This document shows positions 1 through 64,000 of a DNA stretch of 64,000 bases, piece after piece. The notes beneath the pieces are model-generated. The model did not search any database and was not told where the DNA came from. It worked only from the letters and a program-made list of their open reading frames with translations. Numbering within the stretch: position 1 is the stretch's first letter; each line of letters begins with the position of its first letter. Origin of the DNA: an uncultured Ignavibacteria bacterium (GTDB taxonomy: Bacteria; Zixibacteria; MSB-5A5; CAIYYT01). The stretch is taken from the NCBI GenBank assembly GCA_964576925.1, contig CAZNWJ010000001.1, positions 91,915 to 155,914 on the forward strand, given 5' to 3'. Made by a program: the position numbers and the translations under genes.

Positions 1-547
1 CCGCACTGCGATACCCGATCTTGATCAGTGCCCAGTTCATGCCGTCGCGAGCGTAATTGGGTGAGCGGTGGATTTCTTTCTCGATAGTTTCCAAAATCTT
101 CTCAAGGTCTTCGTCGCTGAGGATCTGCGGATGTCCTGCCATTGCCGCGACCAGCATGTAGCCGGTGCGTTTTGTCCATTCGTCTTTCGACTTGGTCCAC
201 TGCTTCAGCTTCTTCATCGCAAAAGGACCGCCGGTGACAACGTAGTTGGCAATCTGGTCGCCCAATTCCGTGTTTTGGATCTGCTTCATCCACTCGTCGA
301 TCTGGGCTTCGGTAACTTTGAGCGGGTCGGCGATCAAGCAGGCCAGCACTCGCGCATCATGAATACCGGTATTCCACAGTTCCAATGACAGCTCCTGGTT
401 CTTCTTGATCTTTTTGGCGAGGGTCTTGAGCTTGGTTAAGCCGACACCAATGTAGATCTTGGGATCATTACCCAGCCGCTCCCAGTTCTTGACGGCACGC
501 GGATCGGACAACGCATGTAGTTGGTCGAGGACTTCTTTGACGGTCAT
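1..547 (-). CDS. DNA alkylation repair enzyme (AlkD/AlkC-like HEAT-repeat DNA glycosylase), C-terminally truncated by window edge
   Basis: Own translation of minus strand from ATG at 545-547: MTVKEVLDQLHALSDPRAVKNWERLGNDPKIYIGVGLTKLK...VVTGGPFAMKKLKQWTKSKDEWTKRTGYMLVAAMAGH. Open to position 1. Resembles the DNA_alkylation (PF08713) family. Confidence 0.55.
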   Translation of the reverse strand, partial: MTVKEVLDQLHALSDPRAVKNWERLGNDPKIYIGVGLTKLKTLAKKIKKNQELSLELWNTGIHDARVLACLIADPLKVTEAQIDEWMKQIQNTELGDQIANYVVTGGPFAMKKLKQWTKSKDEWTKRTGYMLVAAMAGHPQILSDEDLEKILETIEKEIHRSPNYARDGMNWALIKIGYRSA

Positions 548-628
548 GTGGACTCCGGAGTTATTGATTTTGCTTATCAGGAGATACGCGGTGCGAGAGA
601 ATTCGTTTCAGGCAGATGTCGAGAGACA

Positions 629-659
629 CCCACCCTGCGCTGCGCTCCGGGTGGGCTAC
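629..659 (-). repeat. REP-like palindromic element, solo copy (revcomp GTAGCCCACCCGGAGCGCAGCGCAGGGTGGG)
   Basis: Imperfect palindrome CCCACCC...GGGTGGG followed by CTAC (GTAG on the other strand). Near-identical to the two copies flanking the RAYT gene at 39251-39909. Intergenic between the alkD-like gene and ettA. Confidence 0.6.
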
Positions 660-685
660 AGCTTTTGCAATCTTGCCGTTACTGC

Positions 686-2365
686 TTACGCCTTCACAAT
701 CTTCCGATAGCGGTTCCGGCGATTCTCAAACGGGCGGCCGCCCAGTTCGCGTTTGTGCCAGTCCTCATATTCGCGATAGTTGCCTTCAAACCAGCGCACC
801 TTGCCTTCGCCCTCGAAGACCAGTAGGTGCGTGCAGACGCGGTCGAGGAAGAAACGGTCGTGGCTGATCACCATCACGCAGCCAGTGAAATTGAGAATCG
901 CCTCCTCGAGATTGCGCAGCATGTTGACATCGAGGTCGTTGGTCGGTTCGTCAAGCAGCAGCACGTTACCGCCCGATTTGAGCACTTTAGCCAGATGACA
1001 GCGATTGCGCTCACCGCCCGACAACTCGCCGACCGTCTTCTGCTGGTCCGATCCCTTGAATCCGAATCGCGCCAGGTATTGGCGGATCGGAACCTCCACC
1101 TTGCCGAGCATTACGTTATCCGCGCCGCCGCCAACTTCATTGATCAAACTCTGATCGCCGGTCAGCGTATCGCGTTCCTGATCGACATAGGCGAGGTTGA
1201 CTGTGCTGCCGACCTTCACCTCGCCGGAGGTCGCTTTTTCCTGCCCGACAATCAGCCGGAACATCGTGGTCTTGCCGGTGCCGTTCGGGCCGACGAGTCC
1301 GACGATCGCCGACTTCGGTACGAGGAAGTTGACATCCTTGAAGATCACGCGGTCGCCATACTGCTTGGAGACACCGGAGAACTCGATCACCTGTTCGCCC
1401 AGTTCCGGTCCCGGCGCGATCACGATGCTGGCGCCGCCTTCTTTGGAGGCTGCCTCCTCGCGCGCGACCAGTTGTTCGTATTCAATGATGCGCGAGCGCG
1501 ATAACTGCTGGCGATCCTTGTTGGTCATCTTGATCCAGGCCAGCTCGCGTTGAAGCATCCGCGAGCGCGGGTTGTCTTTCTTTTCTTCGCCGGCGAGACG
1601 TTCCAGTTTCTGCTCGAGCCAACTGGTGTAATTGCCGGAATACGGAATGCCGCGACCGCCGTCGAGTTCGAGAATCCACTTAGTGATATTGTCGAGGAAA
1701 TAACGATCGTGCGTGACGATGATCACGGTGCCGGGATACTCGCGCAGTTGTTCTTCCAGCCAATCGACAGTCTCGGCATCGAGATGGTTGGTCGGTTCGT
1801 CGAGCAGGAGCAGATCGGGGCGCTCGAGTAGCGCCTTGCACAGAGCAACACGGCGTTTCTCACCACCCGATAACGTACTGACGATGCGTTCGTCTTCGGG
1901 CAGGCAAAGCGCATCGGCGGCGACGCGAATGTGCATATCGAGATTCCAGGCGTCGAGCGTATCGAGTTGTTCCTGAAGTTCGCCCATGCGCTCCATTAGC
2001 TTCGTCATGGCGTCGTCATCCATCGGCTCGCCCATTTTGGCTGTGATGTCGTTGTATTCGTTCAGCTTGGTCGTGATTTCGCCGAAAGCCTGCTCGACAG
2101 TCTGCCGCACGGTGATCGCTTCATCGAGCACCGGCTCCTGCATGACAATGCCCGACTTGAAATTGCCAATCAACTGTGCAGTGCCCTGAAACTGATCGTC
2201 GAGACCGGCCATTATGCGCAAGACGGTGGACTTACCGGAACCGTTTTCACCGACGATACCGATCTTGGCGCCGGGGTAGAAACTGAGATTGATGTTCTTG
2301 AGCACCTGCTTCTGGCCATAGAACTTGTCGAGCCGAAGCATGGTGAAGATATATTTTTCGCTCAT
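686..2365 (-). CDS. ettA: Energy-dependent translational throttle protein EttA (ABC-F ATPase)
   Basis: ORF 686..2461. Likely start MSEKYIFTMLRLDKFYGQKQVLKNINLSFYPGAKIGIVGENGSGKSTVLRIMAG, near-collinear with E. coli EttA. Two ABC cassettes (Walker A GENGSGKST and GPNGTGKTT, signatures LSGGEKRRV and LSGGERNR). About 559 aa. Confidence 0.9.
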   Translation of the reverse strand: MSEKYIFTMLRLDKFYGQKQVLKNINLSFYPGAKIGIVGENGSGKSTVLRIMAGLDDQFQGTAQLIGNFKSGIVMQEPVLDEAITVRQTVEQAFGEITTKLNEYNDITAKMGEPMDDDAMTKLMERMGELQEQLDTLDAWNLDMHIRVAADALCLPEDERIVSTLSGGEKRRVALCKALLERPDLLLLDEPTNHLDAETVDWLEEQLREYPGTVIIVTHDRYFLDNITKWILELDGGRGIPYSGNYTSWLEQKLERLAGEEKKDNPRSRMLQRELAWIKMTNKDRQQLSRSRIIEYEQLVAREEAASKEGGASIVIAPGPELGEQVIEFSGVSKQYGDRVIFKDVNFLVPKSAIVGLVGPNGTGKTTMFRLIVGQEKATSGEVKVGSTVNLAYVDQERDTLTGDQSLINEVGGGADNVMLGKVEVPIRQYLARFGFKGSDQQKTVGELSGGERNRCHLAKVLKSGGNVLLLDEPTNDLDVNMLRNLEEAILNFTGCVMVISHDRFFLDRVCTHLLVFEGEGKVRWFEGNYREYEDWHKRELGGRPFENRRNRYRKIVKA

Positions 2366-2478
2366 AGCCTGCTTTCTGAAATCACTTCCATACTGTCGCG
2401 ACCGCGGGCGGCCGCAGCTTCCGAGGCCGCTAAGGTAGGCAGGATCGGGAGGAGAAGTCAAGAGTAGATGCGATCGAG

Positions 2479-4068
2479 CTATATTCGGCGATAGTAGACC
2501 AGGTAGATGAATCCATCGCGCGACTGGGAGTATTGCTCATGGCCGGGGATATGCTTAACAGAGATCGCCACGGTCGTGTCGCGATAATGCGCGAAGAACT
2601 CCCCGCTGTTGGCCAACTGCGCCTCGGTCAAGAACCAATTGTTACCGACCAGATCGCCGGTTGAAGGTCCCGCGATAATGTAATCGGGCCGGCGCGACAG
2701 AACATAATCGGCGTCACCCTTCTCGTGACCGGGGAGCAACTGGTGCCGGGAGATTCGCGGTGCCAGGGGCTGGCGCGCGATGTGTTTGTCATTTAGACCG
2801 AGCATATCAATGAAACGGTGATTGGGAGCAAAATAGGGTGTTGAACCGGCGGTATTGAGAGCGATCAAAGTGCCTTTGGGCCAGTGGGTGTTGATGTACT
2901 CGCCAACGATCTTGCCCATGAAGGCCGCGCCGTCGACCATGCGCGCGCGATTGATGCGTTCCGGCGGTAGGGCGACTTGCAGCACACATAGAGTTGCAAT
3001 AATGATCGTGGCGGCGTTGGAAGCGACTCCCTTTCTGATCGGGCCGAACGAGTGCAGGGCAAACAGCAGAAACAGCCCGATGCTGGGAATCATGGGGGCG
3101 AAGAATCGAAAGGCCTGCATGTGATCGCCGCCGACGTAGACGACATAGAGCAGGTAGCTGCCGATGATGACACCCAAGAGTCCGCTCCTGACATTCCAGC
3201 TTTTCCTAAACGTTAGGAGCAGGATCGCAATTCCGAAAATGGGTAACAAGTATGGCAAGGCCACGGAATAGTAGCCAAGGTAGTCAAGGCCTCGAAGCAG
3301 TTTGACCTGGCTGAATTCGCCTTTGAGGTGCCAGGTATTAGGGAGCCATTCGCCATAGTAATAGAGTCGCCAGAGCAGCGCCGGCAGGTAGGCAATGCCA
3401 AATGCGAGCGAAAAGGCCACAAATTGCTTCACCCCTCCTGGTTTCCCTGCAATAATCAAGGCCGACAAGAAGCCAGCCATGATCGCGAAGAAGAGCAGCC
3501 CTTCAGGACGCGTCATCGCGGCGAGAGCCATCAATAGGCCGGCAAGGAGCCACTCGCGAATCGACCCCTTCAATGCATCGCCTGCAAGCCAAATCGAACC
3601 GGTAACGAACAGCGTGAACGTGGCCGTTTCGAGTCCACCGACAGACCAAACGATGAGAGGAAGAGCTGAGCAGGTTATCAGCAAGGGAATGGTCACGGTG
3701 GGGCTGCTTCCTGCCTGCGCCTGCTCGAAGCGACCGACAAAGGTCCAAACCAGCGCTAAGAGGCCGAGAAACGACGCCACACCAAGAATGTGAGCAGCGT
3801 TTTCGAGGCTTATCCCGGATAGTCCCAGGGCGCTGAGCATGATCACGAACCAGAAATTCGTGTAACCCTCGACACGCTCTCCGGGGTTCCAAACCAATCC
3901 CTGTCCGTCAAGGAAGTTGTGGACATATCGCAACGAAATGTAGGCGTCATCGTGAAAGAAGCCGTGATAGCGAAGGTATCCGCCAAGGCACGCCGCCAAG
4001 GCTACGAAGACAAAGACCCAACTACGCTGAAAGGAAGCTCTCGGCATTACAGCATGATACTCCAACAT
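2479..4068 (-). CDS. Polytopic membrane protein, putative GT-C-type glycosyltransferase (PMT/ArnT-like) with C-terminal soluble domain
   Basis: ORF 2479..4170. More than 10 predicted TM helices. Motif FHDDAYISLRY in the first loop resembles the DE/DD acidic motif of GT-C transferases. Start likely MLEYHAV (4068) or MPRASF (4047). Product assignment tentative. Confidence 0.5.
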   Translation of the reverse strand: MLEYHAVMPRASFQRSWVFVFVALAACLGGYLRYHGFFHDDAYISLRYVHNFLDGQGLVWNPGERVEGYTNFWFVIMLSALGLSGISLENAAHILGVASFLGLLALVWTFVGRFEQAQAGSSPTVTIPLLITCSALPLIVWSVGGLETATFTLFVTGSIWLAGDALKGSIREWLLAGLLMALAAMTRPEGLLFFAIMAGFLSALIIAGKPGGVKQFVAFSLAFGIAYLPALLWRLYYYGEWLPNTWHLKGEFSQVKLLRGLDYLGYYSVALPYLLPIFGIAILLLTFRKSWNVRSGLLGVIIGSYLLYVVYVGGDHMQAFRFFAPMIPSIGLFLLFALHSFGPIRKGVASNAATIIIATLCVLQVALPPERINRARMVDGAAFMGKIVGEYINTHWPKGTLIALNTAGSTPYFAPNHRFIDMLGLNDKHIARQPLAPRISRHQLLPGHEKGDADYVLSRRPDYIIAGPSTGDLVGNNWFLTEAQLANSGEFFAHYRDTTVAISVKHIPGHEQYSQSRDGFIYLVYYRRI

Positions 4069-4381
4069 GGCGACAGTGGTCAAGTCGGGGTTTGGGGGAT
4101 GCAAATGCGAGCAAGCTGGGTTCCCGGGCTCGGAGTGATCAGAATTGACGAATAAGTCACTAAATCCCATCGGAGTTAGGGTATATACTCGTTAGTCTCG
4201 AATAGACAATCGAACCCTCAAGAGCCGCAGTTTCTCAGTGGACGAAATCCCGCCAGTGGTAGTTGAAAGTGGATTATTCCGATCCAACGTGTACGAACCT
4301 ATACTTTGTGAACCTCTGTACTCCGAATCAAGGTAGGCCAGGCTGTCGGCAAGAGTGAACTTACTCATATTGGAGGGAGAA

Positions 4382-4828
4382 ATGTTGAGATTCGTCGGAA
4401 AGGCCGCACTCGCGGTTGTACTCGGAGTTATCACGCAGGTAGTTGTCATGGGTTGTTCGGCGGACGCACCGCTATCGCCCGTTACGCCGACTGCACAGGC
4501 ACTCTCGGCGCCCAACGCACCGCAAACGCCGAGCAGCCTGAATACGACCGCCGGAATCGACAGTGGTCCGGCTGATGAGTCCTCTACTTATGTTGAGTTT
4601 GACGTGCTGCTGCTGACGCCGGATCTCGAGAACAACACGATCCAGTTGTTTGACATGGTCTCGACTATGTTGATCGGTCATGTCAGCGATAACACCGTGT
4701 TATTGGGAATGGATGGCGAGGAAGTCACGCTGGCAGATTTCATGGTCTGCTTTAAAGGGCATGCTAAGGGTAACATGACAAACCCGGGCGAAATCGAGCT
4801 TGAATTCCTTCAGATGCTGCCTTTCTAA
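4382..4828 (+). CDS. Hypothetical lipoprotein
   Basis: ORF 4355..4828. ATG at 4382 preceded by GGAGGGAGAA. Signal peptide plus lipobox VVMGC. Ser/Thr/Pro-rich linker. Confidence 0.55.
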   Translation: MLRFVGKAALAVVLGVITQVVVMGCSADAPLSPVTPTAQALSAPNAPQTPSSLNTTAGIDSGPADESSTYVEFDVLLLTPDLENNTIQLFDMVSTMLIGHVSDNTVLLGMDGEEVTLADFMVCFKGHAKGNMTNPGEIELEFLQMLPF

Positions 4829-4892
4829 GGAGAAGCTACACTTTCCGGCGGCGGCACAAGAGTAAGCCGGCAGCGACGCCGGCGGGTGTCAG

Positions 4893-4921
4893 AGAACGGG
4901 TGCGAACGAGCTCGCACCCGT
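4893..4921 (+). terminator. Hairpin downstream of lipoprotein gene (AACGGGTGCGA-ACGAGC-TCGCACCCGTT then TTCGCTATT)
   Basis: Perfect 11-bp inverted repeat directly after the stop at 4828. Weak U-tract. Confidence 0.4.
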
Positions 4922-5063
4922 TTCGCTATTGTAAATAATTGCATAACAATAACTTAACAACGCACCGCTCCATTGCCGATCAGAACCCGTGGCAGCAAAC
5001 CTCTGGCCATCTCTCATGGAGAGTTAGCTAACAACTGGGGACAAAAGATTGCCAAAATATTTG

Positions 5064-5092
5064 TTGACAGGTATCCTTGAGCGCCATAGATT
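5064..5092 (+). promoter_or_regulatory. Sigma70-like promoter (TTGACA-17 nt-TAGATT)
   Basis: TTGACA at 5064-5069, 17-nt spacer, TAGATT at 5087-5092. Located in a 490-bp intergenic region. Confidence 0.4.
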
Positions 5093-5256
5093 CTGCGCCC
5101 ATTGGAGGAGGGATTGTGAAAGCTTGCGCAAGCGAGGCACAAAATGAGCCCGCAGCGTGACCTCAGCAGTCAGTTAACAATGTCCGGACCTAAGGTCCGG
5201 AGGATGAGAAAACTAATCGATTAACGAAAGACCTCCGTCGGGATGGATGTCAAGCT

Positions 5257-5285
5257 GGACAGGCTTTGCGTGTCCATTTTTTTTT
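5257..5285 (+). terminator. Rho-independent terminator/attenuator (GGACAGGCTTTGCGTGTCC + T9)
   Basis: Hairpin followed by nine consecutive T (5277-5285), about 190 nt downstream of the predicted promoter and 37 nt upstream of the lipoprotein ATG at 5322. Confidence 0.5.
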
Positions 5286-5321
5286 AGACACCATCGGACG
5301 GGGAAGAAAGGAAGTACCACA

Positions 5322-5930
5322 ATGAAGAAGATCTTGTTAGCCGTTATCGCCATCTCGTTAGTGGTGATGGCCGGCTGCAGCAAGCCGCCGGAGGCTGAGA
5401 TGGCCGCTGCCCAAAGCGCGGTCAATGAAGCCAAAGCGGCTGAAGCGGAGCAGTACGTTCCGCAGGCGTTCCGCATGTTGACCGACAGCTTGAATGCTGC
5501 GATGGCCATGAAGACGGAACAGGATGGCAAGTTTGCACTTTTCCGCAGCTACGGCGAGTCGAAGGCGATGTTTGAACGCGTCACCGCGATGAAGGCGGAT
5601 GTCGTCAATCAGGCGAACGCCGAGAAGGAACGCGTCAAGCAGGAAGTCATGGGCATGATGACCGAAGTGAAGGGTTTGCTTGATTCGACGATGGCTCTGC
5701 TGGAAAAGGCCCCGAAGGGCAAGGACAACAAGGCCGAGTTGGAACTGATCATGAATGACCTTACCAACCTTGGCTCGGAATATACCGTTGCTGAAGGCGA
5801 CTTCAACGGCGGCAAGTTCCTGGTGGCCCGGACGAAGTTCGAGTCGATCAAGTCGCGTGCGATGAACATTACGACGGAAATCTGCAAAGCTTACGAGGCC
5901 AAGGGCAAAAAATGCCCGATGGGAATGTAA
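5322..5930 (+). CDS. Lipoprotein, DUF4398-like (Ala-rich helical)
   Basis: ORF 5247..5930. Real start MKKILLAVIAISLVVMAGCSK (lipobox) preceded by GAAAGGAAG. The upstream in-frame extension crosses the T9 terminator and is judged spurious. Confidence 0.6.
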   Translation: MKKILLAVIAISLVVMAGCSKPPEAEMAAAQSAVNEAKAAEAEQYVPQAFRMLTDSLNAAMAMKTEQDGKFALFRSYGESKAMFERVTAMKADVVNQANAEKERVKQEVMGMMTEVKGLLDSTMALLEKAPKGKDNKAELELIMNDLTNLGSEYTVAEGDFNGGKFLVARTKFESIKSRAMNITTEICKAYEAKGKKCPMGM

Positions 5931-5959
5931 ATCCGCTCAGGATTTGACGAGTATAATAC

Positions 5960-5990
5960 CTGGGGGGAGACGATAATCGCCTCCCCCCAG
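5960..5990 (+). terminator. Hairpin CTGGGGGGAG-N11-CTCCCCCCAG after the lipoprotein gene
   Basis: 10-bp perfect G/C-rich stem immediately after the stop at 5930. Confidence 0.45.
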
Positions 5991-6018
5991 AAACATTTCA
6001 AGACGTTGCATCGTTGAT

Positions 6019-7110
6019 TTGCGGGGATCAACAGTGAATCGCTTCAAAAAGACACTTCTCGGATTATCACTACTTTCAGGCTTGGTACTTTTCTTCGCCG
6101 GCTGTGAAGAACCGCCGACTTTCAGTTTGGAATCAGCGCGACAGGCCTTGCTTTTGGCTGAACAAGCCGGATCTTTACGATACGCAGAGGCCATCTATCG
6201 CGACGCTGAACAATTGATATACAAGGGCTGGATGGAGATCGCTCATCAGAACGGCAGGCTCGGCTTGCTTCGCGACTATGCGGCGGCCGATTCGATTCTG
6301 GCGATGGCGTTGCGGCGGGCACAGGAGGCGCGTCAGAAGGCGGTGGACAGCATTGCGGCGGTAACCATAGCATCGACAAATACATTGGCTGAATTGCGGC
6401 AAGAACTCAATGAATGGAACGATGCGCTCAATGGTTCGCTCAACAATTTTCATGCGCGCGACGAATGGCAGCGCGCCCGACTGAATCTCGACATGGCAGA
6501 AAAGCTCGCCGCAGCCGGAGAGTATGACGAAGCGCACCTATCGATGCTGAAAGCGCGAGATCTTCTGCGTCTTGTGGGACGGTCACTTGAGGAACATCAG
6601 GCCGATGAGGCCCGCCAAATCCATGTCTGGCGCCGTTGGGTTAACGAGACCGTTGAGCTCTCCCGGCGCACAGGTGGCTATGCAGTTGTTGTCGACAAGA
6701 CTGCTCATAAGACCTACCTGGTCAAGGCCGGCCAAGTGATCCACACGTATGATTCTGAGCTTGGGTACAATTCGGCGCGGCAGAAGCTGTTTTCGGGAGA
6801 CGCGGCGACGCCCGAGGGCAAGTACCGCGTGACCAAGGAGAACAATCGTTCCAAGTACTATCGGGCGCTACTTCTTGATTATCCCAACAACTCCGACCGT
6901 CAACGCTTCGCCGAGAACAAGCGCCGCGGGATTATTTCACCAAGGGCACGCATCGGCGGCTGGATCGAGATCCACGGCGACGGCGGCAAGAACCGCGACT
7001 GGACCGAAGGTTGTGTTGCCCTGACGAACAAAGATATGGATCATATTATGCAGTTCGTTTCGGTCGGTACTCCCGTAACAATTGTGAGAAAGTCGGATCA
7101 GTGGCCATGA
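6019..7110 (+). CDS. L,D-transpeptidase (YkuD domain) lipoprotein
   Basis: Signal peptide plus lipobox FFAGCEE. C-terminal YkuD catalytic region: HTYDSELGYN...GKYRV...IHGDGG...DWTEGCVALTNKDMDHI (His/Cys catalytic dyad context). Confidence 0.75.
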   Translation: MRGSTVNRFKKTLLGLSLLSGLVLFFAGCEEPPTFSLESARQALLLAEQAGSLRYAEAIYRDAEQLIYKGWMEIAHQNGRLGLLRDYAAADSILAMALRRAQEARQKAVDSIAAVTIASTNTLAELRQELNEWNDALNGSLNNFHARDEWQRARLNLDMAEKLAAAGEYDEAHLSMLKARDLLRLVGRSLEEHQADEARQIHVWRRWVNETVELSRRTGGYAVVVDKTAHKTYLVKAGQVIHTYDSELGYNSARQKLFSGDAATPEGKYRVTKENNRSKYYRALLLDYPNNSDRQRFAENKRRGIISPRARIGGWIEIHGDGGKNRDWTEGCVALTNKDMDHIMQFVSVGTPVTIVRKSDQWP

Positions 7111-7754
7111 GGAAGTTGATCGTTTTTGTCATACTCCCGGTGTTTTCGATAGTGGCGGTATTGTTGTTTCTGGTCGCCATCAATCGCGAACAGCCGGAAG
7201 TGGTGGCTGCCGGATACTCGATCGACACCTTGCTGACGGAGCTCCCCACCGACCAAGCCAAAGCCGAGAAAGAACTGAAATCTGCGCGCCGCCAGCTCGA
7301 AAAGCTAAAACCCGCTAAGCCGTACATCGTAATCGACACGCACGCGAATCGCATCTACTTGCGCACTGCGGAGCGGGTGATGCTGGACGCGCGCTGCTCG
7401 ACGGGCTCCGGCGACACCTTGACCGACTCGACCAGCACGCGCAAATGGGTTTTCCATACGCCAACAGGCGTTTTCAAGATCAGGAATAAGCTCAAAGAGC
7501 CTTGGTGGCGTAAGCCGGACTGGGCGTTTATCGAAGAAGGCGAAGCGGTGCCGAAGAACGAGTCGGAGCGATACGATCCCAACGTCATGGGAGATTATGC
7601 CATGGGATTCGGGGACGGCTTTTTCATTCATGGCACGATCTACGAGCGACTACTGGGCGTGAATGTGACGCACGGCTGCGTCAGACTGGGGAGCACCGAT
7701 CTGGATTCGCTTTACAAGCAGACGCCGATCGGAACGTATGTCTACATATTCTGA
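7107..7754 (+). CDS. L,D-transpeptidase (YkuD domain) protein
   Basis: ORF 7011..7754. Start MRKLIVFVILPVFSIVAVLLF (signal/TM). C-terminal FIHGT...THGCVRLGSTDLDSLY matches the YkuD active site. Confidence 0.75.
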   Translation: MRKLIVFVILPVFSIVAVLLFLVAINREQPEVVAAGYSIDTLLTELPTDQAKAEKELKSARRQLEKLKPAKPYIVIDTHANRIYLRTAERVMLDARCSTGSGDTLTDSTSTRKWVFHTPTGVFKIRNKLKEPWWRKPDWAFIEEGEAVPKNESERYDPNVMGDYAMGFGDGFFIHGTIYERLLGVNVTHGCVRLGSTDLDSLYKQTPIGTYVYIF

Positions 7755-8448
7755 TTATTGCTCATGGCGGGGGCACCGTTTAGTTCTACTCTCCGTCATT
7801 ATATCACTGTCTGCCATCACGATCGTGTCGTGTGGCGGCGGGAAATCCGATGCGCCGGAAGGCAAGTCGGCTACTCAAGTCTGGAATCAGGAAACGGCGG
7901 TCGAAGAGTACCGGTTGATCCGGGCAGAGATCAAACTCGCCGAGTCCGAGAAACCGTACCTCGTGCTCGACCTTGCTCACCAGAATGTGGAATTGCGACT
8001 GAAGGGTGTTGTGGTTTGGGAATACCCCCTGGAATTGCTCGGAACCGACAAGGGCGACCTCAAGGATTTTGGCTCGGATTTCCTCGGCGAGAAGACGCAA
8101 TTTGTCCGCCCGATCCTGGAGCAGTACCTGTTTGCCTCGCAGGCTCAGACTCCCGATTCGGTACTGGCAATCATCTCGGAGGCGACTAACTTTGACAAGG
8201 GCTTATTGCAGCGCGACCTGCCATCCCGCTTTCAGCTTCACTGGGCCGGAGGCCTGATTCTCGACGTGCGGACGGATGTTGAAGGCAAAGAAACTTCATC
8301 CTTCAAGAATCGCCTTCGCGACCTGCAACAGACCATTGCGCGACCTTTCGGGCAGGAGATCATAACCTGCAAGATGCCGAAGGACAACGCGCTTACACTT
8401 TACAGAACCGCCCGACCGGGAGTCCCCACACTGCTGATTCCGGTGTAA
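7738..8448 (+). CDS. Hypothetical lipoprotein
   Basis: ORF with LLSVIISLSAITIVSCGGG lipobox. Start uncertain (overlaps the previous gene end). Same-strand trio with the two L,D-transpeptidases. Confidence 0.5.
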   Translation: MSTYSDYCSWRGHRLVLLSVIISLSAITIVSCGGGKSDAPEGKSATQVWNQETAVEEYRLIRAEIKLAESEKPYLVLDLAHQNVELRLKGVVVWEYPLELLGTDKGDLKDFGSDFLGEKTQFVRPILEQYLFASQAQTPDSVLAIISEATNFDKGLLQRDLPSRFQLHWAGGLILDVRTDVEGKETSSFKNRLRDLQQTIARPFGQEIITCKMPKDNALTLYRTARPGVPTLLIPV

Positions 8449-8484
8449 ACCGGTTGCTCCAAGAACTCCCTGATTAATCAGTGT

Positions 8485-8970
8485 ATGCTGTCACGATCCA
8501 CCTCATCCGCCAGGCGCGAAGCGCCATTTCTGCTGATCCGGCGAGCGCGTCTATCTGATCTCGATTCGATCGTAAGACTGGAGAACCTGAGCTTTGAATT
8601 CGATCTTTTTAGCCGCAAGCACTATCACTACCTGCTCACGAAAGCCAATTCGGTTGCGCTGGTAATGGAACGCGGCAATCGCCTGATCAGTTCAGCGGTT
8701 CTGCTGTTTCGTCGGAACGCCGGAAACGCACATCTCTACACGATAGCGGTACACCCGGCCGCGCGCGGTCGTGGCTACGGTGCGAGGATGCTGGCAGCCT
8801 GTGAGAAGGCAGCCCGACGCCGCGATTGCAGCAGCCTAACACTTGAAGTTCGCGCCGACAATCGTGCCGCCCAAAAACTTTACAAGAAAAGCGGTTACAG
8901 TGTCAGAGAGTGCGTCGAAGCCTACTATGAAGACGGCTGCGACGCTCTGAGACTTGTGAAGTATCTCTAG
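8485..8970 (+). CDS. GNAT family N-acetyltransferase
   Basis: Motif A region LYTIAVHPAARGRGYGARMLAACEKAA and ...RADNRAAQKLYKKSGY. Typical RimI-like size (161 aa). Confidence 0.8.
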   Translation: MLSRSTSSARREAPFLLIRRARLSDLDSIVRLENLSFEFDLFSRKHYHYLLTKANSVALVMERGNRLISSAVLLFRRNAGNAHLYTIAVHPAARGRGYGARMLAACEKAARRRDCSSLTLEVRADNRAAQKLYKKSGYSVRECVEAYYEDGCDALRLVKYL

Positions 8971-8989
8971 GATGTTCCCCGGCTCATCG

Positions 8990-9529
8990 TCAGACTTCAA
9001 ATTCGAGTTTGCAGAAGTACGAGTGGATTTTTCCATCAGCCTCGCGACTGGAGAAGACAGCATAACCCTTCTTGGCGACAGCATCCAGTAAAGGCGCCGG
9101 CACAAAGGGCGTGATCAATTCAAAAATCTGCCCGGCGGCCAAGGTCTGGAGGTCATTCATTACCCGCCGCAAGGGGTGCTCACCGGCTGCGAGCATCGGT
9201 TCCGCGTCCAGCGTCAGTTTGATGCAGTCTTTTTTGAGCCATTGAGGTGTGCTGTCGACCGAGGATTTCTGTTCGCCCCCCTGCCAGTTCTCCTCGATGC
9301 CCAACTCCTGCCGCAGCGTATTGATCAGAGTCCCGATTTGCACATCGCCAATCTGGGCGACTTGCCGTAGCGTAGCGACTTTTGCCACGGTTTTTCTCAA
9401 TAGCGGGTTGCGCAATTTTGCGTAGGCCGGGGAGAGCTTCATCAGGGGTTCCTCCAGTTTGGGGAATCGGTCCAGAAGCGGGCCGATCCGGGTGTCCGGA
9501 GTGATAGTCAAAGTCTCATCTGAGTTCAT
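8990..9529 (-). CDS. DUF1858 domain protein
   Basis: N-terminal ITPDTRIGPLLDRFPKLEEPLMKLSPAYAKLRNPLLRKTVAKVATLRQVA is characteristic of DUF1858. Adjacent to a DUF438 gene, a conserved pairing. Confidence 0.6.
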   Translation of the reverse strand: MNSDETLTITPDTRIGPLLDRFPKLEEPLMKLSPAYAKLRNPLLRKTVAKVATLRQVAQIGDVQIGTLINTLRQELGIEENWQGGEQKSSVDSTPQWLKKDCIKLTLDAEPMLAAGEHPLRRVMNDLQTLAAGQIFELITPFVPAPLLDAVAKKGYAVFSSREADGKIHSYFCKLEFEV

Positions 9530-9563
9530 CTTGCGTTCCTTTCCCTCTCGGTGTCAAAGCCCA

Positions 9564-10799
9564 CTACTTCGCGTAAGACAGGAGCCGCTGGTCGCCTTGC
9601 AGGGCGCGCTTGTCTGTAAGATCCTGGCTGACTTCGAGCGTACCGAGATACTTGCCCTGTTTGTCCCTCAGGGCGAAGTATTCAATGTGAATAAAGCGGC
9701 CTTTCAAATTGATCCAAAACGGAGCGCGCGATTCGCGTCCGGACTTGAAGTCTTCGAGAATTCTCTGGACGATATGGACGCTGTGCGGCGGATGGCATAG
9801 CTGCACTTTGCGCCCCAGAATCGCGCGATTACGGTCGAAGATTCTCTCCGTGCCTTGAGTGAAATAGCGCACCGTATCGTCGCTGTCGACGAAGGTCAGG
9901 TCGAAGGGGATCGTGTTCAGGATCGCATTCAGCTCTTCCGGCGTCATGCTGCCGGAAGGCAATTGCACGCGATCGGCAGACTGGCCGCCGGTCGTCTGTT
10001 CGGCAGGAATTCCCGAAGGCTGCCATTCATCTTTGGGATCATAGAGGCAGAAGCCAATCTCAAGGCTCTGGTTGTAAACCTGCCACCATTCCTGCTCAGA
10101 TAGAGTGTCCAGACACATCGGAAAGAGAATCTGTTCTTCTTTGAAGATCATGTCTTCGATGCCATCGGACGCCGGCTTAAAGACTAACTCAACAAGAGTC
10201 CGCGCTTCATCGACGGACACCTCACCGGCATGTTCGTAAGTCTCAATGGCGACTTTCAGGAGTTCGCGGATTTGGTCGTGTTTGCCCCACATGACTGTCG
10301 GCGGCCCGGTGATCCCGTGCTTCTCAAGAAACGGAAACACGAGGTTCTCCTTGCGCCGATAATGCTTGTCGACATCGGTGAGCTTGTGCAGGTTTACCCT
10401 GATTTCTGCAAAGGCCTCGCGGAGTGTGGTCTCCTCGTCGGTACCATCGATCCTGGCATAGAGTTGCTTCAGCGCGGACAACTCCCACTCGATGGCGCGA
10501 TTCTCATTGATGAAAGTATGGACCGGATGCCCCGGGGGAGCGGTCTTGGCCCCGCTGTGATCGATGTCACCCTTGAGTACGGCGCTATGAATGTCACAGA
10601 GCTTGAGCACTTCCGTCAGCGGGAGCCCTTCTTCAATCAACTCCTTCTCTACCAGCATGACCTCGTTGTAGGGGACTTGTCCCAGGATCCGTTTCAACTG
10701 GGTCTTGACCTGTTCCGGCGCTTCACCATTGTGCAATTGCAGGATCAGGTGCTTGAGTAGTTCACGGCGTTTTTCGGCATTGTTAATCAGTTCACTCAT
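9564..10799 (-). CDS. DUF438-hemerythrin-PAS domain protein
   Basis: 411 aa. Three regions: N-terminal DUF438-like (LKRILGQVPYNEVMLVEKELIEEG), central hemerythrin HHE-like cation-binding region (HxxxE spacing, CDIHS...H...E), C-terminal PAS-like region. Architecture typical of this family. Confidence 0.7.
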   Translation of the reverse strand: MSELINNAEKRRELLKHLILQLHNGEAPEQVKTQLKRILGQVPYNEVMLVEKELIEEGLPLTEVLKLCDIHSAVLKGDIDHSGAKTAPPGHPVHTFINENRAIEWELSALKQLYARIDGTDEETTLREAFAEIRVNLHKLTDVDKHYRRKENLVFPFLEKHGITGPPTVMWGKHDQIRELLKVAIETYEHAGEVSVDEARTLVELVFKPASDGIEDMIFKEEQILFPMCLDTLSEQEWWQVYNQSLEIGFCLYDPKDEWQPSGIPAEQTTGGQSADRVQLPSGSMTPEELNAILNTIPFDLTFVDSDDTVRYFTQGTERIFDRNRAILGRKVQLCHPPHSVHIVQRILEDFKSGRESRAPFWINLKGRFIHIEYFALRDKQGKYLGTLEVSQDLTDKRALQGDQRLLSYAK

Positions 10800-10817
10800 A
10801 TATTCCCTCGATCTTAT

Positions 10818-11984
10818 TCAGCGTTGTGGTATTGGTCCCGGTTTGGGGGATGCTGATTCATGCATTCGCGACAAGCCATCGGCATCTGTGGGGTGCCCAT
10901 AGCCTTCGAGAAGCTGTTGGTGATGAATGTATTCGCTGGTCGTTACCTGGTTCTGCCAGTACCCGGTAATCATCCCCAGGCCCGTGATTGCGATGAAGAT
11001 TCCGACGGTTGCAACGGCAACCCAGCGCTTGGGCACGACTTGCTTTCCTACCACCGTCTTGAGTTCGAGTGTGTCGGCGATCGGGCAGACATCCACGCAG
11101 GACATACACGAAGTGCATTCATCTGACCAGACGGTCCTGACTCTGTCGACCTTGATGAAGGATGGACACTTGACCGCGCATTTGCCGCAGTCTATGCACG
11201 AGATAGTATTGCGCTTGATTTTGACCGGCGACAGAAACGAGGTGATTCCCAGCAGGGCGCCATAGGGGCAAAGATTCCGGCACCAGAAACCACGAAACAA
11301 TATTGACAGCAGCACGAGTGCCCCGATGACGATCAGCGCGAACGACGAGATATGGGCGAAGAAATAGTACATTTTTACATCGGCCACGATGTTGTAAGGG
11401 CTGTCCAGGAAGGCTCGAAGCGCCAGGCGCCCCATGGAAAAAAAGATGGCGTAAACGAAAAACGCGAGCAGGAGATACTTCAGGCTCCGCAGGGGATAGT
11501 CAAGCCAGCGCGGCATGACAAGGCGACGGCGCAGCAGCTTCTGGCCGAGGTCACCGAGGGACTCGGAGATGAGTCCCACCGGACAAAGCCATGAACAAAA
11601 CGACTTACCAAATACGATCGACAGCGTGATGATGGCGACCAAAATAACCAGTCCTGCCGGATGAGCCATGTGAATCTCACCGGTCAGGAAGAGGTAATAC
11701 AGGCTCATGAGCGAACTGATCGGCAGGAACCCTTCGACGCCGGGAGGCCGGCTGACAAGCGTGGTCGTTCCTCCCGATTCGATGTACTTGACAAAGAAGT
11801 GGAATTCGATTCCAATCCAAACGCAGAGGAGAGCGAAGGCGATCTGCACGGTCAGCCGCCACTTCTGAAGCGGTTTTTGGCGATTCTTAACTACCTTTGC
11901 CTTTGCTTCAGCCGGCTTCGGCGGCGTTGGCGGCGCGCCGGCGTGACCAAGCCAGGTGATTTCCGTTCTTTCCTGTTCGCTCAT
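10818..11984 (-). CDS. Membrane-bound 4Fe-4S polyferredoxin (NapH/MauN/NosR-like)
   Basis: Multiple TM helices plus two ferredoxin motifs CIDCGKCAVKCP and CTSCMSCVDVCP, with additional CxxC pairs (CSWLCP, CRNLCP). Confidence 0.7.
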   Translation of the reverse strand: MSEQERTEITWLGHAGAPPTPPKPAEAKAKVVKNRQKPLQKWRLTVQIAFALLCVWIGIEFHFFVKYIESGGTTTLVSRPPGVEGFLPISSLMSLYYLFLTGEIHMAHPAGLVILVAIITLSIVFGKSFCSWLCPVGLISESLGDLGQKLLRRRLVMPRWLDYPLRSLKYLLLAFFVYAIFFSMGRLALRAFLDSPYNIVADVKMYYFFAHISSFALIVIGALVLLSILFRGFWCRNLCPYGALLGITSFLSPVKIKRNTISCIDCGKCAVKCPSFIKVDRVRTVWSDECTSCMSCVDVCPIADTLELKTVVGKQVVPKRWVAVATVGIFIAITGLGMITGYWQNQVTTSEYIHHQQLLEGYGHPTDADGLSRMHESASPKPGPIPQR

Positions 11985-12079
11985 GGCGATCTTTCCTCAT
12001 TCCCGACGAGATGATCATACTCCCGTCGTGGAGAGGATCGGAAAATAGCCTTGATCAGTCCTTGATTTAAGTCAATCCG

Positions 12080-12757
12080 TCAGGACTTTTCGCCGGAGGC
12101 AATTTCGTCCAAGCCGGCGCAATTGAGGATTCTGATGCGCTTACCGTCAACCTGGATCAATTCTAAGTCTTTGAGTTTCTTGAGGCTCCGCGAAAGTGTT
12201 TCGCTAATCGTCGCAAGCTCGCTGGCCAGTTCCGCTTTTGTCACGTCAAGGTCAAAAATGTCGGAACCGGCTTTTTGACGCTGTCGCAGCAGGTAAACGG
12301 CGAGACGTGCCGGGACTTCGCGCAGCGAGAGGTCTTCGAGCTTCATGGTAAACTCGCGCAGCCAGCGGGAGAGACTGGAAATAATCTTGAGGGAGATCGC
12401 CGGGTGACGGGTAATCAACTCTATAAAGCGATCCTTTGGAATGAAGGCAACCTGCGAATCATCGACGGCAACAGCATTGGCCGGAAAAGTCTTTCCGCGA
12501 AAGATGGCCGCCTCGGCAAACATCTGCCCCGGAACAATATAGTGAAGGGTGAACTCCTTGCCGTCCGGTGCGGCTTTATAGATACGCACACGGCCTGAGA
12601 GAAGGACGAAGAAGCCAAGGGCGGGATCGCCTTCGAAAAAGAGCATAACGTCGCGATCGATATGCCGAAACTGGACGATGGCGGCAAGGGACTCGAATTC
12701 GGATTGGTCAAGCTCCTGGAATAAGAAAGCGTTGTGAAGGAGACTTCGCTCTGGCAT
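12080..12757 (-). CDS. Crp/Fnr family transcriptional regulator
   Basis: N-terminal cNMP-binding beta-roll (GDPALGFFVLLSGRVRIYK) and C-terminal HTH (KAELASELATISETLSRSLKKL). Confidence 0.8.
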   Translation of the reverse strand: MPERSLLHNAFLFQELDQSEFESLAAIVQFRHIDRDVMLFFEGDPALGFFVLLSGRVRIYKAAPDGKEFTLHYIVPGQMFAEAAIFRGKTFPANAVAVDDSQVAFIPKDRFIELITRHPAISLKIISSLSRWLREFTMKLEDLSLREVPARLAVYLLRQRQKAGSDIFDLDVTKAELASELATISETLSRSLKKLKDLELIQVDGKRIRILNCAGLDEIASGEKS

Positions 12758-12915
12758 AAATGATGGATAGTCGAAAGTTAGTACTCATTCAAGTTCAAAC
12801 TTGCGCGACGGCTCGAATCCCCTCTCGCAACTTTTCACAAGGAAATCAGGCCGTTTTTGCTTACATTGCGTCGAGTCTTCTGGCGACGATACCGTCAGTC
12901 AGAGAGCGGATATGT

Positions 12916-13299
12916 ATGTCGAAGGATCATGCCTCATTCTCGCCGACGATAGTCGATCACTTCCTTCACCCCCGCAACGCCGGAGTCGTGGAGGACGCGA
13001 CGATCCGCGTCGAGCTGGTGAACGACATCTGCGGCGACCGCATGTCATTGACACTGTCGATGCATGAGGGAGTGATTAGCGAGGCAAAGTTTCGTTCATT
13101 TGGCTGCGCCGTCGCAATAGCGACGGCCTCGCTTCTGACAGAAGCAATCCGGGGGAGGCGCTTGGCGGACGCCGGGATTCAAGCGGACCAAGTTTTTGCG
13201 AAGGTTGCCGGCGAAACGTACGGTGAGAAAGAGCACTGCCGATCGCTTGTTGAACGGGCGTGGCGGCAGGCCGTCGAACAGATTGAGAAGATGAGTTGA
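12916..13299 (+). CDS. NifU/IscU-like Fe-S cluster scaffold domain protein
   Basis: ORF 12760..13299. ATG at 12916 (MSKDHASF...). IscU-like motifs HPRNAG...CGDRM...FGCAVAIATAS...EHCRSL. Confidence 0.6.
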   Translation: MSKDHASFSPTIVDHFLHPRNAGVVEDATIRVELVNDICGDRMSLTLSMHEGVISEAKFRSFGCAVAIATASLLTEAIRGRRLADAGIQADQVFAKVAGETYGEKEHCRSLVERAWRQAVEQIEKMS

Positions 13300-13320
13300 T
13301 TAGCGATAAGGAGTCAGGTT

Positions 13321-13818
13321 GTGACCACGGTAAGCAAAGAGATTGAAGATATCATCAAGATTGGTATCAAGACGGAGATCGAGGGGCAGTATTTCTACTC
13401 GACCTTAGCCCAGCAGATCAAGCATCCGGAGGCGCGCAAGAAGATCGAGCAATTGGCGATGGACGAAGTCAGCCATGAGCGGCGGCTTCGCGACCTGTAC
13501 AAGCAATATGTCGGTAAGGAGGTCTCCGAACTCCCCGCAGAAGGCTTGGCGATTTTCAAGAACGCGTTTGGCGACAGACCGCTTGCCGAAGCGGATAAAT
13601 TTCGTTTGATTGAACTGGCCATGGAAGCAGAGCGGCTGACTGCCCGTCACTACAAGGCCGGCGAAGCGAAAACCACCGATGCGCGCACGCGCGAAGTATT
13701 CGCCGAGTTGGTCGCCGAAGAGGACGGTCACTACGATATGCTGGCCGCTGAACGGGAGGCCTTGCGCGGCAACATCAATTGGTTTGCCTACGAAGGCTCA
13801 CAAATGCTTGAAGACTGA
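13321..13818 (+). CDS. Rubrerythrin/ferritin-like diiron protein
   Basis: GTG start. Four E-containing helical motifs (EIEGQYFY, DEVSHERRL, EAERLTARHY, EEDGHYDML) typical of the ferritin-like diiron four-helix bundle. Confidence 0.6.
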   Translation: MTTVSKEIEDIIKIGIKTEIEGQYFYSTLAQQIKHPEARKKIEQLAMDEVSHERRLRDLYKQYVGKEVSELPAEGLAIFKNAFGDRPLAEADKFRLIELAMEAERLTARHYKAGEAKTTDARTREVFAELVAEEDGHYDMLAAEREALRGNINWFAYEGSQMLED

Positions 13819-13854
13819 GGAAGAAAATCCGTCACTTTACTGGAGGAGAACGCT

Positions 13855-14523
13855 ATGAGTGCGGAGTTGTTTGATATCACCATTGTCGGCGGCGGACCGG
13901 CGGGGCTGTTCGCCTCGTTTTACGCGGGTTTGCGCGATGCGCGCACGAAAATCATCGAGTCGACCGGCGAATTGGGCGGCGCGCTAATTCACGAGTATCC
14001 CAACGAAGTCCTGCGCGACGTTGCCGGCTTCGTGCTGATCACTGCTCGCAAGCTTGCCGAAAACTTCATCGAGCAGGCCACAATGTACGAGCACGTGATT
14101 CTCAAGAATGAAAGCGTCAGTGCGTGCGAATTCGACAAGTCTTCCAAGACCTGGACGATTACAACTGACAAAGGCGCACATAAGTCCAAAGCTGTGGTAC
14201 TGGCGCTGGGCTCACTCGAACGAGTGCAGAAGAAGAGCAAGGGATTAATCGAATCTTTGAAGAAGCAAGGGGTCAAGATCAACGAACAGGGGATCGCCGT
14301 TGACGCCACGATGAATGCCGGAGTGCCGGGTCTTTATGCTTGCGGTGATTTCATCAGCAAGGCCAAGGAACTGAATTTCATCTCGATGGCAACCGCAGAG
14401 GCGGCGATCGCAGTCAATAACGCTAAGAAATACGTCAACCCCGAGGTTGATACGTTCCCGGGTTATTCCACTGATCTCAAAAAAGAAAAGCCCAACTATC
14501 ACACCAATCCCCTTGCGGATTGA
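13855..14523 (+). CDS. Short FAD-dependent oxidoreductase, TrxR-like but lacking the NAD(P)H domain
   Basis: N-terminal FAD fingerprint ITIVGGGPAGLFASFYAG and C-terminal GVPGLYACGDF FAD motif. Only 222 aa, with no second GxGxxG/A between them. Confidence 0.6.
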   Translation: MSAELFDITIVGGGPAGLFASFYAGLRDARTKIIESTGELGGALIHEYPNEVLRDVAGFVLITARKLAENFIEQATMYEHVILKNESVSACEFDKSSKTWTITTDKGAHKSKAVVLALGSLERVQKKSKGLIESLKKQGVKINEQGIAVDATMNAGVPGLYACGDFISKAKELNFISMATAEAAIAVNNAKKYVNPEVDTFPGYSTDLKKEKPNYHTNPLAD

Positions 14524-14547
14524 CGTGATTTTCCCCTATGAGCGATG

Positions 14548-14578
14548 AGGGCGCGGCCTGCCGCGCCCTTTCTTTTAG
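14548..14578 (+). terminator. Rho-independent terminator (GGGCGCGG-CCTG-CCGCGCCC + TTTCTTTT)
   Basis: GC stem and T-rich tail 25 nt after the stop at 14523. Confidence 0.6.
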
Positions 14579-14716
14579 TCCGGTATCGCGCGATCGTATT
14601 CGGAGATTATTTATCAGATTTTACTTGAATCGATGGTGGGTGTCTTCTATCTTGACTAAAGTAGTCAGAATTGAATTTCGGTCTGGAAACGAACCAATCG
14701 AACAGGGAGACGTTAG

Positions 14717-15022
14717 ATGTTTGTGATGATGAATCGGATGAGGGTCCCGGAGGAACAGCGGCAGCGATTTGAGGAGATGTTCCGCACACGTGCCAAAGCG
14801 GTGGATAGACGTCCGGGATTCATTCGTGCCGAGATATTGAAACCAAGCCAAGGCAACGAGTATATCGTCATGACACACTGGGAGTCTGAGAAGGCTTTTG
14901 AGGACTGGACCAACAGCAAGGAATACCTCGAAGGGCACAAACGAGTCGGAGAGTTCAAGGGCGAGGATGGACGGATCTCGTTAACGTCAACGATCGAGAA
15001 GTATGAAGTCTTTGCCACCTGA
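14717..15022 (+). CDS. Antibiotic biosynthesis monooxygenase (ABM/Dabb) domain protein
   Basis: About 100 aa with FIRAEILKPSQGNEYIVMTHWESEKAFEDW, typical of ABM-fold proteins. Confidence 0.65.
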   Translation: MFVMMNRMRVPEEQRQRFEEMFRTRAKAVDRRPGFIRAEILKPSQGNEYIVMTHWESEKAFEDWTNSKEYLEGHKRVGEFKGEDGRISLTSTIEKYEVFAT

Positions 15023-15308
15023 GTCCTCGACTTCTTCAGACGCCGAGTTCGATGCCGCTACCGCGAAGACTCCCTCTCTATACCAGAAGCTTCGCGGGGT
15101 CTTAAGGCAGTTCCGAAGGGACCTCCGCGAACCTCTTCCCGGCTCGGAGGGACTGGGTCGCTGGCAGCGCCTTCGCCTCCGGTTCCGTCACTTGATCAAG
15201 CGTTATGGATGGAAACTCGTGTTGGCCGTCGTCATCTATTACCTGATTCGCGACAGCCTGCTCTACATAATCATCCCCTATTTCGTCGCCAAGAAGCTGC
15301 TGGGTTGA
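15003..15308 (+). CDS. Hypothetical small membrane protein
   Basis: ORF overlapping the previous gene end. C-terminal TM (WKLVLAVVIYYLIRDSLLYIIIPYFVA). No family recognised. Confidence 0.35.
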   Translation: MKSLPPESSTSSDAEFDAATAKTPSLYQKLRGVLRQFRRDLREPLPGSEGLGRWQRLRLRFRHLIKRYGWKLVLAVVIYYLIRDSLLYIIIPYFVAKKLLG

Positions 15309-15420
15309 CATCGCCCGCGCTGCGACTATATTGGTACCTTCCGAGTCGATGATTACCCGTACGGGGCGCGTTGTTCATCGGCTTCCATACAGCTAGGAAA
15401 CCCGAGAGCGAACGACAGAA

Positions 15421-16761
15421 ATGACAGATTCCGCCGCAAATATCCAGATCTCGCCTGCCAAGACGGTCTATGTCGAGACTTATGGCTGCCAAATGAACGA
15501 GTACGACTCCGAGATCGTGCGCGAAATTCTACGGCGCAACAACTTCGCCCTGTCAGAATCTCCGGAGTCTGCCGGCGTTGTCCTGCTCAACACCTGTGCG
15601 ATCCGCGAAAACGCCCACGACAAAGTACGGGCACGGATCGGAGAACTCAGACACCTCAAGAAGAAGAACAAGAAGCTGATCCTGGGGGTACTGGGCTGCA
15701 TGGCGCAGAATCTCAAGAAAGAATTGCTCGAGTCAAACACGGGTGTCGACTTGATTGCCGGACCGGATTCCTACAAGGCCCTGCCGGTCATGATCGACCG
15801 TGTTCACAACACCGGCGAGAAAGAGTTCAAACTGACGCTGTCTGAGTACGAGACCTATGCTGACGTCTTCCCGACCAACCGGCATGGTGTCAACGCCTGG
15901 GTGGCGGTGATGCGCGGCTGCGATAACTATTGCACATTCTGCGTAGTACCGATGACGCGCGGCCGCGAACGAAGCCGCGATCCGTTCAACGTCATCGAAG
16001 AGGTTCGACAGCTGGCCGAACATGGCTTCAAACAGGTCACGCTTCTGGGACAGAATGTCAACAGCTACAAATTCAAGGGATTCGACTTTGCCAAGCTAAT
16101 CACGGCGGTCAGCAATATCGATGGTATCAGTCGCATCAGGTTCACTTCACCTCATCCCAAGGATTTTCCGGAGCAGCTAATCGAAGTCGTTGCGACCAAC
16201 CCGAAAGCCTGCAAGCATATTCACCTACCCCTGCAGGCGGGGTCGAACCGCGTACTTGAGGCGATGAATCGTACCTACACGCGCGAACACTTTGTGGCGC
16301 TCGCAGAGAGGATGCGCCAGATGATTCCCGGTCTGGCATTGACCACCGATGTTATTGTGGGCTTTCCGACCGAAACCGAGACGGAATTTCAGGAGACGCT
16401 GGAAGTCATGCAGGAAGTGCAATTTGATTCCGCATTCATGTTCAAGTACTCGGAACGCAAAGGCACACTGGCGCAGCGGACCCTGCCGGATGACATCTCG
16501 GATGAAATCAAGACTGACCGCATGGTACGACTCGTCGAACAGCAGCGGCACATTTCCTATCACCGAAACCAAGCCCATCTCGGGCAAGCTTTCGACGTTT
16601 TGGTGGAAGGGTATGGCAAGAAGCCGAATCAGCTTCTCGGCAGAAACGATGGCAACAAGATCGTGGTCTTTCCCGATAATGGCACCAAGCCGGGTGAATT
16701 GACCACGGTGCGGGTGGACGAGGTCACGCCGAATACGCTCATTGGAATAGCCTGCCCGTAG
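15421..16761 (+). CDS. miaB: tRNA-i6A37 methylthiotransferase MiaB
   Basis: N-terminal YVETYGCQMNEYDSEI. Radical-SAM CxxxCxxC (CDNYCTFC). TRAM C-terminus. 446 aa. Confidence 0.9.
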   Translation: MTDSAANIQISPAKTVYVETYGCQMNEYDSEIVREILRRNNFALSESPESAGVVLLNTCAIRENAHDKVRARIGELRHLKKKNKKLILGVLGCMAQNLKKELLESNTGVDLIAGPDSYKALPVMIDRVHNTGEKEFKLTLSEYETYADVFPTNRHGVNAWVAVMRGCDNYCTFCVVPMTRGRERSRDPFNVIEEVRQLAEHGFKQVTLLGQNVNSYKFKGFDFAKLITAVSNIDGISRIRFTSPHPKDFPEQLIEVVATNPKACKHIHLPLQAGSNRVLEAMNRTYTREHFVALAERMRQMIPGLALTTDVIVGFPTETETEFQETLEVMQEVQFDSAFMFKYSERKGTLAQRTLPDDISDEIKTDRMVRLVEQQRHISYHRNQAHLGQAFDVLVEGYGKKPNQLLGRNDGNKIVVFPDNGTKPGELTTVRVDEVTPNTLIGIACP

Positions 16762-16798
16762 CCCTTGAATTCATTCAGGAAAGTTGAAGAAGATAACG

Positions 16799-16830
16799 CC
16801 GGGAGAGCATAGGCTCTCCCGGTGTTTTGT
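16799..16830. terminator. Bidirectional terminator (CCGGGAGAGC-ATAG-GCTCTCCCGG + TGTTTTG)
   Basis: Between convergent miaB (+) and the DUF1573 gene (-). Confidence 0.6.
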
Positions 16831-16848
16831 TGGGTGGACTGCTCAGGA

Positions 16849-17577
16849 TTAGTGCTTCGCGACGGACGCCTTATTGAGACTAACAGGAATCGTGTAGCGA
16901 CTACCGTCCTTGTCGCTCACCGCAAAGGTGAACGACTTCTGGAATTGGTCTTCGGGGAGCGCGCTGTTGAGCTTCACCTTAATCTCTCTCGACTGCCCCG
17001 GTTTGATTTCTGAGCGCGGGATTTCAACGCTGATGAACTCCGATGAGAGGCTCACCAGCTGTAGCCCGACCGGTTCGGCAGAGACGTTCTTGACCGTCAA
17101 CTTGGCTTCCTTCGACTTGTTCTGTTCACTGAAGCTGATTTCACTCATCGAGAGTGTCAGCGGCGTCAAGGAGTCAGCGTGCTCATATGCCTTGCCCTTA
17201 AAGGACAGGGCGAAGCTCGCACGGTCCTTATCGTTAGTGGTAACCGTGGCGCTCTTACTGAATCTTCCGTTCGCTGCTTTATTCGAGGTGTAGATCAGTT
17301 CTACCGTTGTGCTGTCACCGGCTGCCACGACTTCTTTCTTGAGCGGGGCTTTTGTGCACCCGCAGCCTGGTTTGACACCGAGGATTTTCAGCGAGTCGGT
17401 ACCCTGGCTACGCAGTGTATAGGAATGCCCGACAACGGCTCCGGACGGAATGTAGCCAAAGTCGAACGAAAGCTCGTCGACCTCCACTTTGGCTGTGGAC
17501 GCCGGTGTTTCTTGAGCCAACGCGGATGCGCCAAATGCGGCGGCGATGAACAGTACAGCAAATGATGGGATTCTCAT
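16849..17577 (-). CDS. DUF1573 domain secreted protein
   Basis: Signal peptide MRIPSFAVLFIAAAFGASALA. FDFGYIPSGAVVGHSYTLRSQGTDSLKILGVKPGCGCT is the hallmark of DUF1573 (PF07610). Confidence 0.7.
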   Translation of the reverse strand: MRIPSFAVLFIAAAFGASALAQETPASTAKVEVDELSFDFGYIPSGAVVGHSYTLRSQGTDSLKILGVKPGCGCTKAPLKKEVVAAGDSTTVELIYTSNKAANGRFSKSATVTTNDKDRASFALSFKGKAYEHADSLTPLTLSMSEISFSEQNKSKEAKLTVKNVSAEPVGLQLVSLSSEFISVEIPRSEIKPGQSREIKVKLNSALPEDQFQKSFTFAVSDKDGSRYTIPVSLNKASVAKH

Positions 17578-17676
17578 GTTTTCTCCTTCAAGTGTGTTAG
17601 TCTATTGTGATCGATTTACTTTTGTATTTAAGGCTTTGACTACTGCTTACCCGTCTCGCTTGCTTTCCTAAGGTGA

Positions 17677-18375
17677 TTATGAGAGCAGTTTTCTGGCAGC
17701 CAGACTTAACAGGCTGGTTGATTCGCTGCGGAAGATTGGCGCAATTTTGTCGATCTGGCAGCAGCCCAAGTCTATGATCGCCTTCACCATTAATCGCACG
17801 TCGCGTTCGGTCTTAAGATCAGAGATCGTCAGCCGGCAAGTTTCGCTGCACTCACCCACGGAGAACTGAATCTGGCTGACTCCGAGCGAGTCCAGCAGGC
17901 TGGTCGCTTCGTCTCTCCCCATCCCAAGCGCGTCGAGCAACGAATTGGCCTTATCGTAATTCAAGGCAACATCTTTGCCGACGCCGGCAATGGCGATCTC
18001 GTATCCCACTTGCTCGCGAAAATTGAAAGGTATCAGCGCCAGCAGAGCGATCACCGCAGCAGCGGCGAGCATCGCCAGTCGCGGCCGCAGATTCGCAGGG
18101 CCAGAGCGCCCTGGTGAGACTCGATGAACGGAGACCTGATCGGCGGGGCTTCCGATGCTCTCGATTCGCTGGCGAAGCTCATTGATTGAAAGCCCCGGAG
18201 TCGGCTGGTTTTCACCAAGGGCGTGAAAGTCCCGTCCAATCGCTTCCTCGGCTCGCACCAACGCAGCGCACTCGAGGCAGGCGGCGAGATGTTCAAGCAG
18301 TTCGCGGTCCTGACAGTAGGCGCTGTATTGCCAGTTGGCACCTTCCAGGCGCTTGCGGGCATGACTGCATTTCAT
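17677..18375 (-). CDS. Anti-sigma factor (zinc-finger, single TM)
   Basis: N-terminal Cys/His-containing segment (CSHARKRLE...HLAACLECAAL), central TM (LAMLAAAAVIALLALIPF). Start overlaps the stop of the upstream ECF sigma gene (ATGA). Confidence 0.6.
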   Translation of the reverse strand: MKCSHARKRLEGANWQYSAYCQDRELLEHLAACLECAALVRAEEAIGRDFHALGENQPTPGLSINELRQRIESIGSPADQVSVHRVSPGRSGPANLRPRLAMLAAAAVIALLALIPFNFREQVGYEIAIAGVGKDVALNYDKANSLLDALGMGRDEATSLLDSLGVSQIQFSVGECSETCRLTISDLKTERDVRLMVKAIIDLGCCQIDKIAPIFRSESTSLLSLAARKLLS

Positions 18376-18911
18376 AGAGTATCCAGACCTTCTCTGCCGG
18401 TGGCGGCTGATTCGCGCACGAGTCGTGCGAGCCGATCGCGCATCTTTCTGCGAGCGCGCGAGAGTCGCATCTTGATAAGTCCTTCGGATTTGCCGAAGAG
18501 GGCTGCCAATTCAGAGACCTTCCACCCTTCGACCTCAGACATGATTACAATCATTCGGTCGTCGGCACTCAGAACGGCCAGAGCCGTCGCAAGCTGGCGA
18601 CGGGCATCATAAACCGGCGCAGGGTCGGAAGTACCGGCGAGTGATTCCAGGTCGGACGCTCCCAGAAGTACCCGCTTCCACCATGGATGGCGTACGCGAT
18701 TGCGATAGGTGTTGTTAATGATGCTGTAGAGCCAGGGGCGAAACGACTCCTCGCTGCGTAAAGCGGAATACCCGTCATGAGCTTTTAAGATAGCATCCTG
18801 GTACAAGTCATCACCCTCATCGGCTGTTCCGGTTAAGCGAACACAATAGTTTCTCGCCCGCACATGTTGAGTCTCGAGCAGCTTCCAGAATTCATTTCTG
18901 ATTACATCCAC
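18372..18911 (-). CDS. RNA polymerase sigma-70 factor, ECF subfamily
   Basis: Region 2 (LYQDAILKAHDGYSALRSEESFRPWLYSIINNTYRNRV) and region 4 (VSELAALFGKSEGLIKMRLSRARRKMRD). Confidence 0.8.
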   Translation of the reverse strand: MDVIRNEFWKLLETQHVRARNYCVRLTGTADEGDDLYQDAILKAHDGYSALRSEESFRPWLYSIINNTYRNRVRHPWWKRVLLGASDLESLAGTSDPAPVYDARRQLATALAVLSADDRMIVIMSEVEGWKVSELAALFGKSEGLIKMRLSRARRKMRDRLARLVRESAATGREGLDTL

Positions 18912-19077
18912 CTATTCAAGAGACAACTTTCGGGGGCGGAAGGTAACAAGAAAATCTCGGCAGCAGCAGTTGTGCGAGCGATCAGGCTGTAAATTCTACA
19001 ATAACAACAAGTTGCATTGTGACTGTAAGTAGGGATCCGCGATTGACGTTTGGTGGATTTCGTTTTATCGTGGGTCT

Positions 19078-19344
19078 ATGCTTTACATGATTATTGAGCG
19101 GTATGCACGTGGCGGTATCGAGGCAGTTGCTGAGCGATTCCGTTTACAGGGACGGATGATGCCGGAGGGTCTGCATTACGTTGCGAGTTGGCTCGACCCG
19201 GCAGGAACGATTTGTTACCAGGTGATGGAGACCGAAGATTCGACACTACTCGATGAGTGGATAGGCAACTGGAGTGATATCGTGGAATTTGAGATCACGC
19301 CGGTTCTTCCCTCGGCGGAGTTCTGGGCTAGGCGTTCGGGTTAA
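19078..19344 (+). CDS. DUF3303 domain protein
   Basis: 88 aa, MLYMIIERYARGGIEAVAERFRLQGRMMPEGLHYVASWLDP... matches the DUF3303 family as I recall it. Possible TTGACG-17-TATCGT promoter at about 19035-19065. Confidence 0.5.
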   Translation: MLYMIIERYARGGIEAVAERFRLQGRMMPEGLHYVASWLDPAGTICYQVMETEDSTLLDEWIGNWSDIVEFEITPVLPSAEFWARRSG

Positions 19345-19411
19345 GAGCTGTCGATTGTACACCGGAGTGAGAAAGCCGATGGTGTCCGGGAGTTCTCGAA
19401 GCGAAATGAAT

Positions 19412-19441
19412 AACGCCGTCTCGCAACTGCGAGACGGCGTT
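19412..19441. terminator. Bidirectional terminator (AACGCCGTCTCGC-AACT-GCGAGACGGCGTT)
   Basis: 13-bp perfect inverted repeat between convergent DUF3303 (+) and the RRM gene (-). Confidence 0.6.
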
Positions 19442-19509
19442 CAATATCGGTCAAACTAGGCAGTTACCCTGCGAGCCGGAGGCTCGCGGAGTTGTCAACG
19501 TCGATCGAA

Positions 19510-19854
19510 TTAACGGTCGCGGCGACCACCGCCGTAACCACCGCGTCCACCGCCACCGCCGCCGGGACGACGATCGCCACCACCACCGCCGCCACCCATG
19601 CGGGGGTTGTTCTCACGCGGGCGCGCTTCGTTCACATTCAGCGTGCGGCCGAGGAATTCCTTGCCGTTCATGCCGGCAATGGCTGCCTGCGCTTCTTCTT
19701 TGGTCGCCATTTCCACGAAGCCAAATCCGCGGGGTTCGCCCGAGAACTTGTCTTTAATGATGGTGGCGCGAGCAACGTTGCCGAAGCTCGAAAAAGCGTT
19801 CTTCAGATCCTCTTCCGTGGCTTGACGTGACAGATTGCCTACGAAGATGTTCAT
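19510..19854 (-). CDS. RRM-type RNA-binding protein with glycine-rich C-terminal tail
   Basis: [27 protein letters not shown]...RGFGFVEMA (RNP-2 and RNP-1 motifs) followed by [27 protein letters not shown]. Confidence 0.85.
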
Positions 19855-20173
19855 CTCTCTCTCCTGTTTGCTCTGCCGACAGAAAGCGACGCTGGCAAGA
19901 CGCAGCCTCGCGGCAGACGTAGTTGGATGCGCACTATTGCGCTTCGTCTCCGGGAATTACTTGTGATCGGTGTTACTCTCTACTCGGACAGGTTCTACCT
20001 TAAACAATTAATGTGGGAGACTTGTGGTCACACGTAGATAGATTATCGTCCGAAACCATACCTGTCAATAGCATTTTTGTTTAATTTCTCTGCGGTTGCC
20101 GACTGGGATCAGTCGTGGCAGGGGACTCCGCGGGTGTAAAATCGCTGTGCCCGAAGCCGATAGAATGCTTCAA

Positions 20174-20983
20174 TCAGCCTTCGATGAGCTTTCGGAATGC
20201 TGCCTGGTCGTGTCCTGCGAGCGCGGTTTTCAAGGATTCCAGGAATTCCTCGACCTCATTCGCAGCTACACCGGCGGATGCAAAGTGATTGGCAGCGTCG
20301 GACGCAAATCCCAGCGGCAGTGCCACGGGCGTTTCATAGCGTGCGTTGTGGGCGATAAGCAGGTCAAGGGTGTCTACGGGACGAAAGACAAACTCCGACC
20401 AGTCAAAGTGAGTCTGCCACTTGAGCGGCAAGAGACGGATCAGGGTCTGCAAGTAGTTATCACTGAGCGCAGAGTTGTTCTCGGCGTAGAGCAGAAGTCG
20501 CTCTCCCGCAAGCATACGCGCCAGAACGGGTAAGTGGGTGTCCGGAGACACTGCCAATAGTCCCGACAGCTCCTTGAATGGGTCGGCCGGACCCTCAATG
20601 CGTAGTTCTCTGGCTTGCGAAAGTTCCTCTGACGAACCTGCACTGACAAGTTGACTAGCGACGAGCGCCAAGTTGCCAAGGATCTCCCGATGTTGAGACT
20701 CAGAGAGTATCGCCGAGTGTCTCAGCATGGCCCCCCATCTTCCCGAGAAATCCCTCCCCAGTTGACTGACCCGGGTGATCGCACAAACCGTCTCCGTTCT
20801 AGTACGATTCCAGAGAACCGTGATTGAAGACTTGAATTCCTCGCTGCGGCAGTCACCGAACTCATCGTAACTGGCAATCAGCCACTGCTCGATGTCGCTG
20901 TCGATTCCGGCTGACTTGTAAACGACTTGCTGTGAACCAGGCAGATCGGGAAAGGTGCCGTAAATCAGGTGGTCGAGGAGCAT
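20174..20983 (-). CDS. Hypothetical protein, terminal gene of T6SS-like locus
   Basis: 269 aa, no TM, no family recognised. Starts 7 nt after the stop of the GTPase-membrane gene. Confidence 0.5.
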   Translation of the reverse strand: MLLDHLIYGTFPDLPGSQQVVYKSAGIDSDIEQWLIASYDEFGDCRSEEFKSSITVLWNRTRTETVCAITRVSQLGRDFSGRWGAMLRHSAILSESQHREILGNLALVASQLVSAGSSEELSQARELRIEGPADPFKELSGLLAVSPDTHLPVLARMLAGERLLLYAENNSALSDNYLQTLIRLLPLKWQTHFDWSEFVFRPVDTLDLLIAHNARYETPVALPLGFASDAANHFASAGVAANEVEEFLESLKTALAGHDQAAFRKLIEG

Positions 20984-20989
20984 CAGAAA

Positions 20990-22882
20990 TCAGAGCTTGG
21001 GCACAGAGGGCGGTTTGGGTACATCCCCGGACTTGTACTTGACGATGATGTTATAGTCGCGGCCGAAATCGAGACGAACACCGCCAGCTTGGATCTTTGG
21101 GTAGAAGGTCTCAATCGGGTTTTCGAAGGCGGGTTGTTCGTACATTGTGACCCCGTCTTTGAGATCCAACCACTTGAAGTGAACGGGGCTATTGCCTTTA
21201 CCCGATATCTTCTGGCTGATGGTAGGTGTGCCGCTGTTGTTAGTGAACTCAGTGTACGGGTTGTCGCCGATTTGTGCGACGATTTGGGCACCGTCGCGAA
21301 TTCCAGATATCGTCAATTCGAGTTCAAACTCCTTTTCGGCCACCTCCGCTCCGCCTGATTTGAACTGATCCTGAGCGGCCTCGACTTTCTTGACAAATGC
21401 AGGATCGAGCGTTTCGGCCGGGTGTTTGGCCCAGAATTCCTGCATCCTGGCTTCGAAAGCCGCTTGCTGCTCAGCCGGCGGTAATTTGGCTACATCGTCG
21501 CTGATCTTCTTAAAGTCTTTGGTGGCAGCGTCAGTGGCTTCCTTGAAGGGGGAATCCTCGGGAACGTCCTCAACCATTGGCGGCGCATCGGCCGACACCT
21601 GGGTTTGGACGAACGCTTGGCGCGCCTTGGCATATTCGATGAGCGGCTTGGCGCCAAAGAACTCCATCACAGGGATATGTCCAAGATAGTTCTTATAGTT
21701 GTCCTTCAGGATATTCGCCTGCTTCTGGTCGATCGGCGTCGGACCGCCGCCAAAAACCTGCTCGAACTTGTCTTCGGCGCGACTCAAAGTCCCGTCATAG
21801 ATAAACACCAGGTGATATAGATTGAAAGCGCTGAAGAGCAGCATCCAGGTGATGCTCAAGCCGATGACCCACTTGGTCATTCGCCACCACACCAACTTGC
21901 GTTTGTTAAAGAGAATCCGATTGAATGACCAAATCAGAGGATCCGGTACGCCGGAAGGCGTGATCTCGCGCGGGGGCTGAACGGCACCGGCCTGAACCTT
22001 CTCCAATCCGCCGGTGGCGGAGACAAAGAAGAACTGGAAGTCGAGATTATAGGAGGTCATCGAATCGATAAGGTTAGCCAGGGTACGTGTAACGCGTTCA
22101 CAGGAGCGCGCCCAGACTTCTCCGAAGCGGCGCTGGTTAACCTCGGCCAATCCCTTGATAAACGCCGCGACGCGCTTGCCCTTGTGCATCGCCGCGTTGG
22201 CCGGGATCAGCTCCACCGGATTGGACGGCGAGAAGCCTTCGAGGAAATCGGCCTTGGTAATCACGATGCCAATCGGGACGCGCCGGGGGGCGCAGTCGCG
22301 CAAGTCGTTGATGATCGTTTGGAAGGCGGCGATTTGTTCACGAAGCAGGACGTCGGTATCGAGCACTGAGGCATCAATAAAGAACAACGCTGCACGGGCG
22401 TAGGGGAAGAAGCGGGCGAACTGCTTGCGCAAGCCGCCCGGTTCGGCGATCGAAAGGGTCTCGCCCTTGTAATCAACCGTATAGAACTTGATGCCCTTGC
22501 GGATATTCATGTCGAGACCGAACTTGAGCACGCGCGTTTCCGAGGTCATGGTCGGGAACTTGCGCTCGCCGTCAACTTCAACCTGACGGCCTTCGCGAAT
22601 CTTGATCTGTTTGCCGCGCATCAGATTGTAGTTCTCGATCAGCGCCGCGGCGGTCTCGTTATCGAGCGGCGAAAGCTTGTAGTCGGGATTGCCTTTCAGC
22701 AATTCGTAGAGCACCGAGAAATAGACAGTCTTGCCGGCATTCGAATGTCCAAAGACCAGGACGACATTGTCGTCGTGCTGAAACGGAATGTCGGCAGCGC
22801 CCTTGGCCGGAGGGGGTGTTGCCGAGGCTTTCTTGAATATGCCGAAGGCTTTCTTAATCAGTCCGATCGGATTCAAGCTCAT
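20990..22882 (-). CDS. Membrane-anchored Ras-like small GTPase domain protein with periplasmic C-terminal domain
   Basis: 630 aa. G1 VLVFGHSNAGKT, G3 DYKG, G4 ITKAD, G5 FVSATGG. Single TM WVIGLSITWMLLFSAFNLYHLVFIY around residue 330. About 280-aa C-terminal domain. Start overlaps the upstream gene stop (ATGA). Confidence 0.6.
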   Translation of the reverse strand: MSLNPIGLIKKAFGIFKKASATPPPAKGAADIPFQHDDNVVLVFGHSNAGKTVYFSVLYELLKGNPDYKLSPLDNETAAALIENYNLMRGKQIKIREGRQVEVDGERKFPTMTSETRVLKFGLDMNIRKGIKFYTVDYKGETLSIAEPGGLRKQFARFFPYARAALFFIDASVLDTDVLLREQIAAFQTIINDLRDCAPRRVPIGIVITKADFLEGFSPSNPVELIPANAAMHKGKRVAAFIKGLAEVNQRRFGEVWARSCERVTRTLANLIDSMTSYNLDFQFFFVSATGGLEKVQAGAVQPPREITPSGVPDPLIWSFNRILFNKRKLVWWRMTKWVIGLSITWMLLFSAFNLYHLVFIYDGTLSRAEDKFEQVFGGGPTPIDQKQANILKDNYKNYLGHIPVMEFFGAKPLIEYAKARQAFVQTQVSADAPPMVEDVPEDSPFKEATDAATKDFKKISDDVAKLPPAEQQAAFEARMQEFWAKHPAETLDPAFVKKVEAAQDQFKSGGAEVAEKEFELELTISGIRDGAQIVAQIGDNPYTEFTNNSGTPTISQKISGKGNSPVHFKWLDLKDGVTMYEQPAFENPIETFYPKIQAGGVRLDFGRDYNIIVKYKSGDVPKPPSVPKL

Positions 22883-23787
22883 CGCGTGCCCTCGTGCTTC
22901 TTCGCCAGAAGTTCAGCGGCTTTGTCGCGATGGACTTTCTCCCAAGGTACCCGGATATTCAAAGCCCCGTAGACAAAGGCTGCGCACAGGACCAAGTAGA
23001 CCAGATACACCGGCCAGCGATTCCGGCAGACGTGCAGGACGAACCGCCAGTTGAACACAGAGAAGATTGTATTGCCCAGCGAGCTGAAAAAGTGCTTCAG
23101 AGCGCGCAGGATCGCAGACTCACCCTTGTAGATCTCGTTGGTGCGAAGGTACCAGGCGGCAAAATCATTATGTTCGGAAATGACGCGCAGTTCATCGGTT
23201 GGCGCAAAGGAACGAATCTCGTCCTTGCGGCCGCGCTGGTTGAGCGCCGCGATGTGCAGCATTTTCTTTTGCCAGGAGTCAGAGCGAACGATGCGCGTTG
23301 CCGAGACATTGATCTGGTCGCTTTCGCGGAAGTTGACGGCGATTTGTGCCGTGCGGTGAAGGATTAATGCGCGAAAGTCCCGATCACGCTTGGCGAAGCC
23401 TCGCAGTTTGCCGCCAAAGACGAGCGGAGCGATCGCTTGTTCGACAAACTGACTGTCGTCGACGATGCCGCGCAGTTTCTTGGCCGCCAGGAATGCATTC
23501 TGACATTGTTGCGGCGGGCGACGAACATACCAAAAGTACAACGCCAGGAGATTGGCAACGACCAAGCTGACGGGCTGCGAATTGCGCGGGATCGTGTTGA
23601 TTCGCTGCTTGAGGTGCTCGTCAACGCTGACACCGCCGTCAGCCGACAGATCGAGTCGATCAAGTTCGGCGAAGAAATTCTCGCAGTCGCGGATAAAGGT
23701 ATCCGCCGAGAAGTCCGTTTGCTGACGCTCGTAACGGTTGAGTTGGACAAAAATGGCGTTGGTAAGAGCTTTGAGTTTTTCCGACAT
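22879..23787 (-). CDS. Tail-anchored membrane protein (possible TssL/DotU analogue)
   Basis: 302 aa with a soluble N-terminal ~255 aa, one C-terminal TM (VYLVYLVLCAAFVYGALNI) and a short tail. Topology like TssL, but no sequence motif confirmed. Confidence 0.45.
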   Translation of the reverse strand: MSEKLKALTNAIFVQLNRYERQQTDFSADTFIRDCENFFAELDRLDLSADGGVSVDEHLKQRINTIPRNSQPVSLVVANLLALYFWYVRRPPQQCQNAFLAAKKLRGIVDDSQFVEQAIAPLVFGGKLRGFAKRDRDFRALILHRTAQIAVNFRESDQINVSATRIVRSDSWQKKMLHIAALNQRGRKDEIRSFAPTDELRVISEHNDFAAWYLRTNEIYKGESAILRALKHFFSSLGNTIFSVFNWRFVLHVCRNRWPVYLVYLVLCAAFVYGALNIRVPWEKVHRDKAAELLAKKHEGTR

Positions 23788-23793
23788 CCCTGT

Positions 23794-25266
23794 TTACCGC
23801 GCCCTCGAAAAGATCGAGACGTGATTCATCTTCACCGCTTCCAATGCGGAGCGATCAACATCTCCGTCAATGATAATATTCAGGCGATCGAGCCGCGAGC
23901 TTTTTAGCGGAAAGTACTCATTGGGCTGAATCAGCCAGAAATCGGGATCGCTGACATCCTCGACCGGTTTGCGGGCGACCGATGCTGCAGCGATGTCGTC
24001 GACCTCATTCGCGCCAAGGTAGATGATAACGTTGGCTGCGTACTGAATCGGCAGAACCTTCTTGTGCAACTTAACAATGACATCCTCGGTGCCGCGGGGA
24101 TCGACGCCGTCAATGACGATATGGTGGCGATTATTGCGGAAAGAATACTTGACCGCACCGTGTTGTTGCAGCAGGAAGCGGAAGCCATCGCGTTCGAGCG
24201 AATCACCTGTACGACCGGCCGCTCCCGACGCATAATAGCTTAAGATGGCGCCGACGAACTCAAGCATTCGTTCCGTGTCATTGAAGAACTGCGTCATCTC
24301 TTCGTACCCGTACGAGCGAGTCTGGTAGTCGCGTAACTCGGGCAGAATATTGCCGCCATTGAGCTCGCCTCGATCAGTCTTAATGTGGGCAGTGCGCACG
24401 TATTCGCGCAATTCCGGGTAGATGAGGAAACTCTGCTGGAAACCGCCGACAAAACCGCCAAAATAATTCATCAGGGCGCGGGCGCTGATTCCGCAATGAT
24501 GGTCGAAGATCTGATTGTAATTGAAGCCGAGGCTGTGGAGGAGATTCTCGGTCTGGAGGAAGACGCCACGAATGGTCTCTTCTTCGGCCGCCGCCGGCCG
24601 GCTCTTCACCTTCATCCTCACTTCGGCGATTGCCGCAACCCCGGCGCGTTGGATATTGTCCAATAGCTTGCGAATGTTAGCCATGCGCGAGGTAACTGCC
24701 TTGCCGCAACTCGTCGTCATGACGCTCGGGACAAACGACTCGTCAAGTCGTACATCGTCGCCCTCACGCACGATTTCAGCCACCTGAAGTCCCGCCGCCG
24801 AACCGACGGAATCGGACGCACCGGCACTTAGAAAGTAGCGGGGTACCTGATAGGGCAGGCGGCTTAAGAGTTCTCCCGGCAGTGGGTCGCCAAAGGCAGT
24901 GCGTTCGGTCGGGGAGGAATACAGAAAAATCGGAATTCTCTCACGCTTTTCCTTGGACAAGTCAAAGCTGAGCTCGACGGCCTTGAACTTGCTGTAAGCT
25001 TCATTGACGTTAACGATCGAGCCATTGGGAAGCAAGGCGGCGCACTTGAGTACCGTCACGCTAACGGTGTTGCCGCTGCGCTGAAGCTTGATCTCCAACG
25101 GTTCACTCTTGCTGCCGGCAGCTTTCACCAACCCGTAGCTGGTCGCGAGTGCGGACGCTGTCGCGCGGCTCAGGTTATAGGTGAAGTCAGCTTCCTGGCT
25201 GAAGTGACGGCTGGTAATCAGCATGCCGTCGACCCAATTAACACCCCAGACGTTTAAATCATCCAT
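23794..25266 (-). CDS. tssK: T6SS baseplate protein TssK-like
   Basis: N-terminus MDDLNVWGVNWVDGMLITSRHFSQ parallels the canonical TssK opening (V.W.EGM.L.PQHFQQ). 490 aa is the typical size. Immediately downstream of tssE-F-G. Confidence 0.6.
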   Translation of the reverse strand: MDDLNVWGVNWVDGMLITSRHFSQEADFTYNLSRATASALATSYGLVKAAGSKSEPLEIKLQRSGNTVSVTVLKCAALLPNGSIVNVNEAYSKFKAVELSFDLSKEKRERIPIFLYSSPTERTAFGDPLPGELLSRLPYQVPRYFLSAGASDSVGSAAGLQVAEIVREGDDVRLDESFVPSVMTTSCGKAVTSRMANIRKLLDNIQRAGVAAIAEVRMKVKSRPAAAEEETIRGVFLQTENLLHSLGFNYNQIFDHHCGISARALMNYFGGFVGGFQQSFLIYPELREYVRTAHIKTDRGELNGGNILPELRDYQTRSYGYEEMTQFFNDTERMLEFVGAILSYYASGAAGRTGDSLERDGFRFLLQQHGAVKYSFRNNRHHIVIDGVDPRGTEDVIVKLHKKVLPIQYAANVIIYLGANEVDDIAAASVARKPVEDVSDPDFWLIQPNEYFPLKSSRLDRLNIIIDGDVDRSALEAVKMNHVSIFSRAR

Positions 25267-25307
25267 GTATCAGACCCATACAGAAAATGTGAAAGCAATA
25301 TACCCCG

Positions 25308-26240
25308 CTAAAATGTCTCCCGCAAGTATGTTGAGAAACCGAGAAACGCGCTGTGCGAGTCATCGCCTATGACAAATATCGACAAACCGGGTTGAAATCG
25401 AAACCTAAGTTCGGAGCGCAAGTGTGAGGGCCGAAACAGCGTCAGCAAGTTGTTTGTGATCGTGCGCAAGCGCCCTTCGGGAGCAAATGAGGCAATATCG
25501 TCCTCGAAGAGGCCCTCGACGTTGACGCGAAAGGTTGAGAAGTTCTCTTCAAACTCCTGACCGGGAAAGAAGTCGCGTCCCAGCCGACTATTGAGCTTCC
25601 CCAGCCGGGGCCAGAAGTTATCGGGGATCGCTTCGTGCGCTGCGATGTTTTCTTCAACCGTAACGCGCTTGCCAAGGAACGCCGGCAAGACCTGCTCATA
25701 TAAGAGACGACGGCCGAGGAAGTACGGCGCAAAGAACCGCAGCAATAGCAGGTACTTGCGATCCTCCCGCGCCAGAGTCGGCAGGTCGCCCCCCAGGCTT
25801 TCCCAATAAAGCAATTCGGTATCGTTATCGTCGATGCAAAAAAGCATCCGTAGGCGAAGGAGGTAGTGGGCAATCCAATGGCGATAAGTGATCGTATCGA
25901 AGGCGCTCCAGAATTCGAGATAGCGATCCTCCCAGACTCCGGGGTGATGGTCCGATTCTTCCAGTTGCTCAACGAAGAACGACTGTGGAAAGTAGTTCTT
26001 AAAACACGGAAGGTAGGCGAAGACTACGCGCTCATCGCGTCGATCGACCCGAGACGTCACCGTGCGGATCGTCTCAATATCCGAGAAAAACCCGCCGTGG
26101 GCTTCAAGGCTTACGAACCAGAACTCGCTTGGCTCGATGCCCAGGGTATGAAGCAGCAAGCTGAATTCGGAGAGCCGGGTACGCTCGCGAATGCGATGCA
26201 CGGAAGTGATTTGCCCGGTCTTCATTGGCTCGCCGCCCAC
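25308..26240 (-). CDS. tssG: T6SS baseplate protein TssG-like
   Basis: 310 aa. Position and size after tssF, overlapping its 3' end. Weak N-terminal resemblance to TssG. Assignment mainly by synteny. Confidence 0.5.
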   Translation of the reverse strand: MGGEPMKTGQITSVHRIRERTRLSEFSLLLHTLGIEPSEFWFVSLEAHGGFFSDIETIRTVTSRVDRRDERVVFAYLPCFKNYFPQSFFVEQLEESDHHPGVWEDRYLEFWSAFDTITYRHWIAHYLLRLRMLFCIDDNDTELLYWESLGGDLPTLAREDRKYLLLLRFFAPYFLGRRLLYEQVLPAFLGKRVTVEENIAAHEAIPDNFWPRLGKLNSRLGRDFFPGQEFEENFSTFRVNVEGLFEDDIASFAPEGRLRTITNNLLTLFRPSHLRSELRFRFQPGLSIFVIGDDSHSAFLGFSTYLRETF

Positions 26241-27997
26241 TGCGCGTTCAGGTGGAGATTGAGTGGCGTGTAGCTGTCCAGGTATTGGCTAAGGCGCTGC
26301 AAGAGATACGTCTGCTCTTCTGCGGTTACCTTAGCATCGGCTCTGAGGGCGACTTCGACCGTTACGGAAGGCAAGAGCCCTCCGACCGATCGGATCACGC
26401 TACGCCTGGCTCTGGCGGTTGCGATGCGGCTGTCAAAGCTCCTCGCGAGGTACTCGATCTCGCCTTCGGAAAGGGCGACGCCATGATTACGCAGGAAGAA
26501 GCCGGTCATACGCCTGACTTCTTCATCCGACTTGGCATCCGAGCCGCCGGACGAACTGACGAGATTTCGGGGCGAGTGCAATTGCGGATGATCGCGGGTC
26601 AGTTTCAGCGGGGTGTCTGCCCCAATGCCGTTGCCGTCGGCTCCCTCGGTCAATGAATATTGGACGACTACGAAGTCGGGCGGCTCCTTCCCTGTGCTCT
26701 CGAAGTTAATCGCGACCTTGACTTCACCTTCTTCCTCGAGAATGTGGTACTTGTAGAGATTGGTGAACGACGTCAGGTCCAAGTGGTTCACATACTCCTG
26801 GTCCCTCGAGTCCCAGACCCGATCGATCGAAAACAATTTGCGTGTCGGATCTTCTTTCTGATCCTGATACTCAAAGAGATTCACTTCGAGAGCCGGCTGT
26901 CCCATCGTGTACTTGTTCAGATGAGACCGTCGCCGATTGATGAGAAGCAGCGTATTGGTGTCAAAGTGAATAAAGCGCCGGAGATCGCCGACTTTCTCAT
27001 CGCGTGCCAGGTCAATCCGCAGCCATATTCTTGGCGAAGCCAACTTGGAAAAATCGAGGTGCGCGAATTTGGTTTTGACAGGATCTGGAATCGGCGTTTT
27101 CACCGCACTGGCGAGGGCAGTTCCGGGAATGACGGCAAAGTTCTTGGCTGGTGCCAGGTAGTGTTTGAAATGCCAATGAAGCTTCCCGGAAGTCAGAAAA
27201 TCGCTGCTGTAGAGCCGACTTTGGAAATTGGTCTCGACTTCCAACTCACGGATATCCAGATGCTTGAAGATCTCGAGGCGATGTTGGTATTCACCTGGTT
27301 TGAAAGGCGCCGCCTGCCCATCTCCGACTACGCGCCAGTCAACCCAATTCAGCATCCGTGAGGAATCGGCGTCTGGTCCGAGATATAGCGGCAGATCGTC
27401 GATTTCTGTGAGAGGCAGCCCGGATTGGATTCCGATCCAAATCGTCCCTCCCAGCGGCGGCGGAGCGTTGCGTTTCATCGTACGATATGCAGGCGAATCG
27501 AGCGACTCTTCCCATTTGTCCGCTTCCGGGGCCAATACCTTCAACACACGAAAGTACTCGCCGGAGGTAAACAGCACGAGATCGGCGTGTACATCGAGGA
27601 TTTCCTGGGCGTAAAGCGGGAAGAAAGTATATTCGCGGGGGAAAGCTCCCCCCAGCGTACAAGCAAATTCAACATCGGTGTCGATTCGCGCCCGTTTGTC
27701 GGTGCAACGACAAGAGAGCATCGTAAAGGCGGGAACCGGGCGTCGAATGCCAGTGACGAAGAAGTTGCCGATCAGTGCGTCGATTACGTCCTGACCGGCC
27801 CGCTTGAGTTTGTCCTCCGTGCTGGTGCTGTGGAAGGCGAACGCCTTGAGCATCAGCAGCAGGGCCGGATCCATCTGCTTTTCGCCGGAAGGCACCTGAT
27901 AGCCCCAGAACTTGAGGCGATCGATCATTTCCTGATAAGCGCGCTCTTCGCGGTCGGTCCATTTTTCGGCCACGGTGCTTCCTCTCAAATCTCCCAC
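26222..27997 (-). CDS. tssF: T6SS baseplate protein TssF-like
   Basis: 591 aa. N-terminal LLLMLKAFAFHSTSTEDKL...LIGNFFVTGIRRPVPAFTMLS parallels the TssF LLEGFAFL...YLRPIPSM region. Overlaps tssE by 13 nt. Confidence 0.6.
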   Translation of the reverse strand: MGDLRGSTVAEKWTDREERAYQEMIDRLKFWGYQVPSGEKQMDPALLLMLKAFAFHSTSTEDKLKRAGQDVIDALIGNFFVTGIRRPVPAFTMLSCRCTDKRARIDTDVEFACTLGGAFPREYTFFPLYAQEILDVHADLVLFTSGEYFRVLKVLAPEADKWEESLDSPAYRTMKRNAPPPLGGTIWIGIQSGLPLTEIDDLPLYLGPDADSSRMLNWVDWRVVGDGQAAPFKPGEYQHRLEIFKHLDIRELEVETNFQSRLYSSDFLTSGKLHWHFKHYLAPAKNFAVIPGTALASAVKTPIPDPVKTKFAHLDFSKLASPRIWLRIDLARDEKVGDLRRFIHFDTNTLLLINRRRSHLNKYTMGQPALEVNLFEYQDQKEDPTRKLFSIDRVWDSRDQEYVNHLDLTSFTNLYKYHILEEEGEVKVAINFESTGKEPPDFVVVQYSLTEGADGNGIGADTPLKLTRDHPQLHSPRNLVSSSGGSDAKSDEEVRRMTGFFLRNHGVALSEGEIEYLARSFDSRIATARARRSVIRSVGGLLPSVTVEVALRADAKVTAEEQTYLLQRLSQYLDSYTPLNLHLNAQWAASQ

Positions 27998-28329
27998 GAC
28001 AAGTCAAATCGCTGATTACCGGGGCCGGTACCCGAAACCCGGCACACAAATGTGGCGGTCGGCGAAGAGACGTTATCGGAGATCGCTACGTTAACAACGA
28101 GGCCGAGATAGCGCCTAAACTGCGCCAGGACATGATTGCGCACCTCGACCTTTAAGTCATCATGATGTTCGGGGGTGAATAAAGAGGACCGACAGCCAAA
28201 TTCCGGATCGGGTCGATAGCTTCCCAATTCAGTTTCAAGCAAAAAACGCGCAAACTCGGCCACACCTCCGGTGCGGACGAAGCGCGTCTCCCTTAGTTCG
28301 ACTGGAGTTCGAATTGCCTCATTGGCCAT
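27985..28329 (-). CDS. tssE: T6SS baseplate TssE-like (gp25/GPW lysozyme-like)
   Basis: 114 aa, gp25-like size. Sits between vgrG and tssF as in many T6SS loci. Sequence resemblance modest. Confidence 0.55.
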   Translation of the reverse strand: MANEAIRTPVELRETRFVRTGGVAEFARFLLETELGSYRPDPEFGCRSSLFTPEHHDDLKVEVRNHVLAQFRRYLGLVVNVAISDNVSSPTATFVCRVSGTGPGNQRFDLSWEI

Positions 28330-28332
28330 GTG

Positions 28333-30195
28333 TTAGTTTAGTGCAATGGGCTTGCCCGATACTGTTACAGGTCCTTTGCCGGTGACGCCCACCATGGCGC
28401 CCTCGGCGTTGAATTGGCCATTGGCCTTCATGTTCATGTTGCCTTTAGCAGTGGCATCGACGCTCATGCCGTCAATCGTAATGCCCTGCGATGCTTTGAG
28501 CGTCGCATTTCCCGAGCTCGACTCAATGGAGACATCGTTTGTCGCCTTAACGGTGAAAGCCTTGCCGGCCTCCATGCTGATATTTTCCTTCGCCTTGAGC
28601 ACGATATCCTTATCGGCCATTATCGTAATTGTATTCTGACTGGAATCGATGACGATCGTGTTGGTGCCGGTTTTGTCGATAATCTCGATCTTCTCTTCTC
28701 CGGACTTCTCGCGGAAAATGATCTGGTGCCCACAACGCGTGTAGATCACCTTGTTGTCGTTATCAGGCGTGTAAATCCCAGTCGGCGGCAAGTCCTGTCC
28801 GTTCCACATTGAACCGATAACGACCGGCTGAGTGGGATCGCCATTCTCAAAAATCACGAGCACTTGATCGTCGATTTCAGGGATGAAATAGAAGCCGCGC
28901 TCTCGTCCGGCGTAAGGGGAAACGAAAGGCAGCCAGTGCGATTCCAGGGCGTTGCCGTCATTGTCAAGCAAAGGGAACTGCACCTTTATCCGCCCACGCG
29001 ATTCGGGATCCTCGATGTTAGTCACAAGGGCTGGCATCGGGTCGGCCCGCCTGACCCGCGATTCTGATGCCACGCGGCTGGGTACGGCCGCTTCGAGCGG
29101 CAGTACTTCGAGCTCGTTGTAATAACCGACGTTTCCTTCGATACGGTGCGTGACGCCGGTTACGAAATAGACGCCATTATATGCAGTGCCGGCTTCTTCC
29201 AGCTTGACCGTATCGCCAACCTTAATGCTCGGGACATTAGACTGGATAGTGCCTTCCAGAAGCCCGCTGACCGCTTCTTGGCCAAGCGATTGTGCCAACA
29301 ATTTCACTTCGTTGTGGTGGAAACCCGAATCGGCAGCAGAGTTTGACGTTAGTGAAGATAGATCTCGGGAACCGGCAAAGGCCCGCTGGGCCAGCCCGGA
29401 GAATGATGTTGACGAACTTTGTTGTCCAACAAAGACCTGCTTCTGCGCGTGGTCCCAACCGCGAACGGTGTGGTTGATTTGCTGTGCATTCAAACTAATG
29501 TTGATACTGCCAACACTCTTCCCCCAAACCAACGTTTTCTGATTCCGGGTAGCGGCGGTGGCAATCTGCAGCTTCTTACCGTCATAGTATAGCCAACTAC
29601 TGGTTACGCTGGCCAGCATCACCAGGAAATCCCAATCGGTTTCCTGCCATTGGATCATATACTCCGGCGCATACCCTGCATCACCGCTGAACGTCACGCC
29701 CGCTTTTTCTATACTGTATTCTCCCACGATCCGATCAACAACATCGCTACGGGACATATTCAAGAACGTGCGGAATTTTCTGACAAAGTCCATCTTGATG
29801 GTCGGGCTCTTGGCCTCGACAGTGACGGTGGCCAGAGTGTCACCGCGACTACTGATATGAAGATTGGTGACCAAGCCGGCGAATTCCAGCGGCGACTCTG
29901 AGATGGCGTAGTCTTCGGTCGGCTTGATGGCAACGTTAATCGACTTGCCGATCAAACCGTGATAGGAGTTCGTGGCATCCAACTGCGTCTTGAAGTCCGG
30001 TGACGTCAGGTCGGCTGTCAAGCTGACCTTGAGCACGTGATGCTCGAACGCTTCTTGCCTAAGTTCGAGCGAACTCACGACCCACGAGACCGGCGAACCA
30101 TCGATCTTGACTTCGACTGCAGCCGTAATTCGGGAAAGTGGTCCCTCATCTTCGCGTTCGTCATCTTCCGGAATATCTGCTTCGTGCAATGCCAT
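28333..30195 (-). CDS. vgrG: VgrG-like spike protein (gp27/gp5 fusion) with C-terminal beta-helical repeats
   Basis: QWQETDWDFLVMLAS (gpD-like motif). gp5 OB-fold signature IPEIDDQVLVIFENGDPTQPVVIGSMWNG. C-terminal repetitive TIVIDSSQNTITIMADKDIVLKAKENISMEAGKAFTVKATNDVSIE... beta-helix. No recognisable toxin domain. Confidence 0.8.
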   Translation of the reverse strand: MALHEADIPEDDEREDEGPLSRITAAVEVKIDGSPVSWVVSSLELRQEAFEHHVLKVSLTADLTSPDFKTQLDATNSYHGLIGKSINVAIKPTEDYAISESPLEFAGLVTNLHISSRGDTLATVTVEAKSPTIKMDFVRKFRTFLNMSRSDVVDRIVGEYSIEKAGVTFSGDAGYAPEYMIQWQETDWDFLVMLASVTSSWLYYDGKKLQIATAATRNQKTLVWGKSVGSINISLNAQQINHTVRGWDHAQKQVFVGQQSSSTSFSGLAQRAFAGSRDLSSLTSNSAADSGFHHNEVKLLAQSLGQEAVSGLLEGTIQSNVPSIKVGDTVKLEEAGTAYNGVYFVTGVTHRIEGNVGYYNELEVLPLEAAVPSRVASESRVRRADPMPALVTNIEDPESRGRIKVQFPLLDNDGNALESHWLPFVSPYAGRERGFYFIPEIDDQVLVIFENGDPTQPVVIGSMWNGQDLPPTGIYTPDNDNKVIYTRCGHQIIFREKSGEEKIEIIDKTGTNTIVIDSSQNTITIMADKDIVLKAKENISMEAGKAFTVKATNDVSIESSSGNATLKASQGITIDGMSVDATAKGNMNMKANGQFNAEGAMVGVTGKGPVTVSGKPIALN

Positions 30196-30284
30196 CGTCG
30201 CCTCGTCTGCTACTCTACCTTAAGGAAGCGGGAAGGGAGAACTTCTCTCGCCTTCCCGCAGTGTCCCAACTATCGTCGGTGGGC

Positions 30285-30698
30285 TTATTTGCCCTTCCAG
30301 TCCTTCTTGTACTCGGTGCCGTTGAGGTCCACCAGCTCCGCCGAGATTTCGAAGTACTCGTACATCTGCTCGTTCGGAGCCGATGCGGTCGAGGGAACGT
30401 GCTCTTCATAGTGGGTGATGAAACCGTTCTCCCACTTCAGAACCTTTAGATCCTTCTTGAGGTTCGGATCCTTAAAGGTGATCTGGCCGGCTTTGCGGTT
30501 GACCTGGGACGAATCGAACGCCCACTTGGCGATACCGACGTTTTCGTCCGATTCCCGGCTGATCTTGATCTTCAGACCGGTCGGCACCGAACTCGGCTTG
30601 CCGTCCGCGAGATCGTGGGGGGTGAAGAGTTCATAGCTCACCGAGTGAACCTTGTCGAACTTTTCGCCATCGACCAGCAGTTCTACTTCCTGTGCCAT
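30285..30698 (-). CDS. hcp: Hcp-like inner tube protein
   Basis: 137 aa, strong SD (GCAGGAGGAAATGAACAATG). Position between tssC and vgrG. C-terminal ...YKKDWKG recalls the Hcp C-terminal Trp. Shorter than canonical Hcp (~160 aa). Confidence 0.5.
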   Translation of the reverse strand: MAQEVELLVDGEKFDKVHSVSYELFTPHDLADGKPSSVPTGLKIKISRESDENVGIAKWAFDSSQVNRKAGQITFKDPNLKKDLKVLKWENGFITHYEEHVPSTASAPNEQMYEYFEISAELVDLNGTEYKKDWKGK

Positions 30699-30807
30699 TG
30701 TTCATTTCCTCCTGCGGAATGTTACGTTTATCTCTGACTTTCGTTCTTACTTACGAACCTTACTAACTTCATCCCAACTGTCGCCGGATTCGATTGAAGG
30801 TTCGGAA

Positions 30808-32208
30808 TTATTTCACGGCCGTCTGGCCGGAGTCGTCCACCATGGCCTCCAGCTTCACGACGTACTGCTTGATCGGCGTTTTGGTATTCAAGGCGACTTC
30901 CAGCAACATCTGCTGGTTTTCGATCATCTCGTTCGTCGCGATCACGTTGCAGGTGAAGCCGTTAATGACCTTATTGCGCTGTAACAGGCTCAGGAACTTG
31001 TTCAGGTCCCCGTCGATCGACTTCTTCAGCTTGTCGTCGAAGCCCTTGTAAACCTGTTGATTGAGGTAATTACGCATGGTCTTGTAGATGTAGTCGTAAG
31101 TCCGCTTGATCGTGTAGTTGCGGAACTTGGCGTCCTTGGACAGCGTGTCCGCGCCCATGGCCACGACATCACCAACATCGCCCTGCCAATTGAGCACGCA
31201 GTTGATGCCCTTCTCGTTGAGCTTCGTGTTCTTGGCTTCGTTGAGCTTGATCCGGGTGCTTTGCACGCCGCCCAATTTGCCATTGACCTTGCCTGCCGAG
31301 GGCGCCTGGATGCCAATATCGTTGTCGTTCTTATAGATCAATCCGGCCACCAGGGATGACGGCGGAATCCAGAGCGGATCCTTGTCAAAGCGGCTTTCAG
31401 GCTTGTCGGCTTTGACGTAGTTGCCGAAGACCGAGATATATGCCTTGTACTCGTCGTTGGAGCGCAACGAATCGTAAGACGGATCGTCGAGTTCCTCAGA
31501 CAGCTCTTCGTAGCTGTTGAAGTGCTTGAAATCGGTGAGCACGTGGAGCTTGCTCGGCATCCCCATGTCGCGAGCGACGGTGTCGATATCCTTGACGCTT
31601 CCAAGATAGCCGGGAATGCAGCAGAGCGAGTAGCAGTTCGTGATGTCATAGAGGCCGTAGATGTCGTGCACCTGCCGATTGACATACTCGAACTTCTCGC
31701 GGTCATTCGGATCAGTAAGGTCGGCGATTCCGACATTCGCGAAATAAGCGTAAATCTCGGAATCGGGCCGCGCCATCGCGTTCTGGAAGAACAAATCGAT
31801 GCCGCGATACGCAACCTCGATCGGGCGCACCGTATCGTGGATGCTTTTCATGTTCTCGCCGAGGTTCTTGTCAGCCTCAGCGATCATGTTGTCGAGTTTG
31901 TCCTTGAATTCGTCGGACGTGACGTCTCCGGCCGAGATTAATTCCGACCAAACAGAGAGCCGCTGCCTGAGCTGCTTGCGGCGGTCCTTGAATTCATCCG
32001 AAGACAAGAACTTATTGAATGATTCATTCTTGGGATCCAGGAACTTGGCGCCTTCAACGTAGACGCCGTCCTGGCTGGTGAAGTGAGACAAGTGATCCTT
32101 GATCACCTCGTAGCCGACAAAACCGGCACCGAGGATATCTTTGAGATCAGTTTTCTCTTTGACTTTTACTTCAGCCTGTTGCTGTGGGTCTTTTTCCTGA
32201 TCAGCCAT
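30808..32208 (-). CDS. tssC: T6SS contractile sheath large subunit TssC-like
   Basis: 466 aa immediately after the tssB-like gene (18-nt gap). Size and placement typical of TssC/VipB. Confidence 0.65.
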   Translation of the reverse strand: MADQEKDPQQQAEVKVKEKTDLKDILGAGFVGYEVIKDHLSHFTSQDGVYVEGAKFLDPKNESFNKFLSSDEFKDRRKQLRQRLSVWSELISAGDVTSDEFKDKLDNMIAEADKNLGENMKSIHDTVRPIEVAYRGIDLFFQNAMARPDSEIYAYFANVGIADLTDPNDREKFEYVNRQVHDIYGLYDITNCYSLCCIPGYLGSVKDIDTVARDMGMPSKLHVLTDFKHFNSYEELSEELDDPSYDSLRSNDEYKAYISVFGNYVKADKPESRFDKDPLWIPPSSLVAGLIYKNDNDIGIQAPSAGKVNGKLGGVQSTRIKLNEAKNTKLNEKGINCVLNWQGDVGDVVAMGADTLSKDAKFRNYTIKRTYDYIYKTMRNYLNQQVYKGFDDKLKKSIDGDLNKFLSLLQRNKVINGFTCNVIATNEMIENQQMLLEVALNTKTPIKQYVVKLEAMVDDSGQTAVK

Positions 32209-32226
32209 GATTACCTCTTCCCCGGT

Positions 32227-32682
32227 TTACAGTTTCTCGATATAGGACTTAATGACATTCAAGAACTCTTCTTTCTTGGCCGGATTTGACAATTCCTTTT
32301 TCAGCTTGGAATTGGGCTTGTCCAGCAGGTTCTTGAAGTTGCGCAGGATTTCGACCTCGTTGTACTTTTCCCAGAGGTATTGGTTCTTCTTGATGATTTC
32401 CATCGAACCGAAATCCTTCATTGAATTGAACTCCAGCTCGACCGACTCTTCGGACCCGTCCTGCTTATTGATCGTGACTTCCTGGGTCGGCCGAAACGTT
32501 GCGAACACTTCTTTGAGGTTTTTGCAGCGGGTCAACTCGGGTTCGGTCTCTTCGCGCGAGTTCAGCTTGGTCAGATAGACCATTTTGTTCGACGGCAAGA
32601 GATCGACGGGAATCGAATCGCTTTTCTCCTTGTACTCGGTGGTACCGATGTGGGGGGCGGCAATTCGGAACTGGTCTGCCAT
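32227..32682 (-). CDS. tssB: T6SS contractile sheath small subunit TssB-like
   Basis: 151 aa. NLKEVFATFRPTQEVTINKQDGSEESVELEFNSMKDFGSMEIIKK parallels the VipA/TssB segment (..DEVFEH..P...L.V..DGS..V.L.F.SMDDF.P). Confidence 0.65.
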   Translation of the reverse strand: MADQFRIAAPHIGTTEYKEKSDSIPVDLLPSNKMVYLTKLNSREETEPELTRCKNLKEVFATFRPTQEVTINKQDGSEESVELEFNSMKDFGSMEIIKKNQYLWEKYNEVEILRNFKNLLDKPNSKLKKELSNPAKKEEFLNVIKSYIEKL

Positions 32683-32703
32683 GGTATCCTCCTGATAGTA
32701 TCT

Positions 32704-33837
32704 CTATAACTTGACGATTTCAAAGTTGTCGCCATTAAGGCGGACTTCGACGCGCGAGCCTTCCGGGAAGCGCCCGTCGATGATGCCGATGGAAAGCGGG
32801 TTGAGAATTTCCTTTTCGATAACCCGCTGCAGCGGCCGCGCGCCCATTTCAAAGTTGTAACCGCGTTCGGCCAGGGCCTTCATAGCTTCCGCCGTACACG
32901 AGATCGTCATCTTTTGATCTTTGAGGATCTTGTTGATGACTTTGAGCTGAATATTGACGATGGCGTTGATGCCTTTCTCCGTTAGCGGCCGGAAGATGAT
33001 CCATTCCAGGCGGTTGAGAAACTCCGGCCGGAACTTCGCTTTCAGAATCTTCATCATCTCGTCGCGATCGACCGGCTGGTTCTCGCGATAGCAATCCAGG
33101 ATGTAGTGCGAACCGAAATTGGAAGTCAGGATCACGATCGTATTCGTAAAATCGATGGTATTGCCCTGACCGTCGGTCAAGCGACCGTCGTCCAGTAGTT
33201 GCAGCATGATGTTGAAGACATCGGCATCGGCCTTTTCGACTTCGTCGAAGAGCACGACGGAATAGGGATTGCGTTTGACTTTCTCGGTCAACAAACCGCC
33301 CGCTTCATAGCCGACATACCCAGGTGGAGCACCAATCAGCTTGGCAACGGAGTGTTTCTCCATGTACTCTGACATATCGAAGCGGATCATGTTCTTTTCG
33401 TCGTTGAAAAGAAACTCGGCAAGAGTTTTGGCCAATTCCGTCTTACCTGTGCCCGTAGACCCCAGGAACAGGAAGGAGCCGATCGGCCGGTTGTGCCGCT
33501 TGATGCCGGAACGGGAACGGCGCACGGCTTCGCAGATCGTCTTAATCGCGTCCTCCTGGTCGATAACTCGTTTGCCGAGGTGATCTTCCAGGTTGAGAAG
33601 TTTAGCTTTTTCATCCTCCATCATGCGCGACACCGGGATCTTGGTCCAGCGGGAGATGACGTAGGCGACATCTTCCGTGCCAAGAGTCTGTTTCTCAGCG
33701 GTCACGAACTTTTCCAAACGATCGATCTTTTCGAGGTTTTCGCGAAATCGCGTGATCTGGCTCTTGTCTTCGCTCATTCTGCTTTCCGTTAATACCGCTT
33801 GGCGGTCTCGCAAACTGTCCGTGTTTTGGATCGACAT
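32704..33837 (-). CDS. ClpV/ClpB-family AAA+ ATPase, C-terminal fragment (M-domain remainder + D2)
   Basis: D2 Walker A GSTGTGKTELAK, sensor/arginine region, ...VISRWTKIPVSRMMEDEKAKLLNLEDHLGKRVIDQEDAI. Lacks Clp_N and D1, which are encoded by the adjacent upstream ORF in a different frame. Confidence 0.8.
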   Translation of the reverse strand: MSIQNTDSLRDRQAVLTESRMSEDKSQITRFRENLEKIDRLEKFVTAEKQTLGTEDVAYVISRWTKIPVSRMMEDEKAKLLNLEDHLGKRVIDQEDAIKTICEAVRRSRSGIKRHNRPIGSFLFLGSTGTGKTELAKTLAEFLFNDEKNMIRFDMSEYMEKHSVAKLIGAPPGYVGYEAGGLLTEKVKRNPYSVVLFDEVEKADADVFNIMLQLLDDGRLTDGQGNTIDFTNTIVILTSNFGSHYILDCYRENQPVDRDEMMKILKAKFRPEFLNRLEWIIFRPLTEKGINAIVNIQLKVINKILKDQKMTISCTAEAMKALAERGYNFEMGARPLQRVIEKEILNPLSIGIIDGRFPEGSRVEVRLNGDNFEIVKL

Positions 33838-33878
33838 GGTAGCCGACCCGATTTTTACACTCTACTCAAACCCAAGGT

Positions 33879-35294
33879 TCAAACGCGGCCCACCCAAAGG
33901 GAAAAAGTCTCTTCGAATCTGTCGTTAAACTCGCTCAGTCGCTTCTGCACATCTTCCGGAATAGCACTGTCATCCGTCGCGGCTGATTGCGCCCCCAACT
34001 TACCCTTGATTTCCTCCGCCAGCTTTCGCAGTTCCGGAATCTCGTTCTTCGCGCGCGTGCAATTGAGGCGAAACGAGGCCGCGGCTTCGTCGAGCAGGTC
34101 GATCGCCTTATCCGGTAGGAAGCGGTCGCCGATGTAACGCTGAGACAAGCGAATTGCCTCGTCAACGACGCCATCCGGGATATCGAGATTGTGATGCTTG
34201 CCGTAGGTGTCGCGTACGCCGGAAAGGATCTCCTGTGCTTCATTGAACGTCGGCTCTTCGACCATGACGCGCTGGAAGCGCCGGTCGAGCGCTTTGTCCT
34301 TTTCGATATACTTCCTGTACTCTTCTAGAGTCGTCGCCCCAATGACCTTGAATGTTCCGCGGGCCAGAGCTGGTTTGATCAAGTTAGCAGCATCCATGCC
34401 ACCCGAAGGGTTGCCGGCGCCGACCAAGGTGTGGACCTCGTCGATATAGAGAATCAGGTTGCCTTTGCCCTTGGACAGGCGTGAGATAAGCGCATTGAAG
34501 CGCTCCTCGAATTCGCCTTTGTACTTGGCCCCTGCTACCAGCTGTCCCAGATCAAGCTGCAGGAGCACCGAATCCCAAAGCTCCGGGGTGGTCTGCTTGT
34601 TAATTATCTGCAAAGCCAGGCCTTCGACAAGAGCCGACTTGCCCACCCCCGGAGGGCCGACCAGAATCGGATTGTTCTTACGACGTCGGATCAAGACGCG
34701 CGAGATGTTATAGATGTCTTCCTTGCGGCCGAAGAAATTGTCGTATTCGCCGCGGCGGGCACGCTCGCACATATCGACGCAGTACTTGATGCCTTCGGCG
34801 CCGGCGACAGCCTCTTCGCCATCGGTGACTGTTTGACCGCCGGCAATCGACTGGACAACTTTCATCTCCGCATTGGCATCGATGATCTTGCCCTCGTCGA
34901 AGTCGAGGCGGCGGCGAATCTGCTCTGACAAAGGAGAGTCCGGTGAAACCAACACCATCAAGATGTGCTCGGGGCGCACCTCGGAGTCCGAGTATTTCTC
35001 CGCCTTGTTGCCTGCTGCGACCAACAGCGATTGCAGGGCAGGTGACGCGGAGGGGCGGACTTCATCGGCAGCAGACTTACCGAATTTGGAAAGCTCGTCG
35101 GCAAGAAGCGCCTCAAAGTACTCGGGTTTCTTGCCGAGTTGCTTGAGAATTGCCGCCAGTTCTCCCTCTTCGTCGCGCAGCAAGGTGAGAAAGAGGTGCT
35201 GCGGGCGAATCTCCGAATGAAAATAGCTTTTAGCCAGTTCCTGCGAACGCCGAATGGCATTTTGCAGGGTCGTCGAGAACGATCCTAAATCCAT
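33879..35294 (-). CDS. ClpV/ClpB-family AAA+ ATPase, N-terminal fragment (Clp_N + D1 + start of M-domain)
   Basis: Clp_N repeats (IRPQHLFLTLL...), D1 Walker A ILVGPPGVGKSALVEG, Walker B LILYIDEVH. Ends within coiled-coil ...EFNDRFEETFSLWVGRV, 41 nt before the ATG of the C-terminal fragment. Confidence 0.8.
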   Translation of the reverse strand: MDLGSFSTTLQNAIRRSQELAKSYFHSEIRPQHLFLTLLRDEEGELAAILKQLGKKPEYFEALLADELSKFGKSAADEVRPSASPALQSLLVAAGNKAEKYSDSEVRPEHILMVLVSPDSPLSEQIRRRLDFDEGKIIDANAEMKVVQSIAGGQTVTDGEEAVAGAEGIKYCVDMCERARRGEYDNFFGRKEDIYNISRVLIRRRKNNPILVGPPGVGKSALVEGLALQIINKQTTPELWDSVLLQLDLGQLVAGAKYKGEFEERFNALISRLSKGKGNLILYIDEVHTLVGAGNPSGGMDAANLIKPALARGTFKVIGATTLEEYRKYIEKDKALDRRFQRVMVEEPTFNEAQEILSGVRDTYGKHHNLDIPDGVVDEAIRLSQRYIGDRFLPDKAIDLLDEAAASFRLNCTRAKNEIPELRKLAEEIKGKLGAQSAATDDSAIPEDVQKRLSEFNDRFEETFSLWVGRV

Positions 35295-35506
35295 ACACTC
35301 TTCACGTTGGAGGTGCGAAGTTTCCCGCGATAGATGCGCTAAACTTCAAGGTTACTATCTATCTTCTTCCCTGTCAAGGCGATAATTCGCCGCCGGCGCT
35401 TCCAGCAGCGGGCCGCCTGTCAAAATGGCTCTACTAAGTCCCACCCTGGACGTCATTGGTTGATCTTCGGTTCGATTCAGCGGGCACGTCACTCTTGTTC
35501 CTGCCC

Positions 35507-36541
35507 TTAGCCGCCGAACAGGCGATCAATAAAAGTTTTTTTACGCTTCCGCTCAACTTGAAATGTGCCGGCGCGAAGAAAATCAGCAATGGGCCGCGTC
35601 CGATCTTCGTAGCCGGCATCGCCGAGATAGCTTGTGAGCTTGTCTTCGACGTCCGTGGCGCTGGCTGGCCGCTTTTCCGGGTCGAACGCTACGCAGCCGC
35701 GGAGAATCTGACCGAAGTCCTTGAGCAGCGAACGCGCCAGCGGGTCGCGATATTCCGGATAGAGCGCCTCTATACGGAAAGGGCGGTTTTCCCGAACGTT
35801 TTGCCGAGCTTCGAAAATTGTCTGTCCCTGATATGGGTGGCACGCTGTCGCAGCCTCCAGCATGATCAGCCCCAACGCATAGACGTCAGAGCGGCGATCG
35901 GCGTAGCCCGCTTTCAGCAGTTGTTCCGGTGATTCATAAGTTTGCGGAAGATATGGCAACTCAAGCTGCCGCCGGTCAGCAAAGGCTCTTAGCTGATTCG
36001 TGTCACAATCGGCAAGTAGGACCCGGCCATCCGGCGTCAAGAGGATATTCTCCGGACTCAGATTCCGGTGCAGAGGGATCAGGTTTCCGAGGCCGGGAGA
36101 GGGGCGGAGCCCGTGAATCTGCAGCAGGGCCGTTACGGCTCCCAGTGCGATGAGAGCGACCAGGTCGGGGTGAAGCGGCGCAAAGCGCTCGATCACGACG
36201 CGCAGGCTCGTTGCCTCGATATATTCGAACTCGAAAAAGCGAATTCCGGCGTGCTGTCCGGCGGCGTAATAGCGCAGGAGACGATCGCCGCGGAACTCCT
36301 GAAGAAGTCGCGACAGGCGGTCGAAGGTCTCGCCGATTTCAGGGTGCTGCGACAGGCGGCGCCGGAGCACCTTCAGACGCACCGCAGAATTGTCGGAGAG
36401 GCGCCGCGCCCGGAAGCAGTATGTCGTCGGTCCCTCGCCGATCGGATTCTTGTCGATCGCGTAGTTTTGAAACCGCTCCGGCAGGTCGGGATGGTCGAGG
36501 GCGGCAAAGTGAGCGTAGCGTGCTTTATTATGGGTCGACAT
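35507..36541 (-). CDS. Ser/Thr protein kinase-like protein with degenerate catalytic loop (PpkA-like, probable pseudokinase)
   Basis: Kinase fold motifs: Gly loop IGEGPTTY, VRLKVL (Lys), HRNLSPENILL in place of HRDLKPEN, DCD in place of DFG, SPE for APE. Confidence 0.7.
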   Translation of the reverse strand: MSTHNKARYAHFAALDHPDLPERFQNYAIDKNPIGEGPTTYCFRARRLSDNSAVRLKVLRRRLSQHPEIGETFDRLSRLLQEFRGDRLLRYYAAGQHAGIRFFEFEYIEATSLRVVIERFAPLHPDLVALIALGAVTALLQIHGLRPSPGLGNLIPLHRNLSPENILLTPDGRVLLADCDTNQLRAFADRRQLELPYLPQTYESPEQLLKAGYADRRSDVYALGLIMLEAATACHPYQGQTIFEARQNVRENRPFRIEALYPEYRDPLARSLLKDFGQILRGCVAFDPEKRPASATDVEDKLTSYLGDAGYEDRTRPIADFLRAGTFQVERKRKKTFIDRLFGG

Positions 36542-36634
36542 CGTCCATGATGCGCCTGGCGCACCATCCAGCTTGGTTACCTGAGTCGGTGCCGCAACAC
36601 AGGTCCGTTACGGCGTCAGTAGAGCGAAATGTGC

Positions 36635-37003
36635 TTAAAGCCCGAAACTGGGATTGGCGCCGGGAATTCGTTCGTCTTCTACCGTGAAGCGAATTACCGT
36701 CTGCAGGCCGACCTTGATCAGGTCGTTGCTCCGAAGCAACGTTTGCTCGGAGCGGACGCCGTTAATCGTGGAGCCGTTGCGTGACAAGTTCATAAAAAGA
36801 AAGGTATCGCCACGTCGAATCACCGCAAAATGCTCGCGGCTGATGGCAGCGTCCTCATCGGAGAGTACAAAATCGCAACGGTCTCCGGAACGCCCGACGC
36901 GGAACTGGACTGCCTCGGAGGAGAACTGCCGCCCGCGATCCGGACCTTCTTCGACTATCAATAACGGCCTGAGTGCCATAGTCATAGATAATAAGTCGGA
37001 CAC
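36635..37003 (-). CDS. FHA domain protein
   Basis: 122 aa. GRSGDRCDFVLSDEDAAISREHFAVIRRGDTFLFMNLSRNGSTING contains the conserved FHA G-R...S-R-H...N-GT core. Confidence 0.75.
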   Translation of the reverse strand: MSDLLSMTMALRPLLIVEEGPDRGRQFSSEAVQFRVGRSGDRCDFVLSDEDAAISREHFAVIRRGDTFLFMNLSRNGSTINGVRSEQTLLRSNDLIKVGLQTVIRFTVEDERIPGANPSFGL

Positions 37004-37039
37004 GGGGGCAAAATCAACACAATTGTACAGTGGGAGTTA

Positions 37040-37259
37040 CAGGGATTCTTATATTCACTTAACTGCGATAATATCTTCGAATGTCATGATCGACATCAAT
37101 TTAATGCCACAATGACATTTATGTGCGTCATAATGGCAGCACTCTTCTCAATCATGGTCCACACCACTGTCGTTTCTACAAAGTGCTTTCGGGTTGTGAA
37201 GATAACCCATATTTTGTGAGCGGAATAGAATCACGGGGGCGATACGAAGAGGTCAGAGA
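37040..37259. promoter_or_regulatory. AT-rich divergent intergenic region with repeated ATGACAT/ATGTCAT half-sites
   Basis: 256-bp gap between the FHA gene (-) and mrp (+), markedly AT-rich relative to the window. Contains ...AATGTCATGATCGACATCAATTTAATGCCACAATGACATTTATGTGCGTCATAATGG... (37078-37135). Confidence 0.3.
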
Positions 37260-38405
37260 ATGTCTGAGCGGCACGTTCATGATTCACACTCGCACAAAGA
37301 TCAAGTCGGCGGGCTTGCCGGCGTTAAGAACATCATAGCAATTGCCTCCGGCAAGGGCGGGGTCGGTAAGTCAACGGTGTCGGTTAACCTGGCTGTGGCT
37401 TTGAAGCAGACCGGCGCCAAGGTCGGCTTAATGGATGCCGACATCTACGGCCCGAGTCAGCCGGGAATGTTGGGGGCAAGGCACGCCAAACCGGGCATCC
37501 ATGGTAACCTTCTTGAACCGGTAGAGCGGTTTGGAGTGAGCTTCGTGTCGATGGGACTTCTAATCGACAACGACGGCCCGGTGATCTGGCGCGCACCGAT
37601 GGCGATGAAGATTATCCAGCAGTTTATCGGCAATGTCGACTGGGGTGAACTTGACTACTTGCTGATCGACCTGCCGCCAGGGACGGGCGATGTGCAGCTA
37701 ACTCTGGCGCAGCAGGCGCAATTGACCGGCGCGGTGATCGTCACCACCCCACAGCAGGTGGCACTCGGCGTGGCCGCCAAGGGTCTAAAGATGTTCGAAC
37801 AAGTGAACGTGCCGATCATCGGCGTGATTGAGAACATGAGCGGATTCACCTGCAAACATTGCGGACAAGTGACAGAGATTTTCAAGACCGGCGGCGGTGA
37901 AGCTCTCGCTAAACACTCGGATGTGCCCTATCTCGGTGCGATTCCACTCGATCCACAGATCATGATGAGCGGAGATACCGGTGTGCCGTTGGTGGAAGAC
38001 GGAGCCGGCAGCGCCGGGGCACAGGCTTTCCTGGCGGTAGCACGCAGTCTGCAAACGAATGTCGCGCGACTTGCGGCCACGGTTGGAGCCGACGAGCCGG
38101 AGCAGATCGAGCTTCGACAGACCGGTGAGCTGGTCGTTACGTGGAATGACGCTTCCCAAAGCGTCTACAACCCGTTCACGCTGCGTATCAATTGCCCTTG
38201 TGCTTCCTGCGTCGACGAAAACTCCGGCCGGCGGACGCTTGATCCGAAGCGCGTGCCGCTCGATATCAAGGTAGCGAGTTTTGACATGGTCGGACGTTAT
38301 GCGGTCGCTCTTCATTTCTCCGACGGGCACTCGACGGGGCTTTATTCGTTTAAGCTCTTGAGGGAGTTGCCGAAGATTGGCGATGGCGGGTCGTTTGATG
38401 TGTAA
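37260..38405 (+). CDS. apbC: Mrp/NBP35 (ApbC) Fe-S cluster carrier ATPase fused to C-terminal DUF971 domain
   Basis: Deviant Walker [22 protein letters not shown], CxxC (CKHCG). C-terminal ~110 aa ...[29 protein letters not shown]... resembles DUF971. Confidence 0.8.
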
Positions 38406-38414
38406 GTCTGCCCT

Positions 38415-38433
38415 CCCACCGCAAGCGGTGGGG
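38415..38433 (+). terminator. Hairpin CCCACCGC-AA-GCGGTGGG after mrp stop (no U-tract)
   Basis: Inverted repeat 10 nt after the stop. Followed by a second hairpin CCCCC-TTTGCTAA-GGGGG at 38480-38497. Confidence 0.3.
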
Positions 38434-38571
38434 CACCAGATGGACTGTCCCTGGTCTGCGGGAGAATACAACCCCCTAACCCCCTTTGCTAAGGGGGAAT
38501 AGGTTCGACCAAGATCGCCTGATAATTGAAGTCGAGCCAATCGATGCGAGATTAGTGAAAGGAAGTAGAGT

Positions 38572-39159
38572 ATGTCTGAGCAAGAGATCAAAATAACGGC
38601 ACAGCTTTTCCCTGACCCGGATGTCTGCATCTTTCGCGTCGATCGGCCTGTGTTTCCGGGCGGCGCGTATGATTGCAAGTCCGCGGAGATGGCAAAGGAT
38701 TCGCCGCTTCTGGAGGCGCTGTTTGCGCTGAAAGGTGTGCGCGAGATCTTCATTACCGGCGACAGCCTGACCATTTCCAAGGATTCCGATGAAGACTGGC
38801 AAGTGCTGGGTCGCGAGGTCGGCAAGACAATCCGGCAAGCGATCAATTCCGGCAAGCCGCTGATGGCGGAGAATCTCAAGCAGCCGATGCCGCCGGATGA
38901 CGAAATCAAGAAGATCGTCACCGAGATGCTGGAGGAGCAGATCAATCCGGCAATTGCCTCGCACGGCGGGTTTGTCAACGTGGTCGACGTCAAGGAAGGC
39001 CGCATTTTCATGCAGATGAGCGGCGGCTGCCAGGGCTGCGCGTCGTCATCGATGACGTTGCGTTACGGTATCGAGCGGATGATTCGCGAGCGGATTCCGC
39101 AGATTATCGAGATTGTCGATGTCACCGATCATGGCGCGGGAGTGAATCCGTATTATTGA
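38572..39159 (+). CDS. Nfu/NifU-C family Fe-S cluster carrier (Nfu_N + NifU C-terminal domain)
   Basis: C-terminal NifU motif INPAIASHGGFVNVVDVKEGRIFMQMSGGCQGCASSSMT (CxxC). Confidence 0.75.
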   Translation: MSEQEIKITAQLFPDPDVCIFRVDRPVFPGGAYDCKSAEMAKDSPLLEALFALKGVREIFITGDSLTISKDSDEDWQVLGREVGKTIRQAINSGKPLMAENLKQPMPPDDEIKKIVTEMLEEQINPAIASHGGFVNVVDVKEGRIFMQMSGGCQGCASSSMTLRYGIERMIRERIPQIIEIVDVTDHGAGVNPYY

Positions 39160-39250
39160 TCCGCTAACAGCATAAACGAGAATCAGACGGGCCGTCGACC
39201 ATGTGTTGACGGCCCGTTGTGATATGGGGAAGGCTGCCCAACTGTATCCC

Positions 39251-39283
39251 GTAGCCCACCCGGAGCGCCAGCGGAGGGTGGGG
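39251..39283 (+). repeat. REP element (GTAGCCCACCCGGAGCGCCAGCGGAGGGTGGGG), 5' flank of RAYT
   Basis: GTAG tetranucleotide followed by imperfect palindrome. 5 nt from the RAYT stop codon. Confidence 0.7.
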
Positions 39284-39287
39284 CCAT

Positions 39288-39860
39288 CTATTGCAGCTCG
39301 AATGTGTCTACTTCCATCATTGAGCCTTTCCATCCCAGGTAATTTCGACAACTTGACCACGGCCACTCCTCGGCACTTGTCACCAATCCGCGTTTCACTG
39401 GATTTTTGTGGCAGTGCTCGATCCGGCTGCGAACCGCATTGACACTGCGGCAATTGTGATCAAAACACCGCCGTTCCCAAAAAGCGTTGCGCTCAATCCC
39501 ATTTCGTAGGACACGAAATTCTTTCAGCATCTCCGGATCGACCGATCGCAGGGCGCGCAAGGCGGCGTGCGCCGAACGATTCTTGGCGAGTCCGATCACC
39601 GGACCCAATTCGACTTCGACAGGAGGGACGACTACGAGATGGACGTGTTCAGGCATGATGACGTAAGCGAGAAGTCTCAGGTTATTTCGAAGACGAATTT
39701 CTCTGATCGAGTCGATGACGAACAGCTTCAGTGCATCGTAGCGGAGTGCTGGAATATCTCGATGCGTAACGAAAGTAATGAATCGAGCGCGCCCGTCATG
39801 ATCGAAGTGGCGAAGGTTCATGGATGCAACAAATGAGTAGGAAGCTGCGAGGGCAATCAC
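39288..39860 (-). CDS. REP-associated tyrosine transposase (RAYT, IS200/IS605 Y1 HUH family)
   Basis: HUH motif YVIMPEHVHLVVVP. WERRCFDHN (W.RRFWDH-like). Catalytic Tyr region CHKNPVKRGLV. Real start probably MNLRHFDHDGRARFITFVT (39821). Confidence 0.75.
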   Translation of the reverse strand: MIALAASYSFVASMNLRHFDHDGRARFITFVTHRDIPALRYDALKLFVIDSIREIRLRNNLRLLAYVIMPEHVHLVVVPPVEVELGPVIGLAKNRSAHAALRALRSVDPEMLKEFRVLRNGIERNAFWERRCFDHNCRSVNAVRSRIEHCHKNPVKRGLVTSAEEWPWSSCRNYLGWKGSMMEVDTFELQ

Positions 39861-39876
39861 ATTTGGAGAACCGAAT

Positions 39877-39909
39877 CCCCACCCTCCGCTGACGCTCCGG
39901 GTGGGCTAC
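39877..39909 (-). repeat. REP element (revcomp GTAGCCCACCCGGAGCGTCAGCGGAGGGTGGGG), 3' flank of RAYT, inverted relative to 39251-39283
   Basis: One mismatch to the other flanking copy. Inverted orientation. Confidence 0.7.
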
Positions 39910-39912
39910 CGG

Positions 39913-41016
39913 CTATTTGTTCTTTGGACGGGGATCAATGATAAAGGAATGTGCAGCCAAATATCGAAAATTTAGGTTGCCAACTCGCTTCATTTGCGCA
40001 AAGTCATAAACGATGATTGGTCCAGACGGTTTACCGAATGGAGTCTGATCGTTGGCAATGAGGCCGATCTCGCTATTGGGAAGAAACATTAGACCCGTGG
40101 GAGCGAATTCGGGGTACGGAATCGGAAAAGTGATACTGTCGAAGTCAGCAGCCGTCAGGATGACTTCCATAGAACGTGAACCGACATCATACTCAAAGAG
40201 TGTTCCCAAATCCGACGGGAAGTCATCGGGCCCGTAGTAGCCCAAATAGAGCCGATTGCCGACTTGCGGACGAGAGATGAAGAAACGGTAAGGTATGTAT
40301 CGCTCAAAAAGCGGAGCACCGGTTTGTGCGCTGAATACAAGAAAGTAGAAAACCTGCGGGGCAGGAAGAACCACTGCATAGATTTCCGATCCATCACGGG
40401 ACAGGAGAAACCCAGCCAATTGGACAACTGCTCCATCGACCCGCGGGACGGGAATTGACCTGACAATAGTCCAATCATCGACAAACTGATAGACGTCGAT
40501 CGATGTGCCAGCTCCTGTGAATATCTCCGTGCCATCGGAGCCAAAAGTCACTTGGCGGCACGGGATATTGTTCTGAAATTCGACGGAGAGATCAGGCACC
40601 GTCAGCAGGGTTAAGCCCTGGTCGCTGCCAACCGCAAGCAATTGCCCCGAAGGGCTGAGCGATATGCCGCCATCCGGTCGCATCTCCCGCATTGCCAAAG
40701 TATCGTGAGAATCAAAGTCGGTCACGACGATGCCGAGTGGATTGCGACCTTGGAAGATGAGGTATCGAGCATCCGGCGTCAGTCGAAAAGTCACTGGTGG
40801 CTGCTCTGCCCAATAGAGGGAGTCGACGACCTCAAGTGTCTTAAGGCTGTAACGGTACGTATACTGAGCAAACGGTTGCACGATGCCGTATGACACCGTC
40901 AGGTAGTATTCGGCATCTTTCGGCGGAGTCGGGCAATTAGGGCAATCTTCGCCACAGCAGACTAGTGCGACAGTACCGCACAGCAAGAGCAGTGTCAGAA
41001 AGTACTTCCTCACATA
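39913..41016 (-). CDS. Lipoprotein with predicted beta-propeller (WD40/TolB-like) fold
   Basis: ORF 39913..41109. Likely GTG start preceded by AAAGGAGGAAA. Signal plus lipobox LLLLCGTVALVCCG. Repetitive beta-strand-rich sequence. Confidence 0.5.
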   Translation of the reverse strand, partial: YVRKYFLTLLLLCGTVALVCCGEDCPNCPTPPKDAEYYLTVSYGIVQPFAQYTYRYSLKTLEVVDSLYWAEQPPVTFRLTPDARYLIFQGRNPLGIVVTDFDSHDTLAMREMRPDGGISLSPSGQLLAVGSDQGLTLLTVPDLSVEFQNNIPCRQVTFGSDGTEIFTGAGTSIDVYQFVDDWTIVRSIPVPRVDGAVVQLAGFLLSRDGSEIYAVVLPAPQVFYFLVFSAQTGAPLFERYIPYRFFISRPQVGNRLYLGYYGPDDFPSDLGTLFEYDVGSRSMEVILTAADFDSITFPIPYPEFAPTGLMFLPNSEIGLIANDQTPFGKPSGPIIVYDFAQMKRVGNLNFRYLAAHSFIIDPRPKNK

Positions 41017-41361
41017 GATTTCCTCCTTTATGAGATGGGCAAGTGAATCTCGACGCCTGCAACCTCGAAGTTCGCATTGCGGACATTTGTATCCACGTTC
41101 GAATTCCAAAGGGAGCGCTCTGTCACAGTTTCTGCATTCATCCTAGCCTGATGGGTCGCTCATGGCCCTTTGATAGTGCGCGTTGGGATCGATTGGCTGA
41201 ATGAATGTTAACGTAGCACGGAGGGGTTGTCAAGACCTTTTGTCATAAAGAGATTCATTGGTTTCGTGCAGGTGGTGAGAATTCGCCGTACCAAGCTGTG
41301 GCGACACGGCCAAGGTTTTCATTGCGCGCCATCACGCCGCTCCGTATACTGCTCTATTAGT

Positions 41362-42063
41362 ATGAACGGCGGCGCAAACATTGGCCGCAATTGCCGGTTG
41401 TTCCTGGAGCAACTGGAGCAAGTCGCCGGACGCTGCGGACGAAATCCGGCAGAGATTACGCCGATCGCGGTCTCCAAAACGATGTTGCTTGGCGATGCGT
41501 TGGAAGCCGTGAAAGCCGGTTTTGCGGATGTCGGCGAAAACAAGGTGCAGGAAGCCCAGGGGAAATTTGGCAATGTCGAGCGCGACTTCACCCTGCACAT
41601 GATCGGGCACCTGCAGAGCAATAAGGCGAAAGCGGCTGTCGAGTTGTTTGACACGATCCAGTCGGTTGACTCGCTCAAACTGGCGCAGGCGATCGACAAG
41701 GAAGCCGAACGGCTTGGCAAGGTGATGCCGATCTTGCTCGAGGTCAACACCAGCCGCGAGCAGCAGAAGTTCGGACTGGCGCCGGAAGAGACTTCGGATT
41801 TGTTTGACCAGGTCAGCACGCTGAAGCACCTGCGGCTGACCGGTTTGATGACGATCGCGCCGTTTGTCGATGTAGAAGCCCCAATCCGGGCCGCCTTCAG
41901 CGAATTGCGCGGCCTGTTTGAGCGGATCAGGGCCGCGCACCCCGAGGCGGGTGCGTTTACAGAGCTGTCGATGGGAATGACGGACGACTGGGAGATAGCG
42001 GTTGCGGAAGGCGCGACGATGATCCGGATCGGGCGCGCGCTGTTTGGAGAAAGGACTTATTGA
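41362..42063 (+). CDS. yggS: YggS family pyridoxal-phosphate homeostasis protein
   Basis: ORF 41227..42063, start MNGGANIGRN. ...IAVSKTMLLGDALEAVKAGFADVGENKVQEA...LHMIGHLQSNKAK... is typical of YggS/PLPBP. Confidence 0.8.
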   Translation: MNGGANIGRNCRLFLEQLEQVAGRCGRNPAEITPIAVSKTMLLGDALEAVKAGFADVGENKVQEAQGKFGNVERDFTLHMIGHLQSNKAKAAVELFDTIQSVDSLKLAQAIDKEAERLGKVMPILLEVNTSREQQKFGLAPEETSDLFDQVSTLKHLRLTGLMTIAPFVDVEAPIRAAFSELRGLFERIRAAHPEAGAFTELSMGMTDDWEIAVAEGATMIRIGRALFGERTY

Positions 42064-42064
42064 A

Positions 42065-42577
42065 ATGCCGATCACGCCGGTGGATCTGCGGAACGCGAAA
42101 TTCGACAAGAAAATGCGCGGCTATAGTCCGCTCGACGTCGACGCCCTGATTAACGAGGCCGCGGCGGAGATCGAGCGTCTGATCAACGTCAATAACGACC
42201 TGCAGCGGCAGGTCTTGTCGCTCGAAGACAAGCTGCGCACGTTTCAGAATCTTGAGAAATCGCTCAAGGAGACGCTGTTGACTGCGCAACAAGCCGCTGA
42301 AGAAAAGAAGAAGGCCACAGAGCGCGCGGCGGAAGTACAGATTCGTGAGACGGAAGCCGTTTGCGCTGAGATGAAGCAACAGGCGCACAAAGAAGTCGAG
42401 ACGATGAAGTTTGAGTTGGCCTCGTTGAAGATGCAGAAGGTGCGGTTCAGCGCAGAGATCAAGTCGCTTGTGGATGCACACTTGAAATTGCTGGAAGAAA
42501 AGTCCGGTGGCGAAAACCTGGCGGAAGTTGCCTCGCAGGTTCAGAACCTCAGCACAACAATGAGCGAACCAGAATAG
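42065..42577 (+). CDS. DivIVA domain protein
   Basis: MPITPVDLRNAKFDKKMRGYSPLDVDALINEAAAEIERL (DivIVA N-terminal) plus coiled coil. Directly after yggS. Confidence 0.8.
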   Translation: MPITPVDLRNAKFDKKMRGYSPLDVDALINEAAAEIERLINVNNDLQRQVLSLEDKLRTFQNLEKSLKETLLTAQQAAEEKKKATERAAEVQIRETEAVCAEMKQQAHKEVETMKFELASLKMQKVRFSAEIKSLVDAHLKLLEEKSGGENLAEVASQVQNLSTTMSEPE

Positions 42578-42587
42578 GATTGGACCA

Positions 42588-43412
42588 ATGCAGTTGTACG
42601 ATAAGATCATTGAAGCAACAAACTTCATCCGCACCAAGACCAAAGCGGAACCGCAGGTCGGGATCATTCTCGGCACGGGTCTAGGTCGGCTCGGCGAGAA
42701 GATCGAGCGCGAGACGGCGGTCGATTACCAACAGATACCACACTTCGCAGTCTCCACTGTCGAAGGGCATGCCGGTCGACTGATCTTCGGCAAGCTCAAG
42801 GGCAAGTCGGTGGTCGCCATGCAGGGACGCTTTCATTTCTATGAAGGCTACAACATGGAGCAGGTAACCTTCCCGGTGCGCGTCATGAAACAACTCGGCA
42901 TCAAAGTGTTGATCGTCTGCAACGCCGCCGGCGGCATGAATTCGCAGTTTCGCGTCGGCGAGATGGTGCTGATCACCGATCACATCAATTTCCAGGCGCA
43001 GAACCCACTGATCGGGCATAATGACGAGCGCCTGGGGCCGCGGTTCCCCGATATGTACAACTGCTACGACCGCGAACTGGTTGATTTGGCCGAACGCACG
43101 GCCATCGACCTGGGTTACCGGGTGATGCGCGGTGTGTATGCCGCTGTCACCGGGCCGAATCTTGAGACGGCGGCAGAGTACCGCATGCTGCGCGCGATGA
43201 GCGCGGATTTGGTCGGCATGTCCACGGTGCCGGAAGTTCTCGTGGCAAGGCACCAGGGTACCAAGGTACTTGGCGTATCAATCGTCACTGATATGGGATT
43301 GCCGGATGACTTGCATCCTTGCAGTCACGAAAAGATTCTGGCGGCGGCGAACAAGACCGAGCCGCTGATGACGGAAATGATCGCCAGCGTGGTCGAAAGG
43401 ATGCAGCTTTGA
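42588..43412 (+). CDS. Purine nucleoside phosphorylase (PNP/MTAP family, trimeric type)
   Basis: ...VGIILGTGLGRLGEKIE...VEGHAGRLIFGKLKGKSVVAMQGRFHFYEGY...VCNAAGGMN... matches the family I PNP motifs. Confidence 0.8.
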   Translation: MQLYDKIIEATNFIRTKTKAEPQVGIILGTGLGRLGEKIERETAVDYQQIPHFAVSTVEGHAGRLIFGKLKGKSVVAMQGRFHFYEGYNMEQVTFPVRVMKQLGIKVLIVCNAAGGMNSQFRVGEMVLITDHINFQAQNPLIGHNDERLGPRFPDMYNCYDRELVDLAERTAIDLGYRVMRGVYAAVTGPNLETAAEYRMLRAMSADLVGMSTVPEVLVARHQGTKVLGVSIVTDMGLPDDLHPCSHEKILAAANKTEPLMTEMIASVVERMQL

Positions 43413-46400
43413 AGTTTGACGAACTGAAGTCGAACCTCTCGTTGGCCAAGCTCGAGGAGGAGATCCTCAAGTATTGGGAAGAAAACGACACCTTCCATGC
43501 CGGCGTGCGCCTGCATCAGAATGCCCCGCGATTTACTTTCTACGAGGGTCCGCCGACGGCGAACGGCCGCCCCGGTATTCATCACGTCATCGCGCGCACC
43601 ACGAAGGACATGGTGTGCCGTTACAAGCAGATGCGCGGCTATCTCGTCGAGCGCAAGGGCGGCTGGGACACGCACGGCTTGCCGGTCGAAATCGAAGTCG
43701 AGAAGCAGCTGGGTTTGAAGTCCAAAGCCGAAGTCGAAAAATACGGGGTCGCTGAATTCAACAAGATGTGCCGCGAGTCGGTGTTCAAGTACGTCAACGA
43801 CTGGAACGCGATCACGCGCCGGATCGGCTATTGGGTCGATCTCGACAAGCCCTATATCACCTGCGAGAACTATTACATCGAATCGGTGTGGTGGATTCTG
43901 GCGCAGCTTTACAATCGCGGGCTGATGTACAAAGGCCACAAGATTCTGCCATACTGCCCTCGCTGCGGGACGGGGCTCTCATCGCACGAGGTCGCACAGG
44001 GCTACGAGGATGTAAAAGATCCTTCGATCTTTGTGCGTGCGGAATTGGTTGACGAGCCGGGCACGAAATTCCTTGTCTGGACAACGACGCCCTGGACGTT
44101 GATTTCCAACGTGGCGTTGGCCGTGTCGCCGGATGCCGACTATGTCAAAGTCAAACACGGCGACGAGAAGCTGATTTTGGCCGAAGCGCTGGTTGAGAAA
44201 GTTCTCGGCGGCCATGAAGTCGAGATTCTCGAGCGCTTCAAGGGCGCGACGCTGGAACGAAAGCAGTATAAGCCGTTCTTCCCGTATTTTGCCGGGAAGT
44301 ACGATGCGATCTACTATGTCACGCTCGCCGATTTTGTTACGCTGGAGGATGGCACGGGAATCGTGCACATGGCGCCGGCGTTTGGCGCAGATGACTATGC
44401 CATCGGCGTGAAATACGGTTTGCCGGTGATCCAGGCGGTTGAACCGGACGGGACTTTCCCCGCGGTCGTCATCGACTATGCCGGCAAGTTCATCAAAGAT
44501 GCCGATCCACAGATCATCAAAGACCTGGACAAGCGCGGCATTCTTTACAAGAAAGAGATTTACGAGCACTCTTACCCCTTTTGCTGGCGCTGTCATTCGC
44601 CGTTGATCTACTACGCCCGCAAATCGTGGTACATCAAGACCTCGGAGCACAAAGACCGTCTGCAGGCCCGCAACAGCGAGATTAATTGGGTGCCGCCGGA
44701 GATGGGAACCGGCCGCATGGGCGAGTGGCTAGCGAATAACGTCGACTGGGCGCTGTCGCGTGAGCGCTTCTGGGGCACGCCGCTGAATCTCTGGGTCTGC
44801 CAGTCGTGCGAGAAAGTCACCGCGGTCGACTCCGTGGCCATGCTTCGCAAGCTGGCGACCAACGCGCCGCAAGATCTTGATCTGCACAAGCCGCACGTGG
44901 ACAATCTCGAAGTGAAATGCGAGTGCGGCGGCCGCATGGTGCGCGAGCCGGAAGTCATCGATGTCTGGTTTGATTCCGGCGCAATGCCCTATGCCCAGTG
45001 GCACTATCCCTTCGAGAACAAGGAAGTCTTCGAGCGGAATTTTCCGGCGGACTTCATCTCAGAGGCCACCGACCAGACGCGCGGTTGGTTCTATTCGCTG
45101 TTGGCAATCAGCACGTTGCTCTTCGACAAGCCTGCTTATAAGAATGTCGCCGTGATGGGCTTCATTCTCGACAAGAAGGGCAAGAAGATGTCGAAGCATC
45201 TGAAGAACACGACGGATCCGTTTGACATTGTCGCCAAGTATGGCGCGGATGCCCTGCGCTGGTACTTATTGACGGTGAGCCCGCAACACCAGGTAACGCG
45301 CTTCGACATCGAAGGCGTCGCCGAAACGGAACGGAAGTTCTTTGACACGTTGAAGAACACTTATGCCTTCTTCGCGATCTACGCCAACATCGACGAGTTG
45401 AAAGAGCGCGCGCAGAGAGAGGCTGGCGGAAACCTGCGCCGGTTCCTTGAGTCGAAGGCAGGTGCGCCGGTAGAAATCGACCTTTGGCTGCAGTCGCGGC
45501 TGGAGACGGTCAAGAAGTTAGTAACCGAGGCGCTGGACGCGTACGATTTGACGCGCGCCTGCCGGGCGATTGAAGAATTCGTCATGGACGAACTCTCCAA
45601 CTGGTATGTGCGACGCTGCCGCAGACGGTACTGGGCATCGGGAGACACGCCGGACAAGTTTCGCGCGTACCTTGAACTCTATAGTGCTCTGGTTGATGTC
45701 TGTCTCTTGTCTGCTCCGACGGCGCCGTTTCTAAGCGAGCGGCTCTATCGCGAGCTGGGAGACGGCACATCGGTTCATCACCAAGCGTGGCCGAAGTTCG
45801 AAGAAACACGAATCAACCCGGCTCTGGAAGAACGTATGGAAGCGGCGATCAAACTGGTATCGTTGGGACGCGCAGCGCGCAACAGCGTCCAGATCAAGGT
45901 GCGCCAACCGCTGCAGGAGATGAAAGTCAAGCTTCCAGCCGGTATTGAAGAGAACAATGTCGAGCCGTTGACGTCCGTGATAGCCGAAGAGATCAATGTC
46001 AGGAAAGTGACATTTCTCAAGGACACGACCGAGGTGGCGGAATACAAGTTGTTGCCGAATTTCAAGGAACTGGGCCCCAAGGTCGGCGGGGCGATCAAGG
46101 CTGTGCAGGCAGCGCTGGCGCAGCTAACGGAAGCGGATATCAGAAAATTCCTCGCGCTCAAGGAGCTGAAGCTAACGGCAGACAGCCGTGTGTTTTCGTT
46201 CTCCGGCGATGAGATTCAGGTGCGTTTGACTGGTAAGGGTGGCTTCGCCGTAGCTGCCGACGGCGGCTACACGGTTGCATTGACGACCGAATTGACCGAA
46301 GAACTCCGCGACGAAGGTTTCGCGCGCGAGTTGGTCAACAAGATCCAGAATATGCGCAAGGATGCCGACTTCAATGTCACCGACACGATTGCGGTTACGA

Positions 46401-46561
46401 TTGCCGGCACGCCGCGGGTCACCGCCGCAGCGCAGAAACATCTGGATTACATCAAACAAGAGACGCTGGCGACCGATATCACATACGGTGAGCCCAAGGA
46501 CGGCATAATTCGCGAATGGGATATTAACGGCGAGCCGGCCAAGTTGGCGATTCAGCGATAG
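43409..46561 (+). CDS. ileS: Isoleucine--tRNA ligase (type 2/eukaryote-like)
   Basis: ORF 43319..46561. Probable TTG start (LKFDELKSNLSLAKLEEEILKYWEEND). HIGH region PGIHHVIAR, KMSKS KKMSKHLKN, CP1 editing domain, zinc CxxC pairs. About 1050 aa. Confidence 0.9.
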   Translation: MKFDELKSNLSLAKLEEEILKYWEENDTFHAGVRLHQNAPRFTFYEGPPTANGRPGIHHVIARTTKDMVCRYKQMRGYLVERKGGWDTHGLPVEIEVEKQLGLKSKAEVEKYGVAEFNKMCRESVFKYVNDWNAITRRIGYWVDLDKPYITCENYYIESVWWILAQLYNRGLMYKGHKILPYCPRCGTGLSSHEVAQGYEDVKDPSIFVRAELVDEPGTKFLVWTTTPWTLISNVALAVSPDADYVKVKHGDEKLILAEALVEKVLGGHEVEILERFKGATLERKQYKPFFPYFAGKYDAIYYVTLADFVTLEDGTGIVHMAPAFGADDYAIGVKYGLPVIQAVEPDGTFPAVVIDYAGKFIKDADPQIIKDLDKRGILYKKEIYEHSYPFCWRCHSPLIYYARKSWYIKTSEHKDRLQARNSEINWVPPEMGTGRMGEWLANNVDWALSRERFWGTPLNLWVCQSCEKVTAVDSVAMLRKLATNAPQDLDLHKPHVDNLEVKCECGGRMVREPEVIDVWFDSGAMPYAQWHYPFENKEVFERNFPADFISEATDQTRGWFYSLLAISTLLFDKPAYKNVAVMGFILDKKGKKMSKHLKNTTDPFDIVAKYGADALRWYLLTVSPQHQVTRFDIEGVAETERKFFDTLKNTYAFFAIYANIDELKERAQREAGGNLRRFLESKAGAPVEIDLWLQSRLETVKKLVTEALDAYDLTRACRAIEEFVMDELSNWYVRRCRRRYWASGDTPDKFRAYLELYSALVDVCLLSAPTAPFLSERLYRELGDGTSVHHQAWPKFEETRINPALEERMEAAIKLVSLGRAARNSVQIKVRQPLQEMKVKLPAGIEENNVEPLTSVIAEEINVRKVTFLKDTTEVAEYKLLPNFKELGPKVGGAIKAVQAALAQLTEADIRKFLALKELKLTADSRVFSFSGDEIQVRLTGKGGFAVAADGGYTVALTTELTEELRDEGFARELVNKIQNMRKDADFNVTDTIAVTIAGTPRVTAAAQKHLDYIKQETLATDITYGEPKDGIIREWDINGEPAKLAIQR

Positions 46562-46643
46562 AATTCTATTGTTGAATCCTGTCACAGGCGATTTCTTTCG
46601 CAGATGGTACGAGAACGGAAGGCTCTCAGTCGGAAACTGAACG

Positions 46644-47042
46644 ATGCGTAAACGAGACCTGGAGAAATTCGAGAAACAACTGCTTGCCCGCCGGGAGGAG
46701 TTGGTCAAGGACATGGAGAATTTCAAGGACACGTCGCTCAGCACTACCACCAAGGATGCGACCGGCGACCACTCCAGCTACTCGTTCCATATGGCTGACC
46801 AGGGCACCGATGCCGAAGAGCGGGAGAAGGCTTTTATGCTGGCTTCGAAGACCGGCAGGCTGCTCTACCATATTGACGAAGCCCTGCGGCGAATCAAAGA
46901 CAACACCTACGGCAAATGCATAAAGTGCGGTAAGCAGATTTCGGTCGCCCGATTGCAGGCCGTGCCGCACGCGCGATACTGCATCGACTGCAAGTCGCGT
47001 GAAGAAGAAGAAAAAGCTGCGAAGATTATTCCGCGCCAATAA
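46644..47042 (+). CDS. DksA/TraR family C4-type zinc finger protein
   Basis: C-terminal CIKCGKQISVARLQAVPHARYCIDCK (C4 finger). Coiled-coil N-terminus. Located between ileS and lspA. Confidence 0.7.
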   Translation: MRKRDLEKFEKQLLARREELVKDMENFKDTSLSTTTKDATGDHSSYSFHMADQGTDAEEREKAFMLASKTGRLLYHIDEALRRIKDNTYGKCIKCGKQISVARLQAVPHARYCIDCKSREEEEKAAKIIPRQ

Positions 47043-47046
47043 CTCG

Positions 47047-47640
47047 ATGCCACTTCCCGAATCTCTGCGCTGGTCACCGGCAAATCGCTACCTGCTGCTA
47101 TTGTCATCGATTTCGGGCTTGGTTTACCTGCTCGACCAGTTCACCAAAGAGGCCGCGCTTAAGTTCCTTAGTCCCGTGTCACACACGCCGATTTTCGGCG
47201 ACCTCCTGCGGTTTACGTTGGTATTTAACGAAGGCGGCGCGTTTTCGACGCGATTAGGTTCAGCCTACTTCTATACGTTTGCCTCGGTACTGGTCATGAT
47301 CATAGTGGTCATTGTACTATACCGTGACGCTGGCAAAAACCGCATACTGGATACCGCCCTCGCGCTGGTTCTCGGCGGGGCCCTGGGGAATCTGACCGAC
47401 CGTTTGCGCTTTGGCGCCGTGGTTGATTTCATAGACTTTGACTTTCCTGATATTGCATTGGCTCCGGGCAAGCTTCTCTTCTTCGACTTTCCGGGCTACT
47501 CGCTCGACCGCTGGCCGGTATTCAACATCGCGGACTCAGCCGTGTCGGTCGGCATGGTTCTCCTGGTGATTGCCCTGCTGGTCGATTCGCGAAAAAGGCA
47601 GTGTGTCGTTAATCCAGTTGACAATTCCACGACTGCCTGA
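47047..47640 (+). CDS. lspA: Lipoprotein signal peptidase II
   Basis: ORF 46999..47640, ATG at 47047. ...LLLSSISGLVYLLDQFTK..., NEGGAFS, FNIADSAVSVG motifs. Conserved ileS-lspA linkage. Confidence 0.8.
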   Translation: MPLPESLRWSPANRYLLLLSSISGLVYLLDQFTKEAALKFLSPVSHTPIFGDLLRFTLVFNEGGAFSTRLGSAYFYTFASVLVMIIVVIVLYRDAGKNRILDTALALVLGGALGNLTDRLRFGAVVDFIDFDFPDIALAPGKLLFFDFPGYSLDRWPVFNIADSAVSVGMVLLVIALLVDSRKRQCVVNPVDNSTTA

Positions 47641-48568
47641 GTCACAGCGACTCGATCTCTACCTGGCACAAGCGAACCTCGGGTTGTCGCGCAGCCGGAT
47701 CAAGCGGCTGTTCGGCGAAAAGCGTGTGACGATGAACGGGCAATGGGTGCGGGTATCGTTTCAGGTGAGCGGCGGCGAGAAGATCGAAATCGATGTTCCC
47801 GATGAAAAACGCATTGCGTTCGCCGCCGAGGAAATCGACCTCGAAATCGTCTATGAAGATGACGTTCTGGCCGTCGTCAATAAGCCGGCCGGATTGGTAA
47901 CGCACCCGGCGCCCGGCAACGAATCCGGCACTCTCGCCAACGCTCTCCTGCATCACTTCACAGATCTTTCAACGGGCTACGCCAAAGGCTTTCCGGGACT
48001 AGTGCACCGGTTGGACAAGAATACCAGCGGCCTGATGGTTGTCGCCAAGAGCGATACCGTCCAGCGTGATCTGGCACAACAACTGATGAAGCGATCTCTG
48101 CGACGGGAGTATTGGGCACTAATCTGGGGCAAGTTCAAAGAGCCCGCGGGACGAATTGATCTGGCGATTGGGCGGTCTCGGACTGATCGCAGAATAATGA
48201 CCTCAGGAAGTCCCAAGCCACGCGAAGCCGTCACGCACTACGAGACAATCGAGGAGTTCTTGATCTTTAGCTTGCTTAAAATCCATCTGGAGACCGGCCG
48301 CACCCACCAGATCCGCACGCACCTCAAGGAATCGGGGCACCCGGTTCTGGGCGATCCCGAATATGGCGGACGGGAGAACCGGCTATCAGGAATCGAGGCG
48401 AGGCACCGCGCCTTCGTGGGCAAGCTTCTGGAACTGACTGGGCGCCAAATGTTGCACGCCAAGCGGCTAAAGTTCGTCCATCCGGTCACCGGAAAATCGG
48501 TTGACTTCGAAGTCGATTTACCGGATGATTTTAAGCAAGTACTGGACTACGTGCGTCAGTATCGGTAG
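47570..48568 (+). CDS. rluD: RluA-family 23S rRNA pseudouridine synthase (RluD-like)
   Basis: S4-like N-terminus (QRLDLYLAQ...SRSRIKRLF) and catalytic HRLDKNTSGLMVVAKSD. Start ambiguous (ATG 47570, GTG 47603 or TTG 47618; all overlap lspA). Confidence 0.75.
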   Translation: MPCWSIREKGSVSLIQLTIPRLPESQRLDLYLAQANLGLSRSRIKRLFGEKRVTMNGQWVRVSFQVSGGEKIEIDVPDEKRIAFAAEEIDLEIVYEDDVLAVVNKPAGLVTHPAPGNESGTLANALLHHFTDLSTGYAKGFPGLVHRLDKNTSGLMVVAKSDTVQRDLAQQLMKRSLRREYWALIWGKFKEPAGRIDLAIGRSRTDRRIMTSGSPKPREAVTHYETIEEFLIFSLLKIHLETGRTHQIRTHLKESGHPVLGDPEYGGRENRLSGIEARHRAFVGKLLELTGRQMLHAKRLKFVHPVTGKSVDFEVDLPDDFKQVLDYVRQYR

Positions 48569-48580
48569 GAAAGGAAGACT

Positions 48581-49984
48581 ATGCGCAAAACTGTAACGAT
48601 GCTGTTGCTCCTCGCGTGCGGCTTGTTATTCCTGCCGTCGACGCCGATAGATGCTGCCCGTAAACCTCGTCCCTGGCCGGAGATCAACCTGTCAACCTTG
48701 CCTTCGGTTGTCGGCATGCCGAATTCGTGGCCCTTTGAGATTCAGCACCGCAGTGCAGTCTACCTCGCCGACTTGGATAAGCTCCATGTCGCGGTGAGCT
48801 ACGGTCGCGGCCGGAATGACAACGATTTGAATCCGCTATCTGGCAACATTGCCGGTCGTTATGGATATTCATTCTATCGCAGAATTGACTACTCCATCGA
48901 CAACATCAAGCTCGATGTCTACTCGCACCTTGGTAAGCGCACGTTCGGTTCGCTCTGGGCCACCTATGGCGAAGATGAGAACCGCGACAGCAAGTCTGCC
49001 TTCTTGGAAGCCGAGCCCAATCGTGTTGAAGTTCGATCAGCTTTTGCCTGGAATTTCAAACCCGGTTGGACCGCTGCTGCTGCCGGATCATTTTCGAACT
49101 ATCCGTATGCGTATGTGTTTGCGCTGCAGCCGTCAGGCTCAAGCCCAGCGGATTCGCAGTTTATGCTGCCGGCCAATGTTGGGGAGCATTTCACCGGTAT
49201 TGTCGATGTGATGAACCGGACACAGAAGAACCTCGAATTGATTTTCGGGGCCGAGTTTCACGCCCACTACACGAAGTTTGCCGCACCGGATCCGCCGGAT
49301 GGCGCAAACTACCGCGATACCTCGGAGGTCAAGGAGTACATTTACAGCACAGCTCCGCGCCTGATTGTCAGGAAGACTTTTTCAACCGGCGATTACCTGC
49401 GCGCCGGAGCTTCTGTCTACTTCAATCTCATCGACTACCAATATGCCGGAGCAGGACGGTGGGAGTATCCGTCGTTGGGAATTCCCTCATATCGTACGCA
49501 AACGCTTCTCTCGATGGTTCCCAAGTGGAATTTCTACATCGATGGCAGCAGGCTGTTGGGCGCCAACACGGTCTTTTATTCGGCGCTTCAGTTCACCGGT
49601 TACCCCAATCGATTGACCCGCGAGGACACGGACTTCGTTCCGGTCGATCTTTCGCTCCTCGATGTGGACAACATCACGACTGTGGCTTGGACGGCCGATA
49701 TCTCGAGCAAGCTGACTCGCATCTTCCATGGATCGATCGGTTTCACGTTGCGCTATCTCGATACCGGCTTCTCAAGCGACCTTGATCCGGCAACGACGCC
49801 GGCCGATGACCGCAAGCTCTATCCCAGCTTGCACGTTGGCACACAAACCCGTTTCTACAAGAGCTTGTGGTGGTCGGTTCGAGTGAACGATTTCCACTTG
49901 TACACTTCGGAAGAGGTGGGCACGGCTCCGCTTTTCGAAAACCGCTTCTATTTCGAGACAGAGATTCTGTTTCTCGGCCTGTAG
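48581..49984 (+). CDS. Putative outer-membrane beta-barrel protein
   Basis: Signal peptide MRKTVTMLLLLACGLLFLPSTPIDA. Alternating amphipathic strands. C-terminal ...YFETEILFLGL. No family recognised. Confidence 0.45.
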   Translation: MRKTVTMLLLLACGLLFLPSTPIDAARKPRPWPEINLSTLPSVVGMPNSWPFEIQHRSAVYLADLDKLHVAVSYGRGRNDNDLNPLSGNIAGRYGYSFYRRIDYSIDNIKLDVYSHLGKRTFGSLWATYGEDENRDSKSAFLEAEPNRVEVRSAFAWNFKPGWTAAAAGSFSNYPYAYVFALQPSGSSPADSQFMLPANVGEHFTGIVDVMNRTQKNLELIFGAEFHAHYTKFAAPDPPDGANYRDTSEVKEYIYSTAPRLIVRKTFSTGDYLRAGASVYFNLIDYQYAGAGRWEYPSLGIPSYRTQTLLSMVPKWNFYIDGSRLLGANTVFYSALQFTGYPNRLTREDTDFVPVDLSLLDVDNITTVAWTADISSKLTRIFHGSIGFTLRYLDTGFSSDLDPATTPADDRKLYPSLHVGTQTRFYKSLWWSVRVNDFHLYTSEEVGTAPLFENRFYFETEILFLGL

Positions 49985-50081
49985 GTAAGCAGACAGTCCA
50001 GCCAGCTGACAAACTTCGAAGCAAACAAAAAGGGCACGCGGTAGCGTGCCCTTCTCTGTTGCGATTGTCAACGACTGCCGA

Positions 50082-52376
50082 CTACCAGCGCACCAGTCGT
50101 TCGGCTTCGGCCATGATCTGGTCGATTTGCGGCAGACAGGCGCGGTCACCATCAGGGCCGTAGGCGATACGGACATCCGGCGGAGTGATCATGCCGATCG
50201 GGGCATCGAGATAACCGAATGCTTCTGAAGTCGTAATGACCGCAGCGATCGTCGCGCCGGTGCCGCCGGGGAAGCGATCTTCCGAGACGATCAATACTCG
50301 CCCGCAATCTATCGCTGCCTGGCGAATGGTCTCTTCGTCCATCGGTTTGAGCGTGCGCAGGTCGATGACGCGGGCATTGATGCCCTTCTCAGCCAGCAAC
50401 TCAGCAGCCTTCAGCGACATCGGCAGCGTAATGCCATACGATATAATCGCCAGATCCGAATCCTGATCGCGGTAGGTCTTAGCCTGGCCGAACGGAATCG
50501 TGAAGTCGAGTGCCGGATACGGCCGCTCGATAACCACACCGTCCCAATCGCGACGATTATAGAGCGCCACGGCCTCGCAGAAGAGCACCGGGTCTTTGCA
50601 ACCAACGGCTGTGCGGAAGAGCCCAACGGCGTCTTCAGCGTTGGAAGCGCAGACAACATGTAGGCCTGGGATGTTCAGGAAAGTTCCGAGATTGGCCTCG
50701 GAGTGCCAGAACGACCCTGCGCCCTGTTTGTATCCACCATAGGAACAGCGGATGACCATGTCGGCATGTTCCTGTTTCTTCGAGCGCTGATGAAGCGTGC
50801 AGATGCGGTCCTTCAGGTGCTGGTAGGCCGGCGACATATAGTCGATGAACTGGATCTCCGGCAGCGCCTTGCGCCCCTGGTAGGCATGACCGGACGCTTT
50901 GCCGAGAATGCCGGCTTCGTCAAGCGGAGTGTTGAACACACGATTGACGCCGAAGGCGCGCTGCAGACCCTGGGACACGAGAAAGACACCGCCCTTACCC
51001 TTCAGAATCTTCTGCTCTTCCGTGTTGAACTTCATCTTACCGGAGAAATCGGCGACGTCTTCACCAAAGAGAACCACGTCGGGCGTCAACAGGAAGGTGT
51101 CAAACAACGCATAGTTCATCGCACGGCGGAGCGTCATCGGCCCGAGATTCTCTGGAAGTTCGGCCGATGGGCGGGCACCCATTTCGTGATATTTCTTGTA
51201 CTCTTTCTTGCGGTCACCCTTATAGGCGTTGACGTACTTGTTCCAGCGTTCCTTGGCGTTGTCGTAAGTGTAGTCGGTGACAAGGCTGATGACAAAGTCG
51301 CGGGTCTTAAGCTGACGATCGGCAACGACCTCAGCAGAGATCTTCGAGACTTCAGCGTCGTACTTTTCGTACATCCCCTTGATCTGGTCGGCGGTAAGCA
51401 CTCCGTCTTCGATCAAGACCTTGGCGGCCTTGAGAATCGGGTCGTTGGTGTAGTGCCATTTTTGTTCAGCCAGCGCCATATAGAATGACTGGTCGTCGGA
51501 ACCGGAGTGGCTTTCTTCGCGCACGACACGAATATTGGAAAGCACCGGTCCCTTACCGGAACGGGCGTACTCGATATTCTCTTTTTGGTGCTTGAGCACT
51601 TCTTTAATCTCAGTGCCGTCGAAGTGGTCAATCTTCAGCCCGAAGCGCTGATACCCCTCGAACGGCGAAGTCGGATCGCCATCGGGGAACTGCTCTTCCA
51701 CCGAGACCGAGATTGCCCAGCCACAATTGTAGATTGCGAAGATGTTGCGAGTCTTGTCAAACACGGAATAGAAGACCGCGCGGGCGAATTCGGCTTCCGA
51801 AGTCGAACCCTCGCCAATCGACGTGTAGACGACGGCGTCTTTCGGCCAGCGACCGCCGGGGTAACGCGCCTGCTGCGAAATCGGCGTCGGGTTCTTGATC
51901 GCTTCTCCAAGCCCGGCTGCTTCGAGGGCGTGCGCGCCGGTCGGAGAAGCCTGCGGCAAAATCGACTCTTTGGCGTGTGCCGCATGGTGGTGCTGGATCA
52001 TGCCGCCGGTTGAAGATGAGCGCGGATCGCCAATCGCTTCGAGCATTTTCTGCCGGATATCGATGCCGCGGGTCAGATCCAGAGTCATGTTACGATAGTA
52101 ACCGAAGAACGGATCGTCCTGGCGCAGCAGAAAGCCGGTACAGGCATCGAGGAGTTCCTTGCCGGAGGACCCGATGAAGAAATAGCATTCGCCGCGACGG
52201 GTGAGGAGTTTCTCCTCAATCAGGATGCGCCGCGACTTGATCATGATGTCGAAGATGTACTCGAGGTCCTTGGCGGAAAGTCCGGAATACTCTTTCAACG
52301 GCTTATCGCGGTCGGTGATGTACTTACCGACCTTGTCAAAGGTCTCAACTTGTTGTAGTATTTCTTTAATATCCAA
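50082..52376 (-). CDS. 2-oxoacid dehydrogenase E1 component, fused alpha/beta subunits (TPP-dependent)
   Basis: 764 aa. N-terminal E1-alpha TPP-binding region. C-terminal E1-beta/transketolase-like region (...IRCSYGGYKQGAGSFWHSEANLGTFLNIPGLHVVCASNAEDAVGLF...). Confidence 0.75.
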   Translation of the reverse strand: MDIKEILQQVETFDKVGKYITDRDKPLKEYSGLSAKDLEYIFDIMIKSRRILIEEKLLTRRGECYFFIGSSGKELLDACTGFLLRQDDPFFGYYRNMTLDLTRGIDIRQKMLEAIGDPRSSSTGGMIQHHHAAHAKESILPQASPTGAHALEAAGLGEAIKNPTPISQQARYPGGRWPKDAVVYTSIGEGSTSEAEFARAVFYSVFDKTRNIFAIYNCGWAISVSVEEQFPDGDPTSPFEGYQRFGLKIDHFDGTEIKEVLKHQKENIEYARSGKGPVLSNIRVVREESHSGSDDQSFYMALAEQKWHYTNDPILKAAKVLIEDGVLTADQIKGMYEKYDAEVSKISAEVVADRQLKTRDFVISLVTDYTYDNAKERWNKYVNAYKGDRKKEYKKYHEMGARPSAELPENLGPMTLRRAMNYALFDTFLLTPDVVLFGEDVADFSGKMKFNTEEQKILKGKGGVFLVSQGLQRAFGVNRVFNTPLDEAGILGKASGHAYQGRKALPEIQFIDYMSPAYQHLKDRICTLHQRSKKQEHADMVIRCSYGGYKQGAGSFWHSEANLGTFLNIPGLHVVCASNAEDAVGLFRTAVGCKDPVLFCEAVALYNRRDWDGVVIERPYPALDFTIPFGQAKTYRDQDSDLAIISYGITLPMSLKAAELLAEKGINARVIDLRTLKPMDEETIRQAAIDCGRVLIVSEDRFPGGTGATIAAVITTSEAFGYLDAPIGMITPPDVRIAYGPDGDRACLPQIDQIMAEAERLVRW

Positions 52377-52586
52377 GGTTCTCCTACCTTTCCAGGAGGT
52401 AAACGAAAATTCGAAAATAAGTACGTAAGTTACTGCCCGTTAGCTAAATCTCAAAGTGATTTTTTGGCTGGTGCAGAGCCAATAAGGACTTGAGCGACCC
52501 ATTTATTTGTGCCAGGCCGCGCCGACAACCGCCCCAACTTTCTGCCCTCCAAGCGTTTCTTTGTGCCGATAAGATTTGCAGTCAAA

Positions 52587-52627
52587 CGCTCACTCCCATT
52601 GACTCCCAAGGTTGATGGGAGTGAGCG
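52587..52627 (-). terminator. Hairpin CGCTCACTCCCAT-N15-ATGGGAGTGAGCG downstream of OMP gene
   Basis: 13-bp perfect inverted repeat 19 nt after the minus-strand stop at 52646. T-rich on the minus strand after the stem (TTTGACTGCAAATCTT). Confidence 0.5.
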
Positions 52628-52645
52628 ATTGGACCGCCACGTAGA

Positions 52646-53365
52646 TTAGAAGTAGACGGATAGTCCGAGGCGGACCGAGGTCGCGTCGACATTGATCCCC
52701 TTAGACTCCTGCAGACGAGTCACGACTCGCGAGTAGCTACTTCCGGCCAAGTTGTCGCTTCGCACGTTTTCCTGCTCCATCCAGCCATAGACTACCTGCA
52801 ATCCGTATTCGCCGAGAAGCCCGAAGGACCGATGAGGCCTCCACTCGGCACCGATGGTCATCACCGCTCCGACCGAGAGATCATTGAGTTCTTCTTCCGT
52901 GCGGCTCCGGCCGCTCGTCTCGATGGTAGACTCCGATGTGCGATGAGCATAGGTGACAATTGGACCCAGCCCGGCATAGCCGAACGATTTGCCAATTTGC
53001 CCGATTTGTCGCAATATCTGCCATCGCGCCGAAATCGAGTAACGGCTGCTGGATTCGGCGCGACTCACGACGATGGTCGTATCGTTTCCGTTTGTGTAGT
53101 CCCGGATTTCACTTTCGCTGGCTTTGGTTCCGGGATCAAGCGAGAGACTCAGTCCCAGGCGCCACCCGGAGGTCTCAGTCACCATCTTCTTGATCGAAAC
53201 GACGGAGCCCAGATAACTGAATATTTGCTCGTCAGCGACGGCAAATTGAAGCGCCCAGCGGGCAGGCTTCTGTGTGCCGCTGGAATCGGCAGAAGTTTGT
53301 CCGAACAAGGATGATGCACCCAGCACCAGCAATACTGCCAGTGCAGCAACGGTCATGCGGTTCAT
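52646..53365 (-). CDS. Outer-membrane beta-barrel protein (OmpW/porin-like)
   Basis: ORF 52646..53440, start MNRMTVAALAVLLVLGASSLFGQ (signal). C-terminal ...VRLGLSVYF (terminal Phe). Confidence 0.55.
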   Translation of the reverse strand: MNRMTVAALAVLLVLGASSLFGQTSADSSGTQKPARWALQFAVADEQIFSYLGSVVSIKKMVTETSGWRLGLSLSLDPGTKASESEIRDYTNGNDTTIVVSRAESSSRYSISARWQILRQIGQIGKSFGYAGLGPIVTYAHRTSESTIETSGRSRTEEELNDLSVGAVMTIGAEWRPHRSFGLLGEYGLQVVYGWMEQENVRSDNLAGSSYSRVVTRLQESKGINVDATSVRLGLSVYF

Positions 53366-53596
53366 TTTGTCCTCCCGTGCGGTTTCTGATATTGAGAATA
53401 TCCCTTTGCTCAGGCAGTCAGCCATTCTTAGAGCAGACAACTGTCCCGAACATCGTGAATTCTATCGACAATGTCAACAACACATTGATTCAGCCAGAAG
53501 GAGTACACGCGTCGTTGCGATATATTCCGAAGAACGTGTGATGGCGAGGAGTGATCCTCGGGGTTAGGTTCTGGTTTGGCCAGGAGTTAATAAGAC

Positions 53597-54190
53597 TTAG
53601 GTCAATGTCCTTGCGCAGTTAACCGCAAACTGCCGGCACTCCGAGAGCTTGGATTGGTCCCGGAGAACTGATCCGATCGGTGATTCTTCGTGCGCGTAAG
53701 TGAACTTCCCCGCTTTCGTGATACCGCACCAGACGAAGAATCCGCCAACCGTGCGTTCCGCCGGTTCGAATTTCTCGCGTTCGCCACCCACAAGAATGTA
53801 AGCACCCTTGCAGGAGAGGATTCCCTGGTTATCAAAGACGGCGCGGCCGTTTTCGAAACGCGGCGGGCGAAAACAGTTGCAGCGATCGATAAACAACTTG
53901 GTCTGAGCCGACACACCATCGAAGTAGATCGGCGAGGCGATCAGGACGAAGTCGGCGGAGCGGAGATGCTCCAACACAGGATGCAAGTCATCTTGATAGA
54001 TGCACAGCATAGGGCGCGGATCGACTCCGCATGACTGGCAAGGAATGATATTGAGGTCGTTAAGTCGAACCGTGGCAACTTCCGCATCGGCGATAACCGA
54101 GCGAAACCCCTTTTCAAACTCCAGCGCGAGCAACTCCGTCGAGCTGCCGTGACGCGGCGAGCCGTTAATGATTAGCAGCTTCTTCTTCAT
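53597..54190 (-). CDS. Flavodoxin-like NAD(P)H-dependent FMN reductase family protein
   Basis: Start MKKKLLIINGSPRHGSSTE (typical FMN reductase N-terminus). Cys-rich segment (CQSCGVDPRPMLC) suggests an iron-sulfur flavoprotein subtype. Confidence 0.6.
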   Translation of the reverse strand: MKKKLLIINGSPRHGSSTELLALEFEKGFRSVIADAEVATVRLNDLNIIPCQSCGVDPRPMLCIYQDDLHPVLEHLRSADFVLIASPIYFDGVSAQTKLFIDRCNCFRPPRFENGRAVFDNQGILSCKGAYILVGGEREKFEPAERTVGGFFVWCGITKAGKFTYAHEESPIGSVLRDQSKLSECRQFAVNCARTLT

Positions 54191-56054
54191 CGAGCAATTG
54201 ATAGTATTCCCAGAAGCAATTATCAAGTCGCTCCTGCGTCGCTTTCTGCTGGGTACCCAGATCCGAGAGCTTCTGCCAATCGGCAGCGAAGCGTTCGTCG
54301 AGCTGGTCTGACTTGATTTGTGCCAACTGCGCTTCGATCCCCGAGATCTCGTCCTCGAGTTCTTTGATGCGGCGGCGGCGGGAAGTCGCGAGATTCTTCA
54401 TCCGGCGCTCTTCTTTGTAAGAATCGCGTTTTTGGCTGCGATCGCCGGCGGGCCCGGTTTGTGCCTGCTGCCTTTTGCGTTCGACGTACTCGGAGTACTT
54501 GCCGTCAAAGTCGATGAGCCGGGTATCTTCGAGCGCCAGGATGCGAGTAGCGACGGAATCGAGAAAGAAACGGTCGTGACTGATGAACAGGACCGTTCCG
54601 TCAAACTCCCGCAGGGCTTCCTCGAGCACTTCGCGAGAGCCGATATCAAGGTGGTTCGTCGGCTCGTCGAGAATCAGGAAGTTCGCCGGCAGTGCCAAGA
54701 GCCACGCCAGCGCCAATTTCTTCTTCTCGCCGCCGGAGAGCATCTTAACTTGCTTGAAAACGTCCTCGCCGAAAAACAAGAAACGCGCCAAATGGCTGCG
54801 CAGTCTGAAGGCATCCCACTGCGGTTGAAGGTCCCAGACTGTATCGAGGACAGTGCTGTCAGGATTGAGCATTGCAAGTTCCTGGTCGAAATACTCGTAG
54901 TCGACATTACGGCCGATCTCGACCGAGCCATCCTTGCATTCAATTTCTCCCAGAATAGCTTTGATCAAAGTCGTCTTGCCGGTGCCGTTGCGGCCGATCA
55001 AAGCGACCTTGTCGCCGCGCTCGATCTCAAAAGTTGCATCAGAGAACAAGACGCGCTCGCCGTAAGCAAAGGCGAGATCCTGTACCCGCAAGATCGAGTG
55101 ATACGAGCGGCGAGAGGCGGCCATGCGAATCGTGGCTTTCTTGGCTTCGGTCGTCGGCGCGCTAAGCCGTTCGAGTTTGGCCAGAGAACGGCGACGCGAC
55201 TGCGCCTGCTTGGTCTTCTGCCCGGCGATGTTCCGCACGATAAAATCTTCGATCCGGGCGATTTCTTCCTGCTGATGCAGGTACTTCTTAAGCTGGAGCC
55301 TGCGGCGCTCGGCGCGCTCTTCGCAGTACGCAGTGAAGTTGCCGTGGTACAATTCAAGGCGGCCTTGCTCCAGCTCAACGATCTTGTTGACCACGTGATC
55401 AAGAAACACGCGATCGTGGGAGACGACAATCAGTGCACCGTCAAAGTTCTGCAGGTAGTTTTCCAACCAAATGGTCGATTCGATGTCCAGATGGTTGGTG
55501 GGTTCATCGAGAAACAGCAGGTTTGGCTGGCGCAACAACACCTTGGCAAGCGCCGCGCGGTTGCGCTCGCCTCCCGAGAAACTCGCAATCGAGCGGTGGA
55601 AATCGCTTTCCGCAAAGCCGAGTCCGACCAGCGTCGACTTGATCGTGTCGTCCAGCGTATAGCCGCCGCGGACTTCCCACTCGTGCTGCAACTCTCCATA
55701 CGTTTCCAACTCGCTTTCATTACCGGCCGCGATGGAAGCTTCCAGAGATTCCATGCGACTCTTGAGTTCGAGAAGTTCGCTGTAAGACTCGAGCATGGAG
55801 AGGAAGAGCGAGTAATCGGACGCAATCTCGTCTTCTTGCGACACGTAGCCGACCTTGCATTGGCCGTTTAGCGTCACATTGCCGATATCGGGGTGCACCT
55901 GACCAAGCGCGATTTTGATGATGGTGGTCTTGCCGGTACCGTTGGGTCCGACGAGGCCATACTTCTCCCCTTTCACGACCTGCAGGTCGACGCCGCGCAG
56001 GAGATGGTCATCATTGTACTTCTTTTCAATCCCGGCGAGCTGAAGGTAAATCAA
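54165..56054 (-). CDS. ABC-F family ATPase (Uup-like, C-terminal coiled coil)
   Basis: Two ABC cassettes (GPNGTGKTT, GRNGTGKTT; LSGGERNR, LSGGEKKK). C-terminal coiled coil. No in-frame ATG near the expected start. Likely TTG at 56054 overlapping the upstream stop (TTGA). Confidence 0.75.
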   Translation of the reverse strand: MIYLQLAGIEKKYNDDHLLRGVDLQVVKGEKYGLVGPNGTGKTTIIKIALGQVHPDIGNVTLNGQCKVGYVSQEDEIASDYSLFLSMLESYSELLELKSRMESLEASIAAGNESELETYGELQHEWEVRGGYTLDDTIKSTLVGLGFAESDFHRSIASFSGGERNRAALAKVLLRQPNLLFLDEPTNHLDIESTIWLENYLQNFDGALIVVSHDRVFLDHVVNKIVELEQGRLELYHGNFTAYCEERAERRRLQLKKYLHQQEEIARIEDFIVRNIAGQKTKQAQSRRRSLAKLERLSAPTTEAKKATIRMAASRRSYHSILRVQDLAFAYGERVLFSDATFEIERGDKVALIGRNGTGKTTLIKAILGEIECKDGSVEIGRNVDYEYFDQELAMLNPDSTVLDTVWDLQPQWDAFRLRSHLARFLFFGEDVFKQVKMLSGGEKKKLALAWLLALPANFLILDEPTNHLDIGSREVLEEALREFDGTVLFISHDRFFLDSVATRILALEDTRLIDFDGKYSEYVERKRQQAQTGPAGDRSQKRDSYKEERRMKNLATSRRRRIKELEDEISGIEAQLAQIKSDQLDERFAADWQKLSDLGTQQKATQERLDNCFWEYYQLLDEEEAANH

Positions 56055-58153
56055 CCAGCATTCACCTCCGGCTGGCGGGCAGTAAAGGCGACAGCCATCT
56101 CGGCAAGCAAGAACAGGAATCCTGCCAGCAAGAACAGCTTCCACAGCTCGGTTCCGAAGCGGGCTGAGGCAATCGCTTCGGCCGGGTCCTGACCAAAGCC
56201 CAGCACAACCACGTTGGCACCGGCCACTTTGGCGCCGATAGTTCCGGGGTCGGTGTATTCGGGAGTTGATTCTGAACTCGGGAAGTTAACAGCAAAGATG
56301 TCGATCACGCGATTGTCACCCAGGATGCGGTAGATCCCGGTATGATGCAGCCGTCCCAGGCTAAAAGCAATGGCGCCGGCGCGGAGGGCGGCCTCTACCT
56401 GTGTCGTGTCACCGTTCGGGGTGACAAGGGAGTATTGCCGGGCATTCTGGGGGCCCAATTCACGTGTAATCTCAGTGCCAGCAATGAGGGTCTCACGCTG
56501 ATTGAGAGGCTCCGACACCAAGTACTCAATCGAGCGATTCAATAAGATGACGGAGAGCGGTCGAAACACCAGATCTGAGTAGTTCTCGTCGAGGCTGAAA
56601 GTGAAGAGCAGAGCTTTTCCCTTGCCGACTGCGGCTTCAAGAACGGCCGGAGCATTGTCTGAAAACCGGGCGAGAATTGTCGAGCGCGCGGATTCTCGCG
56701 TGCTGAAGTGCCCGCTGAATTCGGCTTGCGGCAACTTGTCGCCGCTGAATTGACGGTACGGTGAAAACAACGGGTGCGCTAAATCGAGTTTGTTCAGAAG
56801 GTACCTTCCGCCCCCGGTCGCCGGGACAGCCGGCGCCTGGAGAATCTCCAAACCAAACATCGATTCGGCAACTTCATCGCTGAAAGCGGAAAATTCCAGA
56901 TCAGGCCGCATCAGGAACAAGGCGGAGCCGCCGGTGTTGACGAAGTTACGCACCGCCGAGTAAAGTGCGGGCTGCGGACGCCCCCTGGCATTGACAATAA
57001 TCGCATCGAATTCCATGAGATTGGCGGTTGCCGCCTGAAGCGTGCCAATGATCTGAACGCTTTTGGCCAGCGACTGGCTCTCGCTGGGAGCCAAAGCGTT
57101 CTTCAGATAGAATGCCTCGCGGTCGTCGTCGGACACCAGTGCGATTTTGCTTCCGGAGGGAATTCGCATGGCAAATCCCGCACGATTGTCAGCCAGGAGA
57201 TCATCGTCATCAATTGACAACTCTCCGTAGAGATACCCTGGTTCCGTCGGGGTGTGTTCGAAAGAAACGCGACCCGTGCCGGATGGCGGTACCGAAAGAT
57301 CGGTCTGCGCGATGCGGCGATCGTTCACATCGAGCGATACGAGCAGTTCTTCCGGCTGGTCTTCCTTAAGGTTGTGAATCTCGCCCTGAACCGAAAACGA
57401 GCGACCGGCTGTGATGATCTGGTTGGGAAAGATCACTTTGTCGACCGCTGCGTTGCTGACACCATCCAGACTCGTCTGCGTAAGGAACAGCTTCACATCG
57501 AGTTTTTCCGCCTGGAAGGACTGATATTCGAAGTTTCTCCAGGCATCTCCCTGAAAGTCGCTGAGCAGATATACCTCAAGGTTGGGATCCGTTGCGGCGC
57601 GCAGGATTTCGAGTGCGCGAGCAAAGGCGACTTGAGGCTCCGTCTCCGAAGCTGATGGCGTCAATGTCTTGAGAAAGGCGCTGAGTCTTGCAAAGTCCGA
57701 AGTCGGTTCGCCGGAGTCGTAGCGAATCGTCGAGCCGAAGCCGAGGATGACGACTTTTTCCTTCTCCGCAAAGTTCTTCAGAATCGCTTCCGCCTTTTCG
57801 ATGCTGCGTTCAAAGAAACTCCCGGAATTGGTTTCAGTTTGGCAGGAGCCGGAAATATCGATCATGATGACCGCGGTCGTCGTCGTCTTACCGCCCAGCG
57901 CCGGAAGATAGCCGCCTTCGATCGTTGGCCGCGCGAAGGCGAAGGCGATCGCAAGCAAAGCCAGCGTTCGCAAGATCAGCAGCAGGATCTGGCGGATCTT
58001 GACCTGGCGCATACGCGTCTTCTGCAATGAAAGCAGGTACTTGACGGTCGAGAACTCAACGATCTTGACTCTCTGTTTGTTGAACAAGTGCAACAGAAGT
58101 GGAATCGAGGCCGCCGCTGCAAAAAGGAGCAAAAAGGGATTAATAAAATTCAT
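56051..58153 (-). CDS. BatA-N-terminal/VWA domain membrane protein
   Basis: N-terminal NPFLLLFAAAASIPLLLHLFNKQR (BatA_N double-TM motif). VWA-like MIDISGSCQ segment. C-terminal TM. 700 aa. Confidence 0.65.
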   Translation of the reverse strand: MNFINPFLLLFAAAASIPLLLHLFNKQRVKIVEFSTVKYLLSLQKTRMRQVKIRQILLLILRTLALLAIAFAFARPTIEGGYLPALGGKTTTTAVIMIDISGSCQTETNSGSFFERSIEKAEAILKNFAEKEKVVILGFGSTIRYDSGEPTSDFARLSAFLKTLTPSASETEPQVAFARALEILRAATDPNLEVYLLSDFQGDAWRNFEYQSFQAEKLDVKLFLTQTSLDGVSNAAVDKVIFPNQIITAGRSFSVQGEIHNLKEDQPEELLVSLDVNDRRIAQTDLSVPPSGTGRVSFEHTPTEPGYLYGELSIDDDDLLADNRAGFAMRIPSGSKIALVSDDDREAFYLKNALAPSESQSLAKSVQIIGTLQAATANLMEFDAIIVNARGRPQPALYSAVRNFVNTGGSALFLMRPDLEFSAFSDEVAESMFGLEILQAPAVPATGGGRYLLNKLDLAHPLFSPYRQFSGDKLPQAEFSGHFSTRESARSTILARFSDNAPAVLEAAVGKGKALLFTFSLDENYSDLVFRPLSVILLNRSIEYLVSEPLNQRETLIAGTEITRELGPQNARQYSLVTPNGDTTQVEAALRAGAIAFSLGRLHHTGIYRILGDNRVIDIFAVNFPSSESTPEYTDPGTIGAKVAGANVVVLGFGQDPAEAIASARFGTELWKLFLLAGFLFLLAEMAVAFTARQPEVNAG

Positions 58154-58275
58154 CGATCTGGATGCATTTCCCGGTTATGGCCATCAACTTGGAATCTCAC
58201 CGAATTTCGCGTGATTGCAGGAATCGGCCCAAGTGCAAGCAATAAAGCTACAAGCTTCTACGAATGAAAGCCCGA

Positions 58276-60150
58276 TTAGTTCTTGAAGGGAGTTTTCAAG
58301 TAGTCCTGTGCCAAGTGTCGGTCGAGGTAGGCCGTTGGCAGCCTGAGGACTTCCTGGTACTCTTCTTTCGCACCCTTGCGGTCCTTTTTGAGGTCCTTGG
58401 CTTGGCCCATGGCCAGGAGTATCTGTCCAACATAGAACATCCGTTCTTCGAGAAACAACGCCATCTCGAGGTGCTCCAAAGCAACGTCGATTGAGCCCAG
58501 CCGCAGCGCCGCCTTTCCGACACGCAAGTATTGAAGGGGATTGTCGTTGTTGGCTGCCAACAAGACCTTGCTGTTGTCAAGAGCGAGTTGAAAGTAAGCC
58601 GACGCCGAATCCTTTCGCCCCAGAGCGAAATAAAGGTCGCCGATGACGAGATCATAATCGATCTGCAGGCCGGGAGTCCGCGTGGCCTTGCGCACGGCTT
58701 GCATCAATTCCATGGCGCGCTTGACATTTCCCCGAAACTGCTCGATTTGGGCGAGTTTTGCCGTCGCTTGATTTGCAACTGAATCGCCTTCGGCAATGGG
58801 TGCAAAGATTGCCGCGGCCTCGTCCACCTTGCCGGCCGAGAGCAGAAGGTTAGCGTAGTAGATACGGGTACCGAGATCGCTCTCGGACCCTGAAGCAGAC
58901 GGTTTTATGAACTCAGCGGCCTTTTCGAATTCGCCAAAGGTGTAGTAGAGACTCGACAACATTCGCGGCGCCCAGGCGGTATCTTTGAGTTCGTCAAACG
59001 CCGTGCGCGCATAGGGCAAGATTTCTGTCGTCTTCATGAACATCTGCGCCCGGGAGGCAAAGAAGCTGAGGGCACCGTAGGTGAAAGAGACTGTATCTAC
59101 GTACTGGCGCCACTCGGCTTCGACATTTGCCAGTGGTTCATTGTAGACGCGCTCGAACACCGCCGGCAAAGTCAGGTCAGTGGATTCCTGGTACAGATTA
59201 ACCAGCTTGCCGCGACCGCGAGTATTCAGCAGGAAGTTGACGAAAGAGCCCGCGATTCCCAATGATACGTTGCGGTCGAGGGCGCGGTAGTCCCGTGAGA
59301 TTGACAAACTCGCAATCTCCGGCAACTGACCGGACTTGGCGAGGGCCTTGATCGGCAACTCGGCATAGTTGAGGCTGGCAACCATGCCTTCATGGAGAAA
59401 AGCCGGAGAATATCCCATGACCCGCATCAGGCGCAGCATGTAGACGACTTCGGGGTGAAGCTCGTTCACGCCGTGAGTGAAGTGGGCAAAAACGCTGTGG
59501 CGGGCATAGTCGAGCGCGTTGTCCCAACGCGGATCCCACCCGACATCCGGAACGCGGCACGGAGAGATATAGAAATTGGTCTTGGTGCGATCGCTGAACT
59601 GGAAGCGTTCGACGAGGCCGTCATAGTCGCGCTCAAAGGCGTCGCGAATCTCGTTCCAGCGATAATCACCAAGCGACTGGCGAATGAAATAGAAATCGAA
59701 GTCACCCGAGGGGTCAAATCTGAAATCGTCGCCGGCGAATCGATACTCGCAATCCGAAACAAGCGTACCCAGCGAATCGAATTGCATGCGGATGCGATAG
59801 ACGGAGCCCGCGCGGACAAGCGCCGAATCAAAGAATACGGCGGCGCCGCGAAAGATCACATCACGCCGGAAGAAGTTGCGCGGCGGGTTGCTGTTGCCGA
59901 AGACCTGGGAATGCAGCTGAATAACCGTATCATGAAGCGCTGACGCTGTCAGTTGGTAGCTGAAATTCCCCATGCTGAACTGAAAATCGCTATCCAGCAG
60001 AGCCCCGCAGGAACGGCTATCGACAACGGTCCAGTTTCCATCCTGGGGCCGCTCCAGAAATTCGCAGGTAAAGAATGCGGCCGGTTCAGCTTTCGTGGGG
60101 GATTCAGCGAAAAAAAAGATCAACGCAAGTACGATCAGTACCGACCTCAA
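58276..60150 (-). CDS. Secreted TPR-repeat protein
   Basis: Signal peptide MRSVLIVLALIFFFAESPTKA. C-terminal half with repeated TPR-like helices (...AKLAQIEQFRGNVKRAMELMQ...YFQLALD...). Confidence 0.55.
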   Translation of the reverse strand: MRSVLIVLALIFFFAESPTKAEPAAFFTCEFLERPQDGNWTVVDSRSCGALLDSDFQFSMGNFSYQLTASALHDTVIQLHSQVFGNSNPPRNFFRRDVIFRGAAVFFDSALVRAGSVYRIRMQFDSLGTLVSDCEYRFAGDDFRFDPSGDFDFYFIRQSLGDYRWNEIRDAFERDYDGLVERFQFSDRTKTNFYISPCRVPDVGWDPRWDNALDYARHSVFAHFTHGVNELHPEVVYMLRLMRVMGYSPAFLHEGMVASLNYAELPIKALAKSGQLPEIASLSISRDYRALDRNVSLGIAGSFVNFLLNTRGRGKLVNLYQESTDLTLPAVFERVYNEPLANVEAEWRQYVDTVSFTYGALSFFASRAQMFMKTTEILPYARTAFDELKDTAWAPRMLSSLYYTFGEFEKAAEFIKPSASGSESDLGTRIYYANLLLSAGKVDEAAAIFAPIAEGDSVANQATAKLAQIEQFRGNVKRAMELMQAVRKATRTPGLQIDYDLVIGDLYFALGRKDSASAYFQLALDNSKVLLAANNDNPLQYLRVGKAALRLGSIDVALEHLEMALFLEERMFYVGQILLAMGQAKDLKKDRKGAKEEYQEVLRLPTAYLDRHLAQDYLKTPFKN

Positions 60151-60893
60151 ACAGTCCCCTCGACTTTCTTTCGCAGCAGATCAATCACCTTGTTCTCCGT
60201 CAGGATCGGTATTACATCGAGCGTGTCAACGGCGCAGGCGGTTACGATGTCGGCGCCGTAGCCCAACTCGCGCAGGTAGCGCGCATGATCGGCGCGGCTG
60301 ACTACAGCCTCGATGGAGTCCGCCTGGTTCTTATACCACATATGTGCCACTTGAGCCGCATCGTTGTCGGTCTGAAACGCCCCTGATGTGACGAGTTTGT
60401 CGATCAGAGCGCCGCCGCAGAACGTGTCCTCCAGCGAAAAATTCCCCTGCCTACCCGCACAGACGATGGCGACGTCTTTTTGTGCAACCAGGATCGCCTC
60501 AGCCACTGCGGAAAGATTGACGAATCCGCAAATCATCGTCTGGATGGCCGGTGCGCACTTAAGGATTGCCCGGGAACCGTTGGTGGAGGCAAAGATCAAG
60601 ACCTTGTCGCGGACGACTTCGGACGAGTATTCGGCGGGAGAATTGCCGAGGTCAAAGCCTTCGACCTTATTGCCGTCTCGCTCGCCACAAAGCAACACTT
60701 TGGCGCGATCCAGATTGGCCCGCATTGCCGCTGCATCACCGGTGGCGCCAACCGGAACAATTTCTCGGCATTCGTTCTGAATTGCGGTGCAGATCGAAGT
60801 TGAAGCCCGCAAGACATCAATGACGACAGCGATGCGCCCCCGCAGCTTGGCGTCAGTCAGCGGCTGCGGAGTGAAGTAGAGTTTGACTATCAT
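60147..60893 (-). CDS. comB: 2-phosphosulfolactate phosphatase ComB family
   Basis: ...RIAVVIDVLRASTSICTAI...VGATGDAAAMRANLDRAKVLLCGERDG... matches the ComB family. Confidence 0.7.
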   Translation of the reverse strand: MIVKLYFTPQPLTDAKLRGRIAVVIDVLRASTSICTAIQNECREIVPVGATGDAAAMRANLDRAKVLLCGERDGNKVEGFDLGNSPAEYSSEVVRDKVLIFASTNGSRAILKCAPAIQTMICGFVNLSAVAEAILVAQKDVAIVCAGRQGNFSLEDTFCGGALIDKLVTSGAFQTDNDAAQVAHMWYKNQADSIEAVVSRADHARYLRELGYGADIVTACAVDTLDVIPILTENKVIDLLRKKVEGTV

Positions 60894-60899
60894 AGCCGA

Positions 60900-61997
60900 C
60901 TATTTGTGGGTTCCGTTCTTGTAAAAGGCGCCTTTGATGACCTCGGCAGCGCAACGTTTGCCGCGGATGTCAATCTCAACCATGTCACCGACTTTACCGT
61001 ACTCGCGATCAATATAACCCAGCGCAATACCCTGCTCGATTGACGGACTGAAACAGCCCGAGGTAACGACGCCGACGTTTTTGTCGCCGATGAAGATCGA
61101 GTAGCCGTGGCGTGGGATCGCCTTGTCCTTCAGCATCAGAGACTGCAGGCGGCGCGGTGGTTTGCCTTCTTTCATTTTCAAGATCGGCTCACGGCCAATG
61201 AAATCACCTTTTTCGACCTTGCAGATCCAACCCAGTCCGGCTTCGATGGGATTGGTCGTCTTGTCGATGTCGTTTCCGTAAAGCATGTAGCGCATCTCGA
61301 GTCGCAGACTATCACGCGCACCGAGGCCGATGGGTTCAGCGCCGAAAGCCTTGCCCGCCTCAACCGCCTGATCCCACAGTTGAGTGGCGATTTCCGGATC
61401 ACAGTAAATCTCGAAGCCGTCCTCGCCGGTGTATCCGGTGCGGCTAAACAAAGTGTCGCGACCGCAGAACTTTGCCCGGCCCGATTCATAGTACCCCATC
61501 GCCGACAGGTTGAAGTCCGTCAGCTTGGCAGTTGCGGCTTCTGCGTTCGGTCCCTGGATCGCCAGCAGACCGAGTTCATCGGAACGGTTTATTAAATCGA
61601 CGCCGGCGGGTTTATGCTGCATAAGCCAATCGAAATCTTTATCGATATTGGAGGCATTTACGACGAGCATGTATTCGTCTGGCAGACGATATACCAAGAG
61701 ATCATCGACAATGCCGCCATCAGGATAACACATGGCAGAGTACTGAACCTGCTGCATGCGCAACGTGGACGCATCGTTGGTGGTCATTTTCTGGATGAAT
61801 TCCAGTGCACCGGCGCCACGGACGAAAAATTCGCCCATGTGGGATAAGTCAAAGAGGCCCAGGCTCTTGCGCACCTGAAGATGTTCCTGGTTTATCGAAC
61901 GGTATTGAATCGGCATCAGAAATCCGGCAAATTCCACCATCTTGGAACCCAGCTTCTGATGACACGTCGTAAACGGTGTGTTCTTGATTTGAGTCAT
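60900..61997 (-). CDS. gcvT: Glycine cleavage system aminomethyltransferase T
   Basis: MTQIKNTPFTTCHQKLGSKMVEFAGFLMPIQYRSINQEHLQVRKSLGLFDLSHMGEF is a canonical GcvT N-terminus. 365 aa. Confidence 0.9.
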   Translation of the reverse strand: MTQIKNTPFTTCHQKLGSKMVEFAGFLMPIQYRSINQEHLQVRKSLGLFDLSHMGEFFVRGAGALEFIQKMTTNDASTLRMQQVQYSAMCYPDGGIVDDLLVYRLPDEYMLVVNASNIDKDFDWLMQHKPAGVDLINRSDELGLLAIQGPNAEAATAKLTDFNLSAMGYYESGRAKFCGRDTLFSRTGYTGEDGFEIYCDPEIATQLWDQAVEAGKAFGAEPIGLGARDSLRLEMRYMLYGNDIDKTTNPIEAGLGWICKVEKGDFIGREPILKMKEGKPPRRLQSLMLKDKAIPRHGYSIFIGDKNVGVVTSGCFSPSIEQGIALGYIDREYGKVGDMVEIDIRGKRCAAEVIKGAFYKNGTHK

Positions 61998-62255
61998 GGT
62001 AGGTCAACCCAACTTTCTCCATCCCAAACGTTCGTTCCATATTATGCACACAGCGCGTAAGCGTCAATCGGTTTTTCCGCAGCGCCGAGCCGAGAAGTGT
62101 CAGAAGCCAGAGATTAAATTCCATCAAGATCAAGTCATATGTTCGTACAAGGATTCGATGATAGACCAGAACCAAGAGATTGTGCTGAATCCTTCGATAT
62201 CGAGTTCCGTGGTTGATGGGGTTTCCATCTGGCACAGACCATTGAGTGGCCGTAC

Positions 62256-63269
62256 ATGAGTGTCTTATTCCCGTTCTCTGAGTACTGGTGGTTCTACCTT
62301 GCGTTTTCGGGGTTTGTTCTCTTGTTGCTGGCGCTGGACCTTGGCGTCTTTCACCGCAAAGCGCACGCCGTTTCCAATAAAGAGGCGGCGATTTGGAGTA
62401 CCATCTGGGTCGCGCTGGCGCTGCTCTTCGCCTTGTTCCTCTACAAGTATTCGGCCGCAAGTTTTGCCGATAATCCGCGTTTGCTGGCGATTCCAGGATT
62501 CGATAGTGAAGCGGCGGCCAAGACCGTTGCGCTGGAGTATCTCACGGGCTTCATTATTGAAAAGTCCCTCGCAGTCGACAACATCTTCGTCTTTGTTTTG
62601 ATCTTCAATTATCTGGCGATTCCGCTCACCTATCAGCATCGTGTCCTCTTTTATGGGATCATCGGTGCGCTGGTGTTTCGGGCAATCTTCATCGCCCTGG
62701 GGTCCGTTCTGCTACAGTACCACCTGATCGTATATCTCTTTGGTGCATTCCTGATATTCACCGGTATCAAAATGATGTTCACGCCGGACAAGGGTCTCGA
62801 GCCGGAGAAGAACCCGCTGGTGCGGTTTCTGCGCCGTTTCTTCCCGGTAACGCCGACGATTGAAGGGGAGAAGTTTTTCCTGAAACGTGAGGGGCGGTGG
62901 TTTATCACGCCGCTGATGATCGCCTTGGTCCTTGTGGAATTCTCGGACATCATCTTTGCCGTCGACTCTGTGCCGGCGATCTTTGCCATTACGAAGGAGC
63001 CGCTAATCGTCTTCACGTCAAACGTCTTTGCGATCCTCGGCCTGCGGGCGCTCTATTTCTTGCTAGCGAATATCGTTGATCGCTTCCACCTGCTGAAGTA
63101 CGGATTGGCTACCGTGCTGGTTTTCGTCGGCCTGAAGATGGTCTGGTTGAACAATGCGTTCGACGGCAAGTTTCCGGTTACGTGGTCGCTGGGGATTATC
63201 GGCGCCGTGATCGCGATCTCGGTGATTCTATCCTGGCTGATTCCCCCGCGCACGAAGTCTTCAGCCTAG
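62256..63269 (+). CDS. TerC/Alx family integral membrane protein
   Basis: ...LEYLTGFIIEKSLAVDNIFVFVLIF... TerC signature. Multiple TMs. 258-nt leader upstream. Confidence 0.8.
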   Translation: MSVLFPFSEYWWFYLAFSGFVLLLLALDLGVFHRKAHAVSNKEAAIWSTIWVALALLFALFLYKYSAASFADNPRLLAIPGFDSEAAAKTVALEYLTGFIIEKSLAVDNIFVFVLIFNYLAIPLTYQHRVLFYGIIGALVFRAIFIALGSVLLQYHLIVYLFGAFLIFTGIKMMFTPDKGLEPEKNPLVRFLRRFFPVTPTIEGEKFFLKREGRWFITPLMIALVLVEFSDIIFAVDSVPAIFAITKEPLIVFTSNVFAILGLRALYFLLANIVDRFHLLKYGLATVLVFVGLKMVWLNNAFDGKFPVTWSLGIIGAVIAISVILSWLIPPRTKSSA

Positions 63270-63860
63270 TCGGCGCGAATCCAGTTGATTCGAAAACCCT
63301 CGCGAATGCCGTAGCGGTCAACAAAGCCCGCATTGACTTCCACTACATATTGCGCCGCGGCTGATGACGGATAGCTGGTCTCAGCATAGGGGGTGGTATT
63401 CTTGTGAATCGTGACGATCTCCCGCTTGGAGTTGACGAAGAGCATGTCGAGAGACAGGATCGTGTTTTTCATCCAGAAAGCTTGCATGGCCTCGTAAGGA
63501 AAAATGAAGAGCATGCCTTGACTGAACTCCATCTGATCGCGATACATCAGACCCCGGTTCCGCTCGTCGTTATTCTCGGCGATCTCTGCGTCAATCGTGG
63601 CGACGATCCTTCCCTCCGGATCAAAGAAGCTCAGGATCGCTTCCCGCTGGAATTCGAGCCGAAGCATCATATTGTCCGGTTGTTGCACCGAACTGTCTGG
63701 CGCTGCTTTCTTCTCATCGCCGTCACGAACCAGCGTGATTGTCAGAACCACCGCAATGGCCAAGACAACAACATAAACCACATATTTGGTTCCGGAGCGG
63801 GCCTGCTTCTCTGGCGACTTGCTCTTCGTTTTTCGTTTGTTTTTCTTTGCCTCAGCCATC
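63266..63860 (-). CDS. DUF192 domain protein
   Basis: ORF 63266..63910, ATG at 63860. TM then ...GMLFIFPYEAMQAFWMKNTILSLDMLFVNSKREIV...YVVEVNAGF, matching DUF192 (COG1430). Confidence 0.65.
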
Positions 63861-64000
63861 GGACATACTCGTGCAATTGATCTGTGGGCCGCGGGTGTTG
63901 TCTCGGCCACTTATCGCATGCATTATATCAGATTGGCGTTACTCCGGCTATCTACTTTGCGCGCCCGAATATAAAATCCACTCCTGTCAGTTTTCCCTTG

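Follow-up and report, generated by a model that had tools for sequence, protein, structure and literature searches.

PpkA (TagE), Fha1 (TagH) and PppA (TagG) of the T6SS-i systems (P. aeruginosa H1, A. tumefaciens, Serratia) combine Hanks-fold and FHA genes inside one T6SS cluster. PpkA is characterized by an intact catalytic triad, a TM helix with a periplasmic sensor domain and a cognate PP2C phosphatase, PppA/TagG, encoded in the cluster. ClpV has been given as a TagH partner in Pseudomonas by a review (PMC13584744). A secretion-system pseudokinase that binds FHA domains has its precedent in T7SSb, where YukC/EssB teams up with YukB/EssC and serves the assembly of the machine as a membrane-associated factor without catalytic function. 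YukC, a bitopic membrane protein, has a degraded G-loop and an occluded pocket and is unable to bind ATP; the residues for pThr binding are missing from its FHA partners, with which it interacts independently of phosphorylation. In Mycobacterium tuberculosis, the pseudokinase domain of MviN (MurJ) works with the pThr-competent FhaA, while a separate active kinase, PknB, writes the pThr mark. Further bacterial pseudokinase families (ActPs1-3, GLW, CP1, DYD, and DLHK) are catalogued in the bSTK atlas, which defines a pseudokinase by sequence as a protein without at least one of the VAIK-Lys, HRD-Asp, and DFG-Asp. According to the atlas, the VAIK-Lys is substituted in each of the seven catalogued families, in some or all of the members. 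No description of a T6SS pseudokinase or of a Zixibacteria T6SS was found in the literature searched.

The window, that is the whole 64 kb stretch of DNA that was analysed, comes from an uncultured Zixibacteria-type bacterium and harbors a T6SS operon on its minus strand (Table 1). At its head stand an FHA gene and a gene for a 344 aa kinase-like protein, as the earlier note had described. The annotation, based on Pfam and NCBIfam matches and on hydropathy analysis, yields a split ClpV, TssB, TssC, Hcp, VgrG, TssE-like and TssF-like proteins, TssG, and TssK. The subtype is marked by TssC of PF17541, Hcp of PF17642, and the division of ClpV into two genes, which is kept in all related loci, and no matches to TssJLM were obtained for this T6SS. 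The system is non-canonical and belongs to another subtype than the PpkA/Fha1 systems. The order FHA-kinase-ClpV, followed by TssBC, Hcp, and VgrG, is repeated in about 20 distinct related loci, so the pairing is not due to chance. Between 32 and 40 kb, scans for promoters, terminators, and Rfam families returned nothing beyond expectation. The reading favored here, which we hold with slightly better than even confidence, takes the 344 aa protein for a conserved pseudokinase, restricted to Zixibacteria-type MAGs, that acts as an accessory of this non-canonical T6SS.

Table 1. Coordinates of the kinase-like protein, its motifs, and the surrounding T6SS operon (positions in the window).
Feature	Position	Strand	Remarks
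T6SS operon head	36635-37003, then 35507-36541	minus	FHA gene, then kinase-like gene
Small stand-alone FHA protein	36635-37003	minus	first operon gene; FHA PF00498, E 7.7e-13
Hanks-fold kinase-like protein, 344 aa	35507-36541	minus	predicted pseudokinase; Pkinase PF00069
Glycine-rich loop GEGPTT	36422-36439	minus	residues 35-40
beta3 motif VRLK	36371-36382	minus	residues 54-57; aligned to VAVK of StkP
Family-specific insertion RPSPGLGNLIP	36074-36106	minus	residues 146-156; directly ahead of catalytic loop
Catalytic loop HRNLSPEN	36047-36070	minus	residues 158-165
DCD at DFG site	36002-36010	minus	D178-C179-D180, within LLADCDTN; Mg-binding Asp178 retained
C-terminal tail KKTFIDRLFGG	35510-35542	minus	residues 334-344; predicted amphipathic membrane-targeting helix
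ClpV/TssH N-terminal half	33879-35294	minus	Clp_N, AAA D1, lid (Pfam)
ClpV/TssH C-terminal half	32704-33837	minus	AAA_2 D2, ClpB_D2-small
Remaining T6SS operon	20174-32682	minus	same gene order in L033 and L048-L050
TssB	32227-32682	minus	
TssC	30808-32208	minus	
Hcp	30285-30698	minus	
VgrG	28333-30195	minus	
TssE-like protein	27985-28329	minus	114 aa
TssF-like protein	26222-27997	minus	591 aa
TssG	25308-26240	minus	
TssK	23794-25266	minus	
Tail-anchored protein	22879-23787	minus	302 aa; TssL-like topology
P-loop membrane protein	20990-22882	minus	630 aa
269 aa protein	20174-20983	minus	

The 344 aa protein takes on a Hanks-type protein kinase fold by both Pfam threshold and bilobal shape. It matches the Pkinase profile with an E-value of 1.8e-20 and 73.9 bits (Pfam gathering threshold 31.7), its AF2 model reaches a pLDDT of 89.5 and a pTM of 0.90, and the best Foldseek match is the kinase domain of Mtb PknB (E 1e-15, target-normalised TM-score about 0.8). 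The closest family models are generic PknB-type ones, all far under their cut-offs. The architecture consists of the kinase domain and short tails only. No TM helix was found by hydropathy, the sole hydrophobic 19-mer being the buried alphaE helix, and the earlier statement that a TM or periplasmic sensor domain is missing holds. The stretch around the catalytic loop (PLHRNLSPENILL, residues 156-168) reads LHRNLSPEN. The catalytic Asp is substituted with Asn160 (AAT, 36062-36064) and the following Lys with Ser162, and the metal-binding Asn165 is retained. The phmmer alignment to StkP places HRNLSPEN over HRDLKPQN and ADCD over TDFG, which shows that the HRN assignment is no misalignment. A displaced catalytic Asp was likewise rejected, since no Asp or Glu lies within two residues of N160.

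Motif states were counted in 34 homologues of 40-90% identity. Position 160 is Asn in 31 of them, Asp in two, and Ser in one, and the loss of this triad residue makes the protein a pseudokinase by sequence definition. Position 162, the Lys of HRDLK, holds Lys (26), Arg (5), Ser (2), or Thr (1); position 179 is Ile in 30 members and Cys in this genome only; position 180 is Asp (19), Gly (11), Glu (3), or Ala (1). A close relative whose neighboring genes are 96-100% identical carries Arg at 162 and Phe at 179. The three substitutions pointed out in the earlier note (HRD to HRN, Lys to Ser, DFG to DCD) are thus all present, but Ser162 and Cys179 are idiosyncratic to this genome and only Asn160 is a family trait. 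Asp178, Asn165, and Lys57 are kept in all 34 homologues, as are G35, E36, and G37 of the glycine-rich loop, whose third Gly position holds Ser, Thr, or Gly. The Ala of VAIK is exchanged for Arg55 in 32/34, the beta2 Val for Cys or Ser, the residue aligned with the alphaC Glu is never Glu, and the P+1 GT motif is missing from the family. A PknB-like bilobal fold with an invariant polar core (Lys57, Asn165, Asp178, GEG loop) has been kept, and the catalytic base is gone, together with several elements on which canonical positioning of ATP and phosphorylation of substrates depend. Invariant K57, N165, and D178 are to be expected of a protein that still binds, and possibly uses, nucleotide and Mg. 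No conserved Thr occurs in the activation loop or at any exposed site of the family alignment, and a pseudokinase Thr as FHA ligand was therefore dismissed.

Conservation extends well beyond the motifs of kinases. There are 62 invariant columns at identities down to 40%, family-specific motifs among them, and the invariant residues include E206, D219, and R291. The RPSPGxGNLIP insertion, at which outgroup kinases are about seven residues shorter and the AF2 pLDDT falls to 75-78, has invariant P147, S148, G150, G152, and P156. The N-terminal DxPxLPxxFQxY, YADRRSD, and RQNxRE form further conserved, family-specific surfaces. The family is tiny and appears confined to Zixibacteria-type MAGs.

The C-terminal tail is one of the best conserved segments (family consensus RK(R/K)GFIDRLFGG), with L341 invariant and K334, G336, R340, and G343 conserved in at least 90%. 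It resembles the membrane-targeting sequence of E. coli MinD, KGFLKRLFGG (PMC5471200), with which it has 7/10 residues in common; the motif GF(I/L)xRLFGG after basic residues matches in 7-8/10. The hydrophobic moments are close (0.47 for the tail, 0.45 for MinD), and the AF2 model forms a helix at 337-341 at low pLDDT. The tail thus has the form of a MinD-type short C-terminal amphipathic sequence, placed here on a kinase fold instead of a ParA/MinD ATPase. Because of this resemblance, the 344 aa protein is probably peripherally membrane-associated through its tail, and the previous view that it has no membrane association is probably wrong.

The FHA protein is listed as an ORF of 122 aa from GTG 37003. 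Its true start is probably ATG 36979, giving 114 aa, because the homologues begin with MALRP, MSLRP, or MPLKP. The pThr-pocket residues (GR...SRxH...NG) known from TagH/Fha1 are conserved in 13 orthologues, and the protein is predicted to be pThr-competent. An intact pocket implies a pThr mark that would be written elsewhere, either by another kinase or by residual activity. A pThr-competent FHA protein calls for a kinase, and no other is visible nearby. The best NCBIfam match of the FHA protein is TagH (TIGR03354), at 41.6 bits (cut-off 120.25) and covering profile positions 18-75 of 420 only, and the full TagH architecture is absent. Several lineages (L004, L016, L009, and the DIG clade) dispense with the FHA gene or carry it unlinked, so the FHA-kinase pair is not obligatory.

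The earlier note saw in the two genes a mirror of the Fha1/PpkA module, a likeness that does not survive closer comparison. Both have an FHA gene in a T6SS cluster, near ClpV, and an FHA domain with an intact pThr pocket. The 344 aa protein, however, is not PpkA. It keeps the Lys and the DFG Asp of the triad with Asn160 in place of the HRD Asp, it lacks the TM helix and periplasmic sensor, and its cluster lacks PppA/TagG. The FHA protein is a bare domain, as opposed to a TagH profile of about 420 positions, and the T6SS is of a different subtype. The absence of a PppA-like phosphatase stated in the note was borne out, as Pfam scans of the window found neither a PP2C nor a second Pkinase in about 54 ORFs (the longest non-overlapping ones from 114 aa upwards, to the exclusion of seven of 83-108 aa), nor does a PP2C occur in those related loci that have Pfam annotation of their called genes.

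The kinase-like gene is under purifying selection. Its dN/dS is 0.115 against L007 and ranges from 0.06 to 0.15, and the protein length is steady at 342-346 aa with an intact frame in all full-length members recovered. Together with the invariant K57, N165, D178, E206, D219, and R291 and the confident fold model, this indicates a functional gene. A decaying, functionless relic of a once active PpkA-like kinase would fit the rate of change, as the gene is the fastest-evolving of the cluster besides VgrG (90% amino acid identity against 96-100% for its neighbors; dN 0.057 against 0.000-0.012 for T6SS core genes), and also the differences at positions 162 and 179 between close relatives. The low dN/dS, the constant length, and the conserved family-specific motifs nevertheless essentially refute it and leave it hardly any probability. 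Positive selection on the variable 251-295 patch was also considered and rejected, as dS is about 4-fold higher there as well, and recombination is favored. It is very unlikely that the protein serves Zixibacteria-type bacteria as a general cellular regulator or scaffold whose T6SS linkage is historical rather than functional. This reading draws on the DIG clade (P0022, P0028, L017, L019, L040, L041), in which the gene is placed away from the T6SS and is equally well conserved beside pth, rpsF, rpsR, and rplI in P0022 and P0028, the two members with annotated neighbors; the T6SS of this clade begins directly at ClpV without FHA or kinase, and neither gene occurs in a distant T6SS of the same subtype. 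The position beside pth, rpsF, and rpsR makes a role beyond the T6SS possible. However, the gene stands immediately upstream of ClpV in about 23 distinct loci that span the family's deepest split, the DIG-clade genome examined retains its T6SS on the same scaffold, and none of the genomes found to carry the gene is demonstrably without a T6SS.

Possible, albeit unlikely, is a genuine Ser/Thr kinase of weak or atypical activity, a soluble or peripheral PpkA analogue whose T6SS target is read by the FHA protein, as in the Agrobacterium PpkA-TssL-Fha pathway. Kinase D-to-N mutants and natural HRN proteins such as HER3 can retain weak activity, and Asn160 might only slow the reaction, or Asp/Glu180 of the DxD motif might assist. 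The invariant K57, N165, D178, and GEG loop, the intact FHA pocket, the lack of another kinase among the scanned ORFs, and the presence of HRD in three lineages all speak for such a kinase; these HRD-bearing lineages could be active. The second acid of DxD has precedent in DYD pseudokinases and POMK, in which it is modelled or reported to form a salt bridge with a basic residue and to support ATP binding. A TssL-like target may be seen in the tail-anchored 302 aa protein, in which Thr positions track the presence of FHA in a very small sample (three lineages against one); its N-terminal Thr9 was rejected as a TssL-like phosphosite, as it is not conserved. Against a kinase stand the catalytic base, which is missing in about 90% of the members and interchanges with Ser, the variable gamma-phosphate Lys162, the exchanges of the VAIK Ala and the beta2 Val, the lack of both the P+1 GT motif and the canonical alphaC Glu, and the lack of a cognate phosphatase. 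The DIG clade has HRN without a second acid, hence no consistent compensation takes place, and Asp/Glu180 as a general catalytic substitute was discarded on the 11/34 members that combine Gly180 with HRN. The codons of position 160 toggle between Asn (AAY), Asp (GAY), and Ser (AGC) among orthologues with the same FHA-KIN-ClpV or KIN-ClpV synteny (L023, L031, L004, L016), which argues that the catalytic base is not what selection preserves. A correlation of HRD with FHA loss was rejected as well, as P0018 and L023 combine HRD with FHA, and HKN occurs in P0005, whose FHA gene is unlinked. The interpretation in the earlier note, an impaired pseudokinase scaffold or an atypical mechanism, is upheld in part, in the loss of the HRD Asp, and the sequence is compatible with an inert protein as well as with weak or atypical activity.

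As an accessory of the T6SS, the pseudokinase would reside on the cytoplasmic face of the inner membrane, bound by its MinD-like C-terminal amphipathic helix. Its family-specific surfaces, the RPSPGxGNLIP insertion included, may recruit or position T6SS parts, with the pseudokinase acting alone or jointly with the small FHA protein encoded next to it. The pThr mark would be put on a target outside the pseudokinase, by another kinase or by residual activity. A bolder and quite improbable version is a positioning switch, in which a ligand (nucleotide or another anion) in the K57/N165/D178/R55 pocket would lead to dimerisation, which in turn would allow MinD-like stable membrane binding by an otherwise weak helix and nucleate the assembly of a T6SS without a recognisable TssJLM membrane complex. 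The FHA protein would couple this switch to a pThr signal.

The pseudokinase differs from each of its described counterparts. It resembles EssB/YukC as an FHA-paired pseudokinase, with no detectable specific sequence relationship. Whereas YukC is bitopic with a degraded G-loop and FHA partners without the pocket, the protein here has no TM helix, keeps its GEG loop, K57, N165, and D178, adjoins an FHA protein with an intact pocket, carries a predicted amphipathic-helix anchor, and is linked to a T6SS. With MviN/FhaA it has in common the combination of a bacterial pseudokinase and a pThr-competent FHA protein. In MviN, however, the pseudokinase forms part of a fusion with a membrane flippase and is the target of the phosphorylation, whereas the family here is without a conserved exposed Thr and occurs in a secretion context. 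The catalogued families are likewise Hanks-derived with a substituted HRD Asp (Asn in ActPs2), and DYD additionally has DxD for DFG and the loss of the alphaC Glu. They come from Actinobacteria, Firmicutes, Cyanobacteria, and Proteobacteria, in contrast to the Zixibacteria-type family here with its invariant Lys57. None is described as T6SS- or FHA-operon-linked, and Zixibacteria and T6SS are unmentioned in the atlas.

Almost all that is understood of how T6SS firing is controlled post-translationally comes from the proteobacterial PpkA-PppA-Fha pathway. In an uncultured phylum, this locus presents another solution: a kinase shape without its catalytic base, without a sensor domain or partner phosphatase, and with a MinD-like tail, which is encoded with a minimal FHA reader ahead of a split ClpV. 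If the scaffold or the switch is true, the protein would be the first pseudokinase associated with a T6SS, in convergence with EssB/YukC of T7SSb, and the catalogue of bacterial pseudokinases would gain a family that keeps the VAIK Lys. It would also offer a concrete handle on how a non-canonical, TssJLM-less T6SS is anchored and triggered.

The 344 aa protein encoded next to the FHA gene takes on a Hanks-type kinase fold. Its kinase domain scores 73.9 bits against a Pfam cut-off of 31.7, the AlphaFold2 model built with 34 homologs is confident (pLDDT 89.5, pTM 0.90), and the best structural match of this model is the kinase domain of Mycobacterium tuberculosis PknB (E 1e-15). The earlier note described a PpkA-like kinase with HRD-to-HRN and DFG-to-DCD substitutions. 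Both are real: the protein reads PLHRNLSPENILL with N160 encoded by AAT, and LLADCDTN at the second motif. The assignment is sound because a phmmer alignment to StkP pairs HRNLSPEN with HRDLKPQN, ADCD with TDFG, and VRLK with VAVK, and it reveals no displaced catalytic Asp. The scanned ORFs of the window include neither a PP2C phosphatase nor a second kinase; the scan covered all ORFs of at least 114 aa, with seven ORFs of 83-108 aa outside it.

The kinase belongs to a small and sharply bounded family. A word-indexed search recovers about 40 close homologs (40-100% identity, all about 344 aa), beyond which the matches drop abruptly to about 30% identity and are generic kinases. When 1.84 billion cluster representatives were searched exhaustively with a profile, only three or four from the family ranked ahead of generic multi-domain kinases. 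G35, E36, G37, K57, H158, N165, D178, P205, E206, D219, and R291 are invariant in the 34-sequence alignment. Position 160 is Asn in 31 sequences, Asp in two, and Ser in one, so the reported Asp-to-Asn change stands as a family trait. The accompanying "Lys to Ser" and "DCD" are instead local noise at relaxed positions, since a relative with neighboring genes 96-100% identical carries HRNLR and DFD. Position 162 is mostly Lys (26, with Arg in five, Ser in two, and Thr in one), position 179 is Ile in 30 of the 34 and Cys only in this genome, and position 180 is Asp (19), Gly (11), Glu (3), or Ala (1). Several more departures from a canonical kinase go beyond those listed in the earlier note. The VAIK Ala is replaced by Arg55 in 32 of 34 homologs and the β2 Val by Cys or Ser, which alters the usual adenine sandwich. 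The residue aligned with the αC Glu is never Glu, and 28 of 34 homologs have Glu71, five residues earlier. The P+1 loop contains no GT motif, and the activation segment, which is modeled as an ordered helix, has no conserved Ser/Thr. Conserved elements of the family include an invariant RPSPGxGNLIP insertion ahead of the catalytic loop, the N-terminal DxPxLPxxFQxY segment, YADRRSD, and RQNxRE.

Orthologs with HRD (proteins P0015 and P0018, locus L023) or HRS (P0024) share FHA-KIN-ClpV or KIN-ClpV synteny with the HRN members. Their codons at position 160 (AAY, GAY, AGC) are single transitions apart via Asn. In a rough neighbor-joining tree rooted with generic kinases, an HRN clade is basal and the P0015/P0018/P0024 clade is nested within the family; the ancestral state is equivocal once L023 is added. 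Position 160 has switched several times whichever state is ancestral, and the catalytic-base position is not what selection maintains.

Features of the T6SS cluster and its surroundings
Feature	Coordinates	Strand	Remarks
FHA protein	36635-37003	minus	probable true start ATG 36979, giving 114 aa
Pkinase-domain protein	35507-36541	minus	344 aa
ClpV/TssH gene 1	33879-35294	minus	Clp_N, D1 AAA domain, lid
ClpV/TssH gene 2	32704-33837	minus	D2 AAA_2 domain, D2-small
TssB, TssC (PF17541), Hcp (PF17642)		minus	further along operon
VgrG	28333-30195	minus	after Hcp
TssE-like (114 aa), TssF-like (591 aa), TssG, TssK		minus	after VgrG
Tail-anchored protein, conserved unknown	22879-23787	minus	302 aa, TssL-like topology
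Conserved unknown	within 20174-23787	minus	630 aa; N-terminal P-loop GHSNAGKT, central hydrophobic segment, weak DO-GTPase2 match
Conserved unknown	within 20174-23787	minus	269 aa; weak GAP1-N2 match
RRM-domain protein	19510-19854		near sigma/anti-sigma pair
ECF-type sigma factor	18372-18911	minus	just downstream of T6SS cluster
Putative anti-sigma factor	17677-18375	minus	single-pass
Y1 transposase-domain ORF	39288-39860	minus	190 aa; IS200-like or REP-associated
ORF, almost certainly spurious	37785-39011	minus	408 aa

From the FHA gene to the gene for the 269 aa protein, the cluster is a compact minus-strand operon. The two ClpV halves (32704-35294, minus strand) lie in different frames with a gap of 41 nt. 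The split is kept in every related locus, including the distant T6SS L034 (TssC 39% identical), and is thus no frameshift but a genuine trait of this T6SS subtype. The cluster ends with the 302, 630, and 269 aa proteins (20174-23787, minus strand), which may form the membrane complex of the subtype, as no Pfam matches to TssJ, TssL, or TssM were found. Among the T6SS genes, VgrG differs most between relatives, and by a wide margin (35-63% identity vs 80-95% for its neighbors); gene calls in the related loci L001 and L013 give it as two ORFs (252 and 188 aa; L001 16284-17765). The sigma/anti-sigma pair (17677-18911) could regulate the cluster. Divergently transcribed ParA/Mrp-type and NifU-type genes lie upstream of the FHA gene; since these plus-strand genes have strong Pfam matches and conserved orthologs, the 408 aa ORF antisense to them is almost certainly just their shadow and spurious. 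A Y1-transposase-like gene is also found near the locus in L001 and L032, and in L001 and L049 a few kb separate the T6SS locus from dnaA and dnaN. The nearest proteins come from MAGs labeled Zixibacteria, Zixiibacteriota, or "uncultured Ignavibacteria".

About 20 distinct loci, the deepest family branch among them, share the order FHA-KIN-ClpV(N)-ClpV(C)-TssB-TssC-Hcp-VgrG. In three lineages (L004, L016, L009), KIN-ClpV lacks a neighboring FHA gene; the L009 genome retains the FHA gene beside ParA/Mrp, about 25 kb off on the same contig. One clade has a more canonical DIG at the DFG position, yet retains HRN. Its kinase gene sits apart from the T6SS and adjoins pth, rpsF, rpsR, and rplI where neighbors are annotated. 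A T6SS that opens with the split ClpV is found on the same scaffold at a distance of 25-35 kb. A distant system of this T6SS subtype, with a TssC that is 39% identical, keeps the split ClpV and lacks both the FHA and the kinase gene. Because FHA-less, relocated, and module-less loci exist, the FHA-kinase module is a lineage-specific accessory, in which the kinase-like gene is kept more stubbornly than the FHA gene.

Compared with the close relative L007 (dS about 0.3-0.6), the kinase has a dN/dS of 0.115, against 0.00-0.025 for T6SS core genes and 0.057 for VgrG, and an amino acid identity of 90% against 96-100% for its neighbors. These rates point to a gene that is functional yet fast-evolving. 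Half of the nonsynonymous differences fall in residues 251-295 of the C-lobe (window 35657-35791), where dS is about four-fold higher as well (1.78 vs about 0.4 elsewhere). The pattern looks like a tract recombined in from a more divergent allele and not like positive selection, as dS is raised too. Even with the tract set aside, dN of the kinase is 2-6 times the value of its neighbors.

The eleven C-terminal residues (KKTFIDRLFGG here, RK(R/K)GFIDRLFGG in the family) rank among the best-conserved parts of the protein despite low pLDDT. They match the membrane-targeting sequence of Escherichia coli MinD, KGFLKRLFGG (PMC5471200), at 7-8 of 10 positions with the same hydrophobic moment. Because of this resemblance, we infer that the kinase is peripherally membrane-associated. 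The protein indeed has no TM helix, as had been noted, and the further idea that it is not membrane-associated is probably wrong.

The FHA protein is a bare FHA domain whose best NCBIfam match, the FHA core of TagH, is far under cut-off. Its pThr-binding residues (GR, SRxH, NG) are conserved in all 13 aligned orthologs, and this intact pocket speaks in favor of a phosphothreonine ligand. This ligand is probably located elsewhere than on the pseudokinase, which has no conserved exposed Thr in the 34-sequence alignment. As a possible FHA ligand, the tail-anchored 302 aa protein is only a lead: in loci L033 and L048-L050, Thr30 and two more Thr are conserved in three FHA-bearing lineages and become Val, Ser, and Ala in an FHA-less one (three lineages vs one, a much too small sample).

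The observation of the earlier note holds, its interpretation only in part. With modest confidence, we favor a non-catalytic, membrane-tethered Hanks-fold T6SS accessory. With its conserved surfaces, and perhaps with the help of a ligand bound in the K57/N165/D178 pocket that it retains, it would recruit T6SS components or position them, and the FHA protein would add phosphothreonine-dependent input from a mark written by another kinase. The main alternative, a weak or atypical kinase that acts as a stripped-down PpkA, is less likely. T6SS/FHA gene context is shared with PpkA/TagE; the kinase is not a member of that group, however, as the other three of four testable defining features are missing. 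A pseudokinase appears nowhere in a 2026 review (PMC13584744) that describes TagE, TagG, and TagH as the minimal T6SS phosphorylation pathway and reports systems with tagH alone.

The closest functional analogy is EssB/YukC of the T7SSb, and MviN-FhaA of M. tuberculosis is a further one. According to the bSTK atlas, the seven catalogued bacterial pseudokinase families occur in other phyla and each has the VAIK Lys substituted in some or all members, whereas the present family keeps it (K57). A stand-in for the αC Glu might be the second acid of DxD, for which the DYD motif among these catalogued families and the DLD motif of POMK offer a precedent. The mechanism is putative; the sequence and evolutionary result is well supported and points to a pseudokinase family that is linked to the T6SS, keeps the VAIK Lys, and has a tail resembling that of MinD.
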